A DNA stretch of 64,000 nucleotides from an uncultured bacterium (lineage in GTDB: Bacteria; Patescibacteriota; Kazan-3B-28), in assembly GCA_963695435.1 (NCBI GenBank), contig OY968788.1:54781-118780 (forward strand). Reading direction: 5' to 3'. Positions 1 to 64,000 of the stretch are shown here, in pieces. The notes below the pieces were generated by a model. That model was not told the origin of the DNA. It ran no database searches and saw only the letters and a program-made list of their open reading frames with translations. Position 1 is the stretch's first letter, and every line of letters begins with the position of its first letter. Both the position numbers and the translations under genes were made by a program.

Positions 1-212
1 AAGTCGTTTTGGATAGTGCTTGGGGGAGATGTGCGGGCGGTGAACTTGTTGCCCAACAAAAAATTTGGATTGTTGCTGACTTTACAATTAGGAGACGCCG
101 ATGTGGAGATGGTAAGAGAAACCCTTAAAAAGTTCTTGCCAGAGGAGGCTAGTCGGGGGGAAGATACTGTGGACAAGGTTGGTCGGTTTTTTAAGTTGTA
201 ACCCGAATATAC

Positions 213-289
213 GCGCCTGTAGCTCAGGGGATTAGAGCGCTTAGCTACGGACTAAGAGGTCGGGGGTTCGAATCCCTCCAGGCGTACCA
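213..289 (+). tRNA. tRNA-Arg (anticodon ACG)
   Basis: Cloverleaf read by eye. The 7-bp acceptor stem gcgcctg/caggcgt starts with a G:U pair. The anticodon loop is cuACGga. A canonical T-arm ggttcgaatcc and an encoded CCA are present. Confidence 0.85.
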
Positions 290-295
290 TCGGTT

Positions 296-435
296 TTCAG
301 TAGCGATTAATGGTTTGAAATGGGGCCCCCGAAATGATCCAGCGAAGCGAACATTTTGGGGAAAAGGAAGAGCGTTGAGCGAAAAAGCCGAGCAAGCTTG
401 TCGAGCTCGTGCGTAATGTGAAACTGCTCTGACGT
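296..435 (-). repeat. Inverted copy of the tRNA-trailer repeat element. It is about 85% identical, as a reverse complement, to 1284..1425.
   Basis: The reverse complement of 300-435 aligns with the segment after tRNA-Ser(CGA): ttcacRttacgcacgagctcgacaagctYgctcggc ... ccccaaaatgttcgctWcgctggaWcatttYgggg. Confidence 0.7.
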
Positions 436-525
436 GGAGAGGTGGCTGAGTGGTCGAAAGCGGCACACTGCTAACGTGTTATACCCGCAAGGGTATCGCG
501 GGTTCGAATCCCGCCCTCTCCGCCA
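436..525 (+). tRNA. tRNA-Ser (anticodon GCT), class II with a long variable arm
   Basis: The 5' end ggagaggtggctgagtggtcgaaagcggc is a typical tRNA-Ser D-arm. The anticodon loop is cuGCUaa with one A-C mismatch at the stem base. A long variable arm, a ggttcgaatcc T-arm and CCA are present. Confidence 0.8.
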
Positions 526-707
526 CTGAAAATTCGGCGGGCTTGTCCCGACAAATTTTCAGTGAGGGGGCTGATGAGAACCCATGTGAAACATAGAGGG
601 TTCGCGCACGATGCCGCTCTATAAATTTGTTGTTTTCCATTAGGCGGCGAGTGAAGGGCCCCTGCAGCAAGCAGGGAAAATCTCCCGCCCTCTCTTTAAA
701 TATAAAA

Positions 708-1172
708 ATGTCTAATATGCTACACCAAAGATACATCACCGAAGTTTTGCGCTTGGCGCGTCTGGCTTTAGCAAAAAAGGAAGTTCCGATTGGGGCGATT
801 GTGGTTCATAAAAACGGAACAATTATTGGGCGAGGGTATAATCAAACACACGCCAAAAAAGATGGGCTGCAACACGCAGAACTAATAGCGATCAAGCAGG
901 CGCAGAAAAAAATCGGGGACTGGCGGCTTGATGGAACGAGTTTGTATGTGACGGTCGAGCCGTGTTTGATGTGTCTGGGTGCGGTTGGTAATGCTCGGAT
1001 GAAAGATGTTTATTATTTGTTAACCGATCCCTTGTTTGGTTCGGTAGAAAGTAAGCTATCCAAAGCACAGGTGAAAAAGATTTTCCCGAAATTGGGATGC
1101 CAGAAGCTAAAGGACGATGGTACTGTGGGGGGATTGATGAAAGGGTTTTTTCAGAGTTTGAGAAAGCGGTAA
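708..1172 (+). CDS. tadA: tRNA-specific adenosine deaminase TadA (CDA-fold zinc deaminase)
   Basis: HAELIAI...VEPCLMCLGA zinc-binding motifs are present. The start is placed at the ATG of MSNMLHQRY; the ORF track extends 27 codons further upstream. Confidence 0.85.
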   Translation: MSNMLHQRYITEVLRLARLALAKKEVPIGAIVVHKNGTIIGRGYNQTHAKKDGLQHAELIAIKQAQKKIGDWRLDGTSLYVTVEPCLMCLGAVGNARMKDVYYLLTDPLFGSVESKLSKAQVKKIFPKLGCQKLKDDGTVGGLMKGFFQSLRKR

Positions 1173-1191
1173 GGTACAATTAAATCATTGA

Positions 1192-1283
1192 GGTGAGGTG
1201 GCCGAGTGGTCGAAGGCGGCGCTCTCGAAAAGCGTTATACCCTTCACGGGGTATCGTGGGTTCGAATCCCACCCTCACCGCCA
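1192..1283 (+). tRNA. tRNA-Ser (anticodon CGA), class II
   Basis: The acceptor stem is ggtgagg/cctcacc. The 5' region gtggccgagtggtcgaaggcggc is Ser-like. The anticodon loop is cuCGAaa. A long variable arm and CCA are present. Confidence 0.85.
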
Positions 1284-1440
1284 CGTCGAAATGGCTTCAC
1301 GTTACGCACGAGCTCGACAAGCTCGCTCGGCTATTGGCGTTCAGCATTTCTCCTTTCCCCCAAAATGTTCGCTACGCTGGAACATTTTGGGGACCCCGTT
1401 TTAAGACTCCTTGGTTTGTGATTTTGGTTAGGCTACAAAT
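1284..1440 (+). repeat. tRNA-trailer repeat element. It begins cgtcgaaatggcttc and contains a 13-bp hairpin ccccaaaatgttc/gaacattttgggg, the block cagcatttctcctttc and the motif ttggtttgtgattttggtt.
   Basis: Related copies lie after the tRNAs at 46424, 40111, 46915-47042 (minus) and 526-625. An inverted copy lies at 296-435. Confidence 0.7.
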
Positions 1441-1470
1441 AAAAGACCACTCATGAGGAGTGGCCTTTTA
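1441..1470. terminator. Bidirectional stem-loop terminator
   Basis: The sequence aaaagaccactcatgaggagtggcctttt has the stem ccactc/gagtgg flanked by A/T runs. It lies between the tRNA unit and the convergent pilin gene. Confidence 0.55.
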
Positions 1471-1486
1471 GAAAAACAGAGAAAAG

Positions 1487-1825
1487 TTATCTTCCCAGAG
1501 CGAAGATAGCGTTAACTATCACATACGACAGAATGATAATGACAATACCGGTGATTGCGTTGACGATTTGTTTCTTTGCCAATTCGTCTGCTTTGGGGCC
1601 ACCGACAATGTATTGGATACCAGCGTAGACCAAGTATGCAACAGCGAGGACTCCAGCAATCAAAAGCATCCAGTCAATAATTGTGCCGATGAGGTCGACA
1701 AGGTCCTGAATACTAGTTCCTCCGGATTGGGGAACAGCGCCTGGAAGTTCTGCTGCCAAAACCGGACGAACCCACAAGGCGGCAGAGGCAGCTAACGCTG
1801 TTGCCGCGCGAAACCAATTTTTCAT
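1487..1825 (-). CDS. VirB2/TrbC-like (type IV secretion-type) pilin family membrane protein with a signal peptide
   Basis: The start MKNWFRAATALAASAALWVRPVLAAE is preceded by a GGAG ribosome-binding site. Two C-terminal transmembrane helices are present. It is a paralog of the downstream ORF. Confidence 0.6.
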   Translation of the reverse strand: MKNWFRAATALAASAALWVRPVLAAELPGAVPQSGGTSIQDLVDLIGTIIDWMLLIAGVLAVAYLVYAGIQYIVGGPKADELAKKQIVNAITGIVIIILSYVIVNAIFALGR

Positions 1826-1895
1826 AAAATAACTCCTTGAATATTTTAGTATATGAATATAGTACGCGTTTATTATATCAGAGTTGGGAAAGAAA

Positions 1896-2153
1896 CTAGA
1901 GCTTAAATAACCCACTCGCCAGAGTAACTATGAATGTGGCGAGTATTACGATGATTAGTCCAATGATGGCGGCAGAGAGGGTTTTTTTACCGTTGTCCTT
2001 TTGGCCCATAATATATTGGTAGCCGCCAATAATTAACATTACTACGATAACCGAACCGGCAAGAGACAGAATGACAGTTTGAACATCACCGATGGCATTT
2101 TTTATGCCGTCAAAGAGTTGTCCAATAAGACTATTTTGGCCCCAGTTGTTCAT
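1896..2153 (-). CDS. VirB2/TrbC-like pilin family small membrane protein (paralog)
   Basis: The region GGYQYIMGQKDNGKKTLSAAIIGLIIVIL aligns with AGIQYIVGGPKADELAKKQIVNAITGIVIIIL of 1487..1825. Confidence 0.55.
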   Translation of the reverse strand: MNNWGQNSLIGQLFDGIKNAIGDVQTVILSLAGSVIVVMLIIGGYQYIMGQKDNGKKTLSAAIIGLIIVILATFIVTLASGLFKL

Positions 2154-3499
2154 AGTAGGTTGATATCACGAACTGCGGTATCGATGGCGACCGAAGGAGA
2201 GAGCTTGTCGCGGACAACACTATTAATCATTCTGACGAAAATAGCTTCAACTTCGGCAGTATTTTTCCGGTACCAAGTTTGAGAGTAGGGTATTTGCGCG
2301 GCGACTGCTCCATAGTAGCGGCGACCGGAAGCGGTATCTTTTAGATCCTTGCGAGCGGAAACATAACCAGCAGTACGGGTGAAGGTGCCTTGGTTGCTCC
2401 GCTTTATCATGTAGTTGATGAAGTCCCATGCCTCATTGGGATGCTGGCTGTTTTTGGAAACGGTCTCACCCCAATAATTGGTGATGGTGGCAGGATCTTG
2501 TAGCTGGTTTTGGGGTAAAACAGCGGTTTCAAATTTTAGTTTTGGCGCGAATTTCCGAATATTTTTTATCTGGTAAGCGTAGTTGAGCATCATTGCCGTT
2601 TTCCCTTCCATGAATGCTTGAACATCGGAGGGGAAAAGGCGGTTGCCGGAAGCATCTTTGGCGTCGGTGTAGGTGTAAACAGAGGAAGCGGGGTTGGCAA
2701 ATTGGGCGTAGTAAGCTAATGCTTCCTGCCCGCCCAAGACGGCTGGTTCGCTGCCGGGGACAGGGAGATTGAAGGTAGAGGTTTTGTGATCGGCGGATGT
2801 CATATCAACCCCGTATTGCATCATAAGAGCGGCAACAATATCGGATGCACGAGGAATGCCATCGGTCCCGCCGAGAGGAATGGCAGAGCGGATAATTCTG
2901 CCTCTGCTGTCTTTTTCGGTTAGCTTCGGAACGAGATCAACGAGTTCCTGCAAAGTTTTGGGCGGAGTTTTGATTTTCTTTTCGGTGAAAATGTCGGTGT
3001 TGTAGTAAAGGATCAGATTGTCGATGCCGTAAGGGATGCCGTAGATTTTATCACTGCTGACAAAATCTTGTTGGACGACTTCGGGGAAAATATCTTTGTA
3101 CTGACGCAAGGTCATTGTGCCGGTAGGCATCGGAGAAATCTGGTTGATTTGGTAAGGCAGCCAAGTGTTGTGAATCATAAACATATCCGGCCCACCGCCA
3201 TCGGCGATTGCCTTGATGATGTCGCGCTGGTAGCTATAAATATCGTAGCCCGGTTTAATCTCGATCTTTTTGACCTCGATTGAAATATTGGGGTGCTCGC
3301 TTTGGTAGGACTTTATGTATTCGTCAAAAGTGCTGCTGTCATCCCACAGTCGCCAATACTCTAAAGTAATCGGCTCCTTGGTGATTGGAGTCGGGGTAGT
3401 GGTGTTTGAATTGGAACCTAGCGGCGAACTGCAACGGGCGGCAGTCAGAAGCATGCCCCCCAGAAGCAGAAGAGAAACGGAACGAAATAGTTTTTTCAT
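2150..3499 (-). CDS. ABC transporter substrate-binding protein (family 1 solute-binding, sugar type), lipoprotein
   Basis: A signal peptide with a Cys lipobox (LLTAARCSS) is present. The length and composition are typical of extracellular solute-binding proteins. The stop overlaps the downstream pilin-like gene by 4 nt. Confidence 0.7.
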   Translation of the reverse strand: MKKLFRSVSLLLLGGMLLTAARCSSPLGSNSNTTTPTPITKEPITLEYWRLWDDSSTFDEYIKSYQSEHPNISIEVKKIEIKPGYDIYSYQRDIIKAIADGGGPDMFMIHNTWLPYQINQISPMPTGTMTLRQYKDIFPEVVQQDFVSSDKIYGIPYGIDNLILYYNTDIFTEKKIKTPPKTLQELVDLVPKLTEKDSRGRIIRSAIPLGGTDGIPRASDIVAALMMQYGVDMTSADHKTSTFNLPVPGSEPAVLGGQEALAYYAQFANPASSVYTYTDAKDASGNRLFPSDVQAFMEGKTAMMLNYAYQIKNIRKFAPKLKFETAVLPQNQLQDPATITNYWGETVSKNSQHPNEAWDFINYMIKRSNQGTFTRTAGYVSARKDLKDTASGRRYYGAVAAQIPYSQTWYRKNTAEVEAIFVRMINSVVRDKLSPSVAIDTAVRDINLL

Positions 3500-4371
3500 C
3501 TTCGGCGTACCTTATTAAAAATAATTTGTTTGAGTTCGGGTTGGTCGAGGGCGTATTCCAGCATCGTGTCGAGATAGGTTGCCGGGTCACCAGTGGTGAG
3601 CCATTTGCCGCCTTTTACTTTGCAGGTAGCAACCCGCCCCTTGTGGGCTAAAATTTTGATGCCATCAACAACCCAGTATTCTCCACCCTTTCCTTTCTTG
3701 ATTTTGGCCAAGGCATCAAAGATTTCGGGAGTGAAAAGGTAGCGTCCAAATGAGGCGAGTTGAGATGGAGCTTTGTCGGGTGACGGTTTTTCAACGATGT
3801 CTTCGAGAAAGTCGGTTTTCCCTGACAATTTAACTATGCCATACTTTGACACTTCTTTCTTATCCACTTCCTGTACTCCAATAACGCTACACCCGTATTT
3901 GTGGTAAGCATCAATGAGTTGTTTGGCAAAAGGAACTTTGGATTTTACTAAATCATCGCCGAATGCATATATAAATGGTTCGTTGCCAATAAGATCTTTG
4001 GCGGTGATGGCGGGGAGGGCATTGCCGTAGCCTTCGATTTGGCGCATATAACTGAAACTCGCCAGCTGACTTATTTTTTTGATTCTGGCCACTAACTCTT
4101 TTTTACCTTGGGCGAGTAGCATGTTTTCCAATTCGAACGATGGATCAAAGTGATCCTCGACAGATTTTTTCTGCCAGTTGGTAATCAAAATAATCTCTTT
4201 GATGCCGGCGGCAGACAGTTCTTCGGCAATGTACTGAACAATCGGCTTATCAAGAATTGGAAGCATTTCTTTGGGGCTGGCTTTGGTCGCTGGTAAGAAA
4301 CGAGTGCCGAAACCGGCAATCGCGATGACAGCCTTACGGACTTTGGGCAGTTTGATTGGTTTGGGGGTCAT
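3496..4371 (-). CDS. galU: UTP--glucose-1-phosphate uridylyltransferase
   Basis: AIAGFGTRFLPATKASPKEMLPILDKP is a sugar-nucleotidyltransferase signature. The GalU family layout is present. Confidence 0.85.
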   Translation of the reverse strand: MTPKPIKLPKVRKAVIAIAGFGTRFLPATKASPKEMLPILDKPIVQYIAEELSAAGIKEIILITNWQKKSVEDHFDPSFELENMLLAQGKKELVARIKKISQLASFSYMRQIEGYGNALPAITAKDLIGNEPFIYAFGDDLVKSKVPFAKQLIDAYHKYGCSVIGVQEVDKKEVSKYGIVKLSGKTDFLEDIVEKPSPDKAPSQLASFGRYLFTPEIFDALAKIKKGKGGEYWVVDGIKILAHKGRVATCKVKGGKWLTTGDPATYLDTMLEYALDQPELKQIIFNKVRRR

Positions 4372-4772
4372 GGCTTTTTGATGCGGATTATTTTGGATTG
4401 TCTAGGGTTGAGAATTGGCATAACGATAGTTAGGATCCCCTCGTGAAGGGACGCGCGAGTAGCATCGGGATTGACCGAAACGGGAAGATCGACAGAACGG
4501 GACAGCTCTCCCCAGTAGCATTCTTCGGTATAGGCCCGGTCGGGCTCATCGATGCTGGTTGGCGAAACCGCTGCTTTGTGAATGGTAAGTTGGTTTTGGC
4601 CCAGAGACACGCTGACTTTGTTGATGTCTACTCCTACAATAGGAGCTCTTGCTATCAATTTATCGCCGACACGCAGGATATCAATAGGCAGCTCCAGTTC
4701 CGCTGAATCAGCGGAGGAGGGCTGGTCGGTTGTCTTGGGGTCTGACTTGGTGAAAAAAGTGTCTCGTAACAT
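4368..4772 (-). CDS. Hsp20/alpha-crystallin small heat-shock protein
   Basis: An alpha-crystallin domain is recognisable. The stop overlaps the galU start (ATGA). Confidence 0.75.
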   Translation of the reverse strand: MLRDTFFTKSDPKTTDQPSSADSAELELPIDILRVGDKLIARAPIVGVDINKVSVSLGQNQLTIHKAAVSPTSIDEPDRAYTEECYWGELSRSVDLPVSVNPDATRASLHEGILTIVMPILNPRQSKIIRIKKP

Positions 4773-4855
4773 ACCTATACCAGTATCGGATATCAGAGTG
4801 AGCCCAGCAAGGGGAGAGGGAATAAGAGATGGGGTATAATAAGGAGCGTCGGCTT

Positions 4856-7168
4856 ATGAAAAAACTGATAATCACTAGTCTGGGGGTGTTTGTTGTAATG
4901 GCGGGTTCACTTATGACCTCGCCTAGTTTAGCAGTCGCGCAAGCGGCTGGGCTAAAAGCCGAGCTAGTTTCGGCCAACTCACCGATTACCGCTAAGGCGG
5001 GTACAGCTGTCGAATTTACGGTAGCAATCAAAAACATTGGCAGCACCACATGGACCAATAGTGGCAGTAACGCGGTGAATCTTGGGACTGTAAAACCGAT
5101 GGATCACAAAAGTCGGTTCGCAACTTCCGGCTGGATCGGAAACAACCGACCGGCAACAATGCAAGAAACAACAGTGGCGGCTGGAGAGACGGCGCATTTT
5201 AGATTTTTGGCAGCAGCAACTGGCAGTGGCAAGGTGACTGATTATTTTGGGTTGGTGATGGAGCGAGTGAGCTGGTTTAGTTTATCGATTCCCTTAACCA
5301 TCAATGTCCAGCCGGCAATTTTTAAGGGTGAATTGGTGGCTCAATCGGCAGCTAGTTTTGAATTGAAGACACAGGAAACTGTTACCGTTACAGTTCGTGT
5401 AAAAAATACAGGCGATGTGGCGTGGGCAAACAGCGGGGCAGGAGCAGTGAAGGTTGCAACTAGTAGCCCATTTGATAGAGCGAGCAATTTGTATCATTCG
5501 AGTTGGCTTAGCAAAAATCGAGCGGCGATGGCGAGTACGGTAATAGAATCGGGGGATGGGGGCGAGTTTACTTTTACGATTCAGGCTCCTAACAAGACAG
5601 GCATTTTTAAAGAAGAGTTTAGTTTGGTAGCGGAGGGAACGGCGTGGATACCGATAAAATTTTGGCTAACAGTGAAAGTAGTGCCTGCGGTGTGGTCGGC
5701 GGAGTTGGTTAACCAATCAACCAAAGTCGTGTCTTTGCCGCCGGAGGATACTGCTACTTTGTGGGCGGAGTTTAAGAATACTGGCAATACGACTTGGCGA
5801 GGAGATGGAGCCAACGCGGTTAAATTGGGGACAGCGCGTAAGTTAGATAGAGTCAGCGTATTCCAAGACAGTTCGTGGTTGAGCAAAAATCGAGTGAAGG
5901 CAATTAGTCCGGTGGAGATTGCCCCCGGAGAGACTGGGCGGTTTGAGTTTGCGATCAAAGCGCCTAATAATCTGGGGAAATATCAAGAATATTTTCGGCC
6001 AGTAGTCGAGGGGGTCACATGGCTTAATGACAGCGGTTTGACGTGGGAAATTACAGTAGAAGAAGAGCTAACTATTAAGGATCCAATTCGGGTTGGCATT
6101 GCTTCTACGGCTGACACGATTACGGTTCAGGGAAATAGTTTTGTAATTCGGCGGGGCAGCGACAAGGGATTGGTAAAGAAAGTATCGGGGGGCAGTGTGG
6201 TGGTGACGGCGTTCAATGGCGGGTATAGTTTGAATACGGGCGAGTCGGTAAATGATTGGCTAAGATTTATTCCGCTCAACAATGCGTTGCTGTCGGTTCG
6301 CACAAGCGGGATTGGCAGTAGTTACGATACATTCCGTGGGATTATTGATGTTCGGCGATCAAGTATGTCGGGTAATGTTTGGGTGGTGAATGTATTGGAG
6401 TTTGAAGATTATATGAAGGGGATTGCTGAAGTTCCGGAAGGCTGGCCGGCTGAAGCGCAGAAGGCGCAGATGGTGGCAGCGCGTACTTATGCTGTGACGA
6501 AGTTGAAGGCTCCGGTAGCTGACATTTTTGATATTTATGATGATACTCGGGATCAGGTTTATTACGGATACGATTATGAATCCAGCCGACCAGGACTAGT
6601 TGCGGCGGCGGAATCAACAAGAGGAATAATTATCAAATACAACGGTGTGCCAATCTCTGCTTATTATTTCTCGGACAGTGGCGGTTATACCGAAAATGTG
6701 GAAAATGTTTGGACGAAGACTATCCCGTATCTAAGAGCTGTGCCCGATCCGTATGCTAAGCCGATTGAATGGACGGCGACTTTGACCCAAGATTATTTGC
6801 AAGGTCGTTTTGATGAATCGCTGGATGTTGCTCCGGGCGCGGATGTGATTGTGGGCATTGCGGTAACCGAGCGGAATCCATCGGGCAGATTGAAAACGAT
6901 AACATTTACTATGCAAAGCGGTAAAGTTGTACCGATTTCGTCCAAGACATTTGATTATCTGACCAATGGCAATGAAGTTAAAAGCATGAAATTTGATGTT
7001 GTTGCTACTGGGGACCCCGCACGGCCAGACTTTATTTTTACCGGACAAGGTTGGGGTCATGGCGTGGGGATGGCGCAGTGGGGCGCGAAGAATATGGCTT
7101 TGCAGGGTAAAAATTATCAGGAAATTCTGACTTATTATTACACTGGTGTTACCGTCGGCTCTCGATAA
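4856..7168 (+). CDS. Secreted SpoIID/LytB-domain protein. Three N-terminal tandem repeats of about 120 aa with an Ig-like beta-sandwich are followed by a C-terminal SpoIID amidase-enhancer/lytic domain.
   Basis: The start is chosen at MKKLIITSL, with AAGGAG 9 nt upstream; the ORF track starts 9 codons earlier. The repeats read TVKV.NTG...W.NSG...LVAEG.AWI. The C-terminus has the SpoIID-type YYFSDSGGYTENVENVW. Confidence 0.8.
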   Translation: MKKLIITSLGVFVVMAGSLMTSPSLAVAQAAGLKAELVSANSPITAKAGTAVEFTVAIKNIGSTTWTNSGSNAVNLGTVKPMDHKSRFATSGWIGNNRPATMQETTVAAGETAHFRFLAAATGSGKVTDYFGLVMERVSWFSLSIPLTINVQPAIFKGELVAQSAASFELKTQETVTVTVRVKNTGDVAWANSGAGAVKVATSSPFDRASNLYHSSWLSKNRAAMASTVIESGDGGEFTFTIQAPNKTGIFKEEFSLVAEGTAWIPIKFWLTVKVVPAVWSAELVNQSTKVVSLPPEDTATLWAEFKNTGNTTWRGDGANAVKLGTARKLDRVSVFQDSSWLSKNRVKAISPVEIAPGETGRFEFAIKAPNNLGKYQEYFRPVVEGVTWLNDSGLTWEITVEEELTIKDPIRVGIASTADTITVQGNSFVIRRGSDKGLVKKVSGGSVVVTAFNGGYSLNTGESVNDWLRFIPLNNALLSVRTSGIGSSYDTFRGIIDVRRSSMSGNVWVVNVLEFEDYMKGIAEVPEGWPAEAQKAQMVAARTYAVTKLKAPVADIFDIYDDTRDQVYYGYDYESSRPGLVAAAESTRGIIIKYNGVPISAYYFSDSGGYTENVENVWTKTIPYLRAVPDPYAKPIEWTATLTQDYLQGRFDESLDVAPGADVIVGIAVTERNPSGRLKTITFTMQSGKVVPISSKTFDYLTNGNEVKSMKFDVVATGDPARPDFIFTGQGWGHGVGMAQWGAKNMALQGKNYQEILTYYYTGVTVGSR

Positions 7169-7841
7169 AGTAGGGACATTTGTGCGGGACGCGATTGCGC
7201 CGGCGTTTTGTGTGCAGTGTGGGACATCCGGTGGGTGGCTGTGTTCGGTATGTGCCGAGCAAATTTTTTTAGTGAAAGAGCAGGTTTGTTACCGATGCAG
7301 CAAATTGAGCGAACACGGCAAAACTTGTGAAAGATGTAGGAGACACACGGAACTAAATGGCGTAATCGTGGCGACACACTATGAAAGTGGGCCAGTGCGG
7401 GAGCTGGTTCATAAATTGAAGTATGAGGGGCTGACCGATTTGGCGGGAATCTTGGGTTGGATTTTATTTCAGGGAACTGTAGTAAAAGAATGGAAAGATT
7501 GGGTAGTAGTGCCTGTCCCATTACACCCAAGTAAATTTTCTAGTCGGGGGTTCAACCAAGCGGACTTGTTGGCGTCTCGGTTGGCGAAGTATTTGAAGTT
7601 GCCGTATCAAATAAAATGGCTTAGGCGAGTGCGGGCAACGGAAACTCAAACAGAGCTGACTCGTTCGCATCGCCAAGTAAATGTATATAAGGCTTTTTCA
7701 GCGAGGGGCGACTTGAGGGGGAGGAAGATTTTGCTGGTGGACGATGTAATGACGACGGGTGCGACACTGGAGGCGGCAGCACAGGCATTGAAGGACGCGG
7801 GGGCACGGCAAATCTGGGGAGTCGTAGTGGCACGCGGTTAG
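7146..7841 (+). CDS. comFC: ComF family protein (phosphoribosyltransferase domain, N-terminal Cys4 zinc finger)
   Basis: CVQCG...CSVC and CYRC...CERC zinc knuckles are present. The C-terminal PRTase motif is ILLVDDVMTTGATL. A GTG start overlaps the previous gene, so the start is uncertain. Confidence 0.75.
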   Translation: MLPSALDKVGTFVRDAIAPAFCVQCGTSGGWLCSVCAEQIFLVKEQVCYRCSKLSEHGKTCERCRRHTELNGVIVATHYESGPVRELVHKLKYEGLTDLAGILGWILFQGTVVKEWKDWVVVPVPLHPSKFSSRGFNQADLLASRLAKYLKLPYQIKWLRRVRATETQTELTRSHRQVNVYKAFSARGDLRGRKILLVDDVMTTGATLEAAAQALKDAGARQIWGVVVARG

Positions 7842-7879
7842 TTGCTATAATGCGGGAGTAGATTTTTTACAGGGAGTTT

Positions 7880-8650
7880 ATGACTATTCGAGTAAAAGCG
7901 CCAATGAGAGTCTGTTTTGGGGGAGGGCTTTTGGATATTTTCCCGATAAATGCGATTGTCGGAGGGTATACCGTAAATGCTGCAATTGATAAATTCGTCA
8001 CGGTTGAAATTGAAGACGGCGAAGGTTTGAAAATTAATGCCAGAAACGAAGAGCTTCCTGGGCTTCTGGCTGATATCTACAATCTAAAAAATAAAACCAT
8101 CACGATTAGCGAAGATGTTTTTGGGTTTAGAGGATTTGCCCAAAGTGCCGCTTTGGGAGTGGCACTAGGGTTTGCCGCGACCGGAGACAAGGAGACAGCG
8201 GCTCTGATTTCCTACGAAACAGAAAATAAGATTTTGGGAGTTATGGGCGGATACCAGGATCAAATTGCGGCGAGTAGAGGAGGTTTCAATATTATTACGA
8301 ATCGCGCCGGCGCCTACAGCGTAGAAACTCTGACTGATTTCAACCAAGATTTTCTGGAGAGAATAAAAAAAGCAATTCCGTTCTACTCCAAAGCATATGC
8401 CCATAGTGGATTGAAAAATGAGGAAGTGGTGGATAAGGTTGTGGCTGGGGACGAAGAAACTATTAGTATTCTAAAAGAGCTTCGTAACTGCACCGAACAC
8501 ATAGTGCAGGCTCTAAGAGAGCAAAATGCGGATGAATTTATCAAATGGTGTTTGGAAGAAAGGCGGCACCACGATAAATTGCGCCAACGCGAAGGCGAGC
8601 AGTTGGTGGGATACAACTTCGAGTTTGAGGGCGTAAGAAAAATAGACTAG
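7880..8650 (+). CDS. GHMP-kinase-like protein (sugar/mevalonate-kinase fold), function unknown
   Basis: The N-terminus RVCFGGGLLD and the block GGYQDQIAASRGG are present. The glycine-rich motif is weak. An AGGGAG ribosome-binding site precedes the ATG. Confidence 0.45.
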   Translation: MTIRVKAPMRVCFGGGLLDIFPINAIVGGYTVNAAIDKFVTVEIEDGEGLKINARNEELPGLLADIYNLKNKTITISEDVFGFRGFAQSAALGVALGFAATGDKETAALISYETENKILGVMGGYQDQIAASRGGFNIITNRAGAYSVETLTDFNQDFLERIKKAIPFYSKAYAHSGLKNEEVVDKVVAGDEETISILKELRNCTEHIVQALREQNADEFIKWCLEERRHHDKLRQREGEQLVGYNFEFEGVRKID

Positions 8651-9636
8651 CCGACCAACCCGATTTTCTTTTTGACTTCGGCAAGAGTTGGGTTAGCAAT
8701 GCGGGCAGCTTTGGCAGCGCCCGTTTTTAGGATTCGGTCGAGGAGACGGCGATTTTTCATGTAATGGTCGATTTTTTTCTGGATAGGCGCAAGAGAGGTG
8801 ACGACTAATTCAGCCAGCTCTTTTTTGAAATCGCCGTATCCTTTGCCCGCAAAATATTTTTCGATTTGGGACTCGGTTTTGCCCGAAAGCATTTGGTAGA
8901 TGGTGAGGAGATTGTACAATCCTTCCCGCTTAGGGTCGAATTTGATTGTACTGCCAGAATCGGTGACGGCTCGCATAATTTTTTTGCGGATAATTTCGGG
9001 GCTGTCGGTCAGGGCGATGTAACTCCCCGCAAGGTCGCTCTTACTCATTTTTCTACTCGGATTATCCAATGCCATAATGCGGGCACCAGTTTTGCCAATG
9101 ACGGGCTCGGGGACAATAAAAGTTTTTCCGAAACGATTGTTGAATCTCTCTGCTAGGTTGCGTGCCAGCTCAACATGCTGTTTTTGATCTTCGCCGACAG
9201 GAACGACTCCCGCTTGGTACAATAGAATGTCAGCGGCCATCAGCACGGGATAATCAAACAGTCCCACGGAAGTGTTGTCGGCGTTGCCCTTTTGAGACTT
9301 GTCTTTGTATTGAGTCATACGGGAAAGTTCGCCCATATGAGCGATGGTGTTAAGAACCCAAGCCAGCTCGGTGTGGGCGGGGACAGAAGATTGGGCGAAG
9401 ATAATAGATTTCCTGGGATCGATCCCGGAAGCTAGATAGATTGCTGTATTCAGGTAGGTACTCTCGGCTAATTCTTTCGGATCCTGTGGGACAGTAATGG
9501 CATGGAGGTCAACCACGCAAAAGATACTCTCATATTTGTGTTGAATTTCCACCCAAGGCAGGATTGCTCCGAGGTAATTACCAATGTGGATTACTCCGCT
9601 GGGTTGGATACCTGAAAAGGCGCGCTTCTTGGTCAT
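8647..9636 (-). CDS. trpS: Tryptophan--tRNA ligase
   Basis: The class I motifs HIGN (HIGH-like) and KMSKS are present in a TrpS-type architecture. Confidence 0.9.
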   Translation of the reverse strand: MTKKRAFSGIQPSGVIHIGNYLGAILPWVEIQHKYESIFCVVDLHAITVPQDPKELAESTYLNTAIYLASGIDPRKSIIFAQSSVPAHTELAWVLNTIAHMGELSRMTQYKDKSQKGNADNTSVGLFDYPVLMAADILLYQAGVVPVGEDQKQHVELARNLAERFNNRFGKTFIVPEPVIGKTGARIMALDNPSRKMSKSDLAGSYIALTDSPEIIRKKIMRAVTDSGSTIKFDPKREGLYNLLTIYQMLSGKTESQIEKYFAGKGYGDFKKELAELVVTSLAPIQKKIDHYMKNRRLLDRILKTGAAKAARIANPTLAEVKKKIGLVG

Positions 9637-9667
9637 AGATTGTGATAGTTAGTATCTTCAAGATAAC

Positions 9668-10600
9668 ATGAAAGTAATGGGCAAAAAACTGACGGGGGGA
9701 CGAGTAAGGCAACGATTGATACCCTTGGTTTTTTTTGGAGCTGATTACTCGGCTCGTGGGCGGACTCTAACGATACCGCAACTTCGCCGCTACGGTTGGC
9801 AGAGGGATTGGTCGTTTGAGGAGATAAAGGAAGCTCTGCAGGAGTTGGATTTGCCGAGTGTCGAAGGAACCTATTATTGGGGTGACCCGCGAAGTCGCCA
9901 GAGCGGTAATCCCGAGTTGGCTAAGAAATTCTGGCGGATGGCGAGAAAAAAAGTAAATTTATTCAGATGGATCCCCTTCGTCAAATTGGTAGGAGTGATG
10001 AACAGTTTGTCTCACGACAATGTTGGGAGGGATTCCGACATAGATTTCTTTATTGTGGCGAGGGAGGGGAGGATATGGACGGTGAGAGCAATAACATTGT
10101 GGCTTTTGAGGTTTCTTGGGTGGCGGGCAGGAAGACAAAAATATTTGAAAATTTCACCCGATTTGTTTTTGAGCGAGGACGGGATGGATTTATCCCAGGC
10201 CGGAATCCCCAACGATTATTTGCTGGCGTATTGGGCGTGCGATTTTATTCCGGTATACAAAGCGGAATTCTTTAGAAAGTTTTGGCAGGCAAATGCGTGG
10301 CTAAAAACGACCTTGCCTGTGGCGTATCGTTCACCCCAATACCGTCCGGAGGTGGAAGTGGGGGGCGGGTCACTTCGTTCCATCCTTTTGGTTGAAAAAA
10401 TGTTTGGTGGGAAATGGGGAGATAATATAGAAGCCAAGCTAAAACAAAAGCAATTGGGTATTATTGATAGGAATGTGAAGAAGCTCGGGCAGAACCCGTT
10501 AGCGCTGGCGAACGACAGAATAGTAAAGATCCATTTTGGCGATGACAAAAGATATCATCTTAGGGCAGTGGTGGAAGAGTTCTTGGCTGAAGAGGTTTGA
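9668..10600 (+). CDS. Pol-beta-superfamily nucleotidyltransferase-domain protein of unknown function
   Basis: The motif NSLSHDNVGRDSDIDFFIV fits the [GS]S..G..SD[IV]D minimal nucleotidyltransferase signature. The remainder has no recognisable domain. Confidence 0.5.
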   Translation: MKVMGKKLTGGRVRQRLIPLVFFGADYSARGRTLTIPQLRRYGWQRDWSFEEIKEALQELDLPSVEGTYYWGDPRSRQSGNPELAKKFWRMARKKVNLFRWIPFVKLVGVMNSLSHDNVGRDSDIDFFIVAREGRIWTVRAITLWLLRFLGWRAGRQKYLKISPDLFLSEDGMDLSQAGIPNDYLLAYWACDFIPVYKAEFFRKFWQANAWLKTTLPVAYRSPQYRPEVEVGGGSLRSILLVEKMFGGKWGDNIEAKLKQKQLGIIDRNVKKLGQNPLALANDRIVKIHFGDDKRYHLRAVVEEFLAEEV

Positions 10601-11867
10601 GCAGGGGGTTTTGTGGTTGACGGTTTTTATGCTGCCCTGGCAATTGCGGCATACTTTTTGCTTCGCGAGTTACGGCGGAAATTACTTTGAGTATTCTTCG
10701 ATCCAGTTGTACGCTACCGATCTTTTGATCGTTGTTTTGTTGGTTCTTTGGATTCTGCGCTGGCCGAAACTGCAGTTACCTGCCAAATGGGTTTGGCAGC
10801 CCTTGGTTCTCTGGCTGGTTTGGATAACAGTTTCCGGTTGGTACGGGTTGGACTGGCAGAATAGCTTACAACAGTCGGTTCATTACTGGCTGATGTTCGG
10901 GTGGCTTCTGTACCTATTTAATAATGTGAAAGATTTGAGGCAGATATTTTGGCCATTTGTTTGGGGAGTGGCGCTTCAGGCAGTTTGGGGGATAGCGCAG
11001 TTTATAGGGAATCATGATTTGGGAATGCAGATTTTGGGTGAGTCGCCATTGGGGCCAAATCAAGGTGGAGTAGCGGTCGTGGGGGACGAAGCGCATCGGC
11101 AAATCAGAGCGCAGGGGTTGTTGCCGCATCCAAATATGTTGGGAGGATTATTGGTATTTTCTATTTTGCCACTGGTTCAGCTGTATCGTGACGCAAGTAA
11201 AAAACAAAAGTACTGGTTGTTAGCGGTTGCGGGGTTGGTGGGGGTGGCATTAGTGTTGTCATTTTCACGGACGAGCTGGGTAGTCGCGCTAATAATAATG
11301 TTGGTGATGGTTTTGGTTGCGATATTTAGAAAACGCGAAAGGTTTATTTGGCTCCCATTAGTAGCTTTGCTTTTGGGGGCAGGGGTAGCTGTGGGGTGGC
11401 AGTGGTCAAATGTGACAGGGAGATTTTCGACCGAATCACGGCTGGAACAAAAATCGGTGGAGGATAGGGTGGGGAGCCTGGGTGATTGGGGAAAAATTAT
11501 TAGCGGTCACGAATTTGCGGGGGTGGGTACTGGCAACTATACTCAAGCACTAATACAACTGAAGCCAAACCAGAAAGTCTGGACTTACAAACCAATACAC
11601 GATATCTATTTGCTGATAACAGCAGAAACGGGAGCGGTGGGGTTAGCGATCTGGCTATGGATGATGTTTGTGGTTGGGTGGCTTTGGCTCAAGCTTATTA
11701 GGCAGAACTGGGCAAATTGGTGGCTGGGGCTGCCGTTAATTGGGATATTGGGGGCGGGGGTAGTAGATCATTGGGCGGTATCTTTTCAGCAAGGAAGGTT
11801 GTTGTTCTTTCTGGCTCTGGCATTGATTATTTTAGAATCTAAGGTATTATTGGAGCGACAGGAGTAA
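10542..11867 (+). CDS. O-antigen ligase/Wzy_C-family polytopic membrane protein
   Basis: About 10 transmembrane segments are predicted. The loop SFSRTSWVVALI is typical of Wzy_C/WaaL. The start is uncertain: an ATG at 10542 overlaps the upstream gene by 59 nt, and a TTG near 10611 has an AGGGGG ribosome-binding site. Confidence 0.6.
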   Translation: MTKDIILGQWWKSSWLKRFEQGVLWLTVFMLPWQLRHTFCFASYGGNYFEYSSIQLYATDLLIVVLLVLWILRWPKLQLPAKWVWQPLVLWLVWITVSGWYGLDWQNSLQQSVHYWLMFGWLLYLFNNVKDLRQIFWPFVWGVALQAVWGIAQFIGNHDLGMQILGESPLGPNQGGVAVVGDEAHRQIRAQGLLPHPNMLGGLLVFSILPLVQLYRDASKKQKYWLLAVAGLVGVALVLSFSRTSWVVALIIMLVMVLVAIFRKRERFIWLPLVALLLGAGVAVGWQWSNVTGRFSTESRLEQKSVEDRVGSLGDWGKIISGHEFAGVGTGNYTQALIQLKPNQKVWTYKPIHDIYLLITAETGAVGLAIWLWMMFVVGWLWLKLIRQNWANWWLGLPLIGILGAGVVDHWAVSFQQGRLLFFLALALIILESKVLLERQE

Positions 11868-11878
11868 TTTCTAATCTT

Positions 11879-12277
11879 ATGGAAGAACAAGAACCAATTA
11901 GAGAAGTCTTGCCGCAGCCGGTTCACAGCGGGAATTTGAGCAGTGAGGATAAGGTCTTTGCGGCATTGTCGTATGTTTCGATAATGTTTATTATTCCGCT
12001 GATTTTGCGGCACGATCAAGAGGATGTTTACTTTCATGCTCGGCAGGGGATGGTGTTGTTTGGCGCGGAGGTAGTCGTCTGGTTTCTATTGTTTATGCTG
12101 GAATCTTTTGTGGTAGCGCTGATGCCAAGCAATAGCTTGGGGCTTGTGGCGATTTTGGGGGCAGCGGCTTGGATATTGTTCGTGGGGCTAAGCATTGTTG
12201 GGATTTACTTTATCTTTCGCAATAAGCGGTGGGAAATGCCGGTATTAGGGAAGATTGCCAAGAAGATTGAAGTTTAA
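11879..12277 (+). CDS. DUF4870-family small membrane protein
   Basis: The sequence AALSYVSIMFIIPLIL...DVYFHARQG matches the DUF4870 pattern. There are 3-4 transmembrane helices. Confidence 0.6.
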   Translation: MEEQEPIREVLPQPVHSGNLSSEDKVFAALSYVSIMFIIPLILRHDQEDVYFHARQGMVLFGAEVVVWFLLFMLESFVVALMPSNSLGLVAILGAAAWILFVGLSIVGIYFIFRNKRWEMPVLGKIAKKIEV

Positions 12278-12293
12278 GTAGACTAACGAACAG

Positions 12294-12369
12294 GGGCCGT
12301 TGGCTCAGTTGGTAGAGCGCCTCCATGGCATGGAGGAGGTCACCGGTTCGAATCCGGTACGGTCCACCA
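12294..12369 (+). tRNA. tRNA-Ala (anticodon GGC)
   Basis: A G3:U70 identity pair lies in the acceptor stem gggccgt/acggtcc. The anticodon loop is auGGCau. CCA is encoded. Confidence 0.85.
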
Positions 12370-12502
12370 GTCTTCGCTACCTTACGGTAGCTACGCCTGG
12401 CTTACGCCATTCTACTTTCTACTAGAATGACTAAGTCTGGCTGATGACAAATATAAAAAATAAAAGCGAAGACTGCCCTGCATAGCTCGGAGAGCGAAGC
12501 AC

Positions 12503-12547
12503 GGGCAAAACAAAATTGCCCTTGTGAGGCAATTTTGTCGTTTTAGA
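12503..12547. terminator. Bidirectional rho-independent terminator hairpin
   Basis: The stem caaaattgcc/ggcaattttg with loop cttgtga is T-rich on both sides. It lies between tRNA-Ala and the convergent surface-protein gene. Confidence 0.6.
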
Positions 12548-12562
12548 ATTGTTAGTTAGTTT

Positions 12563-13657
12563 CTATCTTTTTATCAGACTGACGTTGGCATAACTTTGCT
12601 TGGTTATTCCATCGCTGGTAGCTGTGGCGTTAATTAATACAGACCAAGCGTTGTGGGTTTTGTCGTTAAAGCTAAATGTAACCGGAACACTGCTAATACC
12701 ATCTGCTCCCGTTGTGGGTGTCCCAAACTTTACACTTACCCAAGGAGGAGTTGCGTTATTTTTTGCCCAGCTGAAATCTACTCCTTGCGTTATTATTTTT
12801 CCGGATATATCAAGAGCTTTGGCTGTAAAGGTATAAGTTCTTCCAGAAAAGTAGGTGCCGACTGCAGGTGCCACTACAACACTATTTAATGCCGGTCGTT
12901 GGGGGTCAACCGCAACATATTTGGCGGTTGATACAGTTGTTCCACGGTAGGTAGCATCAAGAAATACAATAAAGTAGCCACCGTAAGCTCCCGTATTGAT
13001 TCCTATAAATTTTACCCAAGGCTTAATGCCTTGCGGGTCGTGGAAAGTAGCGGTAGCGGTGACATTTTGAATTCTCCACTTGTATTCGACTTGGGCATTG
13101 TCGAGGGCAGCACCCGTAGTGTCTAATGCTTTGGCAGTAAGAACCAAACCCCCGACTGTGGGCTTGCGGTCGAAGCTAATTTGAGCGGAAGCAATTTGTT
13201 TGGCTGGAGCAACTCGAATCACGGCTATAGAAGTCTTGTCGGTGTTACCGAAACTGGCTGTAACTTTCAAAATACTCCATCCACCGTTATTTGGAGCGGA
13301 AACTGCTGTCAGGCGGACTTGATTTGATGAATTGGAACTTATGCTGGTTTTAACTCCCACACCACTGCCCGTATCATCAGTGACCCACTTATAGGTAACG
13401 GCGCCAGATGCAGAAACACCTTTTGGAATGGCGGTGAAGTAAGTACTCTGTCCTTCTGATAATTGAGCGCTAGGTGGGCTAGTTTCTACCGAACTTAAAA
13501 CATTGCCGGTCTGTGTGCCGGCTTCTGTGCTGAAGATATCGTTCTTTGCGACGTACCAGCCAAGTAGGCCGATAACTATGACAGCGGCAACTACAAACAT
13601 CCAACTAGGGATAGTTAGTTGCTTTTGTCTCTTGCGAGAGACTCTTCTTTTTTTCAT
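12563..13657 (-). CDS. Cell-surface protein with an N-terminal transmembrane anchor and Ig-like/Big-type beta-sandwich repeats
   Basis: The start is chosen at MKKRRVSRKRQ. One transmembrane segment is followed by Ser/Thr/Gly-rich repeated beta-strand modules. Confidence 0.45.
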   Translation of the reverse strand: MKKRRVSRKRQKQLTIPSWMFVVAAVIVIGLLGWYVAKNDIFSTEAGTQTGNVLSSVETSPPSAQLSEGQSTYFTAIPKGVSASGAVTYKWVTDDTGSGVGVKTSISSNSSNQVRLTAVSAPNNGGWSILKVTASFGNTDKTSIAVIRVAPAKQIASAQISFDRKPTVGGLVLTAKALDTTGAALDNAQVEYKWRIQNVTATATFHDPQGIKPWVKFIGINTGAYGGYFIVFLDATYRGTTVSTAKYVAVDPQRPALNSVVVAPAVGTYFSGRTYTFTAKALDISGKIITQGVDFSWAKNNATPPWVSVKFGTPTTGADGISSVPVTFSFNDKTHNAWSVLINATATSDGITKQSYANVSLIKR

Positions 13658-13777
13658 TACTTTAAGTTGATTAATAAATATAGAAGGTGCAAGAGATAAA
13701 TACACCTGAATTATACCTTAGTTTATTGCAAAGATTGCAAGGTTAGGGGGTGAGCGGGTTTTTGTTATGATATACCC

Positions 13778-16147
13778 GTGGCAGAAGAAAAATACGATCA
13801 CAAACTGATTGAGCCGAAATGGCAAAAATACTGGGCAGATAACCAGATTTTTAAGGCGATTGATGGGGACAAAAAAGCGAAGTATTACGCTTTGGATATG
13901 TTTGCCTACCCATCAGGAGATGGGTTGCACACAGGGCACCCTAGAAGCTACACGGCGACTGATATTTTTGCGCGCTACTATCGGATGAAGGGCTACAATG
14001 TGATGCGGCCAATTGGGTGGGATGCGTTTGGGCTCCCTGCGGAAAACTATGCGATCAAAAAAGGTGTACATCCAAGTAAGACTACTGCGGACAATATTGC
14101 GAACTTTACTCGACAGGTAAAGTCGTTTGGTTTTGCCTACGATTGGGGCAGGGAGGTGAATACTGCCGATCCAAATTATTACAAATGGACGCAGTGGGTT
14201 TTTAAAGTTTTGTATGACAACGGATTGGCTTATCAAAAAGAGGCGTATGCCAACTGGTGTCCAAAAGACCAAACAGTACTTGCCAACGAGCAGGTGGTGA
14301 ATGGTTGTTGCGATCGGTGCGGGGCACAAGTGGAACAAAAGAAACTGAAGCAGTGGTTTTTCAAAATCACAGATTTCGCTGAAGAGCTTTTGGCAGGACT
14401 GGATAAAATCGACTGGCCTGAATCCACAAAGACGGGACAGCGAAACTGGATTGGAAAAAGTGAAGGAGCGGAAATCGCATTCGCGATTAGCGGGTCAGCG
14501 GGTCAGCAGGTCAGCGGGTCAGAAATTAGAGTGTTTACGACTAGGCCGGATACATTGTTTGGGGCGACTTACTTAGTATTGGCGCCGGAGCATGAATTAG
14601 TAGAGAAGCTCACGACTGCGGAGCAGAAAAAGGCGGTTGAAAAATATGTAGCCGACACCAAGTTAAAGACCCATTTGGATAGAACGATGGCGAAGGATAA
14701 GACAGGCGTGTTTACGGGCAGTTTTGCTATCAACCCGGCGACTAAAAAAGAAATTCCAATTTGGATAGCCGATTATGTTCTGACCGATTATGGCACGGGT
14801 GCGATTATGGCGGTGCCGGCGCATGATGAACGAGATTTTGATTTTGCTAAAGAGTTTAAATTGCCAGTGGTGCAGGTTATTCAATCGGACGAGAAACTTT
14901 ACACGGGGGATGGTTCATTAATGAATTCGGGTGAGTTTGACGGACAAGACTCTAAAACGGCTGGACCAAAGATGGCGAAAAAGTTTGGAGGGGAAATAAC
15001 CGTTCAATATAAATTGCACGATTGGCTGATTTCTCGTCAGCGTTATTGGGGAGCTCCGATTCCAATTGTTTATTCTGCAGACGGGGAGACTCAAAGTGTA
15101 GCGGTGGAAGATTTGCCGGTGATATTGCCCAGTGATGTTGATTTCAAACCAACGGGCGAATCGCCATTGGCGAAGTCTAAAACTTTCCAAACGGGGGTTG
15201 AAGAAAAATACGGCAAGGGCGCCAAAAGGGAACTAGATACAATGGATACTTTCGTTTGTTCGTCATGGTATTATTTGCGTTACTGCGACTCCAAAAACGC
15301 TCAAGAATTTGCGGGTAAAAAATCCTTGAAATACTGGATGCCGGTGGATTTGTATATTGGTGGGGCAGAGCATACCAATGGGCATTTGTTGTATGCAAGA
15401 TTTATTACCAAGGTTTTGCACAAACTCGGTTATTTGGATTTTGATGAGCCGTTTTTGAAACTGCGTCATCAAGGATTGGTGCTTGGAAGTGACGGGGAAA
15501 AAATGAGCAAATCCAGAGGAAATGTGATTAATCCTGACGATTTGATTGAACAATATGGCGCTGACACAGTGCGGATGTATGAAATGTTTATGGGGCCGTT
15601 TGACCAGCCCATTGCTTGGGATACTAATGGGGTGGTGGGAGTACGGAAGTTTTTGGACCGAGTGTACCGAATTATTAGTGAGAGAGCAGGTATAAAAGGA
15701 AAGCAAAATGACAATATCCATGGATTGATAAAGAAGGTGACCGAGGATATCGGGGTGATGAAGTTTAATACGGTAGTGAGTAGCTTTATGGAATTTACCA
15801 ATGAGGTTTCCAAAGACGATAGTAGTAATTGGCTCCCAGACTTTGTGAAACTTTTGAGCCCGTTTGCTCCGCACTTGGCAGAAGAATTATGGCAAGAAGT
15901 TTTAGGTCAGAAGGGTAGTGTCTCAGAAGCTTCATGGCCGGAATTTGATGAAGCCAAAACGAAAGCAAAAACAGTCACTATTGCGGTGCAAGAAAAAGGA
16001 AAACTGCGTGGAACGGTCGAGATGCCAGCAGGGGCGAGTGAGACTGATGTTTTGGTAGAAGTTAATAAAAATGAAAAACTGGCAGGCATCACCAAGGCTA
16101 GTTCCAAACATATTTTTGTGAAGGATAGGATTATTAATTTTATTTAG
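13778..16147 (+). CDS. leuS: Leucine--tRNA ligase
   Basis: It has a GTG start. The sequence PYPSGDGLHTGHPRSYTATD carries the HIGH-region motif HTGH, and KMSKS is present. The editing domain is short. Confidence 0.9.
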   Translation: MAEEKYDHKLIEPKWQKYWADNQIFKAIDGDKKAKYYALDMFAYPSGDGLHTGHPRSYTATDIFARYYRMKGYNVMRPIGWDAFGLPAENYAIKKGVHPSKTTADNIANFTRQVKSFGFAYDWGREVNTADPNYYKWTQWVFKVLYDNGLAYQKEAYANWCPKDQTVLANEQVVNGCCDRCGAQVEQKKLKQWFFKITDFAEELLAGLDKIDWPESTKTGQRNWIGKSEGAEIAFAISGSAGQQVSGSEIRVFTTRPDTLFGATYLVLAPEHELVEKLTTAEQKKAVEKYVADTKLKTHLDRTMAKDKTGVFTGSFAINPATKKEIPIWIADYVLTDYGTGAIMAVPAHDERDFDFAKEFKLPVVQVIQSDEKLYTGDGSLMNSGEFDGQDSKTAGPKMAKKFGGEITVQYKLHDWLISRQRYWGAPIPIVYSADGETQSVAVEDLPVILPSDVDFKPTGESPLAKSKTFQTGVEEKYGKGAKRELDTMDTFVCSSWYYLRYCDSKNAQEFAGKKSLKYWMPVDLYIGGAEHTNGHLLYARFITKVLHKLGYLDFDEPFLKLRHQGLVLGSDGEKMSKSRGNVINPDDLIEQYGADTVRMYEMFMGPFDQPIAWDTNGVVGVRKFLDRVYRIISERAGIKGKQNDNIHGLIKKVTEDIGVMKFNTVVSSFMEFTNEVSKDDSSNWLPDFVKLLSPFAPHLAEELWQEVLGQKGSVSEASWPEFDEAKTKAKTVTIAVQEKGKLRGTVEMPAGASETDVLVEVNKNEKLAGITKASSKHIFVKDRIINFI

Positions 16148-16166
16148 ATTCTGAAACGAGTTCAGA

Positions 16167-16808
16167 ATGACGAGAGAAGCTATGGACGAATTACAGCCAA
16201 GTACTAAAGATACGATTTCGGTTGAAGCCGAATGGAAACGAGTGGAGCAATTGTTGGCATCTAAAGAAGACGCCGCATGGGCAATGGCGGTGGTGGAGGC
16301 GTTTAAGATTTTCCATCAAGTTTTGGATGAAGTAAGTTTTGGTGAGACGGTGGAGGAGCAAATTCACAATGCCGGTGAATTGTTCCGTGATGTTCGGGGG
16401 GTGTTGGCAGCAGAAAAAGTTTATCAGCATATTTTGGGGAAAGTTGGTCATCGGATAACTAAGAGTGACGCCAGCAAAGCCAGTGCAGCATTCTTGCAGG
16501 CGATTTTGGATATGATCGGGCGGGATTGGGAGAGTCGGGGCTGGCTAGACCGGTGGCTTTCGGGGCTAAATTATTTTTGGGGGACTCACCCGAAGGCTTT
16601 GGTGGGATTTTTGGCGGGGATATTGATTTTTGTAGTGCTGGTTTGGTTTTTGGCCGACACAGACCTTGGGAAGTGGGTAGCGGGGTTGATGGTTGGGTTT
16701 GCCCATTTTGTACTGGACAACCCTATCTTATTGATAGCGCTAGGAGCGGCTTTGGTGATTTCGATACTGCTTGGGATGACACTCTCCGGTAGGCGACACA
16801 AGCGGTAG
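16167..16808 (+). CDS. Hypothetical membrane protein
   Basis: An N-terminal soluble part is followed by 3 C-terminal transmembrane helices. No motif is recognised. Confidence 0.4.
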   Translation: MTREAMDELQPSTKDTISVEAEWKRVEQLLASKEDAAWAMAVVEAFKIFHQVLDEVSFGETVEEQIHNAGELFRDVRGVLAAEKVYQHILGKVGHRITKSDASKASAAFLQAILDMIGRDWESRGWLDRWLSGLNYFWGTHPKALVGFLAGILIFVVLVWFLADTDLGKWVAGLMVGFAHFVLDNPILLIALGAALVISILLGMTLSGRRHKR

Positions 16809-16862
16809 CTGATAGAATTAGGGGTACCGTAATACTAACTTCTTGAGCTTAGGGAGGTGAGA

Positions 16863-19800
16863 GTGAAGTTTGTGCATCTGCATTTGCACAGCCATTACAG
16901 CTTGCTCGACGGTCTTACCAAGATCCCGAGTTTAGTGAAGAAAGTGGTTGAGCAAGGGGGAGAGGCAGTGGCTCTGACCGACCACGGGGTTATGTATGGG
17001 GTCATCGAATTCTATAAAGAATGTAAGGCGGCCGGCATCAAGCCGATTATCGGAAACGAAGTTTATGTAACGGCGGGGAAAATGTCGGATCGCGAAGCAA
17101 CCAGAGGTGAGCGAAATTATTTTCATTTGACGCTGCTCGCTAAAGACTTGGAGGGATATCGGAATTTGATGAAGCTGACGACCGAGGCGCACCTGCGGGG
17201 GTTTTACTATAAACCGCGAGTGGATCACGAAACGCTGGAAAAATATGCTGGTGGGTTGGTGGTAATGTCGGGATGTCTGAAGGGCGAAATATCGCAAGCG
17301 ATTATTGCTAATAATTTAGATAAAGCCAAAACTTTGGCACTGTGGCATAAAAAGGTGTTTGGTGACGATTTTTATTTGGAGATGCAAAGCCACCCCAATA
17401 TTCCTGAACAGCAGAGGGTGAATGATGGGCTGATTGCCTTATCTCAAGAATTGAATATCCCTTTAGTCGCAACTACTGACTCTCATTACTTGGACATAGA
17501 TGACGCAGAGGCACATGATGCTTTGCTCTGTGTCCAGACGGCGACTCGAGTGGCTGATACCAATCGAATGTCGATGATGAACGAACATTTTCATGTGAGT
17601 AGCCCGGAGGAAGTTATTGAGGCGTTCAGCCATGTCCCGGAGGCGATTGAGAATACGGTAAAAATTGCTGAAAAATGTAATTTGGAAATCCCGATGGGAA
17701 AATTAGTGTTCCCGAACTTTGTCCCACCGGACGGTAAGACGATTGACGATTATTTTGCCGAACAAGTTGAGATTGGCTTAAAGATAAAGTTTGGCGATAC
17801 CGTCCCCGCTGATGTGCGCGAACGGATGGATTATGAAATATCGGTAATCGCGCAAATGGGATACAAGGGCTACATGCTAACGGTGGCTGATTTTGTGAAT
17901 TGGGCAAAAGATCAGGGCATCGTAGTTGGGCCGGGACGCGGGAGCGCCGCGGGCAGTATGGTGTCGTATATTTTGCGAATTACCGAAGTGAACCCCTTGG
18001 AGCACGGATTACTGTTTGAACGGTTTTTGAACCCAGAGCGGGTGTCGATGCCGGATATTGATTTGGATTTTGCCGATGATCGCAGGGCGGAAGTGATTGA
18101 ATATGTCAGACAAAAATATGGCAACGAGAAGGTGGCGCAGATCATCACTTTTGGGACGATGGCATCGCGTGCGGCAGTGCGGGATGTTGGACGGGTTTTG
18201 GGGATGCCATACAACGAAGTGGACAGAATTGCCAAACTCATCCCTCCTCCGCAGCAGGGGAAATTTACGCCACTAATCAAACATATCGAGGAGGTGGCTG
18301 ACCTAAAAGCAATGTATGCCGAAAGCGAATCGGTAAAGAAATTGCTGGATTTATCGATGAAATTGGAAGGGACGATTCGGCACGCATCGGTTCACGCGGC
18401 AGGAGTGGTGATTGGGGATAGAGAACTCACTTACTACATGCCACTGCAATACTCGCCTTCGGACGACAAAATTTTGGTGAGTCAATATTCGATGTATCCC
18501 TTAGAATCACTTGGTTTATTGAAAATGGACTTTTTGGGTTTGAAGAACCTGACGATTATTAAGAACGCTTTGAGGATTATTCGAAAAGTTCACGGCGTAG
18601 AGGTTGATGTGACGAAGTTGCCGTTTGATGACAAAAAAACTTTTGAGCTGCTGGCGGCTGCCAATACTACTGGGGTGTTTCAGTTGGAAGGCGAGGGGAT
18701 GCGGAAAAACTTGAAAGAGCTTCGGCCAACCGTGTTTGGGGACATTGCGGCTATGGTGGCTCTGTATCGACCGGGGCCGATTCAGTTTTTGCCAGACTTT
18801 ATTGCCAGAAAACGGGGGCAGAAAAAGATTGAGTATATCCACCCCAAGCTTGAGCCGATTTTGAAAGATACTTACGGGATTGCTGTCTACCAAGAACAGG
18901 TGCTCCAGATCGCTCGGGATTTGTGTGGGTTTACTTTGGGGGAGGCAGATGTTCTGCGCAAAGCGATTGGGAAAAAGAATGTCAAACTGCTCAACGAACA
19001 GAAGGAAAAATTCATTGCCGGCGGGGTGGCACATGGAGTTCGCCCAGACATTGCCGAACAACTGTTTCATTTTGTTGAACCGTTCGCGTTATATGGGTTT
19101 AACCGAGCCCACTCGGTGAGCTACGCGGTAATTGCGTATTGGACGGCTTATTTGAAGGCGCATTTCCCCAATGCTTTTATGGCGGCATTGATGACATCGG
19201 ATCAGCAGGACTTAGACAAGATTGCTACGAATATTGCCGAATGTGAGCATATGAAAATTCGGGTCTTGCCACCGTCGGTAAACAAAAGTTTTACCGGCTT
19301 TGCCGTAGTAAAAGAAACTGGCGATATTGTTTTTGGGCTAAACGCGGTAAAAAATGTAGGGCAAAAAGTGTCGGATATGATTGTAGAAGAACGGCAGAAA
19401 AATGGCTTGTACCAGGACTTGGCAGATTTTGTAAAACGGGCGGGGAGGGAAGCGATTAACCGTAAGACAATGGAAAGCTTGATTCTGGCGGGAGCGCTTG
19501 ATGATTTTGGAGACAGAAAAACTTTGTTTAGCAATATTGATTCGATCCTGAATTTTTCCACAGAGCATCAACGGCAAGCTAACTCGAACCAGCTGGGGAT
19601 GTTTGGGGCGGCTGAAAAAGCGACTCGGCAAACTATTCAACTTTCTCAAATCGAAGAAGCGACTGACCAAGAAAAATTGGCGTGGGAAAAAGAGTATCTA
19701 GGGACTTTTGTTTCGAGACATCCCCTAAAGGAGATAATGCCGAAGTTGTCCGGTATCGTGAGATCAACAACGACGCTTTCGGGAGCGGATGACGGGCGGG

Positions 19801-20381
19801 TTGCAAAAGTGGCGGGGATAATAACTCGAGTTCAGAAAGTGTTTACCAAAAATGGGGACGCGATGTTGTTTGTAACGCTGGAAGATTTGGGCGGGACAAT
19901 TGAGGCGATAGTTTTCCCCAGAGTCTTGGATAGCACTCGAAGTATTTGGGAGCGCGACAAAGTCATATTGGTGTCGGGCAAAGTAACGGTAAAGGAGCGG
20001 GCGGAAAATCAAGGCGAAAGCATTGTTGTTTTGACCGAGCCAAAGATTTTGGTTAGTGAGGCGTATGAAGTGAATAACGCGTATTTGAAACAACTGGAAG
20101 AAGCGGCAGCGATGACAAGGCGAGCAGAAAGTCCTTCGACATTTGTTCAGCCTGTCATCCAAAGATTTGAATATACAGCTGACGGGATGCTGATAAAATT
20201 GCCAAAAACATTTACCAACGCTCGCTTGGCAACGCTAAAACAGACGCTGGAAAAATATCCGGGTGAATTCAAAGTGATGCTGGAAGTTTTCAGTAATGGT
20301 CGGTGGCAGAAAATTGCGACTAATACTCGGGCAGTAAAGTCAGCCGGCTTGGAGCAAGAGCTGACTCGAATTCTTAAGTAA
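16863..20381 (+). CDS. dnaE: DNA polymerase III alpha subunit
   Basis: The PHP domain VHLHLHSHYSLLDG is present, along with the polIII alpha catalytic core and an OB-fold tail. The start is placed at the second GTG, 5 nt after GGAGG. Confidence 0.9.
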   Translation: MKFVHLHLHSHYSLLDGLTKIPSLVKKVVEQGGEAVALTDHGVMYGVIEFYKECKAAGIKPIIGNEVYVTAGKMSDREATRGERNYFHLTLLAKDLEGYRNLMKLTTEAHLRGFYYKPRVDHETLEKYAGGLVVMSGCLKGEISQAIIANNLDKAKTLALWHKKVFGDDFYLEMQSHPNIPEQQRVNDGLIALSQELNIPLVATTDSHYLDIDDAEAHDALLCVQTATRVADTNRMSMMNEHFHVSSPEEVIEAFSHVPEAIENTVKIAEKCNLEIPMGKLVFPNFVPPDGKTIDDYFAEQVEIGLKIKFGDTVPADVRERMDYEISVIAQMGYKGYMLTVADFVNWAKDQGIVVGPGRGSAAGSMVSYILRITEVNPLEHGLLFERFLNPERVSMPDIDLDFADDRRAEVIEYVRQKYGNEKVAQIITFGTMASRAAVRDVGRVLGMPYNEVDRIAKLIPPPQQGKFTPLIKHIEEVADLKAMYAESESVKKLLDLSMKLEGTIRHASVHAAGVVIGDRELTYYMPLQYSPSDDKILVSQYSMYPLESLGLLKMDFLGLKNLTIIKNALRIIRKVHGVEVDVTKLPFDDKKTFELLAAANTTGVFQLEGEGMRKNLKELRPTVFGDIAAMVALYRPGPIQFLPDFIARKRGQKKIEYIHPKLEPILKDTYGIAVYQEQVLQIARDLCGFTLGEADVLRKAIGKKNVKLLNEQKEKFIAGGVAHGVRPDIAEQLFHFVEPFALYGFNRAHSVSYAVIAYWTAYLKAHFPNAFMAALMTSDQQDLDKIATNIAECEHMKIRVLPPSVNKSFTGFAVVKETGDIVFGLNAVKNVGQKVSDMIVEERQKNGLYQDLADFVKRAGREAINRKTMESLILAGALDDFGDRKTLFSNIDSILNFSTEHQRQANSNQLGMFGAAEKATRQTIQLSQIEEATDQEKLAWEKEYLGTFVSRHPLKEIMPKLSGIVRSTTTLSGADDGRVAKVAGIITRVQKVFTKNGDAMLFVTLEDLGGTIEAIVFPRVLDSTRSIWERDKVILVSGKVTVKERAENQGESIVVLTEPKILVSEAYEVNNAYLKQLEEAAAMTRRAESPSTFVQPVIQRFEYTADGMLIKLPKTFTNARLATLKQTLEKYPGEFKVMLEVFSNGRWQKIATNTRAVKSAGLEQELTRILK

Positions 20382-20420
20382 GGGAGTGTCGTACTTTAAC
20401 AAATAAGGAGGTGGCCGCAG

Positions 20421-22394
20421 ATGTTGGCCAAGCTATTGTCGTGGAAGATTGGTGGCTTGGCTGTTTTGGCTGCCACCGCTGTTTGGGCATCAGTTGGTCC
20501 AGACAGTATTATTCAGAATAATGTTGTGGATAAGGTACGGGCGACGCAGGCTCTTGGTCGGTTGATGGAGGTAAGCGATTCTGATCCATTAGGCATCCGT
20601 TATCCGATTGTTATTATCCCTGGAAAGAACTCTTCTAAAGATCCTAATGGTCCGTCAGAAAGTGAGATTCTCGAAATGGTCAGAGCGGTTTTGGGTGGCG
20701 ACTGGCAGAGTTCGTATCAAAACTGGACTGGTTACATTTTCGCTGAAGATGTGAAGGTTTACGTTTTTTGGTACAACTCTGATTCGGCTGACCCTGACAT
20801 TGCTCAATCGATGAATGCACTTGTTGAAGGTAGTCCAGATTTGACTAAAGCTGGGATACGGTTTTCAAGTGTGACTCACAGCAAAGGCGGTAATATTCTC
20901 TTTTGCTATTCGGTCCAAACTGATAACCGCAAATTAGATGCCAAAGTATCTTCTGCTGCACCGACCATTGGTACTGGGATGGCTGACCGCAACAAGGTTG
21001 CGCAGGGAATTAGGAGAGCATTCCCCTTGTTGGGGAAATTGCTGAATAAACTACTGGGCAATCGGGGGATGGATTTAGATTCGCCCGGAGTTCAGTGGCT
21101 TCTCCCAAACTATCCTCCAATGATAGAGTTGCGCAAAAAGCACCCATTAGATTCGAGTTGGACGCTTATTGGTGGGAAAGTAAAACCAACCGGGAAAAGC
21201 GTAATCGCTCGAAACCTAGATTTGGGATTTTTGCTCGACCGAACTCTGCTTGAGGGAGGAAATGATCAGGACACCAAGGCTTATCAAGTTGGTGCTCTGA
21301 TTATGAAAGAGATGGGAGTTACTTGTGGCAGTGACGGGGTGGTTCCTTTAGACTCCGCGCTTTGCAGGGGTTATGCCGGTGGGGCAAATACGATAGTCTT
21401 GCCCTCTGACCACAACCACAGTCAAATGTGGTGGGGTAACTCTAGTATGGAAGCTCATGATGCCATGCTGAAGCCGATTATCCCGTACATTTTGGCTAAC
21501 AAAGAAGCCAACAAGAAACTTCATCTGACAATGTGGCTGCCGGAAATGCCAGTAATTAAAATTCCTGAAACTCAAACAGATGGGCTGGAGCAGGCTCGGC
21601 TGGTTTGGGGTAATGAGGAAGGTGGTATTTCGGTGGCGGATAGTCAATTCGCGAACCCGCGCAAACTGTATTTGCCGGAAGGCAGATATTTTTGGCCGCA
21701 GTGGTTTGGAGATGGTTTCGTCGCAACTTGGTCGCACCAAGGAGGCAACGACATAGTTTCTGTTTTTGACGGACAAGTGGTTCAGCTGACTACTGACGGT
21801 CAAAGCTCGCTGGCGACAGCGGGGGACGGGAAGATAGTTTTTCTTGGCAACGGCAACTTGGTTCTGCGGACTGCCGGCGGCTTAGCGAAAGTGTTGGTAA
21901 GGGGCCCGCTGCTTATGGAATATCCACCAGTAATAATGGGCGACAAGGTGTACTTTACTGTTTCCAACTCGCTGGGTGGGGCTGACCTGCGATGGGTCAG
22001 TACGGAAGTCAGCGATTACCCGCTTGCCAAAACGAGATTGGTCGAAAGCCAAGTGACCCATCCGATGAAAATCGGTGATGTGCTCCTCGCGGTCAAGGTC
22101 GGGGCTGACAGCTCTTCCCTCACAGTAGTGACTGGTAAATGGGGGACTTTGAGAGCGACTCTTGCTACTGGGATGAAAACGCTGAACGAAAGTTTTGCAG
22201 GTGGCAGTGTCCCGTTGCCCACGCTCCTGGACATGGACAGCCAAGAGAACTGGCTGTATCTGGTGATAGGTAACGATATCCGTCAGCTAGATGTTGGGGC
22301 TATCGCTCAAACTATCGCTAGCGGCGGCGGTTCGATTACTCTAGACCAGGCTGCAATTCGGCGTGTAACCGGAACGCAGTTTGACGCGAAATGA
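20421..22394 (+). CDS. Secreted alpha/beta-hydrolase-fold protein (lipase/esterase-like) with a C-terminal beta-propeller-like region
   Basis: A signal peptide is present. PIVIIPG and THSKGG form a GxSxG-like nucleophile elbow. Downstream SDGVVPLDSA and SDHNHS motifs are present. AAGGAGGTG precedes the ATG. Confidence 0.45.
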   Translation: MLAKLLSWKIGGLAVLAATAVWASVGPDSIIQNNVVDKVRATQALGRLMEVSDSDPLGIRYPIVIIPGKNSSKDPNGPSESEILEMVRAVLGGDWQSSYQNWTGYIFAEDVKVYVFWYNSDSADPDIAQSMNALVEGSPDLTKAGIRFSSVTHSKGGNILFCYSVQTDNRKLDAKVSSAAPTIGTGMADRNKVAQGIRRAFPLLGKLLNKLLGNRGMDLDSPGVQWLLPNYPPMIELRKKHPLDSSWTLIGGKVKPTGKSVIARNLDLGFLLDRTLLEGGNDQDTKAYQVGALIMKEMGVTCGSDGVVPLDSALCRGYAGGANTIVLPSDHNHSQMWWGNSSMEAHDAMLKPIIPYILANKEANKKLHLTMWLPEMPVIKIPETQTDGLEQARLVWGNEEGGISVADSQFANPRKLYLPEGRYFWPQWFGDGFVATWSHQGGNDIVSVFDGQVVQLTTDGQSSLATAGDGKIVFLGNGNLVLRTAGGLAKVLVRGPLLMEYPPVIMGDKVYFTVSNSLGGADLRWVSTEVSDYPLAKTRLVESQVTHPMKIGDVLLAVKVGADSSSLTVVTGKWGTLRATLATGMKTLNESFAGGSVPLPTLLDMDSQENWLYLVIGNDIRQLDVGAIAQTIASGGGSITLDQAAIRRVTGTQFDAK

Positions 22395-22481
22395 ACCCTC
22401 TGGCCCCTGTTCAAGGACGAACGGGGGCCTATTTATAAAAACCTTGCGCTGGAGGCGCTCTTTTGATAGGCTACTTAGGTT

Positions 22482-23138
22482 ATGAACCTAATTGCTGAAC
22501 CAATTTTGAAACTGTTCCGTAAGTCCGACATCCCCAAAATCGAAGTGGGTGATGTAGTGCGGGTGCACCAAAAAATCCGCGAGGGCAATAAGGAAAGAAT
22601 TCAGGTGTTTGAAGGAATTGTGATTGCAACCAATCACGGTACGACCGCGAACGCCAGTTTCACCGTACGGAAAATTGCTTCCGGAGTGGGTGTAGAGAAA
22701 GTGTTTTTACTCCATTCGCCCAACATTGTGAAAGTTGAATTCAAACAGGGGTCTACCGCCAAGAGGTCTAAACTTTATTTTTTGCGGGCGCTTACAGGTA
22801 AGGCTTTGAAATTGAAAGGTAGTGCCAGCAAAAAGGAAGCGTGGGCAGAGGTGTTGGGTCAGGAAACTGAAGCCAAAACGGAAGCTACAGAAGAAGACAT
22901 CGCTGAAGCGGTTAAGGCCGATGAAGAAAAGAAGGCGGCAGAAGCTCAAGTTGAACCAACTGAAGAAGTCTCAAATATTGAATCCGCAGGGAGCGATGTT
23001 GTTGAAACTCCTGTAGAGAGTGAAAGCCCAGTGGAGGTGAATGATGGAACAGAAAAGCAAAACTCGGGGGAAGAGCAAACAGTCACTGACGAGTCCGACG
23101 CTGGAGCTGGAAACGACACTGAAGGAAGCCGGAGTTAA
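22482..23138 (+). CDS. rplS: 50S ribosomal protein L19 with an acidic C-terminal extension
   Basis: DIPKIEVGDVVRVHQKIREGNKERIQVFEGIVIA matches the L19 consensus. It is followed by a roughly 100-aa tail rich in E, K and A. Confidence 0.85.
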   Translation: MNLIAEPILKLFRKSDIPKIEVGDVVRVHQKIREGNKERIQVFEGIVIATNHGTTANASFTVRKIASGVGVEKVFLLHSPNIVKVEFKQGSTAKRSKLYFLRALTGKALKLKGSASKKEAWAEVLGQETEAKTEATEEDIAEAVKADEEKKAAEAQVEPTEEVSNIESAGSDVVETPVESESPVEVNDGTEKQNSGEEQTVTDESDAGAGNDTEGSRS

Positions 23139-23727
23139 GTTAGTTGCTGGAGTGGATGAAGCTGGTCGAGGCTCTTGGGCCGGACCGGTGGTTGCCGCTG
23201 CGGTAATTTTGCCGACTGATGTTCCCAAAAATACTGGCATCAATGATTCAAAACAACTAACCCCTTCTCAACGAGATGGGTTGTTTTCAAAAATCCAAGA
23301 GCTTGCGGTGGCAGTTGGTGTGGGAGTAGTTGGAGTAGATGAAGTAGATAGGCTGGGAGTTGCGCAGGCGACCTATGTTGCGATGGCACAGGCAGTTGAA
23401 GGGTTGAAGAAAAAACCAGACTTTATTTTGGTAGATGGGTTCAAAGTTAATTTTGCTTCAGCTCCCAGTAGTGGGATTATCGATGGCGACCAGAAGTCAG
23501 TGTCGATTGCGGCGGCGTCAATTGTGGCAAAGGTCGTTAGGGATAGACTGATGGTAGAACTGCACCAAAAATATCCGCGCTTTGGTTTTGCGATTCACAA
23601 AGGCTATGGTACGGCATTGCACCAAGAGCGAATCGCCAAACACGGAATTTGCCCGGCGCATAGAAAAAGCTTCGCACCAGTTAAAATGGTAATGCATCGT
23701 AAATTTACGCAAGAAACCATTGGCTAA
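23041..23727 (+). CDS. rnhB: Ribonuclease HII
   Basis: AGVDEAGRGSWAGPVVAAAV is the catalytic DEAGRG motif. The ATG at 23041 overlaps rplS by 98 nt, so the true start may be later. Confidence 0.8.
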   Translation: MMEQKSKTRGKSKQSLTSPTLELETTLKEAGVKLVAGVDEAGRGSWAGPVVAAAVILPTDVPKNTGINDSKQLTPSQRDGLFSKIQELAVAVGVGVVGVDEVDRLGVAQATYVAMAQAVEGLKKKPDFILVDGFKVNFASAPSSGIIDGDQKSVSIAAASIVAKVVRDRLMVELHQKYPRFGFAIHKGYGTALHQERIAKHGICPAHRKSFAPVKMVMHRKFTQETIG

Positions 23728-24067
23728 TCGTACAATCGGACAATCGGGGGAAGACAAAGCGGCTAACTGGCTCGAGTCGCGGGGTTGGCAATTGTTGGAA
23801 CGAAATTACCGCTGCCGTTTTGGGGAAGCGGATATTGTTGTTTGGGACGGCAAGACATTATTGATGGTCGAGGTGAAGGCGAGAGGGAGTGTTAGGTTTG
23901 GTTCGCCGGCGGAGGCGATAACCAGAAAGAAGCTGAAAAGGATGCAATTGGTGGCGGAGAGTTTTCGGAGGGAAAGGGGGCCGTGGGCGCCTGTTCGTTT
24001 GGGGGTGGTGACAATTTTAGGCGAAGGAGAACCAGAACTAATTACTGATATTGAGGCAGTTGACTAG
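23720..24067 (+). CDS. yraN: YraN/UPF0102 family endonuclease
   Basis: GEDKAANWLESRGWQLLERNYRCRFGEADIV has a classic YraN N-terminus. Confidence 0.8.
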   Translation: MANRTIGQSGEDKAANWLESRGWQLLERNYRCRFGEADIVVWDGKTLLMVEVKARGSVRFGSPAEAITRKKLKRMQLVAESFRRERGPWAPVRLGVVTILGEGEPELITDIEAVD

Positions 24068-24167
24068 GGGGCAACGAAAGAGTACAGTACAGGCGTTGTT
24101 AGTAGCAGGTTTGATACTCAAGCCTGCTGGTTTATGATAGGTATAGTAATGAAGCTAAGGTAATAAT

Positions 24168-25328
24168 ATGGCATCTGAATTTATGGCAGCGATCATGCAG
24201 ATCGCGGAAGAAAAAGGGATTTCTAAAGAAGCCGTCTTGGAGACGGTAGAGGCAGCATTGGCAGCGGCTTATCGCAAAGATTTTGGCCAAAAAGAGCAGC
24301 TGGTAGTAGCCCAAATGGATCCAAAATCCGAGAAAGCTCGATTATTTATAGTGCATAAAATTGTGGAAGAAGTAGAAGACCCGGTAAAGGAAATTTCTTT
24401 GAAGGATGCCAAGAAGGCAGATAAAAAAGCAGAAGTTGGTGGAGAGATTCGCGAAGAGGTTTTCCCACCGGCGGAATATGGGCGGGTAGCGGCGCAAACT
24501 GCCAAGCAGGTAATTTTACAGAGGTTGCGTGAAGCCGAGCGGACAATGATTTTCCAAGAATATAAAGAAAAGGAAGGTCAGCTTATTAACGGTACAGTTC
24601 AGCGGGTGGAAGGGAATGTGGTAATGGTAGATATCGGAAAATCGACCGGTATCTTGTTCCCATCCGAACAATCGCGGACAGATCGTTACTATTCCGGTCA
24701 GCGGATGAAATTTTACATTGTAAAAGTTGATGATTCGGGCAAAGAACCGCAGGTGCTTTTGTCCCGTTCACACCCACAAATGATTGCTCGGTTATTTGAA
24801 ATGGAAGTTCCTGAAATCGCCGGTGGCACAGTGGAAATCAAGGGTGTCGCGAGAGAAGCGGGTGTACGTTCAAAAGTTGCGGTGCATTCACTGCAAGAAG
24901 CGGTGGACCCGGTCGGTTCATTGGTTGGTCGCCGGGGGGTGCGGGTACAGGCAGTGATGGCTGAAATTGGTGAGGAAAAAATTGATATCGTTTTATGGAG
25001 CGAAGATACCAAACAGTACATCATCAACGCATTATCTCCCGCCAAAATCAAAGAAGTTATTTTAGACGAAGTAAATCACTCGGCTTTAATTAAGGTAGAA
25101 GAAGATCAGTTATCGTTAGCGATTGGTAAGGCGGGTCAAAATGTCAGGCTGGCTAGCAAATTGAGTGGTTGGCAAATTGAAGTGGAGAAAGGTAGCCACG
25201 CGGCTGGTCACGCAAAAGAGGTGAGCGAAGAGGAATCGGAATCACCAGAAGAGGTGTCAGCAGAAACGACTGAAGAGAAGCCAGCCGAGGAGCCTGCGGG
25301 TGAGACTCCCGAAGCACCGGAGTCCTAA
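24168..25328 (+). CDS. nusA: Transcription termination/antitermination factor NusA
   Basis: The NusA N-domain, S1 domain and two KH domains are present. An acidic C-terminal tail follows. Confidence 0.9.
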   Translation: MASEFMAAIMQIAEEKGISKEAVLETVEAALAAAYRKDFGQKEQLVVAQMDPKSEKARLFIVHKIVEEVEDPVKEISLKDAKKADKKAEVGGEIREEVFPPAEYGRVAAQTAKQVILQRLREAERTMIFQEYKEKEGQLINGTVQRVEGNVVMVDIGKSTGILFPSEQSRTDRYYSGQRMKFYIVKVDDSGKEPQVLLSRSHPQMIARLFEMEVPEIAGGTVEIKGVAREAGVRSKVAVHSLQEAVDPVGSLVGRRGVRVQAVMAEIGEEKIDIVLWSEDTKQYIINALSPAKIKEVILDEVNHSALIKVEEDQLSLAIGKAGQNVRLASKLSGWQIEVEKGSHAAGHAKEVSEEESESPEEVSAETTEEKPAEEPAGETPEAPES

Positions 25329-25345
25329 ATTAATCAGGGGGCAAA

Positions 25346-27823
25346 ATGGACAATTATTTTCTAGACAAATTTACGACCAACGCCAAGAAGGTGTTAACCA
25401 ACGCCCAAAAGTTGGCTCGTGATTTAGGTGACGCGCATTTGGGGAGCGAACACCTGCTTTTAGCCATGCTCAATGTTCACACAGGTTCGGCATATGAGAT
25501 TTTGAGTAGCCTGGGTGTCAGTGCCGAGCGGGTAGAAATGATGATGGGGCTGGTTCAGCGGGGAGTCGGTCAAAGAGTGGGGCTGACCGATAATGCCAAA
25601 CGCTCCATTGAAGGAGCGGTGCTGGTCGCTGCGCAGTACGGCAGTTTCTATATTGGAACGGAACATTTGTTATTCGCAATGGCGCAGAATCGCGCCAGTC
25701 GCGCATACGCGATTTTATTGGAATTGGGAGTTGACCCGGGAGTGGTGGCAACGCAGGTTGCGGCTTTGATGGAGGCCAATCGGGAGCGCGAACCGCGGGT
25801 GCGGGTTGGGGCAACGGAAGGCAGCAGCGACAGTAAAAGCACGACTCCTATTTTGGATCAATTTAGCGTGGATATTACAAAGATGGCACGGGAGGACAAG
25901 ATTGATCCGGTGATTGGTCGTGATCAGGAAATTGCCCGAGTGGTTCAGATATTAAATCGTCGGACTAAAAACAATCCTGTCCTTTTGGGTGAGCCGGGTA
26001 TTGGTAAAACGGCGATTGTGGAGGGGTTGGCTTTGATGATAAAAGACGGCAGTGTGCCAGAGAATTTGAAGAATAAAAGAATTATGGCAATCAACCCGTC
26101 AGCAATGGTGGCGGGAACGAAATATCGCGGAGAGTTTGAAGATCGTATCAACCAAATGGTGGACGAGGTTACGAAGGCAAAAGACGTTGTTTTATTTGTT
26201 GATGAACTTCATACATTAGTGGGTGCCGGAAGTGCGGAGGGTAGTCTTGATGCCGCTAATATATTGAAGCCGGCTCTTGCTCGTGGTGCTTTGCAGATGA
26301 TTGGTGCAACCACTTTGGATGAATATCGTAAACACATTGAAAAAGATGCGGCTCTGGAACGGCGTTTTCAGCCGGTAATGGTAAGCGAACCAACAGCGGA
26401 CGATACTATCAAAATTATCAAAGGCGTCGGGCAGAATTACGAAAACTATCACAAAGTGAAAATTACCGATAAGGCAATCGAAGCGGCGGTGAACCTGTCT
26501 GTTCGCTACATCAACGATAGATTTTTGCCCGACAAGGCAATCGACTTGATCGATGAAGCCGCATCAGCGGTCAGGATTGCTGCTGGCATCAGCCAGCCCG
26601 AATTGGCAAATGCAGAAAAAGAAGAGTTGGCTCAAGTAGTTTCGGAAAAGGAAGAGGCGATTGATAGACAGGATTTTGAAGGAGCGGCCAAACTGCGGGC
26701 TACTGAAATGCGGTTGAAGAAAAAAATTGAGGCGCTTTCAAAGCAGCACAACAAAGGCAAAAAGACTGATTGGCCGAAGGTGGATGAAAAGGACATTGCT
26801 AAAGTTGTATCGCAGTGGACTAATATTCCGGTAGGGAATCTTGCCGCAGATGAAATTGAGAGACTGCAGGATTTGGACAAGGTTCTAAAGAGCAGACTTA
26901 TTGGTCAGGATGAGGCGGTAGAGGCGGTGGCATCAGCTATCAAACGCTCTAGGGTGGATATTGGCAACCCTGACAGGCCAATGGGTTCATTCTTGTTCTT
27001 GGGCCCGACTGGTGTAGGTAAAACAGAACTGGCTAAAGTATTAGCCGAGGAAATTTTCAAAGATCGTGACGCTCTAATCAAGATTGATATGAGCGAGTTT
27101 ATGGAACGGCACAGTGTTTCGAGATTGGTAGGCGCGCCTCCGGGATATGTTGGATATGACGAAGCGGGGAAACTTACTGAAGCAGTTCGGCGCAAGCCCT
27201 ACTCGGTAGTTTTGATGGATGAAGTGGAGAAGGCTCACCCAGAAGTAATGAATATCTTGCTGCAGATGCTGGAAGATGGTTCACTTACGGATGCCAAAGG
27301 GCGGAGGGTAAGTTTCAAAAATACGATTGTGATTTTGACTTCCAATGTCGGGACGGAAGCACTCAACAAGCAAGCGGTGTTGGGCTTCAACCGAGGCGGG
27401 GATACAATGCAGGACTACGAAAAAGTAAAAGAACAGGTTTTGGACGAAGTGAAGAAAAGATTCCGTCCTGAACTTATAAACCGGTTTGATAAAATCGTTG
27501 TGTTTAGACCATTGGGTGCAACAGAAATCGCCAAAATCGTTCAGCTGCAATTGGGGGATTTGATGAAGCGGCTAGATCGACAAAAGATCAAATTAGATGT
27601 AAGCTTGGCTGCGCAGCGCTGGTTAGCGGAACACGGGTTTGAGCCAGAGCTTGGAGCTCGACCAGTCAGAAGATTGATTCAAACAATGATTGAAGATAAA
27701 TTGGCGGAAGGTATCTTGGCAAAACAGTTTGCCAAAGGCTCGACGGTCAAAGTTGAGCAGGCGGATGATAAACTAGTCTTGAGTTCCGCTCGCCCGCGGA
27801 CGCGGGCTAAGACAGCGGTTTAG
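25346..27823 (+). CDS. clpC: ATP-dependent Clp protease ATP-binding subunit ClpC-type AAA+ chaperone
   Basis: Clp_N repeats, two AAA+ modules (GEPGIGKT and GPTGVGKT) and a short UVR-like middle domain are present. Confidence 0.85.
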
Positions 27824-27867
27824 GATTTATCTGGTTTTTATTTAGGGATTTATCTCACAACTAGAAT

Positions 27868-28838
27868 ATGATTTGGCAGATTATTATTGGCGCGCTACTG
27901 CTATTCCTGGTGGTTTATGTGGTAATAGCAAAGAAGATCACGATGATTCCTTCATCGGTGTTTGTGATGACTTTGCTGGGCGTTATCGTAGGACTTTCTA
28001 TCGGGACATTGGTGTCGTTGCCTCTGGCAAAGATGTCAGGAGTCTGGGGGTGTGGCTCCCTCTCTTGGTAAACATTTTTTCGGTAGCGATTACTACAACT
28101 TTCTTTTATAACCAGCGGGATAAAATTGGTGAGTCTCTGAACCAGTTCTTTGCGCTGATGAATACATTGGTAAAAGAGACAAAAAAATTGCGGCGGGATA
28201 CTCCAGGGAGTCTCTCCGAGGGCGGAATTGTGCTGGATACGAGTGTAATTATTGACGGTCGGATTGCCGACTTGGCAAAAACGGGCTTTCTTTCAGGCCG
28301 GTTGATTTTGCCGAGGTTTGTGTTGGACGAATTGCAATTGGTGGCGGACTCGGAAGAAGCTATGCGGCGCAACAAAGGCAGACGGGGGTTGGAGGTTCTG
28401 GATGAACTGCGGCATGAGCGGGGTGTTCGGCTGGAAGTAGTGGATGATGATTTTATCAGCGAGTCTGATGTGGACTCGAAGATTATTCGGTTGAGCAAGA
28501 AGTATCATGCTCGGCTGATGACGGTGGATTATAATCTCAATCGAGTGGCGCGGATTCAGAATCTAACGGTTTTGAACATTAACGAGCTGAATAACGCGCT
28601 TCGGCCGGTGGTGCTGCCAGGGGAGGTAATGAAACTGAAAGTAATCCAGTCAGGGAAGGATGTTGGACAAGGCGTTGGTTATTTGGACGATGGGACAATG
28701 GTGGTGGTTGAAGGGGGAGATAAGCACATTGGGCAAGAAGCAGAAGTAGTGGTGACCCGAGTTTTTCAGACGGTGGCGGGGAAAATGATATTTACGATGC
28801 CAAAAGAGAAGTATCAAGAACGTCGTAGAGTGATCTAG
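27868..28838 (+). pseudogene. yacL: YacL-like PIN + TRAM domain membrane protein, interrupted by a -1/+2 frame change at a G5 run (28046-28050)
   Basis: Transmembrane helices are encoded in one frame (27868-28071). The PIN and TRAM domains (ILDTSVIIDGRIADLAKTGFL, RNKGRRGLEVL, VLNINELNNALRPVVLPGE) are encoded from about 28040 in another frame. The match to B. subtilis YacL continues across the shift. Confidence 0.65.
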
Positions 28839-28902
28839 GTTTTTCTTTTTCTGTCATGCTTGAGCGAAGCGAAGCATCTATAATGATGTTTCTTTTTGTT
28901 TT

Positions 28903-29105
28903 CAAGGGTCTCCGCGACCCTTGTATCGCGGTTACTTTGTCTTGTCAAAGTAACCAAACCGTCCCGCCAGTCGCTTTCGCTATTCATCTAATAAAATTAG
29001 CTTTCTGACTTACGGCGAACTCCTCCTTGTCAGTCGTCAAACAGCGCCTTCGTCAGCGCTAATTTTATTGATTCATTACACTCAAGCTCCAATGGCGGAT
29101 GGGAG
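28903..29105 (+). repeat. Intergenic structured repeat element, copy 1 of 3. Two leader hairpins are followed by a core of about 140 nt closed by long-range pairing, ending ctcaagctccaatggcgg.
   Basis: The core 28963-29105 is about 92% identical to 60727-60860. The hairpins 28903-28960 match 34963-35020. Confidence 0.7.
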
Positions 29106-29282
29106 ACAAAAAACAAGTGGATTGTTTCGAATCCGCTATATAGAGAAGGTATGTGCTGCAACTAGTGGGCGACTAGCCGCCTATTTGTCCACCATTAAGT
29201 ATCATTTTGGCTCCTGTAATTCATAGAACAGTATAAGATACTGACATAATAACATATGTCTAAGGGCGAAAAGTGAGCTGAC

Positions 29283-29311
29283 TTGACGAGAGGTAGTTTT
29301 TGTGGTATAAT
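29283..29311 (+). promoter_or_regulatory. Strong sigma70-type promoter: TTGACG, 17 nt spacer, extended -10 TGGTATAAT
   Basis: The sequence cttgacgagaggtagtttttgtggtataatga lies about 28 nt upstream of the TTG start of the surface-protein gene. Confidence 0.6.
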
Positions 29312-29338
29312 GAGCAATAAAACTAAAATAAAAACGGC

Positions 29339-30679
29339 TTGAATAAAATCAGCTTCAATAAGCATAAATTGTTTCAATGGCTGGAGCGAGAGCTGTGTGC
29401 CGTTTTAGCAATACTAATAGTAGGGGCGGGTGTCGTATTGACGCGAGCAGGGACTACTAGTGAAGTGTTAACGACGCTAAGTGTCTTGCCGGCTGCAGGG
29501 ACAATCCAGGTGGATGTTCCTAATGGCGGAGAGAGTTGGCAGATTGGGACTAGCCAGACAATTGAGTGGATGGCAGGGGCTGGTATAGCTGATGTGAAGA
29601 TAGAGCTACAGCGGACTACAGGTGGGACTTGGGAAACGATTGTCGCAACGGTGGCAGCGAGTGACGGGAGTTATCCATGGACCGTAACTGGTTCGGCAAC
29701 CACTACAGCAATTGTTAAAATTAGCGATACAACCGATCCATTGATTACGGATGTAAGTAATGGGGTGTTTGCAATTACGGCGGCAGTTGTTCCCCCAGTG
29801 ACTCCTCCAACTTCTGGTGGGGGTGGTGGGCCGACTTTACATCCGCCTTTTATTAGCAATGTACAGCCGAGTTCCTTTACAAATACAACTGATGTAATTT
29901 TGGATGTGACGGGATTAAATTTTGAGTACAACACGATTTTCAAATTAGGTACTTCAGATATACGGATGTTGTGGAGCGGCAATACTTCTCATGTTCGGTT
30001 AAAAGTGCCGAGAGGTTTCAAACCTGGCAAGTATGTTTTGGCTGTGTATAACAGCGATGGTACGTTGGCGACTTGGGACAAACAAATTGAGGTTAAGGGA
30101 ATGTATTATGAAGCCGCTTTATTGAACCAGTCGAGTCGACAAATTAAATTGACTGTCGGTCAAACTGCGGAGGTTTGGGCGGATTTTGTAAATACAGGAA
30201 CTGAATCGTGGCTAACCTATACTCGTAACACTACTCGCTTGGGTACTTCTCAAAAACGCGACAGACGAAGTGTGTTTTGGCGAAGTAGCTGGGTGTTGCT
30301 CAACCGACCGGCTAATGTCCAGAAAGCAGGTCTAAGAGGCAGACAAGAGATTAGGCCGGGAGAGACTGGTAGGTTTATTTTTAAGGTGAAAGCTCCGAGC
30401 AAGTCGGGAAATTATGTGGAGTATTTTTCACCAGTAGCAGAATATCTCCAATGGATGGATGCGACAGTATCTTGGGAAATTGTTGTTACAGCTAAGCCAA
30501 CGACTAAGGTTCCAACCACAAGTCAATCTACGATTGGTAGTAAAAGTGTTAGTTGGCCGACATTTGGTCTTCCCGAAGGACCATTAGATTTTTACGACAG
30601 AACCGAGGGATTCTTGTGTGATTTAGGTGGATTATTTAATCGGCTTCTAGGCGGATTTAAAAGTTTGTGGGGTAACTAA
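29339..30679 (+). CDS. Surface protein with an N-terminal transmembrane anchor, a Kre9/KNH-like Ig-fold domain (G.SW..G....I.W), Gly/Pro linkers and a C-terminal Ig-like repeat shared with the SpoIID protein
   Basis: It has a TTG start. PNGGESWQIGTSQTIEW...YPWTV is present, as are the PPVTPPTSGGGGGP linker and a NTG..W...F.VKAPSKSGNYVEYF module. Confidence 0.55.
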   Translation: MNKISFNKHKLFQWLERELCAVLAILIVGAGVVLTRAGTTSEVLTTLSVLPAAGTIQVDVPNGGESWQIGTSQTIEWMAGAGIADVKIELQRTTGGTWETIVATVAASDGSYPWTVTGSATTTAIVKISDTTDPLITDVSNGVFAITAAVVPPVTPPTSGGGGGPTLHPPFISNVQPSSFTNTTDVILDVTGLNFEYNTIFKLGTSDIRMLWSGNTSHVRLKVPRGFKPGKYVLAVYNSDGTLATWDKQIEVKGMYYEAALLNQSSRQIKLTVGQTAEVWADFVNTGTESWLTYTRNTTRLGTSQKRDRRSVFWRSSWVLLNRPANVQKAGLRGRQEIRPGETGRFIFKVKAPSKSGNYVEYFSPVAEYLQWMDATVSWEIVVTAKPTTKVPTTSQSTIGSKSVSWPTFGLPEGPLDFYDRTEGFLCDLGGLFNRLLGGFKSLWGN

Positions 30680-31749
30680 TGAAAAACTTTCGACTTCACC
30701 GATTTTTGCAGTGGGTGGAGCGCGAACTATGTGCGGTATTAGCAGTAGGGATAGTTGGGCTGGGGAGTATATGGGCGATGGCCGGCACTAGTGGTACGGC
30801 AACTTTGTCAGTAACAATCTTGCCTCCGGGAGGAGAAGTTATTTCGGTGACAACGCCTAACGGCGGAGAGAGTTGGACAGTGGGTACTAGTCAAAGTATC
30901 ACTTGGACTGCTACGGTGACAATTACGGATGTCAAAATTGAATTACAGCGTTCGGTTGGAGGAGCTTGGGAAACAATAGTTGCATCAACTACTAATGATG
31001 GAACTTATTCATGGACAGTTGCAGGGTCTGCTACAACAGCAGCAAATATACGAATTAGCAAAGTCGGAGATGCTTCGGTTAATGATGTAAGTAATGCGAT
31101 ATTTAGTATAGTTGCGGCAGGCGGCGGTGGTGGAGGAGGGATTACTCAACCAGTTCCTCAACCCGTAGCGCCTCCAGTCGTAGAGGTGTGGCAAGCGTCT
31201 GATTATCGGGCACGGGTGATTCAACAAACCTATGCTCTTGTCTTATTGCCAGAAGAGGAAGCGACGATAACAATAAGACTTTTGAATACAGGTCGGGCGA
31301 CTTGGTATGGTAATGGCGTTTCCAACCCGATTCGATTGGGAGTTGTGGGTGACGACCCCAGTACGCTATCGGCTGACGCTTGGATAAAATTTAATCGTGC
31401 GGCAGCAATAGAGTCGAATGATGTTCTTGGAGCGGTTCAGCCGAAAGAAGAGGGGTGGTTCACTTTGAAAATACAGGCTCCATTAAAGCCGGGTGTTTAT
31501 CGTGAACAGTTTGCGGTAGTCGCAGAGTATCTTACTTGGCTATCTAATACAAAAGTTAATGTAAAAGTGACGGTGCCAGCCCCTAAGGTAATCGCAAAGA
31601 AGACTTCGTCTAAAGTTACTCCAACAACCCCGACTACTCCAAAGACTATAAAAGGAACCGTCCCGCAAAAGGAAGGTTGGTTGGCCACGGTATGGCATTG
31701 GATATTAAATAAAGCGGTAGCTGCGGTGAAAGCTGCGACTACACATTAA
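30679..31749 (+). CDS. Paralogous surface protein (same transmembrane anchor + Kre9/KNH-like domain + GGGGGGGG linker + Ig-like repeat)
   Basis: MKNFRLHRFLQWVERELCAVLAV aligns with the upstream paralog. PNGGESWTVGTSQSITW is shared. The start overlaps the stop of the previous gene. Confidence 0.55.
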   Translation: MKNFRLHRFLQWVERELCAVLAVGIVGLGSIWAMAGTSGTATLSVTILPPGGEVISVTTPNGGESWTVGTSQSITWTATVTITDVKIELQRSVGGAWETIVASTTNDGTYSWTVAGSATTAANIRISKVGDASVNDVSNAIFSIVAAGGGGGGGITQPVPQPVAPPVVEVWQASDYRARVIQQTYALVLLPEEEATITIRLLNTGRATWYGNGVSNPIRLGVVGDDPSTLSADAWIKFNRAAAIESNDVLGAVQPKEEGWFTLKIQAPLKPGVYREQFAVVAEYLTWLSNTKVNVKVTVPAPKVIAKKTSSKVTPTTPTTPKTIKGTVPQKEGWLATVWHWILNKAVAAVKAATTH

Positions 31750-32833
31750 AGCGGAAGAGGAGGACATCGCCATCTTTGACGATGTATTCTTTTCCTTCGC
31801 TTCGAACTTTGCCTGCTTGTTTGGCACCAACCCAGCCGCCATTATTTACAAAGTCGTCATATGCGACGGTTTCGGCGCGGATGAATCCTTTGGTGAAATC
31901 GGTGTGAATTGCGCCGGCGGCAATTGGGGCGGTGTCGCCATTGTGAATTGTCCAACCGCGAGTTTCTTTTTCACCGGCGGTTAAAAAGGTAATGAGGCCA
32001 AGTAGTTTGTAGCCAGCTCGGATTACTTTATCCAAACCCGATTCGGTGATGCCGGCTTCGCGGAGATAGTCGATGCGTTCATCAACACTTAGTTCGGTCA
32101 CTTCGGCTTCAGTCTTGGCATCAATGGCAATGATTTCGGCATTGTCTTTTAGGGCAAGTTCGCGAAGGGGAGCGAGAAGAGTGTCAGCGTCTTTGATTTG
32201 AGCTCCATCAATGTTAGCGACATAAAGAATTGGTTTGGCGGAAATTAGCTGAAGTTCTTTTAGCCAAACTGGCTCCTCTCCGGTAAGGGTTAGGGAGCGA
32301 GCTGAAAATCCATCGCCCAAATGTTTTTGTACTTTCAGGAAGAAATCAACTTTGGGTTGGAGTTTAGCATCACCGCGGGCGGCCTTTTCTTCTTTGGGGA
32401 GCCGTTTTTCAATATTCTGGAGGTCGGCCAAAATTAGCTCGGTGTTGATGATTTCAATATCATCTTTTGGATTAATCCCGCCACTGACATGGGTGACATT
32501 GCTGTCGGCAAATAGTCGAACTACTTCGACTATAGCGTCTGTTTCTCTAACATGGGATAGAAATTGATTGCCCAAACCTTCACCCTGACTAGCGCCCCTA
32601 ACGAGTCCTGCGATATCAACGAATTCAACAGTTGCGGGAACGATTTGAGCGGAGTGTTCGAGCTCGGCGAGTTTGGCAAGTCGAGCGTCTGGGACTGGGA
32701 CAATGCCTGTGTTTGGTTCAATCGTACAGAATGGGAAATTGGAAGCGGCCGCTTGGTTTGCGCCAAGCAGAGCGTTGAAAAGTGTAGATTTTCCGACGTT
32801 GGGGAGACCAACGATGCCGAGTTTAAGAGACAT
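31739..32833 (-). CDS. ychF: Ribosome-binding ATPase YchF (Obg-like GTPase)
   Basis: GIVGLPNVGKSTLFNAL is the G1 motif. The C-terminus is a TGS domain. Confidence 0.9.
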   Translation of the reverse strand: MSLKLGIVGLPNVGKSTLFNALLGANQAAASNFPFCTIEPNTGIVPVPDARLAKLAELEHSAQIVPATVEFVDIAGLVRGASQGEGLGNQFLSHVRETDAIVEVVRLFADSNVTHVSGGINPKDDIEIINTELILADLQNIEKRLPKEEKAARGDAKLQPKVDFFLKVQKHLGDGFSARSLTLTGEEPVWLKELQLISAKPILYVANIDGAQIKDADTLLAPLRELALKDNAEIIAIDAKTEAEVTELSVDERIDYLREAGITESGLDKVIRAGYKLLGLITFLTAGEKETRGWTIHNGDTAPIAAGAIHTDFTKGFIRAETVAYDDFVNNGGWVGAKQAGKVRSEGKEYIVKDGDVLLFRFNV

Positions 32834-33393
32834 TACTTTGCTCTCTCTAAATATGAACCGTCACGAGTATCTACCAGAATTGTATCACCGGCATTGATAA
32901 ACATTGGAGCGCGAAGATTCATGCCGGTTTCAATTGTGATATTTTTTTGCGGGTTGGTAGCGGTATCGCCACGAACTGCCGGTTCAGCTTCAATCACTTT
33001 GAAGGGCATTTTTGCGGGCAGATTAATATTGATAGGCGAACCGTTGTAAAAAACCAAGTCAACTTCCTGACCGTCTTTAATAAAACTGCTAGCAAAACCA
33101 ATAATGGGCCCTCCGATATTGAATTGGTCAAAAGTCGTGCTATCCATAAATACAAAGTCGGTACCTTGTCGGTAAAGGAATTGAGCTTTTCGGCGTTCGA
33201 GATTCACGGGGTTGAATTTTTCGTCGCCGTGAAAAGTCCGCTCAATGTTGTTGCCGGTTAGTAAGTTTTTTAGAGTGGTTCGCAGCACAGCTCCTCCGCG
33301 TCCCATTTTGGAGTGCTGGTATTTGACTACTTCATAAGGAGCTCCTTCAAGCTCGATGTTTACGCCGGTTTTGAGATCGTTAAGAGAAAGCAT
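32833..33393 (-). CDS. efp: Elongation factor P
   Basis: The N-terminal KOW-like region and the conserved K in SKMGRGGA are present. The length is 186 aa. Confidence 0.9.
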   Translation of the reverse strand: MLSLNDLKTGVNIELEGAPYEVVKYQHSKMGRGGAVLRTTLKNLLTGNNIERTFHGDEKFNPVNLERRKAQFLYRQGTDFVFMDSTTFDQFNIGGPIIGFASSFIKDGQEVDLVFYNGSPININLPAKMPFKVIEAEPAVRGDTATNPQKNITIETGMNLRAPMFINAGDTILVDTRDGSYLERAK

Positions 33394-33531
33394 GGGATTG
33401 GGATTTTAAATTTGTGAGCAATCTCGAATTCACTTCGGATTGCGAACTCTATTTGGAAAGGGAGGCAGTGAGCGTAAGCGAGCGTCGGAAGGGAAAACCC
33501 TTGATTCTCGGGTTTTCACTCCGAGCTTATT

Positions 33532-33792
33532 TTAATGCAGGGCGTAAGGAACCAGCGCCATGTAGCGGGCGCGTTTGATTGCTACAGCCATATCACGCTG
33601 TTGCTTGGCGGTAAGACCGGAACGGCGGCGTGGTTCGATTTTCATGTAGCGAGTCATGTACCGACGGATAAGTCGGACATTTTTGTAGTCGATGTAGTTC
33701 AGCTCGTCGCTTCCCACATTGTAATTGCGTGGAGTCAGAGTGGTGACTCGGCGACGGCTTACGCTAGTAGTAGATTTTTTTGGGAATGCCAT
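33532..33792 (-). CDS. rpsR: 30S ribosomal protein S18
   Basis: IDYKNVRLIRRYMTRYMKIEPRRRSGLTAKQQRDMAVAIKRARYMALVPY matches the S18 consensus. Confidence 0.9.
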   Translation of the reverse strand: MAFPKKSTTSVSRRRVTTLTPRNYNVGSDELNYIDYKNVRLIRRYMTRYMKIEPRRRSGLTAKQQRDMAVAIKRARYMALVPYALH

Positions 33793-33813
33793 AGTTCTTT
33801 TAGAGTTATTAGT

Positions 33814-34266
33814 TTAGAAAGGAATATCTTCAATATTGATTTCATCGCTGGCGGTGCTCAAAGGATCAGAGGCGACAGCGGCAGGTTGTTCAGTTTTTTC
33901 GGAAGCGCTGTTTTGGAGCGGAGCGACTTCGCTGGCAGGTGCACGGTCGAGCAAGATTAAGTCAGAGGCAATCACTTCGGTTTTGTAGCGCTTGATTCCA
34001 TCTTGTTCCCAACTGCGAGTTTGGAAACGACCTTCGACATATGTCCGACGGCCTTTGCGGTAGATCTGGCCAACAATTTCAGCGAGCTTGCCCCAAGCCA
34101 CGATATCCATGTATTCGACAGCGTCTTGGCGATTGCCTTGGGCATCATTCCAAGAACGATTTGTGGCGACAGAGAACGAAGCGACAGTCTGTCCGCTTGG
34201 AATAGTGCGAACTTCTGGGTCGCGGGTCAGGTTCCCGATGAGCATTACTTTGTTTAGGTCACGCAT
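33814..34266 (-). CDS. ssb: Single-stranded DNA-binding protein
   Basis: An OB-fold N-terminus is followed by a flexible tail ending DIPF. Confidence 0.9.
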   Translation of the reverse strand: MRDLNKVMLIGNLTRDPEVRTIPSGQTVASFSVATNRSWNDAQGNRQDAVEYMDIVAWGKLAEIVGQIYRKGRRTYVEGRFQTRSWEQDGIKRYKTEVIASDLILLDRAPASEVAPLQNSASEKTEQPAAVASDPLSTASDEINIEDIPF

Positions 34267-34295
34267 GATATTTGAAATTAATGGCTAATATGCCT

Positions 34296-34838
34296 TTATT
34301 CTTCTTCTAGTAGTTTACCAAGCTTCTCTTCCAACTCTTTCATCCGAGTGGCTTCGTCTTTTTCGGATGGCTTAGGTGCTTCTGCGACTGGAGTTGTCGA
34401 TTTGGTGCGTGTGCGAGGAGCTGGTGTACGTCTTTCGGTGGAAGTGGTTGGGCGAGAAGGAGTGCGCTCACTTAGGGGAGCTTCTTTGAATGGGTCAACG
34501 CGTTTCATTGTTTCTGGAGTGATACCTTCCTTTTCCAAAGAAAGAGCGAGGTGGCGAATTATTTCTGGCATTAGTTTGATGTCGTGGGTGAGTTCGGCAA
34601 ACCCTGCGGTTGGATATGAAAAGACGAGGGCGGCGTAAAAGCCGAACTCGAACTTGCCGATTGGATAAGCGAGGCGCTGTTTGCCCCACATATCGGTCGA
34701 AAAGATTCGACCGCCTTTTTGGGCGATTTGATTCTGTAGTTTAGCGATTATTTTTTGGATATCCATCTCCTGTGTCTCGGGGGAGATGAGGAGGGCGATT
34801 TCGTAGTTGCTAAAGGTGATTTCTTCAGTTGTAGCCAT
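34296..34838 (-). CDS. rpsF: 30S ribosomal protein S6 with a basic/acidic C-terminal extension
   Basis: YEIALLISPE...WGKQRLAYPI is the S6 signature. The gene order rpsF-ssb-rpsR is conserved. Confidence 0.85.
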   Translation of the reverse strand: MATTEEITFSNYEIALLISPETQEMDIQKIIAKLQNQIAQKGGRIFSTDMWGKQRLAYPIGKFEFGFYAALVFSYPTAGFAELTHDIKLMPEIIRHLALSLEKEGITPETMKRVDPFKEAPLSERTPSRPTTSTERRTPAPRTRTKSTTPVAEAPKPSEKDEATRMKELEEKLGKLLEEE

Positions 34839-34962
34839 GGTTAAGAATCCTTATCTATGGTTGAGCCCTGTGGGCTTCACCCCGAGATGCTCGGGGAGTA
34901 GAAGGTTAGAGTTATATGAGAGGAGTATAAGGGATTGACCTGAACAGGTCAAGGGAGGGGTG

Positions 34963-35190
34963 CAAGGGTCTGCGCGACCCTTGTACCGCGGTTACTTTGT
35001 CTTGTCAAAGCGACGGAAACCGCTTGCCCACGTCGTCGGGCTTATTCATTGGATAAATTACCTTACCGCTTAAAGGGCAAACTCACCCGATAGCCATCGG
35101 GTTCAAACATGCCCCCGCGACGGCAATTTATCTCAATTCAGGACAGCCCTCCTCCTATGGCATGAAGACAAAAGCTCCAATGGTGGGGAG
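34963..35190 (+). repeat. Intergenic structured repeat element, copy 2 of 3 (divergent copy)
   Basis: The leader hairpins ggtctgcgcgaccc and ggttactttgtcttgtcaaag match copy 1. In the core, the closing stem arms are replaced by different but still complementary sequences (ggataaattacc / ggcaatttatct). The 3' end is aagctccaatggtgggg. Confidence 0.55.
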
Positions 35191-35244
35191 GAGAAAACAG
35201 GTATAATATGGTCAGTTAGGGGGCGGTATAGTTTTAACATTCGC

Positions 35245-35334
35245 GGAGGGTTCGCCTAGTGGTCTATGGCGCTCGCTTGGAAAGCGGGTTGGGGCGCAAG
35301 CCTCTCGAGGGTTCGAATCCCTCACCCTCCGCCA
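35245..35334 (+). tRNA. tRNA-Ser (anticodon GGA), class II
   Basis: The acceptor stem is ggagggt/accctcc. The anticodon loop is uuGGAaa. A long variable arm and CCA are present. Confidence 0.8.
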
Positions 35335-35347
35335 GAAAGGAGATAGT

Positions 35348-36094
35348 ATGTTTGTCAAAGCGATTAGGGTGGCGCAGGATGTGATGTTCCCAATTTTTGG
35401 TTGGAATCAAATTTCGCCAACCGAAGCACAGGTTGGGGTTGCAGGCACGGGCTTTTTCGTTAGTTCGGAGGGGCACTTTGTCTCTGTGGCCCATGTTTTT
35501 GATACAGGCAACACGACTACCAAATTTCTATATATAGGACGTCTACCAGAAGAAGTTCATACCCGGCTTGAAATTCAGGAGATTGCTAGAGATGACGAGA
35601 ATGATGTTTTTCTGGGCAAAGTTGATGTAAAAGGTGTCCCGTATGTGATAGTGGATTCATTGGTCCCAGATGTGGGTCGTTCGGTTTGTATTGGCGGGTA
35701 TCCTTTGGCTACAATTTCAACCAACGAAAACGGAGGTCTGCAACTTGGTGGGGTTCGTCGTTATTTTCAGCCCTCATTCGTTTTGGATAAAGCGGGGGAG
35801 TTGCTTAGTAAGGGACCAACGGGGAAAATTAGAAAACATAATGGGTATCCAGTTCGTGATGCGGGACTTTATGGTATGAGTGGTGGTCCTGTGTTTGATG
35901 CGGACGGTAATGTCGTAGGTGTTCAAGGGTCTATTATTTCTCGGGACAGTAAAAATGCGGTAGGGCAATCGATTGCTGTTCACAACGCGTTTTCATTGCA
36001 GATGAATAAGTTTGTGGATCTAATGCGCAAACACGGTGTCGGGAATAATAGGGTGGTTGACGCAGGGAGCCTAGAACCTATTTCGTCGGAATAA
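35348..36094 (+). CDS. Cytoplasmic trypsin-like (S1/chymotrypsin-fold) serine protease
   Basis: The catalytic triad context is GTGFFVS..HFVSVAHV (His), DENDVFLG (Asp) and GMSGGPVFD (Ser). No signal peptide or transmembrane segment is present. Confidence 0.6.
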   Translation: MFVKAIRVAQDVMFPIFGWNQISPTEAQVGVAGTGFFVSSEGHFVSVAHVFDTGNTTTKFLYIGRLPEEVHTRLEIQEIARDDENDVFLGKVDVKGVPYVIVDSLVPDVGRSVCIGGYPLATISTNENGGLQLGGVRRYFQPSFVLDKAGELLSKGPTGKIRKHNGYPVRDAGLYGMSGGPVFDADGNVVGVQGSIISRDSKNAVGQSIAVHNAFSLQMNKFVDLMRKHGVGNNRVVDAGSLEPISSE

Positions 36095-36096
36095 TT

Positions 36097-36507
36097 ATGA
36101 CAAACTTTATTACAAGAATATTCCCTTCTAAAGAAGTAAAAGCAGCGTTAGGAGTCATCGATGAGGCGGCTGTGATTTTTGATGACAACTTATCCTTCCC
36201 GTTAGTAATAGGCCATGTTCGGTCGATGATTCTGGCACAACCAGAGAAATTTGTATCCATAATTCAGAAGGGGCAGACTCCTCGTGCATGGGTGTATTCC
36301 GCTATTGCTAATGTGGCAAGCGACCTTGCCGAGAGTGGAAACTATCATCTTTACAGGGGTATGTTGAATCCAATCGGGCCCGGTGGTGGTTTGTTTAAAT
36401 TATATTCTGCGGCAGTTGATGAATTAGTACACCTTGGGGTTGTGGATGAAAGTTCTGCTAAAGAACATAAAGCGCAGGTGGCTCACAATATTGGTCAGGT
36501 TGGGTAA
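36097..36507 (+). CDS. Hypothetical 136-aa protein, probably translationally coupled to the protease (gap of 2 nt)
   Basis: It is an ORF with no recognisable motif and sits in a compact two-gene unit. Confidence 0.4.
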   Translation: MTNFITRIFPSKEVKAALGVIDEAAVIFDDNLSFPLVIGHVRSMILAQPEKFVSIIQKGQTPRAWVYSAIANVASDLAESGNYHLYRGMLNPIGPGGGLFKLYSAAVDELVHLGVVDESSAKEHKAQVAHNIGQVG

Positions 36508-36528
36508 GACTTTATTTGTTATTTTTTT

Positions 36529-38259
36529 ATGACGGATTTAGAGGAAATAAAGGGGAAGATTGATTTGGTCGATTTTATCGGTCGATATTTGCCGTTGAAA
36601 AAAGCGGGGACGAATTACAAAGGTTTGTGTCCTTTTCATATGGAAAAGACTCCGTCTTTTATGGTGAGCCCTGACAAGCAGATTTGGCATTGCTTTGGCT
36701 GTGGGCGGGGCGGAGATGTTTTCAAATTTGTAATGGAAAAAGAAGGAATTGGATTTGCGGAGGCCTTGCAGATGTTGGCGGAGCAGGCGGGGATTCAACT
36801 TTCTAAAGTTCCGCAGTCAGGGATTGATACTCGCAAGACTTTGATGAACATCAATGAGACGGCGGCGAGATTTTATGAAAAAGTTTTGCAGGATACTAAT
36901 GAAGGCAGAGCGGCAAAAGAATATATGGTAGGGAGGGGGATGCTGCCGGCTACATTAACGGAGTTTCGAATTGGTTTTGCGCCTAGAGGTGGGAAAGCGT
37001 TGGTGGAGTTTTTGATTCGTAAAGGTGCGAAAGAAGCGGATATTGAAAAGGCGGGGTTGGGAGTCCGTAAGGGACAATTTTTATACGATAAATTTGTGGG
37101 GCGGGTGATGTTCCCATTGTGGGATAGTCTTGGCAGGGTGGTGGCATTTACGGGACGAGTTTTGGATCCGAGTGGAATTCCTAAATATTTGAATTCACCA
37201 GAGACCCCTCTATTCCATAAAAGCGAACTGCTTTACGGGCTGCATTTGGCAAAACAGACTATCCAGCGAGAGGGACGGGTAGTTTTGGTAGAAGGGCAGA
37301 TGGATACAATTAGTTCCTATCAAGCGGGGGTGAAAAATGTGGTGGGGATTTCGGGAACGGCGCTGACGGAACAACAACTGCAAATGCTAAACCGTTACTG
37401 CAAAGAAATTGTGTTGTCGTTGGATGCGGATACTGCCGGCGGAGAAGCTACGCGTAGAGCGTTAGAGATGGCAAACAATTTTGATATGGCGATGAAAGTC
37501 GTTTTGTTAGGCGGCCACAAAGATCCCGATTCGATGATTAAGGAAAATCCTGAAAATTGGAAACGGGCGGTAGAAGAAGCAGTGCCTGTGATGGATTTCT
37601 ATTTTGATGTGGCGGCACGGAAATATAATGTTGCTAAATTAGAAGACAAGAAACAACTGACACGCGAATTGCTGTCAGTGATTACCAAAGTGAATGACCC
37701 AGTAGAACGGGATCACTATATAAAGAGGTTGGCGCGAACGGTGGACGTTGATCCGTCAATTTTGTATGACACGCTGAAAAAATCGCTGAAGCCAGCTCGT
37801 AGCTTCATGAAGCCCGTGGCCGGGGAGGCAACCGAGATGTCCCCAACTTGGCTGGAGGAGCGGGCAGTGATGCTGCCGATGTTGGCTCCCAATCTAATGT
37901 CCCAACTACTGGCGGTGGGCGGGCGGATAAAATGGGCTTCTGGACTGGCAAATACCATTTACGATGCGATGTCTTCTTGGTATACTGCCAACACAACCCT
38001 GTCAGCTGAAGATTTTTTGAAACGACTTCCCGAGCCAACTAAAACTGCTGCCTCGGAACTGATGCTAGTTTTGGAACAAGGCTATGAGGAGGTTTCTGGG
38101 GAAGATTTGGAAAAGGAACTGAAATTCTATCTTGATTTACTACTGAATCGATCAGCAACTGTCAGGAGAAATGAACTGGCAGCAGCAATCGCGGAAGCGG
38201 AAGCAAAAAATGATCAAGCAAGGGTGGCGGAGCTCCTGAAAGAACTTAATCAACTATAA
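36529..38259 (+). CDS. dnaG: DNA primase
   Basis: The zinc ribbon CPFHMEKTPSFMV...CFGCG is present, followed by a TOPRIM domain. Confidence 0.9.
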   Translation: MTDLEEIKGKIDLVDFIGRYLPLKKAGTNYKGLCPFHMEKTPSFMVSPDKQIWHCFGCGRGGDVFKFVMEKEGIGFAEALQMLAEQAGIQLSKVPQSGIDTRKTLMNINETAARFYEKVLQDTNEGRAAKEYMVGRGMLPATLTEFRIGFAPRGGKALVEFLIRKGAKEADIEKAGLGVRKGQFLYDKFVGRVMFPLWDSLGRVVAFTGRVLDPSGIPKYLNSPETPLFHKSELLYGLHLAKQTIQREGRVVLVEGQMDTISSYQAGVKNVVGISGTALTEQQLQMLNRYCKEIVLSLDADTAGGEATRRALEMANNFDMAMKVVLLGGHKDPDSMIKENPENWKRAVEEAVPVMDFYFDVAARKYNVAKLEDKKQLTRELLSVITKVNDPVERDHYIKRLARTVDVDPSILYDTLKKSLKPARSFMKPVAGEATEMSPTWLEERAVMLPMLAPNLMSQLLAVGGRIKWASGLANTIYDAMSSWYTANTTLSAEDFLKRLPEPTKTAASELMLVLEQGYEEVSGEDLEKELKFYLDLLLNRSATVRRNELAAAIAEAEAKNDQARVAELLKELNQL

Positions 38260-38280
38260 ATAGTATTTAACTGACTTTCT

Positions 38281-39957
38281 ATGGCGAGCAAAAAAACTGC
38301 TCCAAAAAAGAAAGCAGCCCCTCGCGTGGCGGGTAAACGGGCGGTGGCTCGGAAACGGGTGACCGTCGGGAAAAAGCCGGCGAAAAGTAAGCAGGTCAGC
38401 AGGTCAGCAGGTAAGCGGGCAAGTAATAAAAAAGTAGTGAAAAAAATGGCAAAGAAGAAACCGATTAGAAAACCGGCTCCAAAAAAGACCGCCCCTAAAC
38501 GGGCAGGTAAAAAACGGGTGATTAAGAAAAAGCCGGCAAAAAAATTGGTAAAGAAAGTATCAAAGAAAAAGCCGGCAAAAAAGATAGTAAAGAAGAGACC
38601 GATAAAAAAGGCTGTTAAGAAGAAACCAGCGAAGAAACTGAAGCCGAAGAAGTCGGTAAAGAAACCGTTGAAGAAGCTAGCAAAGAAAGTTGCTCCTAAG
38701 AAGGTAAGTAAAAAACGCAAATCAGAAGCAGAAGAATTGCTCGGAGAGCCAAGACCAGAAGAACCAAAACTCAAGATATTTGAGATTGAGGATGAAGACG
38801 AAATTGCCAAAAAAAGGAAACGCAAAGAATCTGGTATTGGTAAGCTCCCGGGGCCGGTAGCGGATTTGGTATCCGCCGGTAAGGCAAAAGGCTTTATCAC
38901 TCAACAAGAACTAGAGCAGGCGGTCCCGAATGTGGAAAAGCAAATCGAAATGCTTGATTTGTTGTTCCAGATTTTGATGGAAGAAGGAATTGAGGTGGTA
39001 GATGTTCGGGACGATCTGATCTGGGCATTGGCCGGGGACAGTAAGCTAAGCAAGAAAACTGAAGCCACTAAGAAAAAAATGCGGAACAAGCTGGATGTGA
39101 ATATCGATCCGCACTTGTTGGAAGATGACATCAGTGATGACTCGGTAAGGATGTATCTGAAGGAAATCGGACAGGTGCCGTTGCTTCGAGCCGAAGAAGA
39201 AGTCGCGTTGGCAAAACGAGTGGAAATGGGTGATGTGCTGGCGTCCAAACAGTTGGCGGAAGCAAACTTGCGGTTGGTTGTATCGATTGCCAAAAAATAT
39301 ATTGGCCGAGGATTGTCGCTTTTGGATTTGATTCAGGAAGGCAACATCGGTTTGATGAAAGCGGTGGAGAAATTTGACTGGCGACGAGGATTCAAATTCT
39401 CAACTTACGCGACTTGGTGGATTCGTCAGGCCATTACTCGCGCCATTGCCGACCAAGCTCGAACAATTCGTATCCCGGTGCACATGGTAGAAACGATGAA
39501 CAGGCTTTCTCGTACTCAACGGCAATTGGTGCAAGAGCTTGGGCGTGAGCCGACTCCAGAAGAAATTGCCAATGAAATGGAATTGGAAGTTGAAAAAGTT
39601 AACCACATTCTAAAGATTTCGCAGGAGACTGTATCTTTGGAAAAGTCGGTCGGTGACGAAGATGACTCTTTGCTTGGTGACTTTATTCAAGATGAAGATA
39701 GTCTGACGCCGGAAGAAGCTTCGGCTTACGAACTTCTGAAAGGTGATGTGGGCGGAGTACTTGATTTGTTGTCGCCAAGAGAGCAAAAGATTCTGAAGTT
39801 GCGATTTGGTCTTGGCGGCGAGTGGGCACACACGCTGGAGGAAGTAGGTAAAGAATTCGGAGTCACTCGTGAGCGTATTCGTCAGATCGAAGCTAAGGCA
39901 CTAATGAAATTGCGCAAGAGCAAAGACAGTAAGAAGTTGAAAGATTATTTGAAGTAA
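38281..39957 (+). CDS. rpoD: RNA polymerase sigma factor RpoD (sigma70) with a roughly 170-aa lysine-rich N-terminal extension of histone-H1-like AKKPAKK repeats
   Basis: The region 2 motif is [30 protein letters not shown]. The region 4 motif is [15 protein letters not shown]. The dnaG-rpoD order is conserved. Confidence 0.9.
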
Positions 39958-39993
39958 ATTACAATTACCGCGTCGCCATTTGGCGACGCGCAT

Positions 39994-40068
39994 TCCGGGG
40001 TAGCTCAGTGGTAGAGCGGTCGACTGTTAATCGATTGGTCGTGGGTTCGAATCCCACCCCCGGAGCCA
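39994..40068 (+). tRNA. tRNA-Asn (anticodon GTT)
   Basis: The acceptor stem is tccgggg/ccccgga with a U1:A72 pair. The anticodon loop is cuGUUaa. CCA is encoded. Confidence 0.8.
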
Positions 40069-40073
40069 GAAAA

Positions 40074-40110
40074 AAGTCCGCGAGTCTTCGCGGGCATTTT
40101 TCTTTTTCGG
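40074..40110 (+). terminator. Rho-independent terminator
   Basis: The stem ccgcga/tcgcgg with loop gtct is followed by atttttcttttt. Confidence 0.7.
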
Positions 40111-40310
40111 GGTGAGGGTTTGAACCCATGCGAAGCACAAAGGGTTCGTGCATGATGCTGCTTAGTCTCCAAAGGAGACGACTATAATATTTGTTGGGTA
40201 TACCTTATTGCAGCGAATGGCGGGGCCCCACAGTAGTGGGGAAACAATTCCCACCCCACTTGGTTTGTGATTTTGGTTGGGGAAAACAATTCCCACTCCC
40301 GGAGAACTAG
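40111..40310 (+). repeat. tRNA-trailer repeat region
   Basis: It contains the hairpin motif gaacccatgcgaagcacaaagggttcgtgcatgatgctgc, which also occurs at 580-622 and as a reverse complement at 46905-46925. It also contains ttggtttgtgattttggtt, flanked by 20-bp direct repeats ggggaaacaattcccacYcc. Confidence 0.6.
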
Positions 40311-40329
40311 AACCTGATAAGATAAAGCT

Positions 40330-40944
40330 ATGAAAAATAGAAATGCTATACATTACGACAAATTGTACGCTTCAGAAAAAGTGGTTTTTGGCGAAGGCAA
40401 ACCAGAGAGTCTAGTCATTAGGGCGTTAGATCATTTGCGTTCTGGTAAGGTTTTGGATATTGGTGGTGGCGAAGGCAGGAATGCCGTGTTTATGGCGGAG
40501 AATGGTTTTGATGTAGAGGTTGTAGATGTTTCCAAGGTCGGCATAAAGAAGATTCAGGATCGAGCAAAAGAACTCGGCATCAATATCAAAACCAAAGTCG
40601 CGGACATAACTGAAATAGAATTTGGAAATTATGACATAATTATCCTTTCGTTTGTTCTGCATGTTATAAGGCGTGACAAAGCTGTGCAATTATTAAGGCG
40701 GGTTATGGAGCACACAAATCCAGGCGGGCTGAATATTGTTATAGGCTTCACTAAAAAAGGTGATTTTTTCAAGGACAACCCGAATGTTAAGAGCTATTAT
40801 CTTGATTTGGAGGAGCTCAAGAAGATTTATAGTCACTGGGAGATCATTGAATATGTGGAAAGAAATACTAAAGCTCGCCAAACAAAAACTAATGGGGACC
40901 CGATGTTCAACACGACCGCCTTTCTCTTGGCTCAAAAACAATAG
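40330..40944 (+). CDS. tehB: TehB-like class I SAM-dependent methyltransferase
   Basis: VLDIGGGEGRNAVFMAENGFDVEVVD is motif I with an acidic loop. The overall order matches TehB tellurite methyltransferase. Confidence 0.7.
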   Translation: MKNRNAIHYDKLYASEKVVFGEGKPESLVIRALDHLRSGKVLDIGGGEGRNAVFMAENGFDVEVVDVSKVGIKKIQDRAKELGINIKTKVADITEIEFGNYDIIILSFVLHVIRRDKAVQLLRRVMEHTNPGGLNIVIGFTKKGDFFKDNPNVKSYYLDLEELKKIYSHWEIIEYVERNTKARQTKTNGDPMFNTTAFLLAQKQ

Positions 40945-41068
40945 AATTATTGTAGATATATCAAATCGGGTCCGGATGGGTTCAAAAATTGGCTGTGAGA
41001 CTAGCTTTGTTAATTGCTGGTTTTTCTTCGTAAAAACGCAGCTTATACTAAAAATGTAAGGGGCGCAC

Positions 41069-41087
41069 CTTGTACAACTTGTACAAA
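41069..41087. promoter_or_regulatory. Tandem palindromic octamers TTGTACAA-C-TTGTACAA (candidate operator)
   Basis: Two perfect self-complementary 8-mers lie 15 nt upstream of GGAGGTGA and the GTG start of the next ORF. Confidence 0.4.
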
Positions 41088-41101
41088 AGGGAGGTGATAT
41101 T

Positions 41102-41845
41102 GTGCTACAGTGGACGCCATCCGAAAGGGCAACGCGAAGTCATCTTTCTCGACGATTCAAGGAACTAAAACTGGGTCTTGGAAAGCTTAAGAAAGATGGT
41201 GAGTGTGGAGATGAGAGGAAGGAGAAAGCTCGAGAGTATGTTTCAGCATTGTCTAAACTCGTTGCCTTCAACAACGAGGCTATCGGGCGCGTGGAAGACT
41301 ACATTCGCGAACAGGGTTCTTCACGGCTTGAGGAACAACTCGAGTACCATCGGATACTCTATGAAGGTGCAGGGTCGGGTTTCCGCGGGTATACGGGAGC
41401 TCACTTTAGGCACGCGGGGCGCTTGGTTCGTTTTGCTTCCCTCGACGATGGCGGTGAGTTTACCTCATCTCAACTTCGGCGGAGAAAAGCTTATCTCGCG
41501 CGCAAGCTGCTGGCCCCAATTAGGATCCCGAAAGGTAGGCCGCAGAACCTAATTCGGGTAACCAAAGACGGTCAGCGTCTGCCAACCTGCTCTGGGCAGT
41601 ACATCCGTGTCGCGGGAGAGTGGTTTGAAGTTTTGGGGCTGCCACGTATCCGAGGTGGTCACTATCACTGCAAAAGGCTTCGCTACGATCCGGATGATGT
41701 ATTTAGCGGTCAGATGCTTCATGATGTTCTGGCGGAGGAAATCGATGGCGTGTCCGTGCGACATCCCCTCGACTACTTGTTGGAACAGCCGGAGCAGCAG
41801 GAAGCTCTTTTCGGCTCTTCACTCGGCGTCGAGTTTGATCTTTAG
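41102..41845 (+). CDS. Hypothetical 247-aa protein that is compositionally atypical (GC-rich relative to its neighbours)
   Basis: A GTG start is preceded by a strong GGAGGTGA ribosome-binding site. No motif is recognised. Local GC content is clearly higher than in flanking genes. Confidence 0.5.
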   Translation: MLQWTPSERATRSHLSRRFKELKLGLGKLKKDGECGDERKEKAREYVSALSKLVAFNNEAIGRVEDYIREQGSSRLEEQLEYHRILYEGAGSGFRGYTGAHFRHAGRLVRFASLDDGGEFTSSQLRRRKAYLARKLLAPIRIPKGRPQNLIRVTKDGQRLPTCSGQYIRVAGEWFEVLGLPRIRGGHYHCKRLRYDPDDVFSGQMLHDVLAEEIDGVSVRHPLDYLLEQPEQQEALFGSSLGVEFDL

Positions 41846-41895
41846 GGGACAGGTGGTTCAATCTGTTCCCTTTTTAATTTGGGTTATTCGTATTT

Positions 41896-43296
41896 TTATC
41901 TCAACATTGCTTGGGTGGGAAATTCGTGACTAGTTTTATCCCAAGGGATTGATTGACGGTCTGATCGGAAGAAGAAATGGTAAATCGCTCGAACAGAGGC
42001 GGAGAAGTTAATGAAATTGCCGATTACATAACGGATAGGGACTAGCAATGAATTTCCAAAACCGTAAAAAACACTTACAGCTGACATTCGTAGTATTATT
42101 CGTAAGAAAAACAGAAGGGTATCAAACAAGAAAAGGTACCACAGAATAATTGGGATGTGATGGATTGGGCTAATCCCGAAGAAAAATGGCAGGATGAAAA
42201 ATGGAATTAGTACAATGTAGCCGAAGAAGTTAAGCGAGCCGGTAATTATTTGTTTGCGGTCACGAAATAGACAATATTTCATTTTGAAGTCGCCTAACCA
42301 TCCGGTTTGTTGCCAAGTTTGTAAAGCAATGCCTGTGATCCAGCGGGTTTTTTGGCGAATCGAAGCGCGGTAGTGGCGGGGAAATATTGAACGGGTAGCG
42401 ATAACTTCCCCGCGGTCGGTAAACATGGTGGCAAAGATTGTGTCGTGGCCGGTGTGGTGCAGCTCAATTGCGCTATGGTAGTCTTCCACTAGACTTTCGT
42501 CGTTGAAGACTCGTCCATGATGTTTTTCTAATGTTTCCAGAGAGGCCCGGTCGTAGGCGGTTCCTACTCCCGCAGAGGGGACAAAAGCACCGATATGTTC
42601 GCGGGTAATCATATGGCGGAGATGATTTTCGGAAAATTCGTCAGCGTAAGTCCAGTGGATCAATTCCCACCACGGCATAGAAAGTGGCAAAACGGGAATT
42701 TGCACCATATGTTTTTTCCGTTCACAAATCAGGTAGTTGAAAACGCGTAGGGAGTATGGATGAATAACATCCTCGCTGTCGTGAGTGACAATGACGCGGA
42801 AGGGTTTTTTGCCCTCGATAGTTTCTAAAGCGATAAAAGTGGAATTGAGATTGTCGGCTTTGGTGGTTGGACCGGCATTCTGGTTAACTATAACTTTCAC
42901 GTGTTCAGGGAAACGTTTTTCTAATTTTCGAGCGGCAGTAATGGTGGGTTTGTCATTTGGATAAACTCCCAAGACAATTGAATAATTTGAATATTTGATG
43001 GTTTTTACTGCGTTGTGTACCATTCTCCCAATTACAGAACTTTCGCGCCAACAGGGTACCAAAATTGCAACCCGTTGCTCTTTGTGGGGTTCGAGCGAAT
43101 GGACAGTAAAGTTGCGAATTCGGTTACGATTGAAGAAGCGGTGAATTCGCCATTTGAGGTAAAGTCCGTCAAACAAGAGGTCGTCGAGACCGCTGATTGC
43201 AAAACCGCCAGCTACGATATAGGAGAAAACTATAAAGTAGGGGTGGGCGAAAATGGACAGGAATATATTCATAGGGGAGCTCCCAGTAGTGTACAC
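41896..43296 (-). CDS. Family 2 glycosyltransferase, membrane-embedded processive type (cellulose-synthase-like)
   Basis: A GT-A fold with DSED is present. The QxxRW motif is RQKTRWITG. N- and C-terminal transmembrane helices are present. Confidence 0.7.
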   Translation of the reverse strand: MYTTGSSPMNIFLSIFAHPYFIVFSYIVAGGFAISGLDDLLFDGLYLKWRIHRFFNRNRIRNFTVHSLEPHKEQRVAILVPCWRESSVIGRMVHNAVKTIKYSNYSIVLGVYPNDKPTITAARKLEKRFPEHVKVIVNQNAGPTTKADNLNSTFIALETIEGKKPFRVIVTHDSEDVIHPYSLRVFNYLICERKKHMVQIPVLPLSMPWWELIHWTYADEFSENHLRHMITREHIGAFVPSAGVGTAYDRASLETLEKHHGRVFNDESLVEDYHSAIELHHTGHDTIFATMFTDRGEVIATRSIFPRHYRASIRQKTRWITGIALQTWQQTGWLGDFKMKYCLFRDRKQIITGSLNFFGYIVLIPFFILPFFFGISPIHHIPIILWYLFLFDTLLFFLRIILRMSAVSVFYGFGNSLLVPIRYVIGNFINFSASVRAIYHFFFRSDRQSIPWDKTSHEFPTQAMLR

Positions 43297-43359
43297 CTAT
43301 GGGGTTTATCGCTAAAGAGGCGGTGGCTTTTGTGTGATAATAGGGACGAAAGGAGTTAT

Positions 43360-43581
43360 ATGAAGAAAATATTTCTTTGGGGCGGGTTAGTTGGCTTTAT
43401 CGTCTTTTTCCTGTTGGGATTTTTGGCGGGGGCAACTAATGGTCCTGATAATCAGCCGGTTTTTGCGTTAGTCTATGGTACTAACCAGGTTCTCTGGGCA
43501 TTCCTTGGTCTTGTTTTCGCAATTCTTTTCATCATCGGTTTAGTGATGGTGATTGTTGGTGCGATAAAGAGACGCAAATAG
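43360..43581 (+). CDS. Small (73 aa) two-transmembrane membrane protein
   Basis: AAGGAG precedes the ATG. The start MKKIFLWGGLVGF and the end IIGLVMVIVGAIKRRK are recognisable. It is a paralog of the next ORF. Confidence 0.55.
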   Translation: MKKIFLWGGLVGFIVFFLLGFLAGATNGPDNQPVFALVYGTNQVLWAFLGLVFAILFIIGLVMVIVGAIKRRK

Positions 43582-43637
43582 TAGGGGATAGATAATTCTC
43601 TTAGATATTAGAATGACTGTTTGGTAAAAGGATTTTT

Positions 43638-43853
43638 ATGAAAAGAACATTTCTTTGGGGTGGGTTGATTGGTTTTGCCGTATTTTTTCTGATAGGACTT
43701 CTAACCAGCACATCAAACAATGGACCGTCCATATTACCTCTCACTTGTGATTCAAAAGGTTTGATATGGGTTCTCTTTGCTCTTGTTGGCGCTGTATTTT
43801 TCCTGATTGGCTTGGTGATGGTGATTGTTGATGTGATAAAAAGACGCAAGTAG
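43638..43853 (+). CDS. Small (71 aa) two-transmembrane membrane protein (paralog)
   Basis: MKRTFLWGGLIGFAVFFLIGLL...LIGLVMVIVDVIKRRK is about 60% identical to 43360..43581. Confidence 0.55.
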   Translation: MKRTFLWGGLIGFAVFFLIGLLTSTSNNGPSILPLTCDSKGLIWVLFALVGAVFFLIGLVMVIVDVIKRRK

Positions 43854-44825
43854 ATGGCAAAAGGGTTTTGGGGAAAATTGAAGCGGCCGATTTTGGCATT
43901 GGCGCCAATGGCGGATGTGACTGACCCGGCTTTTCGTCGGCTGATTGCTAAATATGGCAAACCGGATGTGATGTGGACGGAATTTGTTTCGTGTGATGGG
44001 TTGTGTTCACCAAAAGGCAGATCGGTGCTGTCGGCGAGTTTGAAATATGTTTCGGCAGAACGACCGATTGTGGCGCAGATTTTTGGGAGTAAGCCAGAAA
44101 ATTTTTATCAGTGCGCAAAGTTATTGAAAAAACTAAAGTTCGACGGTATTGATATAAATATGGGATGCCCGGATAGGAAAGTGGAAAAACAAGGCGGCGG
44201 GGCAAAGCTAATGCTAAATCCTGTTCTTGCGAAAGAAATTATTCGACAAACTAAACGGGGGGCAGGCGGGTTGCCGGTTTCGGTAAAAACTAGAATCGGC
44301 TACAACAAAAAAGATTTGGAAGGCTGGATAAGGGCTCTAGTAGATGCAGACCCCGATGTTTTGATTATTCATGCCCGCACTCGTAAGGAAATGTCGAAAG
44401 TGCCGGCGGATTGGAAGGTGATTAAAGAAGTAGTGAAGTTGGTAAAAAAATCAGGTAAAGATATTTTAGTAATCGGTAATGGTGATGTGAAAAATTTGGA
44501 AGATGCGAAGAAGAAAATAAAACAGTCTGGAGCGGATGGCGCGATGGTAGGGCGGGGGGTGTTCGGTAACCCGTGGTTTTTCAATAAAAGAAAAAAGAAA
44601 GTTAGTTTGAAGGAAAAGCTAAGGGTTTTGGTAGAGCATGCCAGGCTCTTTGAGAAGGTTTCGGGAAAGAAAAACTTTGCCATCATGCGGAAACATTTCA
44701 AAGCTTATATCGTGGGGTTCAATGGGGCGGTGAGTTTGCGGGCGAAATTGATGCGGGCAAACAACTCGAGAGAGGTGGTAGCCATTCTTAGGGCAAAATA
44801 CCCCAAAATCAGCTTCCAGAGGTAG
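43854..44825 (+). CDS. dus: tRNA-dihydrouridine synthase
   Basis: LAPMADVTDPAFRRL...NMGCP is the Dus active-site region. A TIM barrel is present. Confidence 0.85.
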   Translation: MAKGFWGKLKRPILALAPMADVTDPAFRRLIAKYGKPDVMWTEFVSCDGLCSPKGRSVLSASLKYVSAERPIVAQIFGSKPENFYQCAKLLKKLKFDGIDINMGCPDRKVEKQGGGAKLMLNPVLAKEIIRQTKRGAGGLPVSVKTRIGYNKKDLEGWIRALVDADPDVLIIHARTRKEMSKVPADWKVIKEVVKLVKKSGKDILVIGNGDVKNLEDAKKKIKQSGADGAMVGRGVFGNPWFFNKRKKKVSLKEKLRVLVEHARLFEKVSGKKNFAIMRKHFKAYIVGFNGAVSLRAKLMRANNSREVVAILRAKYPKISFQR

Positions 44826-44956
44826 TTATTGCTATTCTTGGAGAAGTGTGTATAATGCTTTTGTTGGTAGGTTTTGTCGTTGGTAGGTTTCGTTTTCCTT
44901 ATGTCTCTTGGAGAGGTAGGGAGTAGAAGGCCAGACGGGGTCACCCTACTCGTATA

Positions 44957-45259
44957 TTGTTCAAAATCCAAAGAGATATGGCTAAGAAACTTTTTGTTGG
45001 TGGACTTAGTTGGAATACAACTGAGGACACTTTGCGCGAAGCTTTCGCGCAGCATGGTACCGTGGCCTCCGCTCAGATTATCTTCGATAAGATGTCCGGT
45101 CGGTCCAAGGGATTTGGTTTTGTGGAATTCGAATCTGATTCAGAAGCGGATGCCGCAGTTGCCGCCCTTAATGGTACTGAAGTTGATGGCAGAACCATTA
45201 CTGTCAACGAAGCGCGTCCAATGGGCGAACGCCCACCACGTCGCGATTTTCGTCGGTAA
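44957..45259 (+). CDS. RNA-binding protein with a single RRM domain
   Basis: RNP-2 is LFVGGL. RNP-1 is KGFGFVEF. An Arg-rich tail follows. Confidence 0.8.
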   Translation: MFKIQRDMAKKLFVGGLSWNTTEDTLREAFAQHGTVASAQIIFDKMSGRSKGFGFVEFESDSEADAAVAALNGTEVDGRTITVNEARPMGERPPRRDFRR

Positions 45260-45371
45260 TCGAACTTAAATCAATAAAAATCCGCTCTGGAAGCAATTCT
45301 AGGGCGGGTTTTTAGTTGAAGAGGACTAGAAATGATAAAATATTGATAGGGTCGATCTTTATACAATCAAT

Positions 45372-45587
45372 TTGGACTTATCCGATATGTTAAATATTAT
45401 TGCTTTAATTCTGGTTATCATCGGTGGTTTGAACTGGGGTTTGGTCGCTTTCCTGCAATGGGATTTAGTAGCCAACCTGTTCGGCGCTGGTGATATGTTC
45501 GCCATGGTTCCTCGCATCATTTATGGATTGGTCGGCTTGGCCGCCCTCTACATGCTGGTGACGATTGGAACTTGGTTGAAGAAATAG
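45372..45587 (+). CDS. DUF378-family small membrane protein
   Basis: ALILVIIGGLNWGLVAF...YGLVGLAALYML matches the DUF378 pattern. Confidence 0.6.
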   Translation: MDLSDMLNIIALILVIIGGLNWGLVAFLQWDLVANLFGAGDMFAMVPRIIYGLVGLAALYMLVTIGTWLKK

Positions 45588-45601
45588 TCACGGTATTATC
45601 A

Positions 45602-45631
45602 AAAACGCCCCGATGCAGATCGGGGCGTTTT
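45602..45631 (+). terminator. Rho-independent terminator
   Basis: The sequence aaaacgccccgatgcagatcggggcgtttt forms a 10-bp stem followed by a T-run. Confidence 0.75.
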
Positions 45632-45646
45632 GTTATAGTAGGGTAG

Positions 45647-46336
45647 ATGGAAAGACTACAAAAGGTGCTAGCTCAAGCTGGGGTTGCCAGCCGCCGTAAG
45701 GCGGAGGAGTATATTGCGAAGGGTTTGGTCACAGTAAATGGTAAGGTGGTGACAACACTTGGGACTAAGGTGGATCCAGCCCAAGACAAAATCGAATACA
45801 ATGGACGGCTCTTAAAAAAAGAAGAGCAGGTGATTTACGCTTTTTACAAACCAGCTGGCGTCACTTCAACAATGAGCGACCCTTACGCCAAAAAAACAAT
45901 TGCCGATTATTTCAAAGGCAAACGAGTTTATCCAGTTGGACGATTGGATAAATATAGTGAAGGATTGATGCTGATAACAAATGACGGTGATTTAGCGCTT
46001 GAGCTTACTCACCCGCGATACGAACACGAAAAAGAATATGAAGTTTTATTGCAAGGGAAAACGGAAGATAACATCCCGAAGTTTGAACAGAGATTTAAAA
46101 TTGACGACGGTTATCGAACTCAACCGATGAAATTGGTGATGAGCAAAAAAGTGAAGGACAGGCAGTGGCTGGTAGGATTGGTTTTGAAAGAGGGGAGAAA
46201 AAGACAGATTCGCAAGATTGCAGAAATATTAGGTTATCAAGTTATTGATCTCAAAAGGGTTAGAATAGAAAAACTGAAATTAGAAGATCTCCAGCCGGGA
46301 AGGTGGAGAGAGGTAGGTCGAGGCGATATAATTTAG
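45647..46336 (+). CDS. rluB: rRNA pseudouridine synthase, RsuA/RluB family (S4 domain + catalytic domain)
   Basis: The S4 domain is LQKVLAQAGVASRRKAEEYI. The catalytic motif is VGRLDKYSEGLMLITNDG. Confidence 0.8.
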   Translation: MERLQKVLAQAGVASRRKAEEYIAKGLVTVNGKVVTTLGTKVDPAQDKIEYNGRLLKKEEQVIYAFYKPAGVTSTMSDPYAKKTIADYFKGKRVYPVGRLDKYSEGLMLITNDGDLALELTHPRYEHEKEYEVLLQGKTEDNIPKFEQRFKIDDGYRTQPMKLVMSKKVKDRQWLVGLVLKEGRKRQIRKIAEILGYQVIDLKRVRIEKLKLEDLQPGRWREVGRGDII

Positions 46337-46347
46337 ATAATTGACTT

Positions 46348-46423
46348 GGGCCCGTAACTCAGTGGTTAGAGTAGTCCCCTCATAAGGGATTAGTCCTTGG
46401 TTCGAATCCAAGCGGGCCCACCA
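46348..46423 (+). tRNA. tRNA with CAT anticodon, probably tRNA-Ile2 (lysidine tRNA) or an elongator Met
   Basis: The acceptor stem gggcccg/cgggccc is fully paired. The anticodon loop is cuCAUaa. The D-arm resembles E. coli tRNA-Ile2. CCA is encoded. Confidence 0.75.
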
Positions 46424-46556
46424 CGGCGTCGAAATGGCTTCGCTCGACGCGCGAGCAAAACAGGTTTGCTCGGCTAATGAAGCTCAGCATTTCTCCTTTC
46501 AAAATTACAAACACTTCGTTGGTTTACAATTTTGGTTAGAGACAAAGACTTAGTAT
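46424..46556 (+). repeat. tRNA-trailer repeat element
   Basis: It begins cgtcgaaatggcttc as at 1284. It shares gctcggctaAtg and cagcatttctcctttc with that copy and carries the variant motif ttggtttacaattttggttag. Confidence 0.65.
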
Positions 46557-46565
46557 GTTTTCAAG

Positions 46566-46907
46566 ATGAAGAAGGCGATATCATATCTTTTTTATTTCAA
46601 AGCGCTGGTTTGGATAACTCTAGCGTTCTTTTATTTGAGTCGCCATCTTAGTCCTAATGAAAATGTGGTCTACCAAATTGTTGCTGGTTTACTGTTTGTG
46701 AATGGTTCTGCATACGCAGTTTTGGGATATCTTTTGAGACAAAAAGTTCGGTGGGTATTTTGGCTGTCGCTTGTTTTGGTGGCGGGAAATATTTTGCTGA
46801 CAATTACTGACCAAGTGGGCTGGGTGGATTGGATATCTTTGGCTACTGATTTGGTTCTGGTAGTTTTGTTGCTTTGGTACAGAAAGGAATGGATTCCATC
46901 AAAATAG
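46566..46907 (+). CDS. Hypothetical 113-aa membrane protein (3-4 transmembrane helices)
   Basis: It is an ORF with hydrophobic segments and lies between two convergent tRNA genes and their trailer repeats. Confidence 0.4.
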   Translation: MKKAISYLFYFKALVWITLAFFYLSRHLSPNENVVYQIVAGLLFVNGSAYAVLGYLLRQKVRWVFWLSLVLVAGNILLTITDQVGWVDWISLATDLVLVVLLLWYRKEWIPSK

Positions 46908-46914
46908 TGGCATC

Positions 46915-47042
46915 GTGCGCGGACTCAAACCAAAATCACAAACTAACGAAGTGTTTGTGATTTTGAAAGGAGAAATAACGAGACCCAAAAGCAACCCCGA
47001 GCCTGTCGAGGGCGTTAGCGTAAAGTCGAGTTTATTTCGACG
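46915..47042 (-). repeat. tRNA-trailer repeat element (minus strand, behind the initiator tRNA)
   Basis: The reverse complement reads atttctcctttcaaaatcacaaacacttcgttagtttgtgattttggtttgagtccgcgcacgatgccac. It forms an inverted repeat with 46480-46556. Confidence 0.65.
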
Positions 47043-47118
47043 TGGTTGCGGGGGTGAGATTCGAACTCACGACCTTCAGGTTATGAGCCTGACGAGCTAG
47101 CCACTGCTCTACCCCGCG
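47043..47118 (-). tRNA. Initiator tRNA-fMet (anticodon CAT)
   Basis: A C1xA72 mismatch is present (5' cgcgggg, 3' ccccgca + a + cca). The anticodon arm ucaggcuCAUaaccuga is E. coli tRNAfMet-like. Confidence 0.8.
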
Positions 47119-47152
47119 AGCCAATGTTAGCAATTCAGCTCATATCTGTCCA

Positions 47153-47217
47153 CCCCGTAGAAGAAATTTAATCGCGCTTTGCGCACCAGTCGAAGACATT
47201 AAATTTTCTCTACGGGG
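47153..47217. repeat. Conserved long palindromic hairpin (20-bp arms ccccgtagaagaaatttaat / attaaattttctctacgggg), copy 1
   Basis: The same arms, with a different loop, occur at 63603-63679. On the minus strand it immediately precedes a candidate promoter for the initiator tRNA (TGGACA, 17 nt, TAACAT). Confidence 0.6.
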
Positions 47218-47227
47218 TCCACCCCTA

Positions 47228-47653
47228 TCAAGCGACTTCGTGCAAACCGAGTATCAATCTCCACCATTTTTCGGGGTTGGTTGGTTCCTTTGGAACGGTT
47301 TTTGTTTGGTCTTGGATGTTACCTTCTGTAAATCTTTCAATGTCTTCGTTGGGAATTATCAGCACAGTTTCTCCAACTTTCTGGTAGTTCAGTTTTTCCC
47401 TTGCTTCCTTATCTTTGAAAGCATCTGTTTGGCGGTAGGCGATTAGATTTTGCAGATATTTGTTGTGTAATTTGAGGTCAGCGTTTTCCTGTCTTAGTTG
47501 AGTCAGCTCTTTATCTATTTGATAATTTTGCCAAATTGCTTGAATGGTTGAAACTACCATATATACCAAAAGGATTGCCCCCATGGTCATCAATAGTCTC
47601 GCACGCAATTCCTTGCCCTGCGGTAACTTAATTTTTCCTGATAGCTTGTTCAT
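47228..47653 (-). CDS. ftsB: FtsB/DivIC-like septum formation initiator (short N-terminus, one transmembrane segment, coiled coil)
   Basis: LRARLLMTMGAILLVYMVV is the transmembrane segment. A Q/L-rich coiled coil follows (LTQLRQENADLKL). The start is placed at MNKLSGK; the ORF track's TTG start would overlap the upstream tRNA. Confidence 0.6.
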   Translation of the reverse strand: MNKLSGKIKLPQGKELRARLLMTMGAILLVYMVVSTIQAIWQNYQIDKELTQLRQENADLKLHNKYLQNLIAYRQTDAFKDKEAREKLNYQKVGETVLIIPNEDIERFTEGNIQDQTKTVPKEPTNPEKWWRLILGLHEVA

Positions 47654-47658
47654 AGTTT

Positions 47659-47733
47659 TGGTGCCAGCGACAGGATTCGCACCTGTGACCAATGGCTTAT
47701 GAGTCCACTGCTCTACTGCTGAGCTACGCTGGC
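47659..47733 (-). tRNA. Elongator tRNA-Met (anticodon CAT)
   Basis: The acceptor stem is gccagcg/cgctggc. The anticodon loop is cuCAUaa. The variable loop and T-arm ggtcacaggtgcgaatcc are near-identical to E. coli elongator tRNA-Met. CCA is encoded. Confidence 0.8.
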
Positions 47734-47804
47734 TAGTCGTCGGAGTGGGAGCCCTTTGACATAAGAGGAAAGGAGTACGACTTTAGTATAGTAGATTTGG
47801 TGAC

Positions 47805-48779
47805 ATGGAAAAGCAAGGTTTAGCTAACCTGGTTAGGGGGGAACTGACAAATGTCGGAATCAGACCGACAGATGTTTTGGTGGTGGCGGTATCGGGTGGA
47901 CCCGATTCGATGGTACTTCTCGATTTGCTTACCCAGATTTATCGTGGGTACGAGCAGAAACTAATTGTGGTGCATATCAATCACGGGTTACGCAAGACAG
48001 CGGACAGGGAAGAAAAATTGGTGGCGGATTATGCCAAGAAACACAAACTGCAGTTTGTTTCACGCAGGGTAAGTTTGGCTGGCAAAAAAACGGGTATTGA
48101 GGAACGGGCGCGGGAATTGAGATACTCTGCACTGCAGGAAATTGTTTCTCTTCACAAAGCGAGTTGGATTATTACTGCGCATACTGCGGATGATCAAGTA
48201 GAAACAGTAATTGCTAATTGGCTACGGGGAAGCGGAGTGCGAGGGCTTGGTGGGGTGCATTCGGTTGCCGGAAATATTGTTCGGCCAATGTTGAATATTC
48301 AGAAAGAGAAATTGCTGGACTATGCCAAAAAACATAAATTGCGGTATGCAATTGATGAAAGCAACGCCAGTTTGGAATTTACTCGCAATCGGATTCGTCA
48401 TCAGCTTCTGCCTATTTTACGAAAATATAATTCCCAGATTGATAATCAATTATTGAACAGCAGCCGAATTTGGCGGCAGGTTGATGAAGCATTGACGGAA
48501 CTGGCTAGGGTTTATTTGCGCCGAATCGGGAAGACGGCAAAGGGGCGAGTGGTGCTCTCAATTTCTAAATTGCGAGAACTGACGCCCTTGATGCAGGTTG
48601 AGGTGATGAAACTTGCGATTAGGACGATTGGGGGGAGTCTGGTGGACTTGGAGCAGACTCATTTTGGGGAAGTAGCGAAGCTGATGGCAAGTTCGAGGCA
48701 TCAGGTCAAAAAAAGGCGGTTGGGGGGCGGATTGTTCATCTCGAAGGCGTATGATAAGATTACGGTTAGTCAAAGCTAG
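47805..48779 (+). CDS. tilS: tRNA(Ile)-lysidine synthetase
   Basis: The PP-loop is VAVSGGPDSMVLL. The TilS N-type ATPase domain and a C-terminal substrate-binding domain are present. Confidence 0.85.
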   Translation: MEKQGLANLVRGELTNVGIRPTDVLVVAVSGGPDSMVLLDLLTQIYRGYEQKLIVVHINHGLRKTADREEKLVADYAKKHKLQFVSRRVSLAGKKTGIEERARELRYSALQEIVSLHKASWIITAHTADDQVETVIANWLRGSGVRGLGGVHSVAGNIVRPMLNIQKEKLLDYAKKHKLRYAIDESNASLEFTRNRIRHQLLPILRKYNSQIDNQLLNSSRIWRQVDEALTELARVYLRRIGKTAKGRVVLSISKLRELTPLMQVEVMKLAIRTIGGSLVDLEQTHFGEVAKLMASSRHQVKKRRLGGGLFISKAYDKITVSQS

Positions 48780-48782
48780 CCC

Positions 48783-50567
48783 ATGCGCTCAAACTCCAAC
48801 AAAACTATAGGTTATATCTTAGCCATCCTGCTGGTGGGGGCGTTGGCGTACAGTCTGTTCGGCTCCGGTGGTACTCCAACTCAAGTGGTCCCCTTAAGTG
48901 ATGTGGTTGAGAGGGTGGATGCAGGACGAGTAGAAAAGATTACCGTCAGAGGGGATGTTTTGCGGGTGTATACGACTGACGGGAAAGAACTGTTGTCACG
49001 GAAGGAATCAGGAGTTTCCCTGAAAGATAGCGGGGTAGACACTACCAAAATCCAAGTAGATATATTGGATAACCAAACTTCCGGACTTTGGGTGGGTCTG
49101 CTTGGTACGGTTTTGCCGTTCTTGCTGGTGATTGGATTTTTATGGTTTATGTTGCGGCAGGCGCAGGGCAGTGGGAACCAGGCGCTTTCGTTTGGGAAGT
49201 CTCGTGCGCGACTGATGATTGGCACAAAAAATAAAATCACTTTCAAAGATGTGGCGGGTGAAGAAGAGGCAAAACAGGAATTATTGGAAATAGTAGAGTT
49301 TTTGAAATATCCGACTAAGTTTATTAATTTAGGTGCTCGAATTCCTAAGGGTGTGTTGTTGGTAGGGCCTCCGGGAACAGGAAAAACTTTGATGGCGAAA
49401 GCGGTGGCGGGTGAAGCCAGTGTTCCATTTTTCAATATTAGTGGAAGCGAATTTGTAGAAATGTTTGTTGGTGTGGGAGCTTCTCGTGTTCGGGATTTGT
49501 TTGCTAAGGCAAAGCGTAATGCGCCCGCGATTGTATTTATAGATGAAATTGATGCGGTCGGTCGCCAACGCGGTGCAGGTTTGGGCGGAGGACATGATGA
49601 GCGCGAACAAACTCTTAACCAGATTTTGGTGGAGATGGACGGATTTGAAACTGACACCAATGTAATTATTATCGCGGCAACCAACAGGCCCGATGTGCTT
49701 GACCCGGCATTGCTTCGCCCCGGTCGGTTTGACCGAAGAGTGGCGTTGGAACGACCGGATATAAAAGATAGGGAAGCGATTTTGGTAGTACATACCAAAA
49801 ATAAGCCGTTGGACTCTACGGTGAATTTGAGAACAGTAGCGGCTAAGACTCCGGGTTTTGCCGGCGCTGATTTACAGAACTTAGTAAATGAAGCGGCAAT
49901 TTTGGCGGCGCGGAGAAATAAGAAAGTTATTAGCCAGCTCGAGATGGATGAGGCGATTGAAAAAGTTTTGCTCGGGCCTGAACGCAAAAATAAATTGTTG
50001 TCCGAGAAGGAACGGGAGATTACCGCTTACCACGAAGCCGGACACGCGGTAGTTTCGCACATATTGCCAAATGCCGATCCGGTACAAAAAGTTTCTATTG
50101 TGAGCCGTGGCATGGCACTTGGATATACATGGAGCATGCCGGAACAGGATAAGTATTTGTATTCTCGTGAACAATTTATGGATGAACTGGCAAGCGTTTT
50201 GGGCGGTCGGGTAGCGGAAAAACTCGTGTTCAAAGAAGTGACCACGGGTGCCGCCAACGATTTGATAAGAGCGACAAAACTTGCTCGTCAAATGGTTACG
50301 AAGTATGGGATGAGCGAAAAAGTTGGCCCAATTACTTATGGTACAGACGAGGATATGGTGTTTTTGGGACGGGAGATTCACGAACAACGCAACTACAGCG
50401 ATAAGATTGCCGCGGTTATTGATGAAGAAATTTCGGCAATAATCGAAGAGGCGAGCAAAAAAGCAGAGAAAGTGTTGCGGGAGCATTCTAAAGAATTGAA
50501 AGCAATTGCAGAAGAACTGCTCGAGCGTGAAACTCTTGGCAAGGAAGATTTCGAAAACTTTTTTTAG
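48783..50567 (+). CDS. ftsH: ATP-dependent zinc metalloprotease FtsH
   Basis: Two transmembrane helices are followed by the AAA motif [18 protein letters not shown], the SRH region and the HEAGHA zinc site. The tilS-ftsH order is conserved. Confidence 0.9.
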
Positions 50568-50691
50568 CTCTCGAGAAAAGAACGAGGTGTGTTCTTCTCT
50601 CGACGGTCAGTCAGCAAAAGCTGAGTTTCAATAAATTGAAACCAAGCTGACCTGCTCTCATCTCCACCCTAACGGAGAAAACCATAACTAT

Positions 50692-52281
50692 ATGTTTAGG
50701 AAGCTGATTACCCGCAAATCGAGTGTGTTGGAGGCAACGGCCGTGCTGGCAGTTGCTTCTTTAGTTAGTAGAATATTTGGTTTGCTTCGGGATAGAACTT
50801 TAGCAGCGCACTTTGGTGCGGGGAATGTGACAGATGCTTATTTTGCGGCGTTCAAGATTCCCGACCTCATTTTTAACTTATTGATATTGGGAGCGTTGTC
50901 ATCAGCGTTTATTCCTATTTTCACTGAATATTTACACAAAAACGGCGAAGATAAGGAAGAGGCGTGGAGCATTGTAAATTCGCTGGTGAATATCGGGATG
51001 GTTGCGTTGGCAGTGATATTGCTGGTGGCAGCGGTATTTGCGCCGATGTTGGCAAAAATTGTGGCACCGGGGTTTGATCCCGCGAAACAGGAATTGACCA
51101 TATCTTTGATGCGAGTGATGCTGCTCTCTCCGTTATTTTTTGGCATCAGTAATCTAGCGGGTGGGATTCTAAATTCTTTCCGCAACTTTTTGGCATATGC
51201 GGTGGCGCCGATTATGTATAACTTCGGGATTATTGCTGGTGTGCTTTGGCTGGTGCCGAGATTTGGCAATATCGGTTTGGCTTACGGTGTGGTTTTAGGT
51301 GCGTTTATGCATATGGCAATTCAGTTACCGGGAGTTTTTGCTCTCGGTTACAAATATCGTTTTCATTTCAACTGGAAACATCCTGCATTGAAAAAGATGG
51401 CACTATTGATGGCGCCAAGGACTTTGGGTATCGCGATATCTCAATTCAATGTGGTAATAAACACGATAATTGCTTCAACGCTTGCAGTAGGGAGTGTGGC
51501 GGTATTGAACTGGGCGGATAACTTACAGAGTTTGCCGATTGGTATTTTTGGAATATCTTTTGCGATAGCGGTGTTTCCTGTGTTGGCGGAAAAATATACA
51601 TTGCAAAAATTAGGAGAATTCAAAGATGACTTTACGCGGGTATTAAAACAGATTCTCTTTTTGATTATTCCAACCATGGTTTTGTACTGGCTTCTGCGCG
51701 CGCAAATTGTTCGACTTGTTTTGGGTGCAGGACATTTTGGGTGGGAAGATACTCGATTCACAATTTCCGTGTTAGCGTTTATGACTTTCGGGATGATTGC
51801 CCAAGCCACTATTCCACTTCTGGCGAGGTCATTTTACGCTCTGCAGGATACAAAAACTCCGCTTATTGCGGGCGTTGTGGCGTTGGTAGTAAATGTGGCG
51901 TCAGCAGTAATTCTGATTCCGCAACTGCAGGTGGTGGGGTTGGGAGCGGCGCTTTCTATTTCGGGACTGACCAATATGCTGGTGTTGGCAATTGTGTTGA
52001 ACCGTAAGTTGGCGGGGTTGCCGTGGAAACAAATCTTTGCCTCAATGGGCAAAATGATATTTGGCGCAGTGGCAATGGGAGGAGTGGGATATCTGATGTT
52101 GCGGGTGATGGATTTGATTATTAATACTAATCAATTTTTTGGTTTATTCGCTCAGACTATTGTGACTATAGTTGTAGCGCTCTTGTCGTATTTGGTAATA
52201 ACCAAGTGGTTGAAACTCGGTGAAGTAGAAATGATTATTAGTCCCGTCAAAACGCTCTGGCAAAAGGTGAGAAGGGGGTAG
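50692..52281 (+). CDS. murJ: Lipid II flippase MurJ (MviN family)
   Basis: There are 14 transmembrane segments. The N-terminus RIFGLLRDRTLAAHFGAGNVTDAYFAAFKIPD is a MurJ signature. Confidence 0.85.
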   Translation: MFRKLITRKSSVLEATAVLAVASLVSRIFGLLRDRTLAAHFGAGNVTDAYFAAFKIPDLIFNLLILGALSSAFIPIFTEYLHKNGEDKEEAWSIVNSLVNIGMVALAVILLVAAVFAPMLAKIVAPGFDPAKQELTISLMRVMLLSPLFFGISNLAGGILNSFRNFLAYAVAPIMYNFGIIAGVLWLVPRFGNIGLAYGVVLGAFMHMAIQLPGVFALGYKYRFHFNWKHPALKKMALLMAPRTLGIAISQFNVVINTIIASTLAVGSVAVLNWADNLQSLPIGIFGISFAIAVFPVLAEKYTLQKLGEFKDDFTRVLKQILFLIIPTMVLYWLLRAQIVRLVLGAGHFGWEDTRFTISVLAFMTFGMIAQATIPLLARSFYALQDTKTPLIAGVVALVVNVASAVILIPQLQVVGLGAALSISGLTNMLVLAIVLNRKLAGLPWKQIFASMGKMIFGAVAMGGVGYLMLRVMDLIINTNQFFGLFAQTIVTIVVALLSYLVITKWLKLGEVEMIISPVKTLWQKVRRG

Positions 52282-52283
52282 AG

Positions 52284-52396
52284 AAAGATCGACTTGCAGT
52301 CGATCTAATGTCCAATATCCAATGTCCAATGCGGTAACAATAAAGACAAGAATCGACTTGTGGTCGATTTAATTTCCAATTTCCAATCTCCGATTG
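52284..52396 (+). repeat. Two tandem copies of a roughly 48-bp unit: a palindrome atcgacttgYRgtcgat plus a TCCAAT-hexamer array
   Basis: The units are 52284-52334 and 52349-52396. TCCAAT occurs six times. Confidence 0.55.
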
Positions 52397-52594
52397 AGCA
52401 ATGGAAGAAGAAGAGTGAGGAATTTTTGGACAAACGAAAAGGGCTACCGAGTGGTAGCCCTGCGGAATTTAACCGCTACTATCCAGTAAGGAAGGGGGTC
52501 CTTACAAGAAGCAAAGGTTCAGAACTGACCATAGGGTCAGAGTTTCGCCAAACTTTGAAGTCTGGCTGAATAATAGAAAAGAAAAAAGGACAAA

Positions 52595-52683
52595 GTACCC
52601 GGCGAGACTCGAACCCGCTTCCTTCTGGATCCCTAAGTATCTGGGTGTAGCCAGACGCTCTAGCCCAATTGAGCTACGGGTAC
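52595..52683 (-). tRNA. Atypical tRNA-like gene with unresolved isotype. The acceptor, D and T arms are canonical, the anticodon-loop candidate is CUACACC and there is a 21-nt extra region. No CCA is encoded.
   Basis: The reverse complement is gtacccg-ta-gctc-aattgggcta-gagc-g-tctgg-ctacacc-ccaga-tacttagggatccagaaggaa-gcggg-ttcgagt-ctcgc-cgggtac. Confidence 0.45.
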
Positions 52684-52785
52684 AAACATAGTATCGATAT
52701 TATCAGAGCAATGGATTTGCGTCAAGATTTCTGCTCTGGGGACGGGTTTTTAGGGAGTAGAGGAGATTTCTGGTAAGATATCAGG

Positions 52786-54558
52786 GTGGATAAGATAAGA
52801 AATTTCTGTATTATTGCCCATATTGATCACGGGAAGTCGACTTTGGCTGACCGGCTTTTGGAATTGACCAATACGGTGTCTAAGCGGGAAATGAAGGCGC
52901 AGTATTTGGATACGATGGATTTGGAGCGGGAACGCGGAATCACTATTAAGCTTCAACCTGTGCGGATGCAGTACAAGGGATTCGAGTTGAATTTGATTGA
53001 TACTCCGGGGCATGTGGACTTTACTTACGAAGTGTCCCGTTCACTTGCGGCTGTTGAAGGAGCTTTGTTGGTGGTGGATGCGTCTCAGGGAATTGAAGCG
53101 CAGACTTTGGCGAACTTGCAATTGGCTTTGGTACACAATCTGAAAATTATTCCGGTTATTAACAAAATCGATTTGCCGGCGGCGGATGCGGATAGAGTCA
53201 TTAAAGAAATGCAGTCGGTTATTGGGATTGAGCCAGAGGATGTGATTTTGGTATCAGCAAAAACTGGCGAAGGGGTAGATAAAATTTTGGATGCTATCGT
53301 GGAACGAATTCCTGCACCAAGAGGAAATGAAGATGCGCCTTTGCGCGCATTGGTGTTTGATTCTTATTTTGACCAGTTTCGCGGAGTGGTTGCGTATGTG
53401 CGGGTGTTGGACGGAAAAGTTTCTGTCGGCGACCAAATTATGATGATGGCAAGTCGTGCAGAAGCAGAAGCGATGGAAGTGGGATTTTTTGCACCGAAGC
53501 TCACAAAAAAACAAATTTTAGAAAATAGTGAGATTGGTTATATTGCAACTGGCCTGAAGGATGTTCGGGCGGTGCGAGTGGGAGATACGGTGACTCTGGC
53601 AAAAAATGTGAATGAAGTAAAAGCTTTGGAAGGATATAAGAAAGTAATGCCTTTTGTGTATGCGGGTATCTTCACTGTAGATAATGCAGATTTCCCACAA
53701 CTAAGAGAGGCACTGGATAAACTGCAGTTGAATGACTCAGCACTGGTTTTTGAGCCGGAAAGCTCACCTGCTCTAGGATTTGGCTTCCGATGCGGATTTT
53801 TAGGTCTATTACATTTGGATATTGTGCAGGAAAGATTGGAGCGGGAGTTCAATCTGAATTTAGTCACAACAACACCGAGTGTTAGTTACAAAGTGATAAT
53901 GGCGAACAATGAAGAAAAAATTATTCACAATCCGACAGAACTTCCCGAAGCGGGAACATACAAAGAAATTGCGGAACCTTGGATTCGGTTGGAAATTGTC
54001 AGTCCTGCGGAATATGTTGGAAGTGTAATGCAATTAGTGCAGGGGAGGCACGGTGTTCAGGTTGATGTGAAGTATTTGGATCCGACTCGCGCAGTTTTGA
54101 TTTATGAGATTCCACTCTCTGGAGTAATTACCGAATTTTATGATCAACTGAAAAGCGCAACATCAGGATACGCATCGATGTCGTATGAATTGTTGGAATA
54201 TAGAGTTGGGAAACTGGTAAGAGTGGATGTGTTGCTGAATACTAAGCCGGTGGATACATTATCGGTGATTGTGCATCGGGATGAGGCGAATAAAATCGGA
54301 CAGCAAATTACAGCGAAGTTGAAGAAGCTTTTGCCAAAACAGAATTTCAAAATTGTAATTCAAGCGGCGATTGGCGGGAAGGTAATTGCGCGTGAGGAAC
54401 TTTCGCCATATCGCAAAGATGTTTTGGCAAAACTATACGGCGGAGATAGAACGCGGAAAGACAAACTTTTGGAGAAACAAAAGAAGGGGAAAAAGCGAAT
54501 GAAGATGGTGGGGAGTGTGGAAATTCCGCAAGAAGCATTCATGAAGCTACTTTCATAG
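52786..54558 (+). CDS. lepA: Elongation factor 4 (LepA)
   Basis: FCIIAHIDHGKSTLADRLL is the G1 motif. The DTPGHVDF motif is present. The LepA-specific C-terminal domain is present. Confidence 0.9.
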   Translation: MDKIRNFCIIAHIDHGKSTLADRLLELTNTVSKREMKAQYLDTMDLERERGITIKLQPVRMQYKGFELNLIDTPGHVDFTYEVSRSLAAVEGALLVVDASQGIEAQTLANLQLALVHNLKIIPVINKIDLPAADADRVIKEMQSVIGIEPEDVILVSAKTGEGVDKILDAIVERIPAPRGNEDAPLRALVFDSYFDQFRGVVAYVRVLDGKVSVGDQIMMMASRAEAEAMEVGFFAPKLTKKQILENSEIGYIATGLKDVRAVRVGDTVTLAKNVNEVKALEGYKKVMPFVYAGIFTVDNADFPQLREALDKLQLNDSALVFEPESSPALGFGFRCGFLGLLHLDIVQERLEREFNLNLVTTTPSVSYKVIMANNEEKIIHNPTELPEAGTYKEIAEPWIRLEIVSPAEYVGSVMQLVQGRHGVQVDVKYLDPTRAVLIYEIPLSGVITEFYDQLKSATSGYASMSYELLEYRVGKLVRVDVLLNTKPVDTLSVIVHRDEANKIGQQITAKLKKLLPKQNFKIVIQAAIGGKVIAREELSPYRKDVLAKLYGGDRTRKDKLLEKQKKGKKRMKMVGSVEIPQEAFMKLLS

Positions 54559-54584
54559 GGGAAGGGTGGACTGGGGGCGGATTT

Positions 54585-55076
54585 TTGTATAGGATGGGTG
54601 CATCAGGTACTGACCTGATGTTTTCGTTTTGCACTTTATCATCGGGGGTGACTCATATGTTGATAGCGGGCGTGTTTGTTCTGGTGGGTTCGGGACTGAT
54701 CTTCGCGATCATTTACGGCTTTAGAGTTCGCAAGGGTCTAATCAACCCCGAGATTGTTCTGACACGGCGTCAGATGATCCTGCTGGGCAGCGTGATTGCC
54801 CTGATTGGCTGGGGAGTTGTCTGGTATTTTCAAGACGGATTAGCGATGCTGTCTTGGTATTGCTGGTTGGGTCTTGTACCGTTCGGTTTGCTCCTCAGCT
54901 TCGAGATGGCGGTAGGCAAAGAGCCAAAGAAGAAGCTACTGTACGAGTGGCTGCCAAGCTGTTTTTTATGTATCCCATATGTTGGGCAGATTGGGACAGC
55001 TGTCGTGGCTCTAGTTTGCTTGTTGGTTGTCTTGGGCGACCGACAAAGAGTAGAGGAGGACATGAGTGCTTCCTAG
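54585..55076 (+). CDS. Hypothetical small membrane protein (4 transmembrane helices)
   Basis: It is a hydrophobic ORF with GC-rich local composition. Confidence 0.35.
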   Translation: MYRMGASGTDLMFSFCTLSSGVTHMLIAGVFVLVGSGLIFAIIYGFRVRKGLINPEIVLTRRQMILLGSVIALIGWGVVWYFQDGLAMLSWYCWLGLVPFGLLLSFEMAVGKEPKKKLLYEWLPSCFLCIPYVGQIGTAVVALVCLLVVLGDRQRVEEDMSAS

Positions 55077-55101
55077 TATCAGCAATGAGAAGAACTTGTT
55101 T

Positions 55102-55146
55102 AAGAGGCGACTTGGGTTATATCCCCGGGCACGCCTCTTTTTCTTA
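55102..55146 (+). terminator. Rho-independent terminator
   Basis: The stem aagaggcg/cgcctctt with a large loop is followed by tttttc. Confidence 0.55.
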
Positions 55147-55182
55147 TATCTAATCGAAGAACATCCAGAGGCACTATTACAA

Positions 55183-55222
55183 TTAGCACTGTATTGACAG
55201 GAGTGCTAATGGGGCATAGAAT
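55183..55222 (+). promoter_or_regulatory. CIRCE operator (TTAGCACTG-N9-GAGTGCTAA) overlapping a sigma70 promoter (TTGACA, 17 nt, TAGAAT)
   Basis: The CIRCE inverted repeat is at 55183-55209. The -35 box TTGACA lies inside the CIRCE spacer. The -10 box TAGAAT is at 55217-55222. The element sits immediately upstream of hrcA. Confidence 0.75.
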
Positions 55223-55263
55223 GCGGTTTGTAGGATATTTTTTATTTGTTGTATGGGGGAGAT

Positions 55264-55983
55264 ATGGATAGTAAAGTTATGCAATTGAGTTTTCGGCAAA
55301 AACAAGTTTTGAAGACAGTGGTGGAGGGGTATGTAAAACACTCTGAACCAATCGGTTCGCACCATGTTGTCGAAATGTTAGCGGAGAATGTTAGCTCGGC
55401 GACTATTCGTAATGTAATGGCGGAGCTGACTGATTTTGGGTTATTGGCGCAACCGCATACATCAGCGGGACGAATTCCGACAGAAGCAGGGTTCAAAGCG
55501 TATATCGAAACAATGATGCACGAGCAAAAAGCGCTTTCGCAACATCAGCAGGAAGTTTTGTCGGCGCATTTTAAGAAATTAAAAAATTTGCAGGAAAGAT
55601 TCAGAGAGGCGGCGCGGATGCTGTCGGAATTATCTGGGAGTGTCGGTTTGCTAGTTGATGAATCCAATCAGGTTTATATGTCAGGGCTTTCTAATTTGCC
55701 GAAATTGCCGGAGTTTAGAAATGAAGAATTCGGAAGTGAGTTTATGGAATTACTTGAGAATCCTGCAGAAAGTTTGAAGCAAATGACGAAAAGTAGTGGT
55801 TCGCAGATGCGGGTGTTGCTGGGGAAAGATAATCCGACGATGGGGAATGCGAGTATTGTGATTACAAAATTCGGTCAAGGAGGGAAGAAAGTGATTTCGA
55901 TTATCGGTCCGATGCGAATGCGGTACGGCAAGACTTTGCCGACGATGGAATATATAACCAAGATCCTCAACGAGGACTTTTAG
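55264..55983 (+). CDS. hrcA: Heat-inducible transcription repressor HrcA (short form)
   Basis: A winged-helix N-terminus is present (QKQVLKTVVEGYVKHSEPIGS). It is followed by grpE-dnaK-dnaJ. The start is at ATG 55264 or 55279. Confidence 0.8.
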   Translation: MDSKVMQLSFRQKQVLKTVVEGYVKHSEPIGSHHVVEMLAENVSSATIRNVMAELTDFGLLAQPHTSAGRIPTEAGFKAYIETMMHEQKALSQHQQEVLSAHFKKLKNLQERFREAARMLSELSGSVGLLVDESNQVYMSGLSNLPKLPEFRNEEFGSEFMELLENPAESLKQMTKSSGSQMRVLLGKDNPTMGNASIVITKFGQGGKKVISIIGPMRMRYGKTLPTMEYITKILNEDF

Positions 55984-56055
55984 TATTTGTTTGTCATGCT
56001 GAACTTGTTTCAGCATCTAGATCCTGAACTAAATTCAGGATGACGGAGAAAAGAT

Positions 56056-56508
56056 ATGGATAAAAAACACGACAAAAAAGAGGAGCAACCGAAAGATCAG
56101 CCTATCGACTGGGAGGATGTGGCGAAGCGGGCGATGGCGGATTTGGACAACTATCGCAAGGATGCCGAGAAGCGGCAGGTTGAGATAGTGCAGTTTCTGA
56201 AAGCGGCTTCGCTAATCAAGTTTTTGGAGATTTATGATGATTTGAATAGGGCGGTTGAATTTGTAACGGATGAGAAGGCAAAACAGGGGTTATTGGATGT
56301 TCAAAAGAAATTTAAAGATTATTTGCATACAGAGGGGCTCACGGAAATTGAGTTCAAGGAAGGGGACGAATTTAATCCTGAATTAGCTGAAGCAGTGAGT
56401 TATGAAGAAAACGAAGTCGGCGAGGGAAGAGTTATTGAAACAATGGAAGTTGGTTTGAAATATAACGATAAAGTAATAAAGCCGGCGAAGGTGAGGGTAG
56501 GGAAATGA
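56056..56508 (+). CDS. grpE: Nucleotide exchange factor GrpE (short form)
   Basis: It has the coiled-coil and beta-sheet GrpE layout and sits in the operon position after hrcA. Confidence 0.8.
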   Translation: MDKKHDKKEEQPKDQPIDWEDVAKRAMADLDNYRKDAEKRQVEIVQFLKAASLIKFLEIYDDLNRAVEFVTDEKAKQGLLDVQKKFKDYLHTEGLTEIEFKEGDEFNPELAEAVSYEENEVGEGRVIETMEVGLKYNDKVIKPAKVRVGK

Positions 56509-56831
56509 GTACAAGTTTGAATGTAAAAATCGTTGTCTTTGTTCCAGAATCACATGTCGATGCGGTGCGTGAAGCAATGGCGGAGGCAGGGGCTGGGAAG
56601 ATTGGCAATTATACTGGTTGCAGTTTTTCTTCCAAGGGTGTTGGTAGGTTTTTGCCACAGGTAGGTGCTCATCCAGCAATCGGTGAAGTAGGCAAAGTGG
56701 AAGCCGTGGAAGAAGAGCGCATCGAAGCAGTATGTGCAAGAGAAGTTTTAGACGAAGTTATCAAGGCTATTAAAGTAGTGCACCCTTATGAAGAGGTTGC
56801 GATGGACGTATATCCGTTAGAAGAATATTAA
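56505..56831 (+). CDS. Small alpha/beta protein (PII-like / Nif3-insert-like fold, COG3323-type) inserted between grpE and dnaK
   Basis: KIVVFVPESHVDAVREAMAEAGAGKIGNY....HPYEEVA is reminiscent of standalone Nif3-insert/PII-like proteins. The start overlaps the grpE stop. Confidence 0.4.
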   Translation: MSTSLNVKIVVFVPESHVDAVREAMAEAGAGKIGNYTGCSFSSKGVGRFLPQVGAHPAIGEVGKVEAVEEERIEAVCAREVLDEVIKAIKVVHPYEEVAMDVYPLEEY

Positions 56832-56842
56832 ACAAATAAATT

Positions 56843-58765
56843 ATGAGTAAAATTATTGGGATTGATTTGGGGACAACAAACTCTGCCGCGGCAGTGATGC
56901 GCGGTGGAAAGCCTGAAATTATTCCGTCATCTGAAGGTGGACGAACTGTGCCGTCTGTGGTGGCAGTGAATAAAAATGGCGAAGTTTTGGTCGGGCAAGT
57001 TGCCAAACGGCAGGCTGTAACAAATGCTGAAAATACAGTTTATTCTGCCAAGCGGTTTATCGGGCGCAGATTTAGTGATGCTTCGGTGCAGGCGGATGCT
57101 AAGACAATGCCATTCAAAGTGGAAGAATCTTCCAATGGCGGGGTGGTGTTTGTGATGGGTGATAGAAATTGGCAACCGGCAGAAATTTCGGCTAAAGTTT
57201 TGCAGAAGATTAAAAGAGATGCGGAAAGTTTCTTGGGTGAACCTGTGACAGAAGCGGTGATTACCGTTCCTGCCTATTTTGACGATTCACAAAGACAAGC
57301 CACTAAGGATGCGGGAAAGATTGCAGGATTGGATGTAAAAAGAATTATTAACGAACCAACCGCGGCCACTTTGGCGTACGGCTTGGATAAGAAAAAGAAC
57401 GAAAAGGTTGCCATCTATGACTTAGGTGGTGGAACTTTTGACATCTCTATCTTGGAGATTGGAGATAGTGAAGGAGAATCCGTTTTCGAAGTGAAGGCGA
57501 CCAATGGCGACACGCACTTGGGCGGAGATGACTTTGACCAAAAGATTATCGATTGGATTGTTGAGGAATTCAAGAAAGATCAAGGCGTAGATTTGCGGGA
57601 GGACAAATTGGCGATTCAGCGATTGAAAGAAGCGGCGGAAAAAGCTAAGCACGAACTTTCAACTGCGTCCGAGACGGAAATAAATATTCCGTTCGTAACA
57701 GCAGATGCTAACGGTCCAAAACATTTGACGATGAAATTGACCCGCGCACAGTTGGAACAATTAGTAGTAGACTTGATTGACCGCACTATTGAGCCAATGA
57801 AAAAAGCAGTCGCTGATTCAGGATTAGCATTGTCCGATATTGATGAAGTAATTTTGGTGGGTGGACAAACTCGCATGCCTGCCGTGCAGGAAGCGGTACG
57901 AAAATTCTTCGGCAAAGAGCCAAACCAAAGCGTGAACCCAGATGAAGCGGTTGCTTTGGGTGCGGCTATTCAAGGCGGTGTGTTGCAGGGTGACGTGAAA
58001 GATATTCTGCTTCTGGATGTGACGCCGCTATCTTTGGGCTTGGAAACTTTGGGTGGAGTAGCGACTAAACTAATTGAACGCAATACAACTATTCCAACTA
58101 GCAAATCACAAACATTTTCTACGGCGGCGGATAATCAGCCGAGTGTGGAAGTGCATATCGTACAAGGTGAACGGGAAATGGCATCAGACAACAAGTCTCT
58201 CGGAAGATTTGTGTTGGACGGCATTGCACCAGCTCCAAGAGGTTTGCCACAAGTGGAAGTGACATTCGACATTGACGCTAACGGCATTCTGAATGTTCGT
58301 GCCGTAGATAAAGGTACGGGCAAGGAACAACACATTACAATTACTGGTTCTTCGGGACTTTCTAAAGAAGAAGTTGAGCGGATGGCGAAAGAAGCGGAAG
58401 TGCATGCGGCAGAAGACAAGTTGAAGAAAGAAAAGATTGAAGTTCGCAACCAAGCAGATAGTCTTATCTATGCTTCAGAAAAAGCGCTGAAAGATGCGGG
58501 TGATAAAGTGGATACCGCTACTAAGGGACAAATTGAAGACAGGGTAAAAGCGGTAAAGGATGCGCTGGAAAAGGATGATACGGAAGCGATCAAAAAAGCC
58601 ACCAGTGAATTATCGGAAGTGATTCAGAAGATTGGGCAGGCGGTTTATGGTGCACAACAAGGTGCAAAACCCGATGACAGCCAAGGCAGTCAACCGGGCA
58701 GGGATGCGGATTTTACGCAGGAACCTTCACAAAATAACGAGGATACTGGAAACGAGACGAAATAA
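56843..58765 (+). CDS. dnaK: Chaperone DnaK (Hsp70)
   Basis: [14 protein letters not shown] is present, along with the Hsp70 signatures DLGGGTFD and [11 protein letters not shown]. Confidence 0.95.
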
Positions 58766-58803
58766 CGGCTATGCTGGTGTTGTAGTCTTTTCGGGGAAAG
58801 AGA

Positions 58804-59514
58804 ATGAAGAAAAACAGCAATTTAGCCGCTATTCTAGTGTTGGGTGTCGTCGTAATGATGGCGCTCACGGCTTTGAGTTGCAGACGCGCAACTACTGACA
58901 ATACTGATAACACGGCCAACAACACCATCACCAACGATACTAATACGATTGCCAATAACACAATCGCCAATACGATAGTAGATCAAGGCAGCGGTTTGCC
59001 TGACGCGACCGCGGCAAGATCGGTGTTGCAGGAGGAGCTGAAGCAGGCGACGGCAAAGATAAAAGCGCTGAAGAGTGATGTGGTATTACAGCTAGTGTCG
59101 ATGAAGTTCGTCAATTCGCTGTCGGACTCTTCTGGGTTGGTGACGAATTACTATATTTTCGTTTCTCCGACCGATCCTAGATACTACTATATGGTGAATG
59201 TGCCGCATAACGGAGAAGGTGTCAAAAGATTCTTGATGCCACAGGAAGATATGGAATTGCCATTTAGTTTGATACCGGTTTCGTTCCAGTTCTGGAAATT
59301 GTCTTATGTGGACGCGCTGAAGCTCGCTGAAGAAAATGGCGGAGCGGCGTTTAGAGCCAAGCACTCTAAATTTGAGGCGTCAGTTATCTTAGGTAAACCA
59401 ACCGGACAGTATCTGAATTGGTTTGTTACTTATCGGGCGACTGACGGTTCGGCGGATGTGCTGCAGATATCGATTGACGCGTACGATGGCAAAATACAGA
59501 CTCCGACGACCTAA
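58804..59514 (+). CDS. Hypothetical lipoprotein (signal peptide, lipobox LSC) inserted between dnaK and dnaJ
   Basis: [26 protein letters not shown] is the signal peptide with lipobox. An Asn/Thr-rich linker follows. No domain is recognised. Confidence 0.5.
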
Positions 59515-59546
59515 AGGATAGAATCCAGAATATAGAATATAGAATC

Positions 59547-60650
59547 ATGGCATTTGATTCGTGGTTTATGAGTGGTAATTATTACGAGATATTGGGTGTA
59601 TCAAAAACTGCTACACCAGATGAACTAAAAAAAGCTTATCGGAAGCTTGCTTTGAAATATCATCCTGACAAAGGGGGTGGGGCGGAGGCAGAAAAGAAAT
59701 TCAAAGAAATAAACGAGGCGTATCAGGTTCTGTCGGACGAAACTAAACGGCGGCAGTACGATCAATACGGCCAAGTGTTTGGCAATGGTCAGCAGGCAGG
59801 GGCGGGATTCGGAGGATTTGATTTTAGTTCTTTTGGCGGAGAAAACTTTGGCGATTTTGGAGATATATTTGAAACATTTTTTGGCGGAGGCGGGAGGAAG
59901 TCCAAGCGGAGCAAGGAAGATATCTTGAGAGGAGAAGACATTGAGCTGGTGATGGAATTGAGTTTTGAGGAGGCGATTTTTGGCGGAGAAAAAACTATTT
60001 TGGTGACACATGAAACTGTTTGTAAAAATTGCAACGGAACCGGCTCATCAACAAAAAAACAAACCACTTGTGCTAAATGCGGAGGAACGGGACGAATTGA
60101 AATCACTCGCCAAACAGTATTTGGCGCAATTCGTCAGTCTCAAACTTGTTCAGTCTGCAAAGGAGCGGGGGAAGTGCCGGAAAAAGAATGTCAGACTTGT
60201 CGCGGAGCGGGACGAGTGCGTCAGCAACGAGAAGTGAAAATAAAAATTCCCGCAGGCATTGATGGAGGACAAACAATTCGGGTGAATAGCGAAGGTAATG
60301 CTGGTAAGCGCGGAGGGAAGTCCGGCGATTTGTATATTACCGTAAAAATCAGACCCAGTCGCGAATATCGGCGTTCGGGCGCGGATTTGTATAAAACAAT
60401 TTCCATACCTTTCACTAAAGTTGTGTTGGGCGGAAGCGTAAAAGTAAATACTTTGTACGGGGAACTGAATGTAAAAATTCCACCTGCAACTAAGGCAGGA
60501 GAAGTTTTGCGGGTGCGCAATTACGGCGTTCCGACAGGAAGCACTAAGGGAAGTTTGTATTTGCAAATGGATATTGACGTTCCCACTAGGTTAACGATTA
60601 AACAACGTAGGTTGCTTCAAGAGCTTGATGGGGAACTAAGAGACAATTAG
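59547..60650 (+). CDS. dnaJ: Chaperone DnaJ
   Basis: The J-domain carries HPD. A G/F region is present. Four CxxCxGxG zinc-finger repeats are present. Confidence 0.9.
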
Positions 60651-60666
60651 TTTTTTATTTTCTTTT

Positions 60667-60860
60667 TAAGCGCTCGCGCCGCGCTTAGACTGGCGGTGTC
60701 TTTTCTAGAAAAGACACCCAAAAGTCCCCGCCAGTCGCTTTCGCTATTCATCTAATAAAATTAACTTTCTGACTTACAGCGAACTCGCTACGCTCAAACA
60801 GCGCCTTCGTCAGCGCTAATTTTATTGATTCAGTACACTCAAGCTCCAATGGCGGATAGA
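60667..60860 (+). repeat. Intergenic structured repeat element, copy 3 of 3
   Basis: The core 60727-60860 is about 92% identical to 28963-29105. It is preceded by two different hairpins (aagcgctcgcgccgcgctt; ggtgtcttttctagaaaagacacc). Confidence 0.7.
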
Positions 60861-60953
60861 GAAATAATAAAAAATTAGTAAGCTTTACTTTTGGGATTTT
60901 TTCTGGCATGCTGTGGTCAGTTAATTTCCGCCTTAAAAAGCTATTATTAATCT

Positions 60954-61469
60954 ATGGTCCCAAGCTGGGATTTAGTACTGCTGGTATTTGGGGGCGCAAG
61001 TGTCGTCTATTCTTTGATGTTGCGTGAAAAGGTAGTAGTCACCCTGCTTGCTGCCTACGCGGGGATGATAGTGGCTGACAGATGGGGAGGAGCTCTTTAC
61101 CATTTGGTGACTAACCAGAGCGGAGGGGTGCTGAACGAGAAATTCATTAACGGGAATGTATCTGTGCTGACAGTTCAGATAGCGCTATTTGTTATCGTTA
61201 TGCTGGTGATAGCGCTAAGAGGTGGAGTATTGATTCATCCTGATTCAATCGGTAATGGGTTTGTATCTTACGGTGTATTGATGCTTTACGGGTTGCTGAC
61301 GGCGGCATTAATCGGTTCGGCTCTCTTGAGTTTTGTGCCAAAGGAACAGTTGGATATAATTTATTCCAGTTCCAAGATTGCTAAGCAGTTAGTTGATTAT
61401 CAAGCTTGGCTTCTTATTGCGCCTTTAGTTTTGATGTTGATATCGGGTTGGGGACATCGGGGAGAATAA
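60954..61469 (+). CDS. Hypothetical membrane protein (5 transmembrane helices)
   Basis: It is a hydrophobic ORF with no motif. Confidence 0.4.
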   Translation: MVPSWDLVLLVFGGASVVYSLMLREKVVVTLLAAYAGMIVADRWGGALYHLVTNQSGGVLNEKFINGNVSVLTVQIALFVIVMLVIALRGGVLIHPDSIGNGFVSYGVLMLYGLLTAALIGSALLSFVPKEQLDIIYSSSKIAKQLVDYQAWLLIAPLVLMLISGWGHRGE

Positions 61470-61535
61470 TAGACTAATAGACGATAGACTAATAGACAAT
61501 GAGTCCATGGGTCTATGTGTCTATAAGTCTAAATT

Positions 61536-61928
61536 ATGAAAATCCAATTTCTCAATTTGAATGGGGACAGAGTGCCATGGTTGCAGTGGAGCCGGTTTAA
61601 GCGGCGAGAAGAGAGTTTGTTTGTATTTGTTTGGATAGCTGTCATTTTGCATGTGGTTTTCTGGGTGATGTGGCAGTTTTTGATAAAACCATATCCGATA
61701 GCGTTGACCATCCCGATTTCGTTCAGCTTAGGGCCCTTTAGCTTTTTGCAGGACTATTTGTGGCCGTTGAGTAACACTGCGCTTCTGGTGTTGAACACCG
61801 CGCTTGCGTTTAGAATTTACAAAAAAGATATATTTGCCAGTTGGATTTTGATCGGCTCTAGTATATTTCTTCAGGTTCTGCTTTTGGCCATTACATTTTA
61901 TTTAGCTTCGTTTGTAACAGGATTGTAA
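61536..61928 (+). CDS. Hypothetical membrane protein (4 transmembrane helices)
   Basis: It is a hydrophobic ORF immediately upstream of the GT2 gene. Confidence 0.4.
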   Translation: MKIQFLNLNGDRVPWLQWSRFKRREESLFVFVWIAVILHVVFWVMWQFLIKPYPIALTIPISFSLGPFSFLQDYLWPLSNTALLVLNTALAFRIYKKDIFASWILIGSSIFLQVLLLAITFYLASFVTGL

Positions 61929-61930
61929 AA

Positions 61931-63589
61931 ATGTTTAGTAGAAGAACTTATCGTTTTTACGAAATTATTCCAGGTGTCATTACCTGGTCTATTTTACTGT
62001 TGCCGTTTATTTTGGCATGGGTTTGGCCGGTGGGAGTGGCATATTTCATTATTGTTTTTGATACTTACTGGCTTACCAAAGCGCTTTTGATGGGAGGCCA
62101 TTTGGTTTCCGGCTATATGCACATGAAGCGAGTAATGCGGATTGATTGGCTGACCAGGTTGCATCAGTCGGAAGATTTGGGCGGGTTGTCTGATTCGCTG
62201 ATGCGTCAATATTTGTTGGCACGGGGTTTTCAGGCTCGGAAATTGAAAGAGGAGTGGGAACAAGTAGAAAAAATCAAAGGTTTCCCAGATCAGCAAAAAC
62301 GGTGGCAAGAGGTTACCCACGCGGTAATTTACACTATTTACAAAGAAAGCTACGAAGTGGTGGAGGCATCGGTTCGTTCTTGTCTTGAGAGTAATTATCC
62401 CAAAGATAAAATTTTGGTTGTGCTTGGGATGGAAGAAAGGGCGGGGGCAGGAGCGTTGGAGGTGGCGCGAAGGGTGCAGGAAAAATTTGCGGGTGTATTT
62501 ATGGATATGCTCATTTCGGTTCATCCCGACGGGATTGTGGGTGAATTGAAGGCTAAGGGAGCTAACGCGTATCATGCTGGCAAAATGCTGCAGGGGTATA
62601 TAGATGAGCGTGGTATCAAGTATGACAATGTAATAGTTTCCTGTTTTGACTCGGACACGGTTGTGAGTAAACAATATTTTGCCAATGTTACTTACAACTA
62701 CATTTTGATTGCCGAACGAGTATTTCGCAGTTATCAGCCGATTCCTTTGTTCAATAACAACATTTGGGATGTGCCGGCGCTGAACAGGCTGGTGGCATTC
62801 GGCTCGTCCTACTGGCAGATGATTGAATCGACTCGTCCTTATCGCTTGGTGAATTTCTCTTCTCAAGCAATGAGTTTGAAAACATTGGTGGACATCGATT
62901 TTTGGGATAGAAGTGTTGTTTCGGAAGACTCCAAACAGTTTTATCGCGCATATTACCAATACAACGGGAACCACAAAGTTATTCCTATTTTCACGCCGGT
63001 TTCGATGGACGCTGTCTTAGGAAAAACTTATTGGCAAACACTAAAGGCGCAGTACATCCAGAAGCGTCGGTGGGCGTGGGGGATTGAGCATTTTCCTTAT
63101 GTGATGGAAAAGTTTTTCAGCACTCGCCACCAAATGACTTTGTACCAACGCATCATTCATCCGTTCAGAATTTTTGAAGGGCACATTTCTTGGGCGACAT
63201 CATCTTTGTTGATTATGATGGGCGGGTGGTTGCCGATTTTGGTGAACATTGATTTTCGAAGCAGTATCTTGGCGTATCATTTGCCAGTATTGGCGAGAGA
63301 CCTTTTGAGCATTACTTGGGTAGGGATTATTATTTCCACGATCATATCTTTCCAACTGTTGCCCCCGAGACCGGCTAAATACGGCGGGGTGCGGGTGCTG
63401 GAGATGATTCTGCAATGGATTTTGGTGCCTGTCTCGGGAATTATTTTTGGCTCTATCCCGGCGATTGATGCCGAAACTCGGCTGATGTTCGGTAAATACC
63501 TGGGCTTCCATGTGACGGAAAAAGAGCGCAAGACAGAGGTCCCTTCGTCGGTGATAGACAAGCCGACTGTCTCCCAGGTCTCCGTCTGA
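61931..63589 (+). CDS. Family 2 glycosyltransferase, membrane-embedded (cellulose-synthase-like), second copy in the window
   Basis: N-terminal transmembrane helices are present. The GT-A core has FDSDT (DxD). The QxxRW motif is QKRRWAWG. C-terminal transmembrane helices are present. Confidence 0.7.
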   Translation: MFSRRTYRFYEIIPGVITWSILLLPFILAWVWPVGVAYFIIVFDTYWLTKALLMGGHLVSGYMHMKRVMRIDWLTRLHQSEDLGGLSDSLMRQYLLARGFQARKLKEEWEQVEKIKGFPDQQKRWQEVTHAVIYTIYKESYEVVEASVRSCLESNYPKDKILVVLGMEERAGAGALEVARRVQEKFAGVFMDMLISVHPDGIVGELKAKGANAYHAGKMLQGYIDERGIKYDNVIVSCFDSDTVVSKQYFANVTYNYILIAERVFRSYQPIPLFNNNIWDVPALNRLVAFGSSYWQMIESTRPYRLVNFSSQAMSLKTLVDIDFWDRSVVSEDSKQFYRAYYQYNGNHKVIPIFTPVSMDAVLGKTYWQTLKAQYIQKRRWAWGIEHFPYVMEKFFSTRHQMTLYQRIIHPFRIFEGHISWATSSLLIMMGGWLPILVNIDFRSSILAYHLPVLARDLLSITWVGIIISTIISFQLLPPRPAKYGGVRVLEMILQWILVPVSGIIFGSIPAIDAETRLMFGKYLGFHVTEKERKTEVPSSVIDKPTVSQVSV

Positions 63590-63602
63590 TAGCCCCTATT
63601 GA

Positions 63603-63679
63603 CCCCGTAGAAGAAATTTCATTGGGCTTTCGCCTTTATATCCCTCTTGAGGGGGATATATGAAATTTTCTCTACGGGG
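63603..63679. repeat. Conserved long palindromic hairpin (arms ccccgtagaagaaatttcat / atgaaattttctctacgggg), copy 2, abutting the rRNA promoter -35
   Basis: It has the same 20-bp arms as 47153-47217. The loop contains the second palindrome ccctcttgaggggg. Confidence 0.6.
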
Positions 63680-63708
63680 TTGACAGGGGGCAGGGTGGGG
63701 CTTAGAAT
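63680..63708 (+). promoter_or_regulatory. rRNA operon promoter: TTGACA, 17 nt, TAGAAT
   Basis: The sequence ttgacagggggcagggtggggcttagaat lies about 200 nt upstream of the 16S 5' end. Confidence 0.6.
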
Positions 63709-63910
63709 ACTCACTAGAGTTGCATTAATTTTAAAGCTAGGTCGAGGCTATAAAAGCTAAAGGGATTCCGGTTGCCGGAGTCTATCTTTTATTTACCCCT
63801 CCTAGGGCTTTGAGGCAGCTCCTAATCAGTACTTTTACAACCAGAGAGTACTTAGAGAGCAAATAGTGAATTCAAGAATAAAATTCCAGAAGTGGAATAA
63901 AAATATACTT

Positions 63911-64000
63911 TTTTGAGAGTTTGATCCTAGCTCAGGATTAACGCTGGCGGCATGCCTAACACATGCAAGTCGAATGGCCCGCAAGGGTACCATGGCGAAC
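63911..64000 (+). rRNA. rrs: 16S ribosomal RNA, 5' end (partial; continues beyond the window)
   Basis: The sequence tttgagagtttgatcctagctcaggattaacgctggcggcatgcctaacacatgcaagtcgaa matches the universal 16S 5' region (the 27F primer site). Confidence 0.9.

Follow-up and report, generated by a model that had tools for sequence, protein, structure and literature searches.

Two families of small non-coding elements at tRNA gene ends in a Patescibacteria genome and its relatives

Why do the same sequence blocks recur against the ends of several tRNA genes in this bacterial genome? We addressed this question in the window, meaning the whole 64-kb stretch of DNA analysed here out of a 560-kb contig, and in about 100 kb of DNA from relatives. 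When pattern counts in the 64-kb window were compared with expectation, TTGGTTTGTGATTTTGGTT (up to 3 mismatches) had four matches, at 1411, 40260, 46519 and, on the minus strand, 46928, against 0.09 expected; GGGTTCGCGCACGATGCCGC had three (598, 40142 and, on the minus strand, 46907) against 0.00, CCACGTCGAAATGGCTTC two against 0.05, and CAGCATTTCTCCTTTC three against 0.88. Because 0.88 matches are expected of it, CAGCATTTCTCCTTTC taken alone is a weak signal. The initial annotation had located its listed blocks correctly: they stand far above chance and are found nowhere else in the 64 kb. The single family that it described turned out to be two families that had been merged, here called type A and type B, which have just short blocks in common. 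It had also counted at least six tRNA genes with a 3′ element; we found five, with type A as the trailer of tRNA-Ser-CGA, Met and fMet, and type B as that of tRNA-Ser-GCT and tRNA-Asn. The presumed sixth trailer (314-435) is an inverted A copy in the spacer between tRNA-Arg and tRNA-Ser(GCT), where its tRNA-proximal end lies against the 5′ end of Ser-GCT, and neither family is present after the atypical tRNA (52594-52683), to which a trailer had been assigned as well.

Type A is non-coding, about 115 nt long, and has a three-helix fold. Its copies in the window, together with the parts of the main copy, are the following:

1284-1404, plus strand: main type A copy, flush with the CCA of tRNA-Ser(CGA) (1192-1283); 128.7 bits with the covariance model, also from alignment and RNAalifold
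1288-1292 paired with 1346-1350: helix P1 of the main copy (alignment, RNAalifold)
About 1308-1326: hairpin 1 of the main copy (alignment, RNAalifold)
1358-1370 paired with 1380-1392: hairpin 2 of the main copy (alignment, RNAalifold)
1410-1432, plus strand: distal block CTTGGTTTGTGATTTTGGTTAGG, which stands alone at this locus
314-435, minus strand: reversed type A copy in the tRNA-Arg/tRNA-Ser(GCT) spacer; 133.9 bits with the covariance model
46427-46550, plus strand: type A copy 3 nt past the CCA of tRNA-Met (46348-46423); 110.6 bits with the covariance model
46915-47042, minus strand: type A copy flush with the CCA of the minus-strand tRNA-Met/fMet (47043-47118); 94.7 bits with the covariance model

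In the reversed copy, a distance of 1 nt separates the CGTC end from the start of tRNA-Ser(GCT) at 436. Hairpin 2 of the 46427-46550 copy is a second sequence version (caaaattacaaac / gtttacaattttg), and the sequence CTTGGTTTGTGATTTTGGTTAGG forms, in the Met and fMet copies, the 3′ arm of this alternative hairpin 2. At its far end, the 46915-47042 copy carries a type B core remnant at 46908-46925, gtccgcgcacgatgcca. With filters off, the type A covariance model returned just these four copies in the whole window, at 95-134 bits, and the best non-A match reached 13.9 bits. The inverted copy claimed earlier at 296-435 is real and corresponds to the 133.9-bit element at 314-435; it matches 1296-1397 at 84% over 102 nt (E 3e-14). 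The similarity of 75-90% reported among copies holds for individual blocks but not for whole elements, since paralogous A copies share 45-85% identity and the window copies alone 51-81%. At these identities the paralogous copies are old, which argues against a recent transposition burst. The termini of A (CGTCGAAAT... versus ...GGGGACCCC or ...TTTTGGTTAG) are not complementary and its helices are all internal; A on its own has neither terminal inverted repeats nor a flanking repeat, and a target-site duplication, sought at the A copies, flanks none of them. A coding role for A and B was rejected, as the reverse-strand frames running from AAGGAG...ATG are not conserved and, in A, indels are not multiples of three and hairpin 1 is swapped wholesale. 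Short calls in the ORF list overlie the elements at 245-466 (minus strand), 1193-1456 (plus strand) and 46915-47100 (plus strand).

The internal secondary structure proposed for the copies is real, and it covaries. In type A, 92.5% of cells were paired versus 74.0% in shuffles, and the covariation score was 0.570 versus 0.237; 0 of 500 shuffles reached either value, and slid controls gave 31-54% paired. Double changes were present in 18 of the 27 base pairs. The suggested check for compensatory changes, made by alignment and covariance, supported all three helices, and the A fold is maintained by such changes. Outside the helices, the TCCT core does not vary between copies, and conservation extends to the loop CTTCG(C/T)T. 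We also compared the A copy located 5′ of Ser-GCT with its ortholog in the relative L029: 108 of 114 positions were identical (94.7%), with no indel, while the four-fold degenerate sites of six shared genes were 53.9% identical and the remainder of the Arg/Ser-GCT spacer could not be aligned. By this comparison, at least one A copy appears to be under strong purifying selection; the high conservation of this one orthologous copy is also compatible with a purely host-encoded functional element.

All four A and both B copies of the window abut tRNA ends, and the 64 kb contain no further copy. The expectation that related genomes would carry the blocks downstream of their tRNAs was borne out in part. 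All 13 independent A copies, from seven genomes, have their CGTC end against a tRNA end; eight are direct copies on the 3′ side, five are inverted copies on the 5′ side, and sister genomes lack copies. An intact tRNA end was found 0-3 nt away in 11 of the 13, and the remaining two abut displaced tRNA 3′-end fragments. The junction CCA/CGTC could be read in 10 of the 13. In the relative L076, A is the tRNA-proximal part of an insert composed of A, a linker and B′, which is bounded by a tRNA-end repeat (8/9 nt, by reading the sequence). We considered whether the 5′ copies arose by a flip of the tRNA through recombination between acceptor arms, and discarded this origin because the predicted leftover TGGC between A and the tRNA is absent. 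GC skew is uniformly positive in the window, and relative to the replication direction inferred from it the orientation of A is 2:2 (two plus, two minus, a small sample).

Type B is about 165 nt long, and its features in the window are the following:

436-525, plus strand: tRNA-Ser(GCT), with A inverted on its 5′ side and B on its 3′ side
526-697, plus strand: type B copy after tRNA-Ser(GCT)
526-562: first hairpin of this copy
564-571: inverted tRNA-end-like strand of this copy
578-583 (gaaccc) with 598-603 (gggttc), 607-617 with 644-653, and 660-665 (ccctgc) with 671-676 (gcaggg): helices of this copy
683-694: direct tRNA 3′-end repeat of this copy, tcccgccctctc
40069-40306, plus strand: type B copy after tRNA-Asn (39994-40068)
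40076-40095: bidirectional terminator hairpin of the tRNA-Asn copy
40109-40128: inverted copy of the tRNA 3′ end in the tRNA-Asn copy
40248-40257: partial tRNA-end repeat in the tRNA-Asn copy
40260-40280: A-type distal block in the tRNA-Asn copy
40291-40304: second tRNA-end repeat in the tRNA-Asn copy, tcccactcccggag

The far end of B repeats the T-stem and acceptor strand of its own tRNA (12/12, 13/14 and 11/11 nt), and in the B copy of the relative L075 reading of the sequence gave a tRNA-end repeat of 10/12 nt. The repeats flanking B are 9-14 nt long and variable in extent, and an inverted copy of the tRNA 3′ end stands alongside, making a palindrome around the first hairpin. These tRNA-specific repeats bracketing B point to an insertion event. 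The repeat ends 3-6 nt before CCA, and its ends are ragged; neither this shortfall nor the inverted copy is predicted by a simple att crossover. A terminator signature was found in the first B hairpin at tRNA-Asn alone, on both strands, and is that of a canonical bidirectional terminator. Intrinsic terminator prediction over 1284-1440 gave nothing.

As judged from the sequences covered, A and B appear to be confined to a small clade of Patescibacteria (Saccharibacteria-like) genomes, from ultra-small bacteria, where they lie at tRNA gene ends. The A covariance model recovered the held-out L076 copies with 66.5 and 60.5 bits and found no copies over L036, L037, L038, L072, L073 and L075. A scan of species genomes with 19-mers gave mostly chance matches and one true relative, L001, which has a 17-nt duplication of the fMet 3′ end; the pattern scan of metagenomes gave one contig only. 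Gene order in L036 and L038 is as in the window, but there the CCA of tRNA-Arg abuts G1 of tRNA-Ser with a spacer of 0 nt, and Ser-CGA is followed directly by the terminator of the neighbouring gene. Because sister genomes have these empty sites, A and B are best regarded as insertions, and because relatives manage without them they are not basic tRNA-processing signals. In L029, A is inverted 5′ of Ser-CGA and B is 3′ of it, whereas the window has A 3′ of Ser-CGA; the arrangement of inverted A, tRNA and B thus belongs to tRNA-Ser(GCT) in the window and to tRNA-Ser(CGA) in L029, and window positions 315-692 align with 10473-10874 of L029 at 77%. Such variation of occupant, tRNA side and orientation among close relatives indicates that A and B turn over. 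L032 carries a 33-nt duplication of the Arg 3′ end and, at the same kind of site, a 2.6-kb island.

The Met/fMet locus provides a further case. Between its two inverted A copies lies one reading frame:

46566-46907, plus strand: ORF of 113 aa, a predicted small membrane protein (ORF113)

The 619-nt block of A, ORF and A stands where L073 has a 28-nt terminator hairpin. Across genomes, the Met-fMet spacer contains only this hairpin in L073, one truncated A in L074, and the A-ORF-A block in the window; L075 has a full type B at fMet. No Pfam match was obtained for ORF113. The one homolog found (88% identity) is at the same locus with B replacing A on the fMet side, so ORF113 is not constant cargo of A.

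Concerning transcription, −10 boxes are located upstream of the A-containing leaders; the order in L029 and L076 is −10 box, element, tRNA. A promoter inside A was rejected, given that A shows no sigma-70-like match with proper spacing and the real −10 boxes are upstream of the leader copies. We also rejected, as a general role, a leader-trailer processing stem of the rRNA kind, formed by 314-435 and 1284-1404 as inverted repeats of the window and enclosing tRNA-Ser, tadA and tRNA-Ser, since the L029 copies are direct repeats.

Three roles had been offered for the blocks, and the one that fits best, in view of the empty sister sites, the varying occupant and side, and the tRNA-end repeats, is that of relics of an element that targets tRNA genes. 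We consider it somewhat probable that A and B are gene-less miniature insertion elements that homed to tRNA gene ends and were then kept as transcribed leaders or trailers. Insertion would be carried out by a recombinase supplied in trans and acting at the base of the acceptor stem, leaving the junction CCA/CGTC, and A and B may be related to decayed integrative elements that keep only their att-proximal arms, as CIMEs do. Once inserted, the copies would be transcribed with the tRNA, those at the 3′ side as trailer and those at the 5′ side as leader, and the normal tRNA-end processing enzymes would be required to remove them. Some copies may now be useful to the host, and a self-contained fold near the cleavage site may be selected. 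No integrase, transposase or other recombinase was found when about 40 proteins of the window, and 10 neighbouring ORFs of relatives, were scanned with Pfam. A full-length parent element was not found: viral and phage collections contained no match to A or B, block scans of viral contigs gave chance matches only, with the remainder of the element absent, and blastn against phage genomes gave nothing. With Rfam 15 covariance models, only tRNAs and the 16S start reached the gathering score, and a search at E ≤ 5 over 200-1500 gave nothing credible. To our knowledge, tRNA-targeting integrases do not place elements, mirrored, at the 5′ ends of tRNA genes.

Other readings assign part of this evidence differently. 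Tentatively, A could instead be a new kind of structured element that reads the acceptor-stem base of the tRNA, inserts 3′ of the stem on either strand in a fold-dependent manner, and was later put to use by the host within the tRNA transcript. Either-strand insertion would give direct 3′ and mirrored 5′ copies with CCA/CGTC on the element's strand, and the three-helix fold would act as single-stranded DNA or RNA. It is rather unlikely that A and B are host modules of tRNA transcription units, in the form of leader, trailer or spacer structures that spread between tRNA loci by recombination without being mobile themselves and were selected to keep tRNA folding isolated, to direct RNase P or 3′ processing, or to block read-through. 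The covarying A fold, the orthologous copy at 94.7% against 54% at neutral sites, the location within tRNA transcription units, the canonical bidirectional terminator of B at Asn and the old, diverged paralogs, unlike those of an active transposon family, would all suit such modules. Nevertheless, close relatives with identical tRNAs and gene order manage without the elements, B is bracketed by tRNA-specific repeats, and one tRNA has A on its 3′ side in one genome and reversed on its 5′ side in another, where the RNA made would be the complement. The proposal of the initial annotation that the blocks are modules for tRNA 3′ processing or termination is also unsupported in general, as relatives with the same tRNAs do without them, A occurs reversed at 5′ ends, and A has no terminator signature.

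It seems improbable that A, perhaps together with the core of B, encodes a small RNA with ends cut by tRNA-processing enzymes. A position flush with the tRNA, or with its tRNA-like antisense, would then allow RNase P or RNase Z to free a defined structured RNA. The functional part of this RNA would be the unpaired UCUCCUUUC, which is invariant and resembles an anti-Shine-Dalgarno sequence, or else the complement of UCUCCUUUC. Consistent with this are the three-helix fold with conserved unpaired blocks, the flush position at tRNA ends (13/13), the selection on one copy, and the single-sequence folding energy, which is slightly better for the reverse strand in 10 of 12 A copies. The third of the roles offered earlier, that of small RNAs made together with the tRNAs, would draw on the same covarying structure and selected copy. 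However, G-U pairs are equally frequent on both strands of A (27 versus 29), so neither RNA strand is singled out; tRNA promoters would transcribe the 3′ and 5′ copies as opposite strands, the region upstream of 1284-1404 on the reverse strand has the terminator of a pilin gene and no promoter-like site, and no Rfam family matches. It is highly improbable that A and B arose passively, through GIY-YIG enzymes, from homing or the repair of double-strand breaks at tRNA genes. Cuts close to tRNA ends that are repaired ectopically or by fold-back synthesis could move flanks between tRNA loci, and the same process could create the inverted and direct tRNA-end copies of B. Free-standing GIY-YIG ORFs do adjoin tRNA-Ser(CGA) in L037 and tRNA-Met in L072, L029 has a degenerate one with 17-bp inverted ends after tRNA-Ser(GCT), and both the palindrome that the inverted tRNA 3′-end copy makes round the first B hairpin and the ragged repeat ends 3-6 nt short of CCA agree with this process. 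On the other hand, no such gene was present among the window proteins scanned, nhmmer found no sequence shared between A or B and GIY-YIG cassettes, and the covarying fold of A and the selection on it would be left unexplained.

The preferred reading, that of miniature insertion elements, can be compared with known systems. CIMEs are cis-mobilizable, decayed integrative elements that retain attL and attR at a tRNA 3′ end (PMC5704250). Like them, B and the L076 composite of A and B′ are gene-less, are at a tRNA 3′ end and are bounded on the far side by a tRNA-end repeat, and tandem or nested arrangements occur (two repeats after tRNA-Asn; the 58-nt insert plus island in L032). All B and eight of 13 A copies share the 3′-end location, but the other five A copies are at 5′ ends, mirrored, and A alone has no repeat. 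In contrast to CIMEs, the elements measure 115-280 nt and no related integrase-bearing parent was found, the repeat ends 3-6 nt before CCA, B has an extra inverted tRNA-end copy, and hairpins that covary, for which double-stranded att arms have no need, are present in both the A and B arms. Like MITEs, A and B are small, non-coding and multicopy (four A and two B in 64 kb), but A has no terminal inverted repeats and a target-site duplication of fixed length is absent.

REP/BIME and ERIC sequences are small modular or mosaic hairpin repeats in transcribed intergenic DNA, in either orientation, and as with these the presence of A and B varies between relatives and individual copies are sometimes conserved. 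The REP/BIME unit is a palindrome of 20-40 nt, imperfect and headed by a conserved GT(A/G)G; such units usually come in pairs, and the genome has a RAYT gene. In A, however, a GTAG-headed palindromic unit is missing and the element as a whole does not form a single palindrome; A and B apparently have a low copy number and are strictly at tRNA gene ends. The window proteins scanned contained no Y1, TnpA or RAYT domain. The IS200/IS605-derived PATEs and integron attC sites are single-strand, hairpin-dependent elements. In form, A is compatible with non-autonomous elements of the IS200/IS605 type: it lacks terminal inverted repeats and target duplication, has subterminal hairpins kept in structure and not in sequence, and has one end on a fixed short target, CCA/CGTC (10/13). 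It differs in that its two hairpins are mutually unrelated, there is an additional long-range helix, P1, and the 2:2 orientation in the window, from a small sample, does not follow the IS200/IS605 strand bias. Unlike both IS200/IS605 and attC elements, A has as its target the tRNA end, on either side, and neither a Y1 transposase nor an integron integrase was found. The yeast Ty3 sigma and Dictyostelium TRE5/TRE3 elements insert at fixed positions up- or downstream of tRNA genes and leave small solo remnants. A and B share the fixed position relative to tRNA genes; those elements, however, are retrotransposons that depend for guidance on the machinery of RNA polymerase III, absent in bacteria, and nothing retroelement-like was seen here. 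Finally, 3′ETS-leuZ of E. coli is a tRNA 3′ external transcribed spacer RNA. The 3′ copies of A and B, which are directly 3′ of the tRNA, could likewise be co-transcribed and released by processing; 3′ETS-leuZ is a locus-specific spacer, whereas A and B are repeated and insertion-polymorphic, and A is also inverted at 5′ ends.

The A and B models mark a specific clade of Patescibacteria and flag sites where annotation mis-calls short ORFs. Genes for tRNAs are classic landing sites of integrating elements, where large integrase-bearing islands usually occupy the 3′ end. The occupants described here are tiny, gene-less and strongly covarying, and they are found at both tRNA ends in mirror orientation, in streamlined genomes with little spare DNA. 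If structure-guided insertion beside the acceptor stem is true, it would be a new way of targeting tRNA genes in bacteria, and an element reading the acceptor stem would give bacteria an equivalent of the eukaryotic elements directed to tRNA genes, with a different, structure-guided mechanism. If the elements are kept for the folding or maturation of the tRNA transcript, they would represent mobile DNA turned into RNA-processing signals in reduced genomes.

Every sequence block listed in the initial annotation was found at its coordinates, with no further occurrence in the 64 kb. The window contained four matches to TTGGTTTGTGATTTTGGTT (0.09 expected by chance), three to GGGTTCGCGCACGATGCCGC (0.00), two to CCACGTCGAAATGGCTTC (0.05) and three to CAGCATTTCTCCTTTC (0.88), the last being weak alone. 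The inverted copy was likewise recovered, with an 84% match to the element behind tRNA-Ser(CGA) over 102 nt (E 3e-14). Alignment and profile searches did not bear out the proposal of a single family: the blocks fall into two, type A (about 115 nt, CGTC end toward the tRNA) and type B (about 165 nt, with a tRNA-end repeat), which have in common only the distal TTGGTTTGTGATTTTGGTT block and one CGCGCACGATGCC block.

Type A and type B copies in the window
1284-1404, type A, 3' of tRNA-Ser(CGA)
314-435, reversed, type A
46427-46550, type A
46915-47042, reversed, type A
526-697, type B, at tRNA-Ser(GCT)
40069-40306, type B, at tRNA-Asn

A trailer had also been proposed after an atypical tRNA at 52594-52683, where we found neither A nor B; none was present either 3' of tRNA-Ala, tRNA-Ser(GGA) or the second tRNA-Met of the window. 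This atypical gene (minus strand) scores 51 bits against the Rfam tRNA model, does not encode CCA and has a long extra arm, and its anticodon loop, CTACACC, prevents ARAGORN from naming it. The matching position holds an ordinary tRNA-Ile(GAT) in the relative L073 and another unnamed tRNA in the relative L074; about 150 nt downstream of the gene are conserved with L073.

We aligned ten independent copies of type A from five genomes (about 120 nt), and RNAalifold gave a consensus fold of three helices. P1 pairs the start of the CATTTCTCCTTTC block with the five bases that follow CGTC (GAAAT in the copy at 1284-1404); hairpin 1 has 5-7 pairs in every copy, though its sequence is wholly different among them; and hairpin 2, the 13-bp hairpin, exists as ccccaaaatgttc or caaaatcacaaac, two versions whose loop, CTTCG(C/T)T, is conserved. 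Paired cells reached 92.5%, against 74.0% in shuffled alignments, and the covariation score was 0.570 against 0.237, values that none of 500 shuffles attained; shifting the partner by 1-3 columns lowered pairing to 31-54%. P1 alone showed double changes in five of six pairs (GAAAT/ATTTC, AGAGC/GCTCT, GAAGC/GCTTC, AAAAT/ATTTT, GGAAT/ATTCC, GAAAC/GTTTC and GCAGT/GCTGC, with GAATG/CATTC and AGGAT/ATCCT in copies added later). The alignment revealed compensatory changes above the shuffled level with all three helices formed, and, with 18 of 27 pairs changed on both sides, shows that the fold of A is maintained, in agreement with the internal secondary structure claimed initially. The single-sequence z-scores of the copy at 1284-1404 are modest (-1.9 on the given strand, -2.0 on the reverse), so the comparative evidence carries this claim. 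A covariance model derived from these ten copies, run over the window with filters off, detected the four known copies and no others; in relatives it detected two held-out copies in L076 (66.5 and 60.5 bits) and one truncated copy in L074. G-U pairs are equally common on the two strands (27 and 29), so neither an RNA strand nor a DNA strand is singled out.

Type B was examined in four copies at four different tRNAs (window Ser-GCT and Asn, Ser-CGA of the relative L029, and fMet of the relative L075), which share a well-aligned core of about 130 nt. Immediately after CCA there is a hairpin, at Asn a canonical bidirectional terminator, and then an inverted copy of the 3' end of the element's own tRNA; at Asn this copy matches at 20 of 25 positions by hand count, the aligner's best segment being about 19 nt. 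Compensatory changes were observed in two of three helices (TGCCGC/GCGGCG to TGCTGC/GCAGCG; CCCTGC/GCAGGG to CCCTGT/ACAGGG or CCCCAC/GTGGGG). At the far end, the T-stem and acceptor strand of the adjoining tRNA recur as a direct repeat, which stops 3-6 nt short of CCA. Since the inverted and direct copies can pair, they make up the closing stem of B.

Direct tRNA-end repeats of type B (positions matching)
Window Ser-GCT, tcccgccctctc, 12/12
Window Asn, tcccactcccggag, 13/14
L029 Ser-CGA, tcccaccctca, 11/11
L075 fMet, tctcacccccgc, 10/12 (hand count)

The placement of type A is strict. In 11 of 13 independent copies the CGTC end lies 0-3 nt from an intact tRNA end, and in the other two it directly follows the displaced fragment of a tRNA 3' end. 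Of the 13, eight are 3' and direct and five are 5' and reverse; read on the element's strand, the junction is CCA|CGTC in 10 of 13. By our arithmetic, about 80 of the 128,000 position-strand combinations of the window start 0-3 nt from a tRNA end and face away from it, and all four window copies do so; their placement is therefore not due to chance.

The search downstream of tRNAs in related genomes, which had been suggested as a check, revealed A or B at tRNA ends in several of them and empty sites in others. We examined the 64-kb window plus some 100 kb of sequence from relatives, the nearest named ones being 'Patescibacteria group bacterium' MAGs and 'Candidatus Saccharibacteria bacterium UBA5145'. 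Through TadA homologs, we reached the Arg/Ser-GCT/tadA/Ser-CGA locus in five lineages. L036 and L038 (TadA 68-70% identical, gene order as in the window) have no A or B at this locus: the CCA of tRNA-Arg is followed directly by G1 of tRNA-Ser(GCT), 12 nt separate Ser-GCT from the tadA start, and the neighbouring terminator is immediately behind Ser-CGA. L029 (TadA 82%) keeps the inverted A ahead of Ser-GCT, has on the 3' side of that tRNA an insert of another kind that includes a degenerate GIY-YIG ORF, and carries an inverted A 5' and a type B 3' of Ser-CGA, where the window has A 3'. The Arg-Ser spacer of L032 and L035 contains a direct A preceded by a 33-nt duplication of the Arg 3' end; a 2.6-kb island has been inserted after Ser-GCT, and at its end a '...ccgcca' remnant is followed by a second A. 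Between the Met and fMet tRNAs the window has A, a 113-aa ORF (ORF113) and A; L073 has convergent tRNAs separated only by a 28-nt hairpin, L074 only one A, truncated and on the side of fMet, and L075 an ORF113 homolog plus type B on the fMet side. Further copies of A lie between tRNA-Thr and tRNA-Pro (L034), 5' of a tRNA-Met (L001, UBA5145) and, inverted, between a TATAAT box and tRNA-Met (L076). Behind another tRNA-Met of L076, A is joined through a linker to the distal half of B (B'), and this composite ends in a repeat of its tRNA's T-stem strand (tcctgttgc vs tcctgtcgc). These comparisons show that A and B are insertions specific to tRNA ends that turn over between lineages, and that target-derived repeats flank both B and the A+B' composite.

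Other insertions were seen at these loci. Free-standing GIY-YIG endonuclease ORFs (86-88 aa) lie flush with tRNA ends in L037 (3999-4265) and L072 (5134-5394); the degenerate one in L029 (about 9572-9990) has 17-bp inverted repeats (tccttcgctaaagctac) at its ends, and the 30-nt trailer seen there is also present behind tRNA-Ser(TGA). In this clade, tRNA ends are therefore a general landing site. The L032 island (7240-9858, between tRNA-Ser(GCT) and tadA) has three small unannotated ORFs and about 1 kb without a called gene that looks highly structured; it had no Rfam match at gathering score, and its 110-nt stretch 7876-7990 is repeated directly behind the CCA of tRNA-Ser(CGA) at 10578. In L072, ARAGORN calls a second tRNA immediately after tRNA-Met (5497-5574) a tRNA-Ile with anticodon TAT, which is unusual for bacteria. 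All relatives examined share the order Ser-TGA, ORF157, Arg-ACG, Ser-GCT, tadA, Ser-CGA; tadA, encoding tRNA(adenine34) deaminase, lies within the cluster that starts at tRNA-Arg(ACG), the expected TadA substrate (window 213-289, 708-1172).

Ten tRNA genes lie in the window, together with the initial 92 nt of a 16S rRNA gene; the window's proteins are housekeeping ones (LeuRS, DnaE, NusA, ClpB, DnaG, RpoD, FtsH, DnaK and others). GC skew is positive in all 2-kb bins of 1-64000 (0.12-0.32) and long genes are nearly all on the plus strand, so both composition and gene orientation are strongly asymmetric between the strands. An intergenic repeat of about 220 nt, the third family seen (28889-29110, 34963-35200, 60653-60866; copies 73-98% identical), had no Rfam match; one copy is just upstream of tRNA-Ser(GGA) and two are away from tRNAs. 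A palindromic element with TTGAC(A)-like hexamers (ccaccccgtagaagaaattt... / ...aaattttctctacggggt) is common to 47146-47230, upstream of the minus-strand tRNA-fMet and overlapping a predicted promoter (TGGACA-17-TAACAT), and 63593-63689, which precedes the 16S rRNA start by about 220 nt; stable-RNA genes may share it as a promoter or UP module. Tandem 8-nt repeats (AGCGGGTC / AGCAGGTC) occur within two different coding regions (14481-14542, 38382-38435), and 43349-43581 and 43627-43853 are adjacent paralogous small ORFs (77-78% DNA identity) with short hydrophobic products.

In a comparison of the window with L029, DNA identity is 78-85% for six shared genes and 53.9% at their four-fold degenerate sites. 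The A copy ahead of tRNA-Ser(GCT) agrees at 108 of 114 positions and needs no indel, in a spacer that is otherwise unalignable. This copy is therefore either under purifying selection or recently exchanged along with the tRNA; we take at least one copy to be kept by selection. Paralogous A copies are 45-85% identical, so the family is old and does not stem from a recent burst.

Regarding their origin, A and B are most likely related to elements that integrate at tRNA ends, as miniature forms that carry no genes; A would correspond to the arm next to the tRNA and B' to the distal one, and the enzyme that moves them would be encoded elsewhere. The inverted tRNA-end copy in B and a repeat that stops short of CCA do not fit this reading. 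In addition, no recombinase was found among the window proteins or the relatives' ORFs scanned, A alone has no flanking repeat, and we know of no tRNA-targeting integrase that uses tRNA 5' ends in mirror orientation. These misfits and the G-U parity leave room for a second, less likely reading, in which insertion would be guided by structure and take place next to the acceptor stem, on either of the DNA strands.

Neither type matched Rfam. Both differ from MITEs, being without inverted ends or a fixed duplication, and from REP/BIME, as no such unit and no RAYT was seen; A lacks the features of an intrinsic terminator, and IS200/IS605-type non-autonomous elements are compatible in form only. 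The CIME concept (a decayed integrative element at a tRNA 3' end that keeps its att ends) is the best partial fit for B and the A+B' composite, and the two types are therefore filed among small non-coding elements at tRNA integration sites, A being the unusual member.

Since no terminator was found between CCA and A, the 3' copies would be transcribed as trailers; the 5' copies would be leaders, given that in L029 and L076 A separates the -10 box from the tRNA. The normal tRNA-end nucleases would then have to remove A. A compact, self-contained fold located 4-5 nt from the cleavage site would work on either strand, and this may be the reason why the hairpins persist in both orientations.

Follow-up and report, generated by a model that had tools for sequence, protein, structure and literature searches.

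A Pol-beta-type nucleotidyltransferase-fold protein paired with a Wzy_C membrane enzyme in Patescibacteria: a candidate surface glycan module

Why does the gene of a nucleotidyltransferase-like protein overlap that of an O-antigen-ligase-like membrane protein? The question is raised by three co-directional genes, here called A, B and C, at positions 9668–12277 (forward strand) of a 64,000-nt stretch of DNA, the window, from an uncultured bacterium of the Kazan-3B-28 lineage (assembly GCA_963695435.1, contig OY968788.1, positions 54,781–118,780 of the forward strand). A first-pass annotation described a minimal nucleotidyltransferase tightly coupled to two membrane proteins, and suggested either a nucleotidyltransferase plus membrane effector cassette or a glycan or lipid nucleotidylation module for surface decoration. 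A large part of bacterial diversity belongs to the ultra-small Patescibacteria, which live attached to host cells and about whose surface chemistry very little is known. In the literature searched on O-antigen ligases, Wzy_C proteins and nucleotidyltransferases of Patescibacteria, CPR and Saccharibacteria, no description of the A–B pair was found.

Layout of the locus

The genes and their overlap are arranged as follows.

9668–10600, forward strand: gene A, soluble protein of 310 amino acids, with an alternative ATG start at 9677
10536 (TTG) or 10542 (ATG) to 11867, forward strand: gene B, Wzy_C membrane protein of 443 amino acids
10536–10600, forward strand: overlap of A and B, 65 nt from the TTG and 59 nt from the ATG at 10542
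11879–12277, forward strand: gene C, membrane protein of 132 amino acids with a weak DUF4870 (PF09685) match

The homology of B to 64 distant B proteins already starts at residue 17, so the start of B must be either 10536 or 10542. The first-pass annotation, which had B overlapping or abutting A, is thereby made precise as an overlap of 59–65 nt. This overlap implies that A and B are transcribed together, and their translation is probably coupled. Promoter and terminator scans of the region were uninformative, and no further copies of A, B or C were found within the 64-kb window.

The start of C, as annotated, lies 11 nt 3′ of the B stop codon. The C protein has approximately three membrane spans in a hydropathy scan, and the DUF4870 score of the window copy is below the cut-off (E 0.022, 15.2 bits against 25). 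Its orthologues, at about 70% identity, carry a precomputed PF09685 match that is unmarked in loci L002 and L003, whereas in L001 and L004 it is weak. The tight coupling that had been assumed for the DUF4870 protein did not hold up, since outside the close relatives C adjoins the pair in a single locus (L089). For the same reason C was rejected as part of a conserved A–B module, and is a lineage-specific passenger.

Fold and conserved residues of protein A

The structure of A was predicted with AlphaFold from 101 diverse sequences; a model from 11 close homologues, which gave a pLDDT of 41.7, was set aside. The predicted structure contains three domains, and the label of a minimal nucleotidyltransferase is therefore inappropriate. 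The domains and the metal-binding motif are encoded as follows.

9701–9877, forward strand: N-terminal winged helix of A, about residues 12–70
9911–10258, forward strand: Pol-beta-type nucleotidyltransferase core of A, about residues 82–197
10034–10045, forward strand: metal-binding DxD motif of A, S123-D124-I125-D126, on strand 2
10262–10597, forward strand: helical C-terminal domain of A, with a beta-hairpin at residues 278–289

The winged helix contains a motif (F23, P33-L34 and E38) that is kept in both the Patescibacteria branch and the Bacteroidota/Chloroflexi branch of the family. The core comprises a helix (residues 82–101) and strands at residues 105–110, 125–131, 162–169 and 194–197, and has the alpha-beta-alpha-beta-alpha-beta fold of the Pol-beta superfamily. 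The signature reads in full N112-S-L-S-H-D-N-V-G120-R-D-S123-D124-I125-D126; the SDID element of the motif first annotated is present, and the number of residues given there between serine and glycine was off by one. The aspartates D124 and D126 are invariant in the 101 family sequences, which have a pairwise identity of about 25%, and also in the homologues from outside Patescibacteria. At least 90% conservation was observed in the 101 sequences for S123, R135, R140, R153, D183, K287, H289, D292 and R294, and the invariant or near-invariant residues of the C-terminal domain are N209, W211, E255, K287, H289, D292 and R294.

The branches differ at positions 112 and 189. Position 112 is an invariant glycine in the Bacteroidota and Chloroflexi homologues, whereas in the Patescibacteria branch an invariant N112 takes the place of the usual glycine of the hG[GS] nucleotide-binding motif; the spacing between N112 and D124 is 11 residues, within the canonical 9–13 before the DxD. 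Position 189 is an invariant glutamate in the non-Patescibacteria homologues and a tryptophan (W189) in the Patescibacteria branch, where the candidate third carboxylates are D183 (98%) and E170 (a majority only). Judged from the alignment, the N112 substitution and the ambiguous position of the third carboxylate suggest that the activity or substrate of A may differ from those of classical nucleotidyltransferases.

Matches to described families were weak. The window copy of A gave no Pfam match at E ≤ 0.1, and single-sequence searches with A against Pfam, NCBIfam and the PDB yielded nothing useful. Matches were obtained to NTP_transf_2 (PF01909) for 13 of 46 family members and to Polbeta (PF18765) for 11 of 46, with the gathering threshold reached solely by the Flavobacterium homologue (28.9 bits against 21). 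A profile of the A family matched the MNT antitoxin 7ae2 and the minimal nucleotidyltransferase 1wot over the core region. The Pol-beta-type signature noted in the first annotation of this 310-residue protein is in agreement with the invariant aspartates, these weak matches and the predicted fold. The family has thousands of members and carries neither a family assignment nor a name; its Patescibacteria branch is listed as 'hypothetical protein' in every source that names it.

The asparagine in place of the motif glycine, the tryptophan at position 189 and the missing Pfam nucleotidyltransferase match of the window copy would fit a catalytically dead scaffold or chaperone that retains the fold and stabilises or localises B. 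This is very unlikely, as the invariant D124 and D126, together with nine residues conserved to at least 90% at about 25% identity, form a pattern like that of an active site, and the canonical spacing of N112 and D124 is retained.

The predicted structure of A matched nucleotidyltransferases, the best matches being small-molecule and protein AMP-transferases. The nearest enzymes that place AMP on a hydroxyl were the aminoglycoside and lincosamide nucleotidyltransferases, MNT, DrrA and GlnE. The identity between A and ANT(4′)/KNTase, AAD(9)/AadA and LinB is only 9–18%, with no shared Pfam or HMM membership; A differs from these enzymes by the added winged helix, by a C-terminal domain with an invariant K-x-H-x-x-D-x-R and by the asparagine in place of the motif glycine. 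They are resistance enzymes, whereas A is a core gene tied to a glycan ligase. A is also three times larger than the minimal nucleotidyltransferases and MNT antitoxins (2rff, 1wot, MntA 7ae2/8xeh), and in contrast to these it has no HEPN partner or toxin-antitoxin context, its partner being a Wzy_C membrane enzyme.

The fold comparison proposed with the first-pass annotation thus placed A among Pol-beta-type proteins, while the particular families named there, CD-NTase, GlnE and LicC, were all rejected. A does not fall within the CD-NTases, and it does not combine the core domain with the GlnE-specific helical domains of a GlnE-type adenylyltransferase. No similarity was found between A and LicD-type proteins (Pfam LicD) or the LicC-type and other sugar-phosphate nucleotidylyltransferases (PF00483, PF12804), and the fold is of Pol-beta type rather than GT-A. 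Matches of the winged-helix region to Fic proteins in the PDB (E 0.22) were judged to be due to chance. A true PF00483 protein is encoded elsewhere in the window, at 3496–4371.

Protein B and its relation to O-antigen ligases

The sequence of B matched Pfam Wzy_C over residues 232–374 (E 7.7e-15, 55.4 bits against a cut-off of 31.7), and a simple hydropathy scan gave approximately 12 membrane spans and positive charge in the cytoplasmic loops, confirming the 12-transmembrane O-antigen-ligase-like protein of the first annotation. A profile built from 35 B proteins matched PDB entry 9rmk, 'Oligosaccharyltransferase', at 1.1e-8 and the ligase WaaL (7tpg) at 2.2e-7. The principal conserved sites are encoded as follows.

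11598–11600, forward strand: invariant His355 of B, within the motif P353-x-H355-[ND]-I-Y-L...E364-x-G366
11262–11270, forward strand: F243-S244-R245 of B, with the conserved arginine typical of Wzy_C proteins (R245, 89%)

His355 aligns with the HN motif of WaaL 7tpg and of the 9rmk oligosaccharyltransferase. Hydropathy and the positive-inside pattern place residues 291–355 in a large outer loop that precedes the final three helices; this loop ends at His355 and also carries R296, E304, R311 and G329xGxG. Among the arginines, R311 is invariant and conservation is at least 90% for R188, R191 and R296, with R188 and R191 in the outer loop that precedes F243-S244-R245. By these sequence features B is a WaaL/PglL-type enzyme that keeps its putative catalytic histidine and arginines on the outer face, rather than a pore or effector.

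B and the WaaL/PglL enzymes have in common the Wzy_C domain, approximately 12 spans, a large outer loop ending in a histidine motif and conserved outer-loop arginines, although their sequence identity is low. Patescibacteria do not have a lipid A-core, so the acceptor of B must differ from that of WaaL. An obligate nucleotidyltransferase partner encoded upstream is, to our knowledge, not described for any WaaL or PglL.

Gene linkage and proposed role of the pair

The conservation of the A–B order was examined in 80 species-level loci, 76 of them evaluable. The first-pass annotation had named a conserved-neighbourhood analysis as its check, with absence of linkage between A and the membrane genes as the outcome that would speak against it; instead B was found directly 3′ of A on the same strand in 60 of the 76 loci (approximately 80%), a fraction that applies to loci found with a narrow 8-sequence alignment and biased to members with an SDIDFF motif. 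A occurs without an adjacent B in 14 of the 76, and also in the Peregrinibacteria-like lineages examined. The close relatives of the window, at 67–86% identity, are wholly syntenic and therefore uninformative on linkage. Inherited synteny, in a phylum with conserved gene order, could explain part of the association.

In most Patescibacteria, numbering thousands, the pair lies in a core housekeeping context, near groESL, yidC and nusA, and not in variable islands. This context, and the fact that about 80% of the examined species keep A and B together, point to a likely role in core envelope biology. The same context bears on the suggestion that A, B and C form an anti-phage cassette of the CBASS or Hailong type, in which a nucleotidyltransferase acts with membrane effectors. 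PADLOC gave no match to A or C, and its one match to B, PDC-M48A, lies below threshold (E 0.04, 12.1 bits); no relatives were found on plasmids or phages, and the conservation of the pair does not extend to C. B has the catalytic residues of a WaaL/PglL-family enzyme, and the similarity of A to CD-NTase and HalB is confined to a generic core of about 105–125 residues. Placement of A in CBASS or with Hailong HalB was rejected on both its genomic surroundings and the defence models, and the effector cassette of the first-pass annotation is extremely improbable.

Homologues of A were also found in glycan clusters of Bacteroidota, together with Wzy_C or EpsG proteins. The Flavobacterium homologue (300 amino acids, for example P0287 of F. 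capsici) is annotated as a 'nucleotidyltransferase domain-containing protein' and is homologous to A over its full length, with the same arrangement of winged helix, core and C-terminal domain. Residues common to both are P103, S123, D124, D126, R140, P195, N209, W211 and K287. The Flavobacterium protein keeps Gly112 and has Glu189, whereas A has Asn112 and Trp189, and it passes the Pfam NTP_transf_2 threshold, whereas the window copy of A does not. Its gene adjoins an EpsG Wzy-type polymerase and glycosyltransferases, within a larger cluster that includes B12 radical-SAM enzymes and a methyltransferase.

The recurrent neighbours of A include UvrA, UvrC and PolA, and these, with the winged helix, would suit a housekeeping nucleotidyltransferase directed at nucleic acids, in repair or RNA 3′-end modification, for which adjacency to B is merely inherited 'super-operon' order. 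This seems unlikely for several reasons. The gap between A and B has a median of −11 nt in 60 other species, with many overlaps, and is tighter than the spacing of UvrA and A, which is 14–147 nt in all loci but L032 (437 nt). The pair persists through many rearrangements while its flanking genes vary. The Flavobacterium gene overlaps the downstream radical-SAM gene of the glycan cluster by 8 nt, with PolA 110 nt away, and in the Bacteroidota loci L068 and L090 the homologue stands beside Wzy_C and glycosyltransferase genes with no repair gene. The best structural matches of A are AMP-transferases acting on small molecules or proteins, and A has no thumb or finger domains.

A could alternatively be a regulatory protein-AMPylase or UMPylase, comparable to GlnE, DrrA and MntA, that modifies a cytoplasmic loop of B, or another envelope-biogenesis protein, and so turns the ligase on or off, leaving the glycan itself unmodified. 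This appears quite unlikely, given that aminoglycoside and lincosamide nucleotidyltransferases, which act on sugar hydroxyls, match A equally well and that fusions with NUDIX and GGACT suggest small-molecule chemistry. The methyltransferase and B12 radical-SAM genes near the Bacteroidota homologues are, moreover, typical of substituent biosynthesis.

The best-supported reading of the pair is a module for modification of a surface glycan or lipid. The surface-decoration part of the first-pass proposal is supported by the linkage and by the Bacteroidota glycan clusters, with nucleotidylation as its putative chemistry. There is about an even chance that the two genes constitute a conserved envelope-glycan module of the Patescibacteria. 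A would act as a soluble cytoplasmic enzyme and, most likely with a nucleotide as substrate, modify or activate a precursor at the inner face of the membrane, candidates being a polyprenyl-linked glycan, a teichoic-like chain or its acceptor. The lipid-linked glycan would be flipped outward before B, as a WaaL-, PglL- or TacL-like enzyme, transfers it to a final acceptor outside the membrane; possible acceptors are glycolipids, proteins such as pilins or S-layer proteins, and growing chains. Next to the pair in the Patescibacteria loci, no gene was found for a priming phosphoglycosyltransferase, a glycosyltransferase or a flippase.

LicD1 and LicD2 are phosphocholine transferases of nucleotidyltransferase fold that decorate a precursor in the cytoplasm from a nucleotide-activated donor. 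Together with TacL, in the pneumococcal teichoic acid system, they provide a functional analogy to A and B. In the single-membrane pneumococcus the Wzy_C-type ligase TacL joins a lipid-linked polymer to a glycolipid (PMC5727136).

A more specific proposal is possible, though short of probable: that A represents a previously unrecognised class, marked by its winged helix, the variant N-x-L...SDID site and a unique C-terminal K-x-H-x-x-D-x-R domain, and serves as obligate cytoplasmic partner to a WaaL/PglL-like ligase within a surface lipoglycan or protein O-glycosylation pathway that is near-universal in Patescibacteria and specific to them. As an obligate partner, A could, for instance, add a nucleotide- or phosphate-linked substituent to the lipid-linked precursor, or license the ligase from the cytoplasmic side. 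If true, the pair would represent a core envelope process of these episymbionts, of which the Bacteroidota glycan clusters contain a diverged counterpart. A function for A would characterise a large family of 'hypothetical' proteins and could bring to light a new mode of supply or control of O-antigen-ligase-type enzymes, for which the Flavobacterium homologues offer cultivable and genetically tractable test systems.

Gene arrangement of the locus

ORF calling on the window revealed three open reading frames that run in one direction and fill 9668–12277:

9668–10600, plus strand: A, nucleotidyltransferase-fold protein, 310 aa
10536–11867, plus strand: B, Wzy_C membrane protein, 443 aa from a TTG start (ATG at 10542)
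11879–12277, plus strand: C, membrane protein with weak DUF4870 similarity, 132 aa, first base 11 nt past the B stop

Homology across 64 distant B proteins begins as early as residue 17 of the window copy, which places the start of B at 10536 or 10542, and the last 59–65 nt of A are therefore overlapped by B. The anatomy described in the first-pass annotation, with A running into B and C 11 nt downstream of the B stop, was correct. The tryptophanyl-tRNA synthetase gene (trpS, minus strand) lies upstream and divergent from A, with 31 nt (9637–9667) between the two start codons, so that the promoters must overlap coding sequence or the transcripts carry very short leaders. Downstream of C is a 380-aa minus-strand ORF (12563–13705), membrane-anchored at its N-terminus and matching no family, followed by the leucyl-tRNA synthetase gene (leuS). 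The segment between C and leuS (12278–13777) is variable among close relatives, containing a 363-aa minus-strand ORF in locus L004, three small ORFs including DUF7670 in L001 (8799–10536) and almost nothing in L002 (8612–8738). An identical copy of A is carried by a 560-kb NCBI contig, and relatives at 67–86% identity all came from Patescibacteria metagenome bins.

Family and predicted fold of protein A

Searches of Pfam, NCBIfam and PADLOC with the window copy of A gave no match, and no membrane segment was found in the protein. In a search of 1.84 billion cluster representatives, a profile of A matched 4,488 clusters at a cut-off of E ≤ 1e-3, and 2,267 of these also passed E ≤ 1e-10; almost all are approximately 300 aa in length. 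A search of plasmids and phages found no relatives. Source names for the Patescibacteria branch are almost always 'hypothetical protein', the sole exceptions being three 503-aa GGACT-fused homologues annotated 'gamma-glutamylcyclotransferase'.

Across 101 members sharing approximately 25% identity, N112, D124, D126, W189, N209 and K287 are invariant (numbering of the window copy), and 15 more positions are at least 90% conserved, including P103, S123, R135, R140, R153, D183, P195, H289, D292 and R294. The hG[GS] motif deviates from the canonical form: throughout the Patescibacteria branch an invariant Asn takes the place of the glycine. When 46 members were compared with Pfam, NTP_transf_2 was matched by 13 and Polbeta, weakly, by 11, while the family profile matched the MNT antitoxin 7ae2 and the minimal nucleotidyltransferase 1wot in the PDB. 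The AlphaFold2 model calculated from the 101-sequence alignment was confident (pLDDT 88.6, pTM 0.88) and predicts a nucleotidyltransferase fold, with a winged helix (residues ~12–70), a nucleotidyltransferase core (82–197) and a helical C-terminal domain with a β-hairpin (199–306).

Structures tabulated beside the model of A, with their values
Minimal nucleotidyltransferase 2rff: 7.7
AAD(9): 7.7
ANT(4'): 7.6
MNT: 7.4
DrrA: 6.7
LinB: 6.6

Six Patescibacteria/Peregrinibacteria homologues of ~503 aa (proteins P0169, P0186, P0205–P0207 and P0209) carry an N-terminal GGACT domain, and one homologue of 496 aa (P0092) carries a C-terminal NUDIX hydrolase domain. Both kinds of fusion suggest chemistry that is small-molecule and nucleotide-linked.

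Protein B and its linkage to A

B matches Pfam Wzy_C above threshold, and a hydropathy scan gave ~12 spans and showed that the cytoplasmic loops carry positive charge. Residues conserved in distant homologues are R188, R191, F243-S-R245, R296, E304, R311, G329xGxG, P353xH355, E364, G366 and D411-H412, and all of the conserved charged residues are located in predicted outer loops. A profile of 35 B proteins matched the solved structures 9rmk ('Oligosaccharyltransferase', 1.1e-8) and WaaL 7tpg (2.2e-7) with the His motif aligned, and on the basis of these matches B is assigned as a WaaL/PglL-type transferase with a predicted outward-facing active site.

Close relatives are fully syntenic and hence uninformative on linkage, therefore a wider sample of 80 species-level loci was taken from GTDB representative genomes and the ORFs were searched with A, B and C profiles. 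In this sample, which was seeded with the SDIDFF motif of A and whose loci are phylogenetically non-independent, 60 of the 76 loci that could be evaluated have B directly after A in the same orientation, and two more have it at +2. The median A–B gap was −11 nt, the overlaps being slightly exaggerated by the use of longest ORFs as gene calls. The pair is constant while its flanks vary: many loci have NusA-YidC-PRC barrel-A-B-GroES-GroEL, others UvrA-A-B, L006 has RmuC-x-A-B and the lineage of the window TrpRS/A-B-C. A occurs without an adjacent B in Peregrinibacteria-like loci (L008–L010, L091, L093) and one Saccharibacteria locus (L061). C adjoins the pair only in close relatives and one other locus; the tight coupling first proposed for all three genes thus holds for A and B and not for C.

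DNA-repair neighbours of A recur in several lineages that are unrelated to one another. Fifteen of the loci L012–L090 have UvrA directly upstream, Peregrinibacteria-like loci (L008–L010, L093) have UvrC either divergent or downstream, Flavobacterium (L088, L094) has PolA upstream, and L006 has UvrA, GIY-YIG and RmuC upstream. Such adjacency may be coincidental in small genomes dense with housekeeping genes, or it may hint at a connection with nucleic acids. The repeated proximity of UvrA, UvrC and PolA, together with the winged helix, lends some plausibility to the main alternative, that A is a nucleic-acid-directed enzyme; however, the coupling of A to B is tighter than its coupling to repair genes and holds where no repair gene is near. 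The interpretation of the locus as a membrane-effector (defence) cassette, raised in the first-pass annotation, was rejected.

Homologues in glycan clusters and a proposed role

The three-part layout is retained in homologues of A from Bacteroidota and Chloroflexi, which match the A profile at E 1e-49 to 1e-61. When the window gene (9668–10600) was compared with loci L068, L074, L077, L078, L080, L083, L088 and L090, the Bacteroidota/Chloroflexi branch was found to have an invariant canonical G at 112, an invariant E at 189 and mostly N at 183 (11/14), whereas N112, D183 and W189 are invariant in the Patescibacteria branch. Judged from the alignment, these swaps give the appearance of a catalytic residue that has moved or been altered.

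The neighbourhoods of these homologues are glycan gene clusters, with the order GT4, GT4/DUF1972, Wzy_C, GT2, A in L068 and Wzy_C, A in L090. In Flavobacterium L088 (7953–15283) and L094 (10001–20903) A overlaps a B12 radical-SAM gene, and genes for a SAM methyltransferase and another B12 radical-SAM protein come next. The first radical-SAM protein resembles PhpK-type P-methyltransferases, HpnJ and BchE in part, every match falling far short of the family cut-off. Beyond this common part L088 contains a PglK-like ABC exporter and GT4, and L094 an EpsG-type polymerase, GT2, GT87 and a further radical-SAM gene. The Flavobacterium cluster is conserved, and this branch of A is widespread, with 'nucleotidyltransferase domain-containing protein' as its only source name.

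The evidence is best fitted by A and B forming a conserved envelope-glycan module. The glycan reading of the first-pass annotation stands to this extent: the fold of A, the residues conserved in both proteins, the topology of B and the A–B linkage are shown, and the catalytic activity, substrate and nucleotide of A, and the donor and acceptor of B, are presumed. A would use a nucleotide substrate in the cytoplasm to tailor or activate a precursor or acceptor. Once the lipid-linked glycan has been flipped, B would transfer it on the outer side of the membrane. Wzy_C enzymes are capable of such transfer in single-membrane bacteria, as in pneumococcal TacL (PMC5727136). The fold of A and its Wzy_C partner are of known kinds; the A family itself, with its architecture and variant motif, and the phylum-wide coupling to a WaaL/PglL-like enzyme were undescribed in the libraries and literature searched. 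Two sugar-nucleotide supply genes, the first two of the following features, are located a few kb upstream of A:

3496–4371: NTP_transferase (sugar-phosphate nucleotidylyltransferase, PF00483)
7880–8650, plus strand: GHMP-kinase-like ORF, 256 aa, weak matches to HddA and galactokinase
4829–7168, plus strand: secreted protein, 779 aa, C-terminal SpoIID domain after repeated ~100-aa modules
7146–7841: ComF-like phosphoribosyltransferase with double zinc ribbon, next after the SpoIID protein
1487–1915, minus strand: 142-aa protein, T4SS_pilin/TrbC-VirB2 pilin match

The slot of the GHMP-kinase-like ORF holds a phosphoglucomutase/phosphomannomutase gene in relatives (L001–L003, ~3250–4620). The repeated modules of the SpoIID protein have precomputed N_BRCA1_IG matches in orthologues, and loci L008 and L009 have a similar T4SS_pilin-like gene close to their A homologue. 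The representative (P0386) of the 90%-identity cluster containing C is named 'fumarate reductase subunit D' by one source (JGI/IMG), probably a misannotation of a small DUF4870-like membrane protein in a Patescibacterium. In L004 (GCA_022703745.1, 10025–12366) leuS is split into ORFs of 207 and 588 aa, either by a frameshift or by an assembly error. GC skew is positive (0.12–0.32) in all 2-kb bins of the window (1–64000) and the long ORFs are almost all on the plus strand; the entire window appears to be one leading-strand replichore segment.

Follow-up and report, generated by a model that had tools for sequence, protein, structure and literature searches.

Results

Three copies of a structured element in one 64-kb stretch

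The window, by which we mean the whole stretch of 64,000 nucleotides analysed here, carries three copies of a structured non-coding element, all on the plus strand, with cores at positions 28955-29098 (copy 1), 35015-35163 (copy 2) and 60719-60855 (copy 3). Copy 1 lies between a yacL-like PIN/TRAM gene (27873-28838) upstream and a gene for an Ig-domain protein (29339) downstream. Copy 2 has rpsF (minus strand, start codon at 34838) on one side and tRNA-Ser(GGA) (35245) on the other, and a trypsin-like peptidase gene is found downstream together with the tRNA. Copy 3 is preceded by dnaJ (stop at 60650) and followed by a membrane-protein gene (60954). Three copies at these places had been predicted from the letters alone, and direct reading, sequence comparison and folding against shuffled sequences all bear this out. 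In each copy, 5′ hairpins precede a long hairpin that has conserved mismatch motifs; the dinucleotide-shuffle z-scores for folding are -6.4, -4.2 and -3.9 for copies 1, 2 and 3, and a three-anchor motif occurs three times in the window against zero occurrences expected. The features of the three copies are as follows (R1 and R2 are the covariance models described below).

28853-28878, plus strand: separate small hairpin repeat GTCATGCTTGAGCGAAGCGAAGCATC, just 5′ of copy 1, belonging to the GTCAT...GATC hairpin family
28889-28902, plus strand: pyrimidine-rich leader of copy 1, TTTCTTTTTGTTTT (direct reading)
28903-28923, plus strand: hairpin P(-1) of copy 1, CAAGGGTC-tccgc-GACCCTTG (folding; 96% identical to 34963-34983)
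28930-28955, plus strand: hairpin P0 of copy 1, GGTTACTTTG-tcttgt-CAAAGTAACC, then the linker CAAAC (folding)
28955-29098, no strand assigned: core of copy 1, a rod-shaped hairpin (covariance-model match of 143.8 bits, folding, covariation, strand comparison) with helices P1 CCGCCA/TGGCGG, P1b GCTT/AAGC, P2 CTAATAAAATTAGC/GCTAATTTTATTG and P3 CTGAC/GTCAG and an apical part; conserved motifs on the plus strand are GTC, TATTCAT, GAACTC, TCAAACA, ATTCAnnACA and GCTCCAAT
29099-29114, plus strand: purine/A-rich tail of copy 1, ATGGGAGACAAAAAAC, similar in copies 2 and 3
34963-35015, plus strand: 5′ module of copy 2, with P(-1) at 34963-34983 and a weakened P0 at 34990-35015
35015-35163, no strand assigned: core of copy 2, a divergent 'beta' subtype (covariance-model match of 41.8 bits with R1 and 89 bits with R2), with helices P1 TGCC/GGCA, P1b GGGCT/AGCCC, P2 GGATAAATTACC/GGCAATTTATCT, P4 GGGC/GCCC and P5 ACCCGAT/ATCGGGT
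35174-35198, plus strand: second CCAATGG box of copy 2, GCTCCAATGGTGGGG, and tail GAGGAGAAAAC (direct reading)
60645-60650, plus strand: left copy of the direct repeat AATTAG, which includes the dnaJ stop codon TAG (60648-60650) (comparison with the empty sites of L025 and L026)
60651-60718, plus strand: T-rich leader of copy 3 (60651-60667) and its two hairpins
60668-60686, plus strand: hairpin P(-1)′ of copy 3, AAGCGC-tcgcgcc-GCGCTT
60695-60718, plus strand: hairpin P0′ of copy 3, GGTGTCTTTT-ctag-AAAAGACACC
60719-60855, no strand assigned: core of copy 3, of the subtype of copy 1 (covariance-model match of 144.8 bits; 96% identical to copy 1 outside the indel)
60856-60878, plus strand: A-rich tail of copy 3, ATAGAGAAATAATAAAAAA, and the right AATTAG (60873-60878)

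Copies 1 and 3 are near-identical, as the original prediction had it, although its figure of about 92% falls between two measured values: alignment of 28963-29105 with 60727-60860 gives 128 matches with 5 mismatches and 11 gap columns; identity is 96% if one 11-column indel is set aside and 89% if it is counted. Copies 1 and 2 share a 5′ module of 48 nt (28903-28950 and 34963-35010) at 96% identity, and despite this their cores are merely 55-60% identical. The claim that copy 2 has a replaced but still complementary stem holds, in that GGATAAATTACC/GGCAATTTATCT differs in sequence and nevertheless pairs. This stem had been taken to close the structure, whereas it is in fact the inner helix P2; the true closing helices are P1 (CCGCC/GGCGG, replaced by TGCC/GGCA in copy 2) and P1b (GCTT/AAGC, replaced by GGGCT/AGCCC). 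Copy 2 was also said to keep both the leader hairpins and the 3′ end. The former is correct, as the shared module shows, but the homologue of the 3′ end is CCTCCTATGGCA (35152-35163), and GCTCCAATGGTGGGG at 35174-35188 is an extra, second box distinct from it. The GTGGG of this second box, which is present in L034 and L016b as well, can pair with CCCAC at 35027-35031. At copy 2, about 10 bp separate the 5′ module from the -35 box of the rpsF promoter (34952-34924, minus strand), and the tail ends 3-4 nt before the TATAAT (35202-35207) upstream of tRNA-Ser. Two 5′ hairpins had been described for the element, and copy 3 indeed has two, of other sequence (60668-60686 and 60695-60718). In copy 1 the leader TTTTTGT (28893-28899) is complementary to ACAAAAA in the tail (29106-29112), and in copy 3 the leader TTTTTTATT is complementary to AATAAAAAA at 60866-60874.

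The copies belong to a previously undescribed family

A pattern of the three conserved unpaired motifs was used for the first search, over GTDB species genomes, JGI metagenome contigs and viral contigs. The GTDB genomes yielded one true locus, in the Patescibacteria MAG UBA10110, and the JGI contigs four true loci among 16, the remaining metagenome matches being an unrelated repeat or coding sequence. A Sulfurovum match (L004) lies inside a transketolase coding sequence and was rejected as chance; two further Sulfurovum matches and two in Bacillus/Neobacillus were called chance from the source organism alone, and two viral-contig matches (one giant-virus MAG) were likewise dismissed, being unconfirmed by the covariance model. 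That model, R1, was built of the core from 6 copies and recovered the divergent copy 2 and new copies, namely a second one in L016 and those in L034, L035 and L038/L039; a second model, R2, found nothing further in 335 kb. Weak model matches at 15647-15753 on the minus strand (15 bits, inside leuS), at 43902-43936 and at 11073-11125 of L029 were dismissed as chance.

The search of related genomes that had been proposed with the original prediction thus added eight copies, on seven other Patescibacteria contigs, and the family now numbers 11 copies in 8 genomes or contigs, with scores of 34-145 bits. Protein neighbours put all of the hosts near candidate division Kazan. Comparison with known non-coding RNA families, also proposed at the outset, gave no family in Rfam on either strand: Rfam 15 yielded nothing at the gathering score over the whole window, where only tRNA and chance matches were seen, and no family at E<=10 over 28800-35350. 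Querying phage and plasmid collections with copy 1 by blastn returned nothing, and a literature search found no description of the element. The three copies are members of a previously undescribed family of non-coding repeats of ~200-250 bp.

Anatomy and covariation

On the plus strand the unit comprises a T/C-rich leader, hairpin P0, a linker C(A/C)AAAG and then the rod-shaped core, which measures 126-190 nt across the family. Most copies have the T/C-rich run ahead of the 5′ hairpin. P0 lies directly 5′ of the core in all 11 copies, with a sequence that varies and covaries (GTTAC/GTAAC, GCTAC/GTAGC and GACAC/GTGTC, for example); the window copies carry the extra hairpin P(-1) ahead of it. 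In the core, P1 (CCGCC/GGCGG, CAGCC/GGCTG or TGCC/GGCA) is followed by the motif GTC, and P1b (GCTT/AAGC, GCCC/GGGC, GGGCT/AGCCC or GGGAT/ATCCC) by the motif ..TATTCAT; P2, of 12-14 bp, has a constant A/T centre and variable ends, and P3 comes next. The apical part, P4/P5, is variable, consisting either of GAACTC-P5-TCAAACA, with a P5 of 5-15 bp, or of a short GCCC-loop-GGGC. The 3′ part carries the motif ATTCAnnACA.., and the unit ends in (G/C)CTCCAATGG. The P5 loop of L038 harbours a further small hairpin repeat.

The helices drift in sequence yet stay complementary, while three short mismatch motifs remain constant. In copy 2, for instance, P1b covaries with the GGGAT/ATCCC of L034, the nearest relative of its core (67%). 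Joint, covariation-aware folding, the check suggested for the original prediction, revealed covariation beyond chance: over 11 copies, three of them from one orthologous site, in an alignment that was itself fitted to the covariance model, 89.4% of the modelled cells are standard pairs and 18 of the 25 pairs have changed on both sides. None of 500 column shuffles reached the observed covariation, and controls with slid partners were 30-53% paired. RNAalifold agrees, giving 15-17 compensatory pairs on plain MAFFT alignments of seven copies, and since these alignments also yield compensatory pairs the structure is under selection. The description of a structured element with compensatory stem changes is therefore supported by covariation across the 11 copies.

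Which strand folds

The plus strand had been assumed to be the folded one. Three independent measures, the type of mismatch, the count of tandem G·A sites and RNAalifold, favour the complement instead. Across the 25 modelled pairs the plus form contains 15 A·C or C·A cells against 5 G·T cells, and the complement therefore has 15 wobble pairs and 5 mismatches. RNAalifold gave -38.7 kcal/mol for the complement, with a covariation term of -6.5 and 4 broken cells, versus -24.8 kcal/mol, -3.05 and 14 broken cells for the plus form. The conserved 'internal loops' of the plus form have the arrangement TC-helix-TC (GTC/P1b/TCC, ATTC-AT/P2/AT-TCA and CTC/P5/TCAAACA), so that the complement reads GA-helix-GA at all three, which matches tandem sheared G·A pairs in geometry. 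The 11 complements together contain 26 sites of this kind and the plus form has none; shuffled sequences have a mean of 5.4 and a maximum of 13. The tandem G·A reading is supported by two natural variants: in L038 the tandem mismatch beside P2 is swapped for two Watson-Crick pairs, and in L035 two adjacent pairs covary from AT/AT to GC/GC.

Raw folding energy is 8-19 kcal/mol better for the complement, but the same is true of its shuffles, and the z-scores of the two strands are similar. Because the plus form is G-poor and the shuffled complements also fold better, raw energy is uninformative on the question of strand. On the complement a hairpin and then an A-rich tail form the end of each copy. 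The evidence leans towards folding of the strand complementary to the sense strand, and this antisense-optimised folding conflicts with the sense polarity of the copies, described below.

Filled and empty sites

Orthologous sites were compared with those of relatives, among which L025 and L026 are the two closest genomes having long contigs. At the site of copy 3 the spacer between dnaJ and the next gene is 48-56 bp long and without the element in L025 and L026, where DnaJ is 80% and 77% identical and the next gene is the same 170-aa gene; in the window it measures 303 bp. The flanks are conserved, AGTAAGCTTTACTTTT...TTTTTCTGGCAT downstream of copy 3 aligning with the relatives, and the window has ~222 extra bases between two copies of the 6-bp repeat AATTAG (60645-60650 and 60873-60878). 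A hairpin and T-run from 60877, after copy 3, are common to the relatives. Short-read assemblies with an identical DnaJ stop ~106 nt past dnaJ, ~30 nt into the repeated core; the insertions explain the assembly breaks of this organism at these sites.

The yacL spacer that houses copy 1 is 500 bp long in the window, against 89 bp in L030-L033 (YacL 88-90% identical) and 192 bp, with unrelated hairpins, in L029 (YacL 95%). The promoter of the gene downstream of copy 1 (29283-29311) is conserved beyond the insertion. As a GTCAT...GATC hairpin repeat adjoins copy 1, this spacer is a mosaic of inserted repeats, and for that reason the borders of copy 1 cannot be set. For copy 2 the comparison is with L032, in which the rpsF promoter box and the tRNA-Ser TATAAT stand 4 nt apart, with no element between GGTCAAG and GTATAAT; the window has ~250 bp there, including copy 2, and no target-site duplication relative to L032.

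By these comparisons all three window copies are insertions, arising from three separate events relative to the nearest relatives, and a model search found no copy in ~128 kb of L025-L033 DNA. Presence and absence extend beyond the window genome. The site after a glucosaminidase-like gene in the UBA10110 group is filled in L016 and L021 and empty in L034, L035, L038, L041 and L043, and L022 has the element between a 211-aa gene and dnaE, where the window has only a spacer of 48 bp. The site after an orthologous gene of 93-95 aa is occupied in three genomes (L016b, L034, L038).

A mobile element, one of the two readings originally offered, is supported by presence and absence at orthologous sites, though not in the MITE-like form foreseen, as long terminal inverted repeats are lacking. 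The stems had been likened to the terminal inverted repeats of a MITE, but those that covary are internal helices rather than transposase-binding ends. Many degraded copies with target-site duplications had been named as the pattern that would point to a simple MITE; this pattern was not seen, a duplication being clear at one copy only, copy 3.

Polarity and mosaicism

All copies lie in the sense orientation to the adjacent gene, seven of them to the transcription unit directly upstream. The L035 copy is found in sense ~160 nt past a 5S rRNA, and the L019 copy lies upstream of clpP, where the contig begins. The neighbouring genes are unrelated: yacL, dnaJ, tRNA-Ser, clpP, dnaE, the glucosaminidase-like gene, 5S rRNA and the gene for a 93-aa protein. 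The window genome has a GC skew of +0.14 to +0.27, positive even at third codon positions of minus-strand genes, and this strong replication-linked skew assigns the three window copies to the leading strand. L016b, L034 and L038 share a site that is on the lagging strand by GC skew and keeps the polarity relative to the gene; thus, on the strength of this one informative site, polarity follows transcription rather than replication. A link of the element to inserted gene islands holds at L034 and L038 and perhaps at copy 2, fails at copies 1 and 3, and was dropped.

L016b and L034 occupy the same site and have a homologous leader, P0 and second CCAATGGGCAGAC box, with cores ~50% identical. Since this is the pattern already seen for copies 1 and 2, cores and 5′ modules have evidently been exchanged between copies. 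Subtypes also cross hosts: L034 (67%) is nearer to copy 2 than copies 1 and 3 are. The elements of L016a and L021 are 84% identical, compared with 62% for the adjacent protein. Comparison of 20 less obvious window ORFs with Pfam found no transposase, integrase or reverse transcriptase among them, and a scan of both strands for promoters and terminators gave no consistent candidate of either kind for the element.

Discussion

The family described here is one of mosaic, structured interspersed repeats, nearest in kind to bcr1, ERIC and BOX. The bcr1 repeat of the Bacillus cereus group (~155 bp, 'bcr group A') is small, non-coding and intergenic, with a distribution that is not conserved between related genomes; compensatory changes keep its RNA secondary structure, and it may represent a special mobile class without a transposase of its own (PMC3184786). 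The Patescibacteria element has no sequence similarity to bcr1 and resembles it in each of these respects, with compensatory changes that keep the structure at 18 of 25 pairs and 89% of cells. It differs in that every bcr1 copy has a direct repeat of constant length, 5 bp, that bcr1 forms a cruciform with two independent stem-loops and that its transcription is known, whereas here a 6-bp duplication is seen once, the structure is one long rod with 5′ hairpins, and the better-folding strand is antisense to the neighbours. ERIC, BOX and Correia (NEMIS) elements are intergenic, often found at gene 3′ ends, co-transcribed and able to form long hairpins, and vary in number between close relatives; BOX is in addition built of exchangeable modules (PMC3184786). 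These families and the BIMEs belong to enterobacteria, pneumococci and Neisseria, and are defined by conserved sequence or terminal inverted repeats, as in the TA duplication of Correia and RUP. In our element, unlike ERIC and BOX, the helices drift freely, only the mismatch motifs are constant, and the host is a Patescibacteria genome of 0.56 Mb. BIMEs, which are mosaic REP clusters, are also built of exchangeable modules.

Integron attC sites lie at gene 3′ ends, conserve structure over sequence, form a rod in which some unpaired or mismatched positions are constant and the terminal structure is variable, and use for folding the strand that is antisense to the gene upstream. The likeness of the element to attC is one of anatomy only: it ends CCRGCCAGTC...GCTCCAATGGCYGG, with no RYYYAAC/GTTRRRY core sites, and it occurs as single copies, with no cassette arrays and no integron integrase nearby. 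It also has extra 5′ hairpins, unlike attC, and housekeeping neighbours which are present in relatives without the element. PATEs derived from IS200/IS605 and TnpB omega-RNA scaffolds are comparable as non-autonomous, strand-specific units with structured ends, no long inverted repeats and a conserved scaffold of 100-200 nt. We rejected a derivation from IS200/IS605, given a polarity at the L016b/L034/L038 site that departs from the replication strand, no TnpA or TnpB in the window and no IS605-type Rfam motif; the folding strand is moreover opposite to that predicted for this family. Nor is the element a REP or REPIN: such sequences, GC-rich palindromes of 20-40 nt often in inverted pairs and accompanied by a RAYT transposase in the genome, are 5-10 times smaller than the element, whose motifs flanking P2 are direct and not inverted. 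A riboswitch or leader is contradicted by functionally unrelated neighbours and by the position of most copies downstream, not upstream, of genes. A retron msr-msd would have a reverse transcriptase adjacent; what lies downstream of the three copies are genes for an Ig-domain protein, tRNA-Ser with a trypsin-like peptidase, and a membrane protein. Likenesses to IS110 bridge-RNA, 6S RNA, SRP and k-turns were considered as well, and none could be supported.

We consider it probable that these are non-coding, non-autonomous interspersed repeats of ~200-250 bp which have inserted secondarily between the genes of Kazan-related Patescibacteria. Because base pairing and not sequence has been preserved, the object of selection would be a folded single strand. 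Probably a trans-acting protein would recognise this strand and copy or move the element, with the constant mismatch motifs as would-be contact points. Once inserted, the unit may form part of the 3′ UTR of the upstream gene's transcript; such co-transcription is suggested by copy 3, which lies after the dnaJ stop codon and before an ancestral terminator-like hairpin and T-run. There it could alter RNA stability or processing as a side effect, as other bacterial structured repeats do. Several observations count against a mobile repeat: a target-site duplication is clear at copy 3 alone, terminal inverted repeats are short and A/T-rich and do not extend to the copies of other genomes, the family numbers just 11 copies, the site after the 93-95 aa gene is filled in three genomes, which could reflect vertical inheritance and a local function, and the scan of 20 window ORFs identified no moving enzyme.

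Several other explanations have to be weighed against mobile repeats. The copies might be free-standing small RNA genes with their own transcription units, encoding a protein-binding RNA of ~150-250 nt, possibly on the complementary strand, and multiplied by duplication. Strong covariation, unpaired and mismatch motifs conserved across distant hosts, and an element better conserved than the neighbouring protein gene would all suit this idea, and the complement has both the wobble pattern of a functional RNA (15 cells of the G·U type versus 5 of the A·C type) and three tandem G·A motifs. We nevertheless find it unlikely, since neither strand has a promoter-like site at a constant distance or a terminator after the element, copies are missing in close relatives and found at non-orthologous sites, and copy 3 intervenes between a stop codon and that gene's own terminator-like hairpin. 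Sense orientation to the adjacent gene and, in most cases, a place in the 3′ UTR are what one would expect of a cis-acting regulatory RNA (a riboswitch, attenuator or 3′-UTR stabiliser) controlling that gene; in the beta subtype, a single 5′ strand could take either box 1 or box 2 as its 3′ partner, in the manner of a switch, and the site after the 93-95 aa gene is occupied in three genomes. Yet the genes concerned have nothing in common, the same genes do without the element in close relatives, and the better-folding strand is antisense to them, all of which makes regulation in cis very improbable.

The hairpin could instead be selected as DNA, either as a folded single-stranded site for a recombinase or an HUH/Y1 transposase or as a retron msd-like cDNA. 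That the complement folds best would fit, as tandem G·A mismatches are stable in DNA too, and the rod, the constant mismatch motifs, the variable terminal structure, the gene 3′ ends and the antisense folding strand are attC-like; in copies 1 and 3 the leader and tail can pair so as to enclose the rod with its 5′ hairpins, much like the a1/a2 repeats of retron RNAs. This explanation is very unlikely given the lack of attC core sites (RYYYAAC/GTTRRRY), cassette arrays, a nearby integrase or an adjacent reverse transcriptase, the absence of any match to an IS605-related Rfam motif and, at the one informative site (L016b, L034, L038), a polarity set by the gene and not by the replication strand, unlike that of IS200/IS605. 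A classical MITE, an internally deleted IS moved by a DDE transposase acting on terminal inverted repeats with a target duplication of fixed length, would account for the size (~200-250 bp), the missing conserved ORF and transposase, the several copies (three in 64 kb) and the insertion polymorphism. Copy 3 even has 9-bp ends (TTTTTTATT/AATAAAAAA) with flanking AATTAG, and copy 1 a 7-bp complement of leader and tail. These inverted repeats are however short and A/T-rich, and are found neither in copy 2, which has no duplication, nor in the copies of other genomes, so that the defining marks of a DDE-type MITE are missing. The conserved, covarying parts are internal, where an end-acting transposase does not require them, and 335 kb contained no transposase-bearing parent element; we therefore judge a classical MITE highly improbable.

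Within the interpretation as mobile repeats, the folding data raise a more specific but unlikely possibility, namely that the selected molecule is the complement, as an antisense RNA or as ssDNA/cDNA of a read-through transcript, that its three nested GA-helix-GA modules would dock a dedicated protein, and that the element might spread via this intermediate. If true, this would be a new kind of RNA- or ssDNA-mediated mobile element in the ultra-small genomes of Patescibacteria. The family offers a clean test case, combining covariation, constant mismatch motifs, exchangeable modules, a fixed polarity to genes and a best-folding strand that is antisense, and settling the strand conflict could show how such elements are copied in organisms with few known transposases.

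Patescibacteria genomes are among the smallest and most streamlined known, yet a structured repeat has recently entered this 0.56-Mb genome at least three times within 64 kb. The element is therefore a marker of recent genome flux in a lineage whose mobile DNA has been little mapped. Relatives at 80-95% protein identity have neither this family nor a second hairpin family in ~128 kb. This second family, with hairpins of the form GTCAT...GATC, occurs in the same genomes as the structured repeat, looks REP-like, and is represented by four copies in the 64-kb stretch.

A second family of hairpin repeats

Besides the main element, the structured non-coding interspersed repeat of ~200–250 bp, a second repeat family is present, made up of short hairpins of 22–60 nt in which the foot, GTCAT(Y/G)C...G(A/C)ATC(T/C), is invariant whilst the tops vary. 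Members in the window, all with this foot, are:

Short hairpin repeats in the window
16148–16171, minus strand, short hairpin repeat
28853–28878, plus strand, short hairpin repeat
55993–56016, plus strand, short hairpin repeat
56021–56044, minus strand, short hairpin repeat

The family is also found at seven other loci (L016, L021, L022, L034, L035, L038 and L041), and copies of the main element are frequently adjoined by these hairpins. In some cases the hairpins form inverted pairs with only a few bases between the members, an arrangement in which they resemble REPINs. They were absent from the loci scanned in close relatives that lack the main element (L025, L026, L029, L030 and L032).

Gene neighbourhoods

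In two of the relatives carrying the main element, a variable island of small genes borders it after the gene for a 93–95 aa protein (L034, 9887–11320; L038, 8050–10417), and the L038 island includes an NYN-domain gene. The island is missing from L035, L036 and L021, where the 93–95 aa gene lies directly next to def-fmt. Downstream of the glucosaminidase-like gene, L035 (4500–4900) and L038 (4950–5350) share a conserved non-coding stretch of ~400 nt (…CGATCGAATAGGCATAAACCC…GGGAGTGATCGGCTCCCGAACG…), for which a search of the L035 copy against Rfam gave no match at the gathering score.

The tRNA-Ser to dnaG interval of the window (35348–36507) contains a 136-aa ORF alongside a gene for a trypsin-like peptidase, and the matching position in the relative GCA_964434605.1 (L032, 17232–17909) is occupied by an NT5C nucleotidase gene. 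The difference is a small gene replacement adjoining the tRNA and copy 2 of the main element. Homologues of the protein encoded by the yacL-like ORF (27873–28838) cover only ~82% of it, and a separate 67-aa ORF in a different frame (27868–28071) encodes a membrane-like N-terminus, which together suggest that this genome has a frameshift or a mis-set start here.

Other repeats in the window

An 82-nt repeat (1276–1357 and 46419–46500; 78% identity) begins within the 3′ end of tRNA-Ser(CGA) in one case and of a tRNA-Met in the other, extending downstream, and may represent another repeat family or a trailer common to both tRNAs. Of the two copies of the 29-nt repeat ACCCCGTAGAAGAAATTT... (47152–47180 and 63602–63630; 90% identity), one is separated by ~35 nt from the 5′ end of a tRNA-Met gene on the minus strand (47043–47118), and the other precedes the start of the 16S rRNA by ~280 nt; the repeat could be a promoter or processing signal common to both genes. 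Against the tRNA model of Rfam, a 90-nt tRNA-like gene (52594–52683, minus strand) reaches 51 bits, but ARAGORN could assign it no anticodon (‘ac’ at position 36).

Within genes, short runs of the 8-nt unit GGTCAGC(A/G) occur in a leuS-like gene (14486–14530) and a sigma-factor gene (38379–38423), the N-terminus of the sigma factor also having lysine-rich 39-nt repeats (38425–38682). Finally, a small membrane-protein gene is duplicated in tandem together with its ribosome-binding region (43349–43581 and 43627–43853; 77–78% identity).
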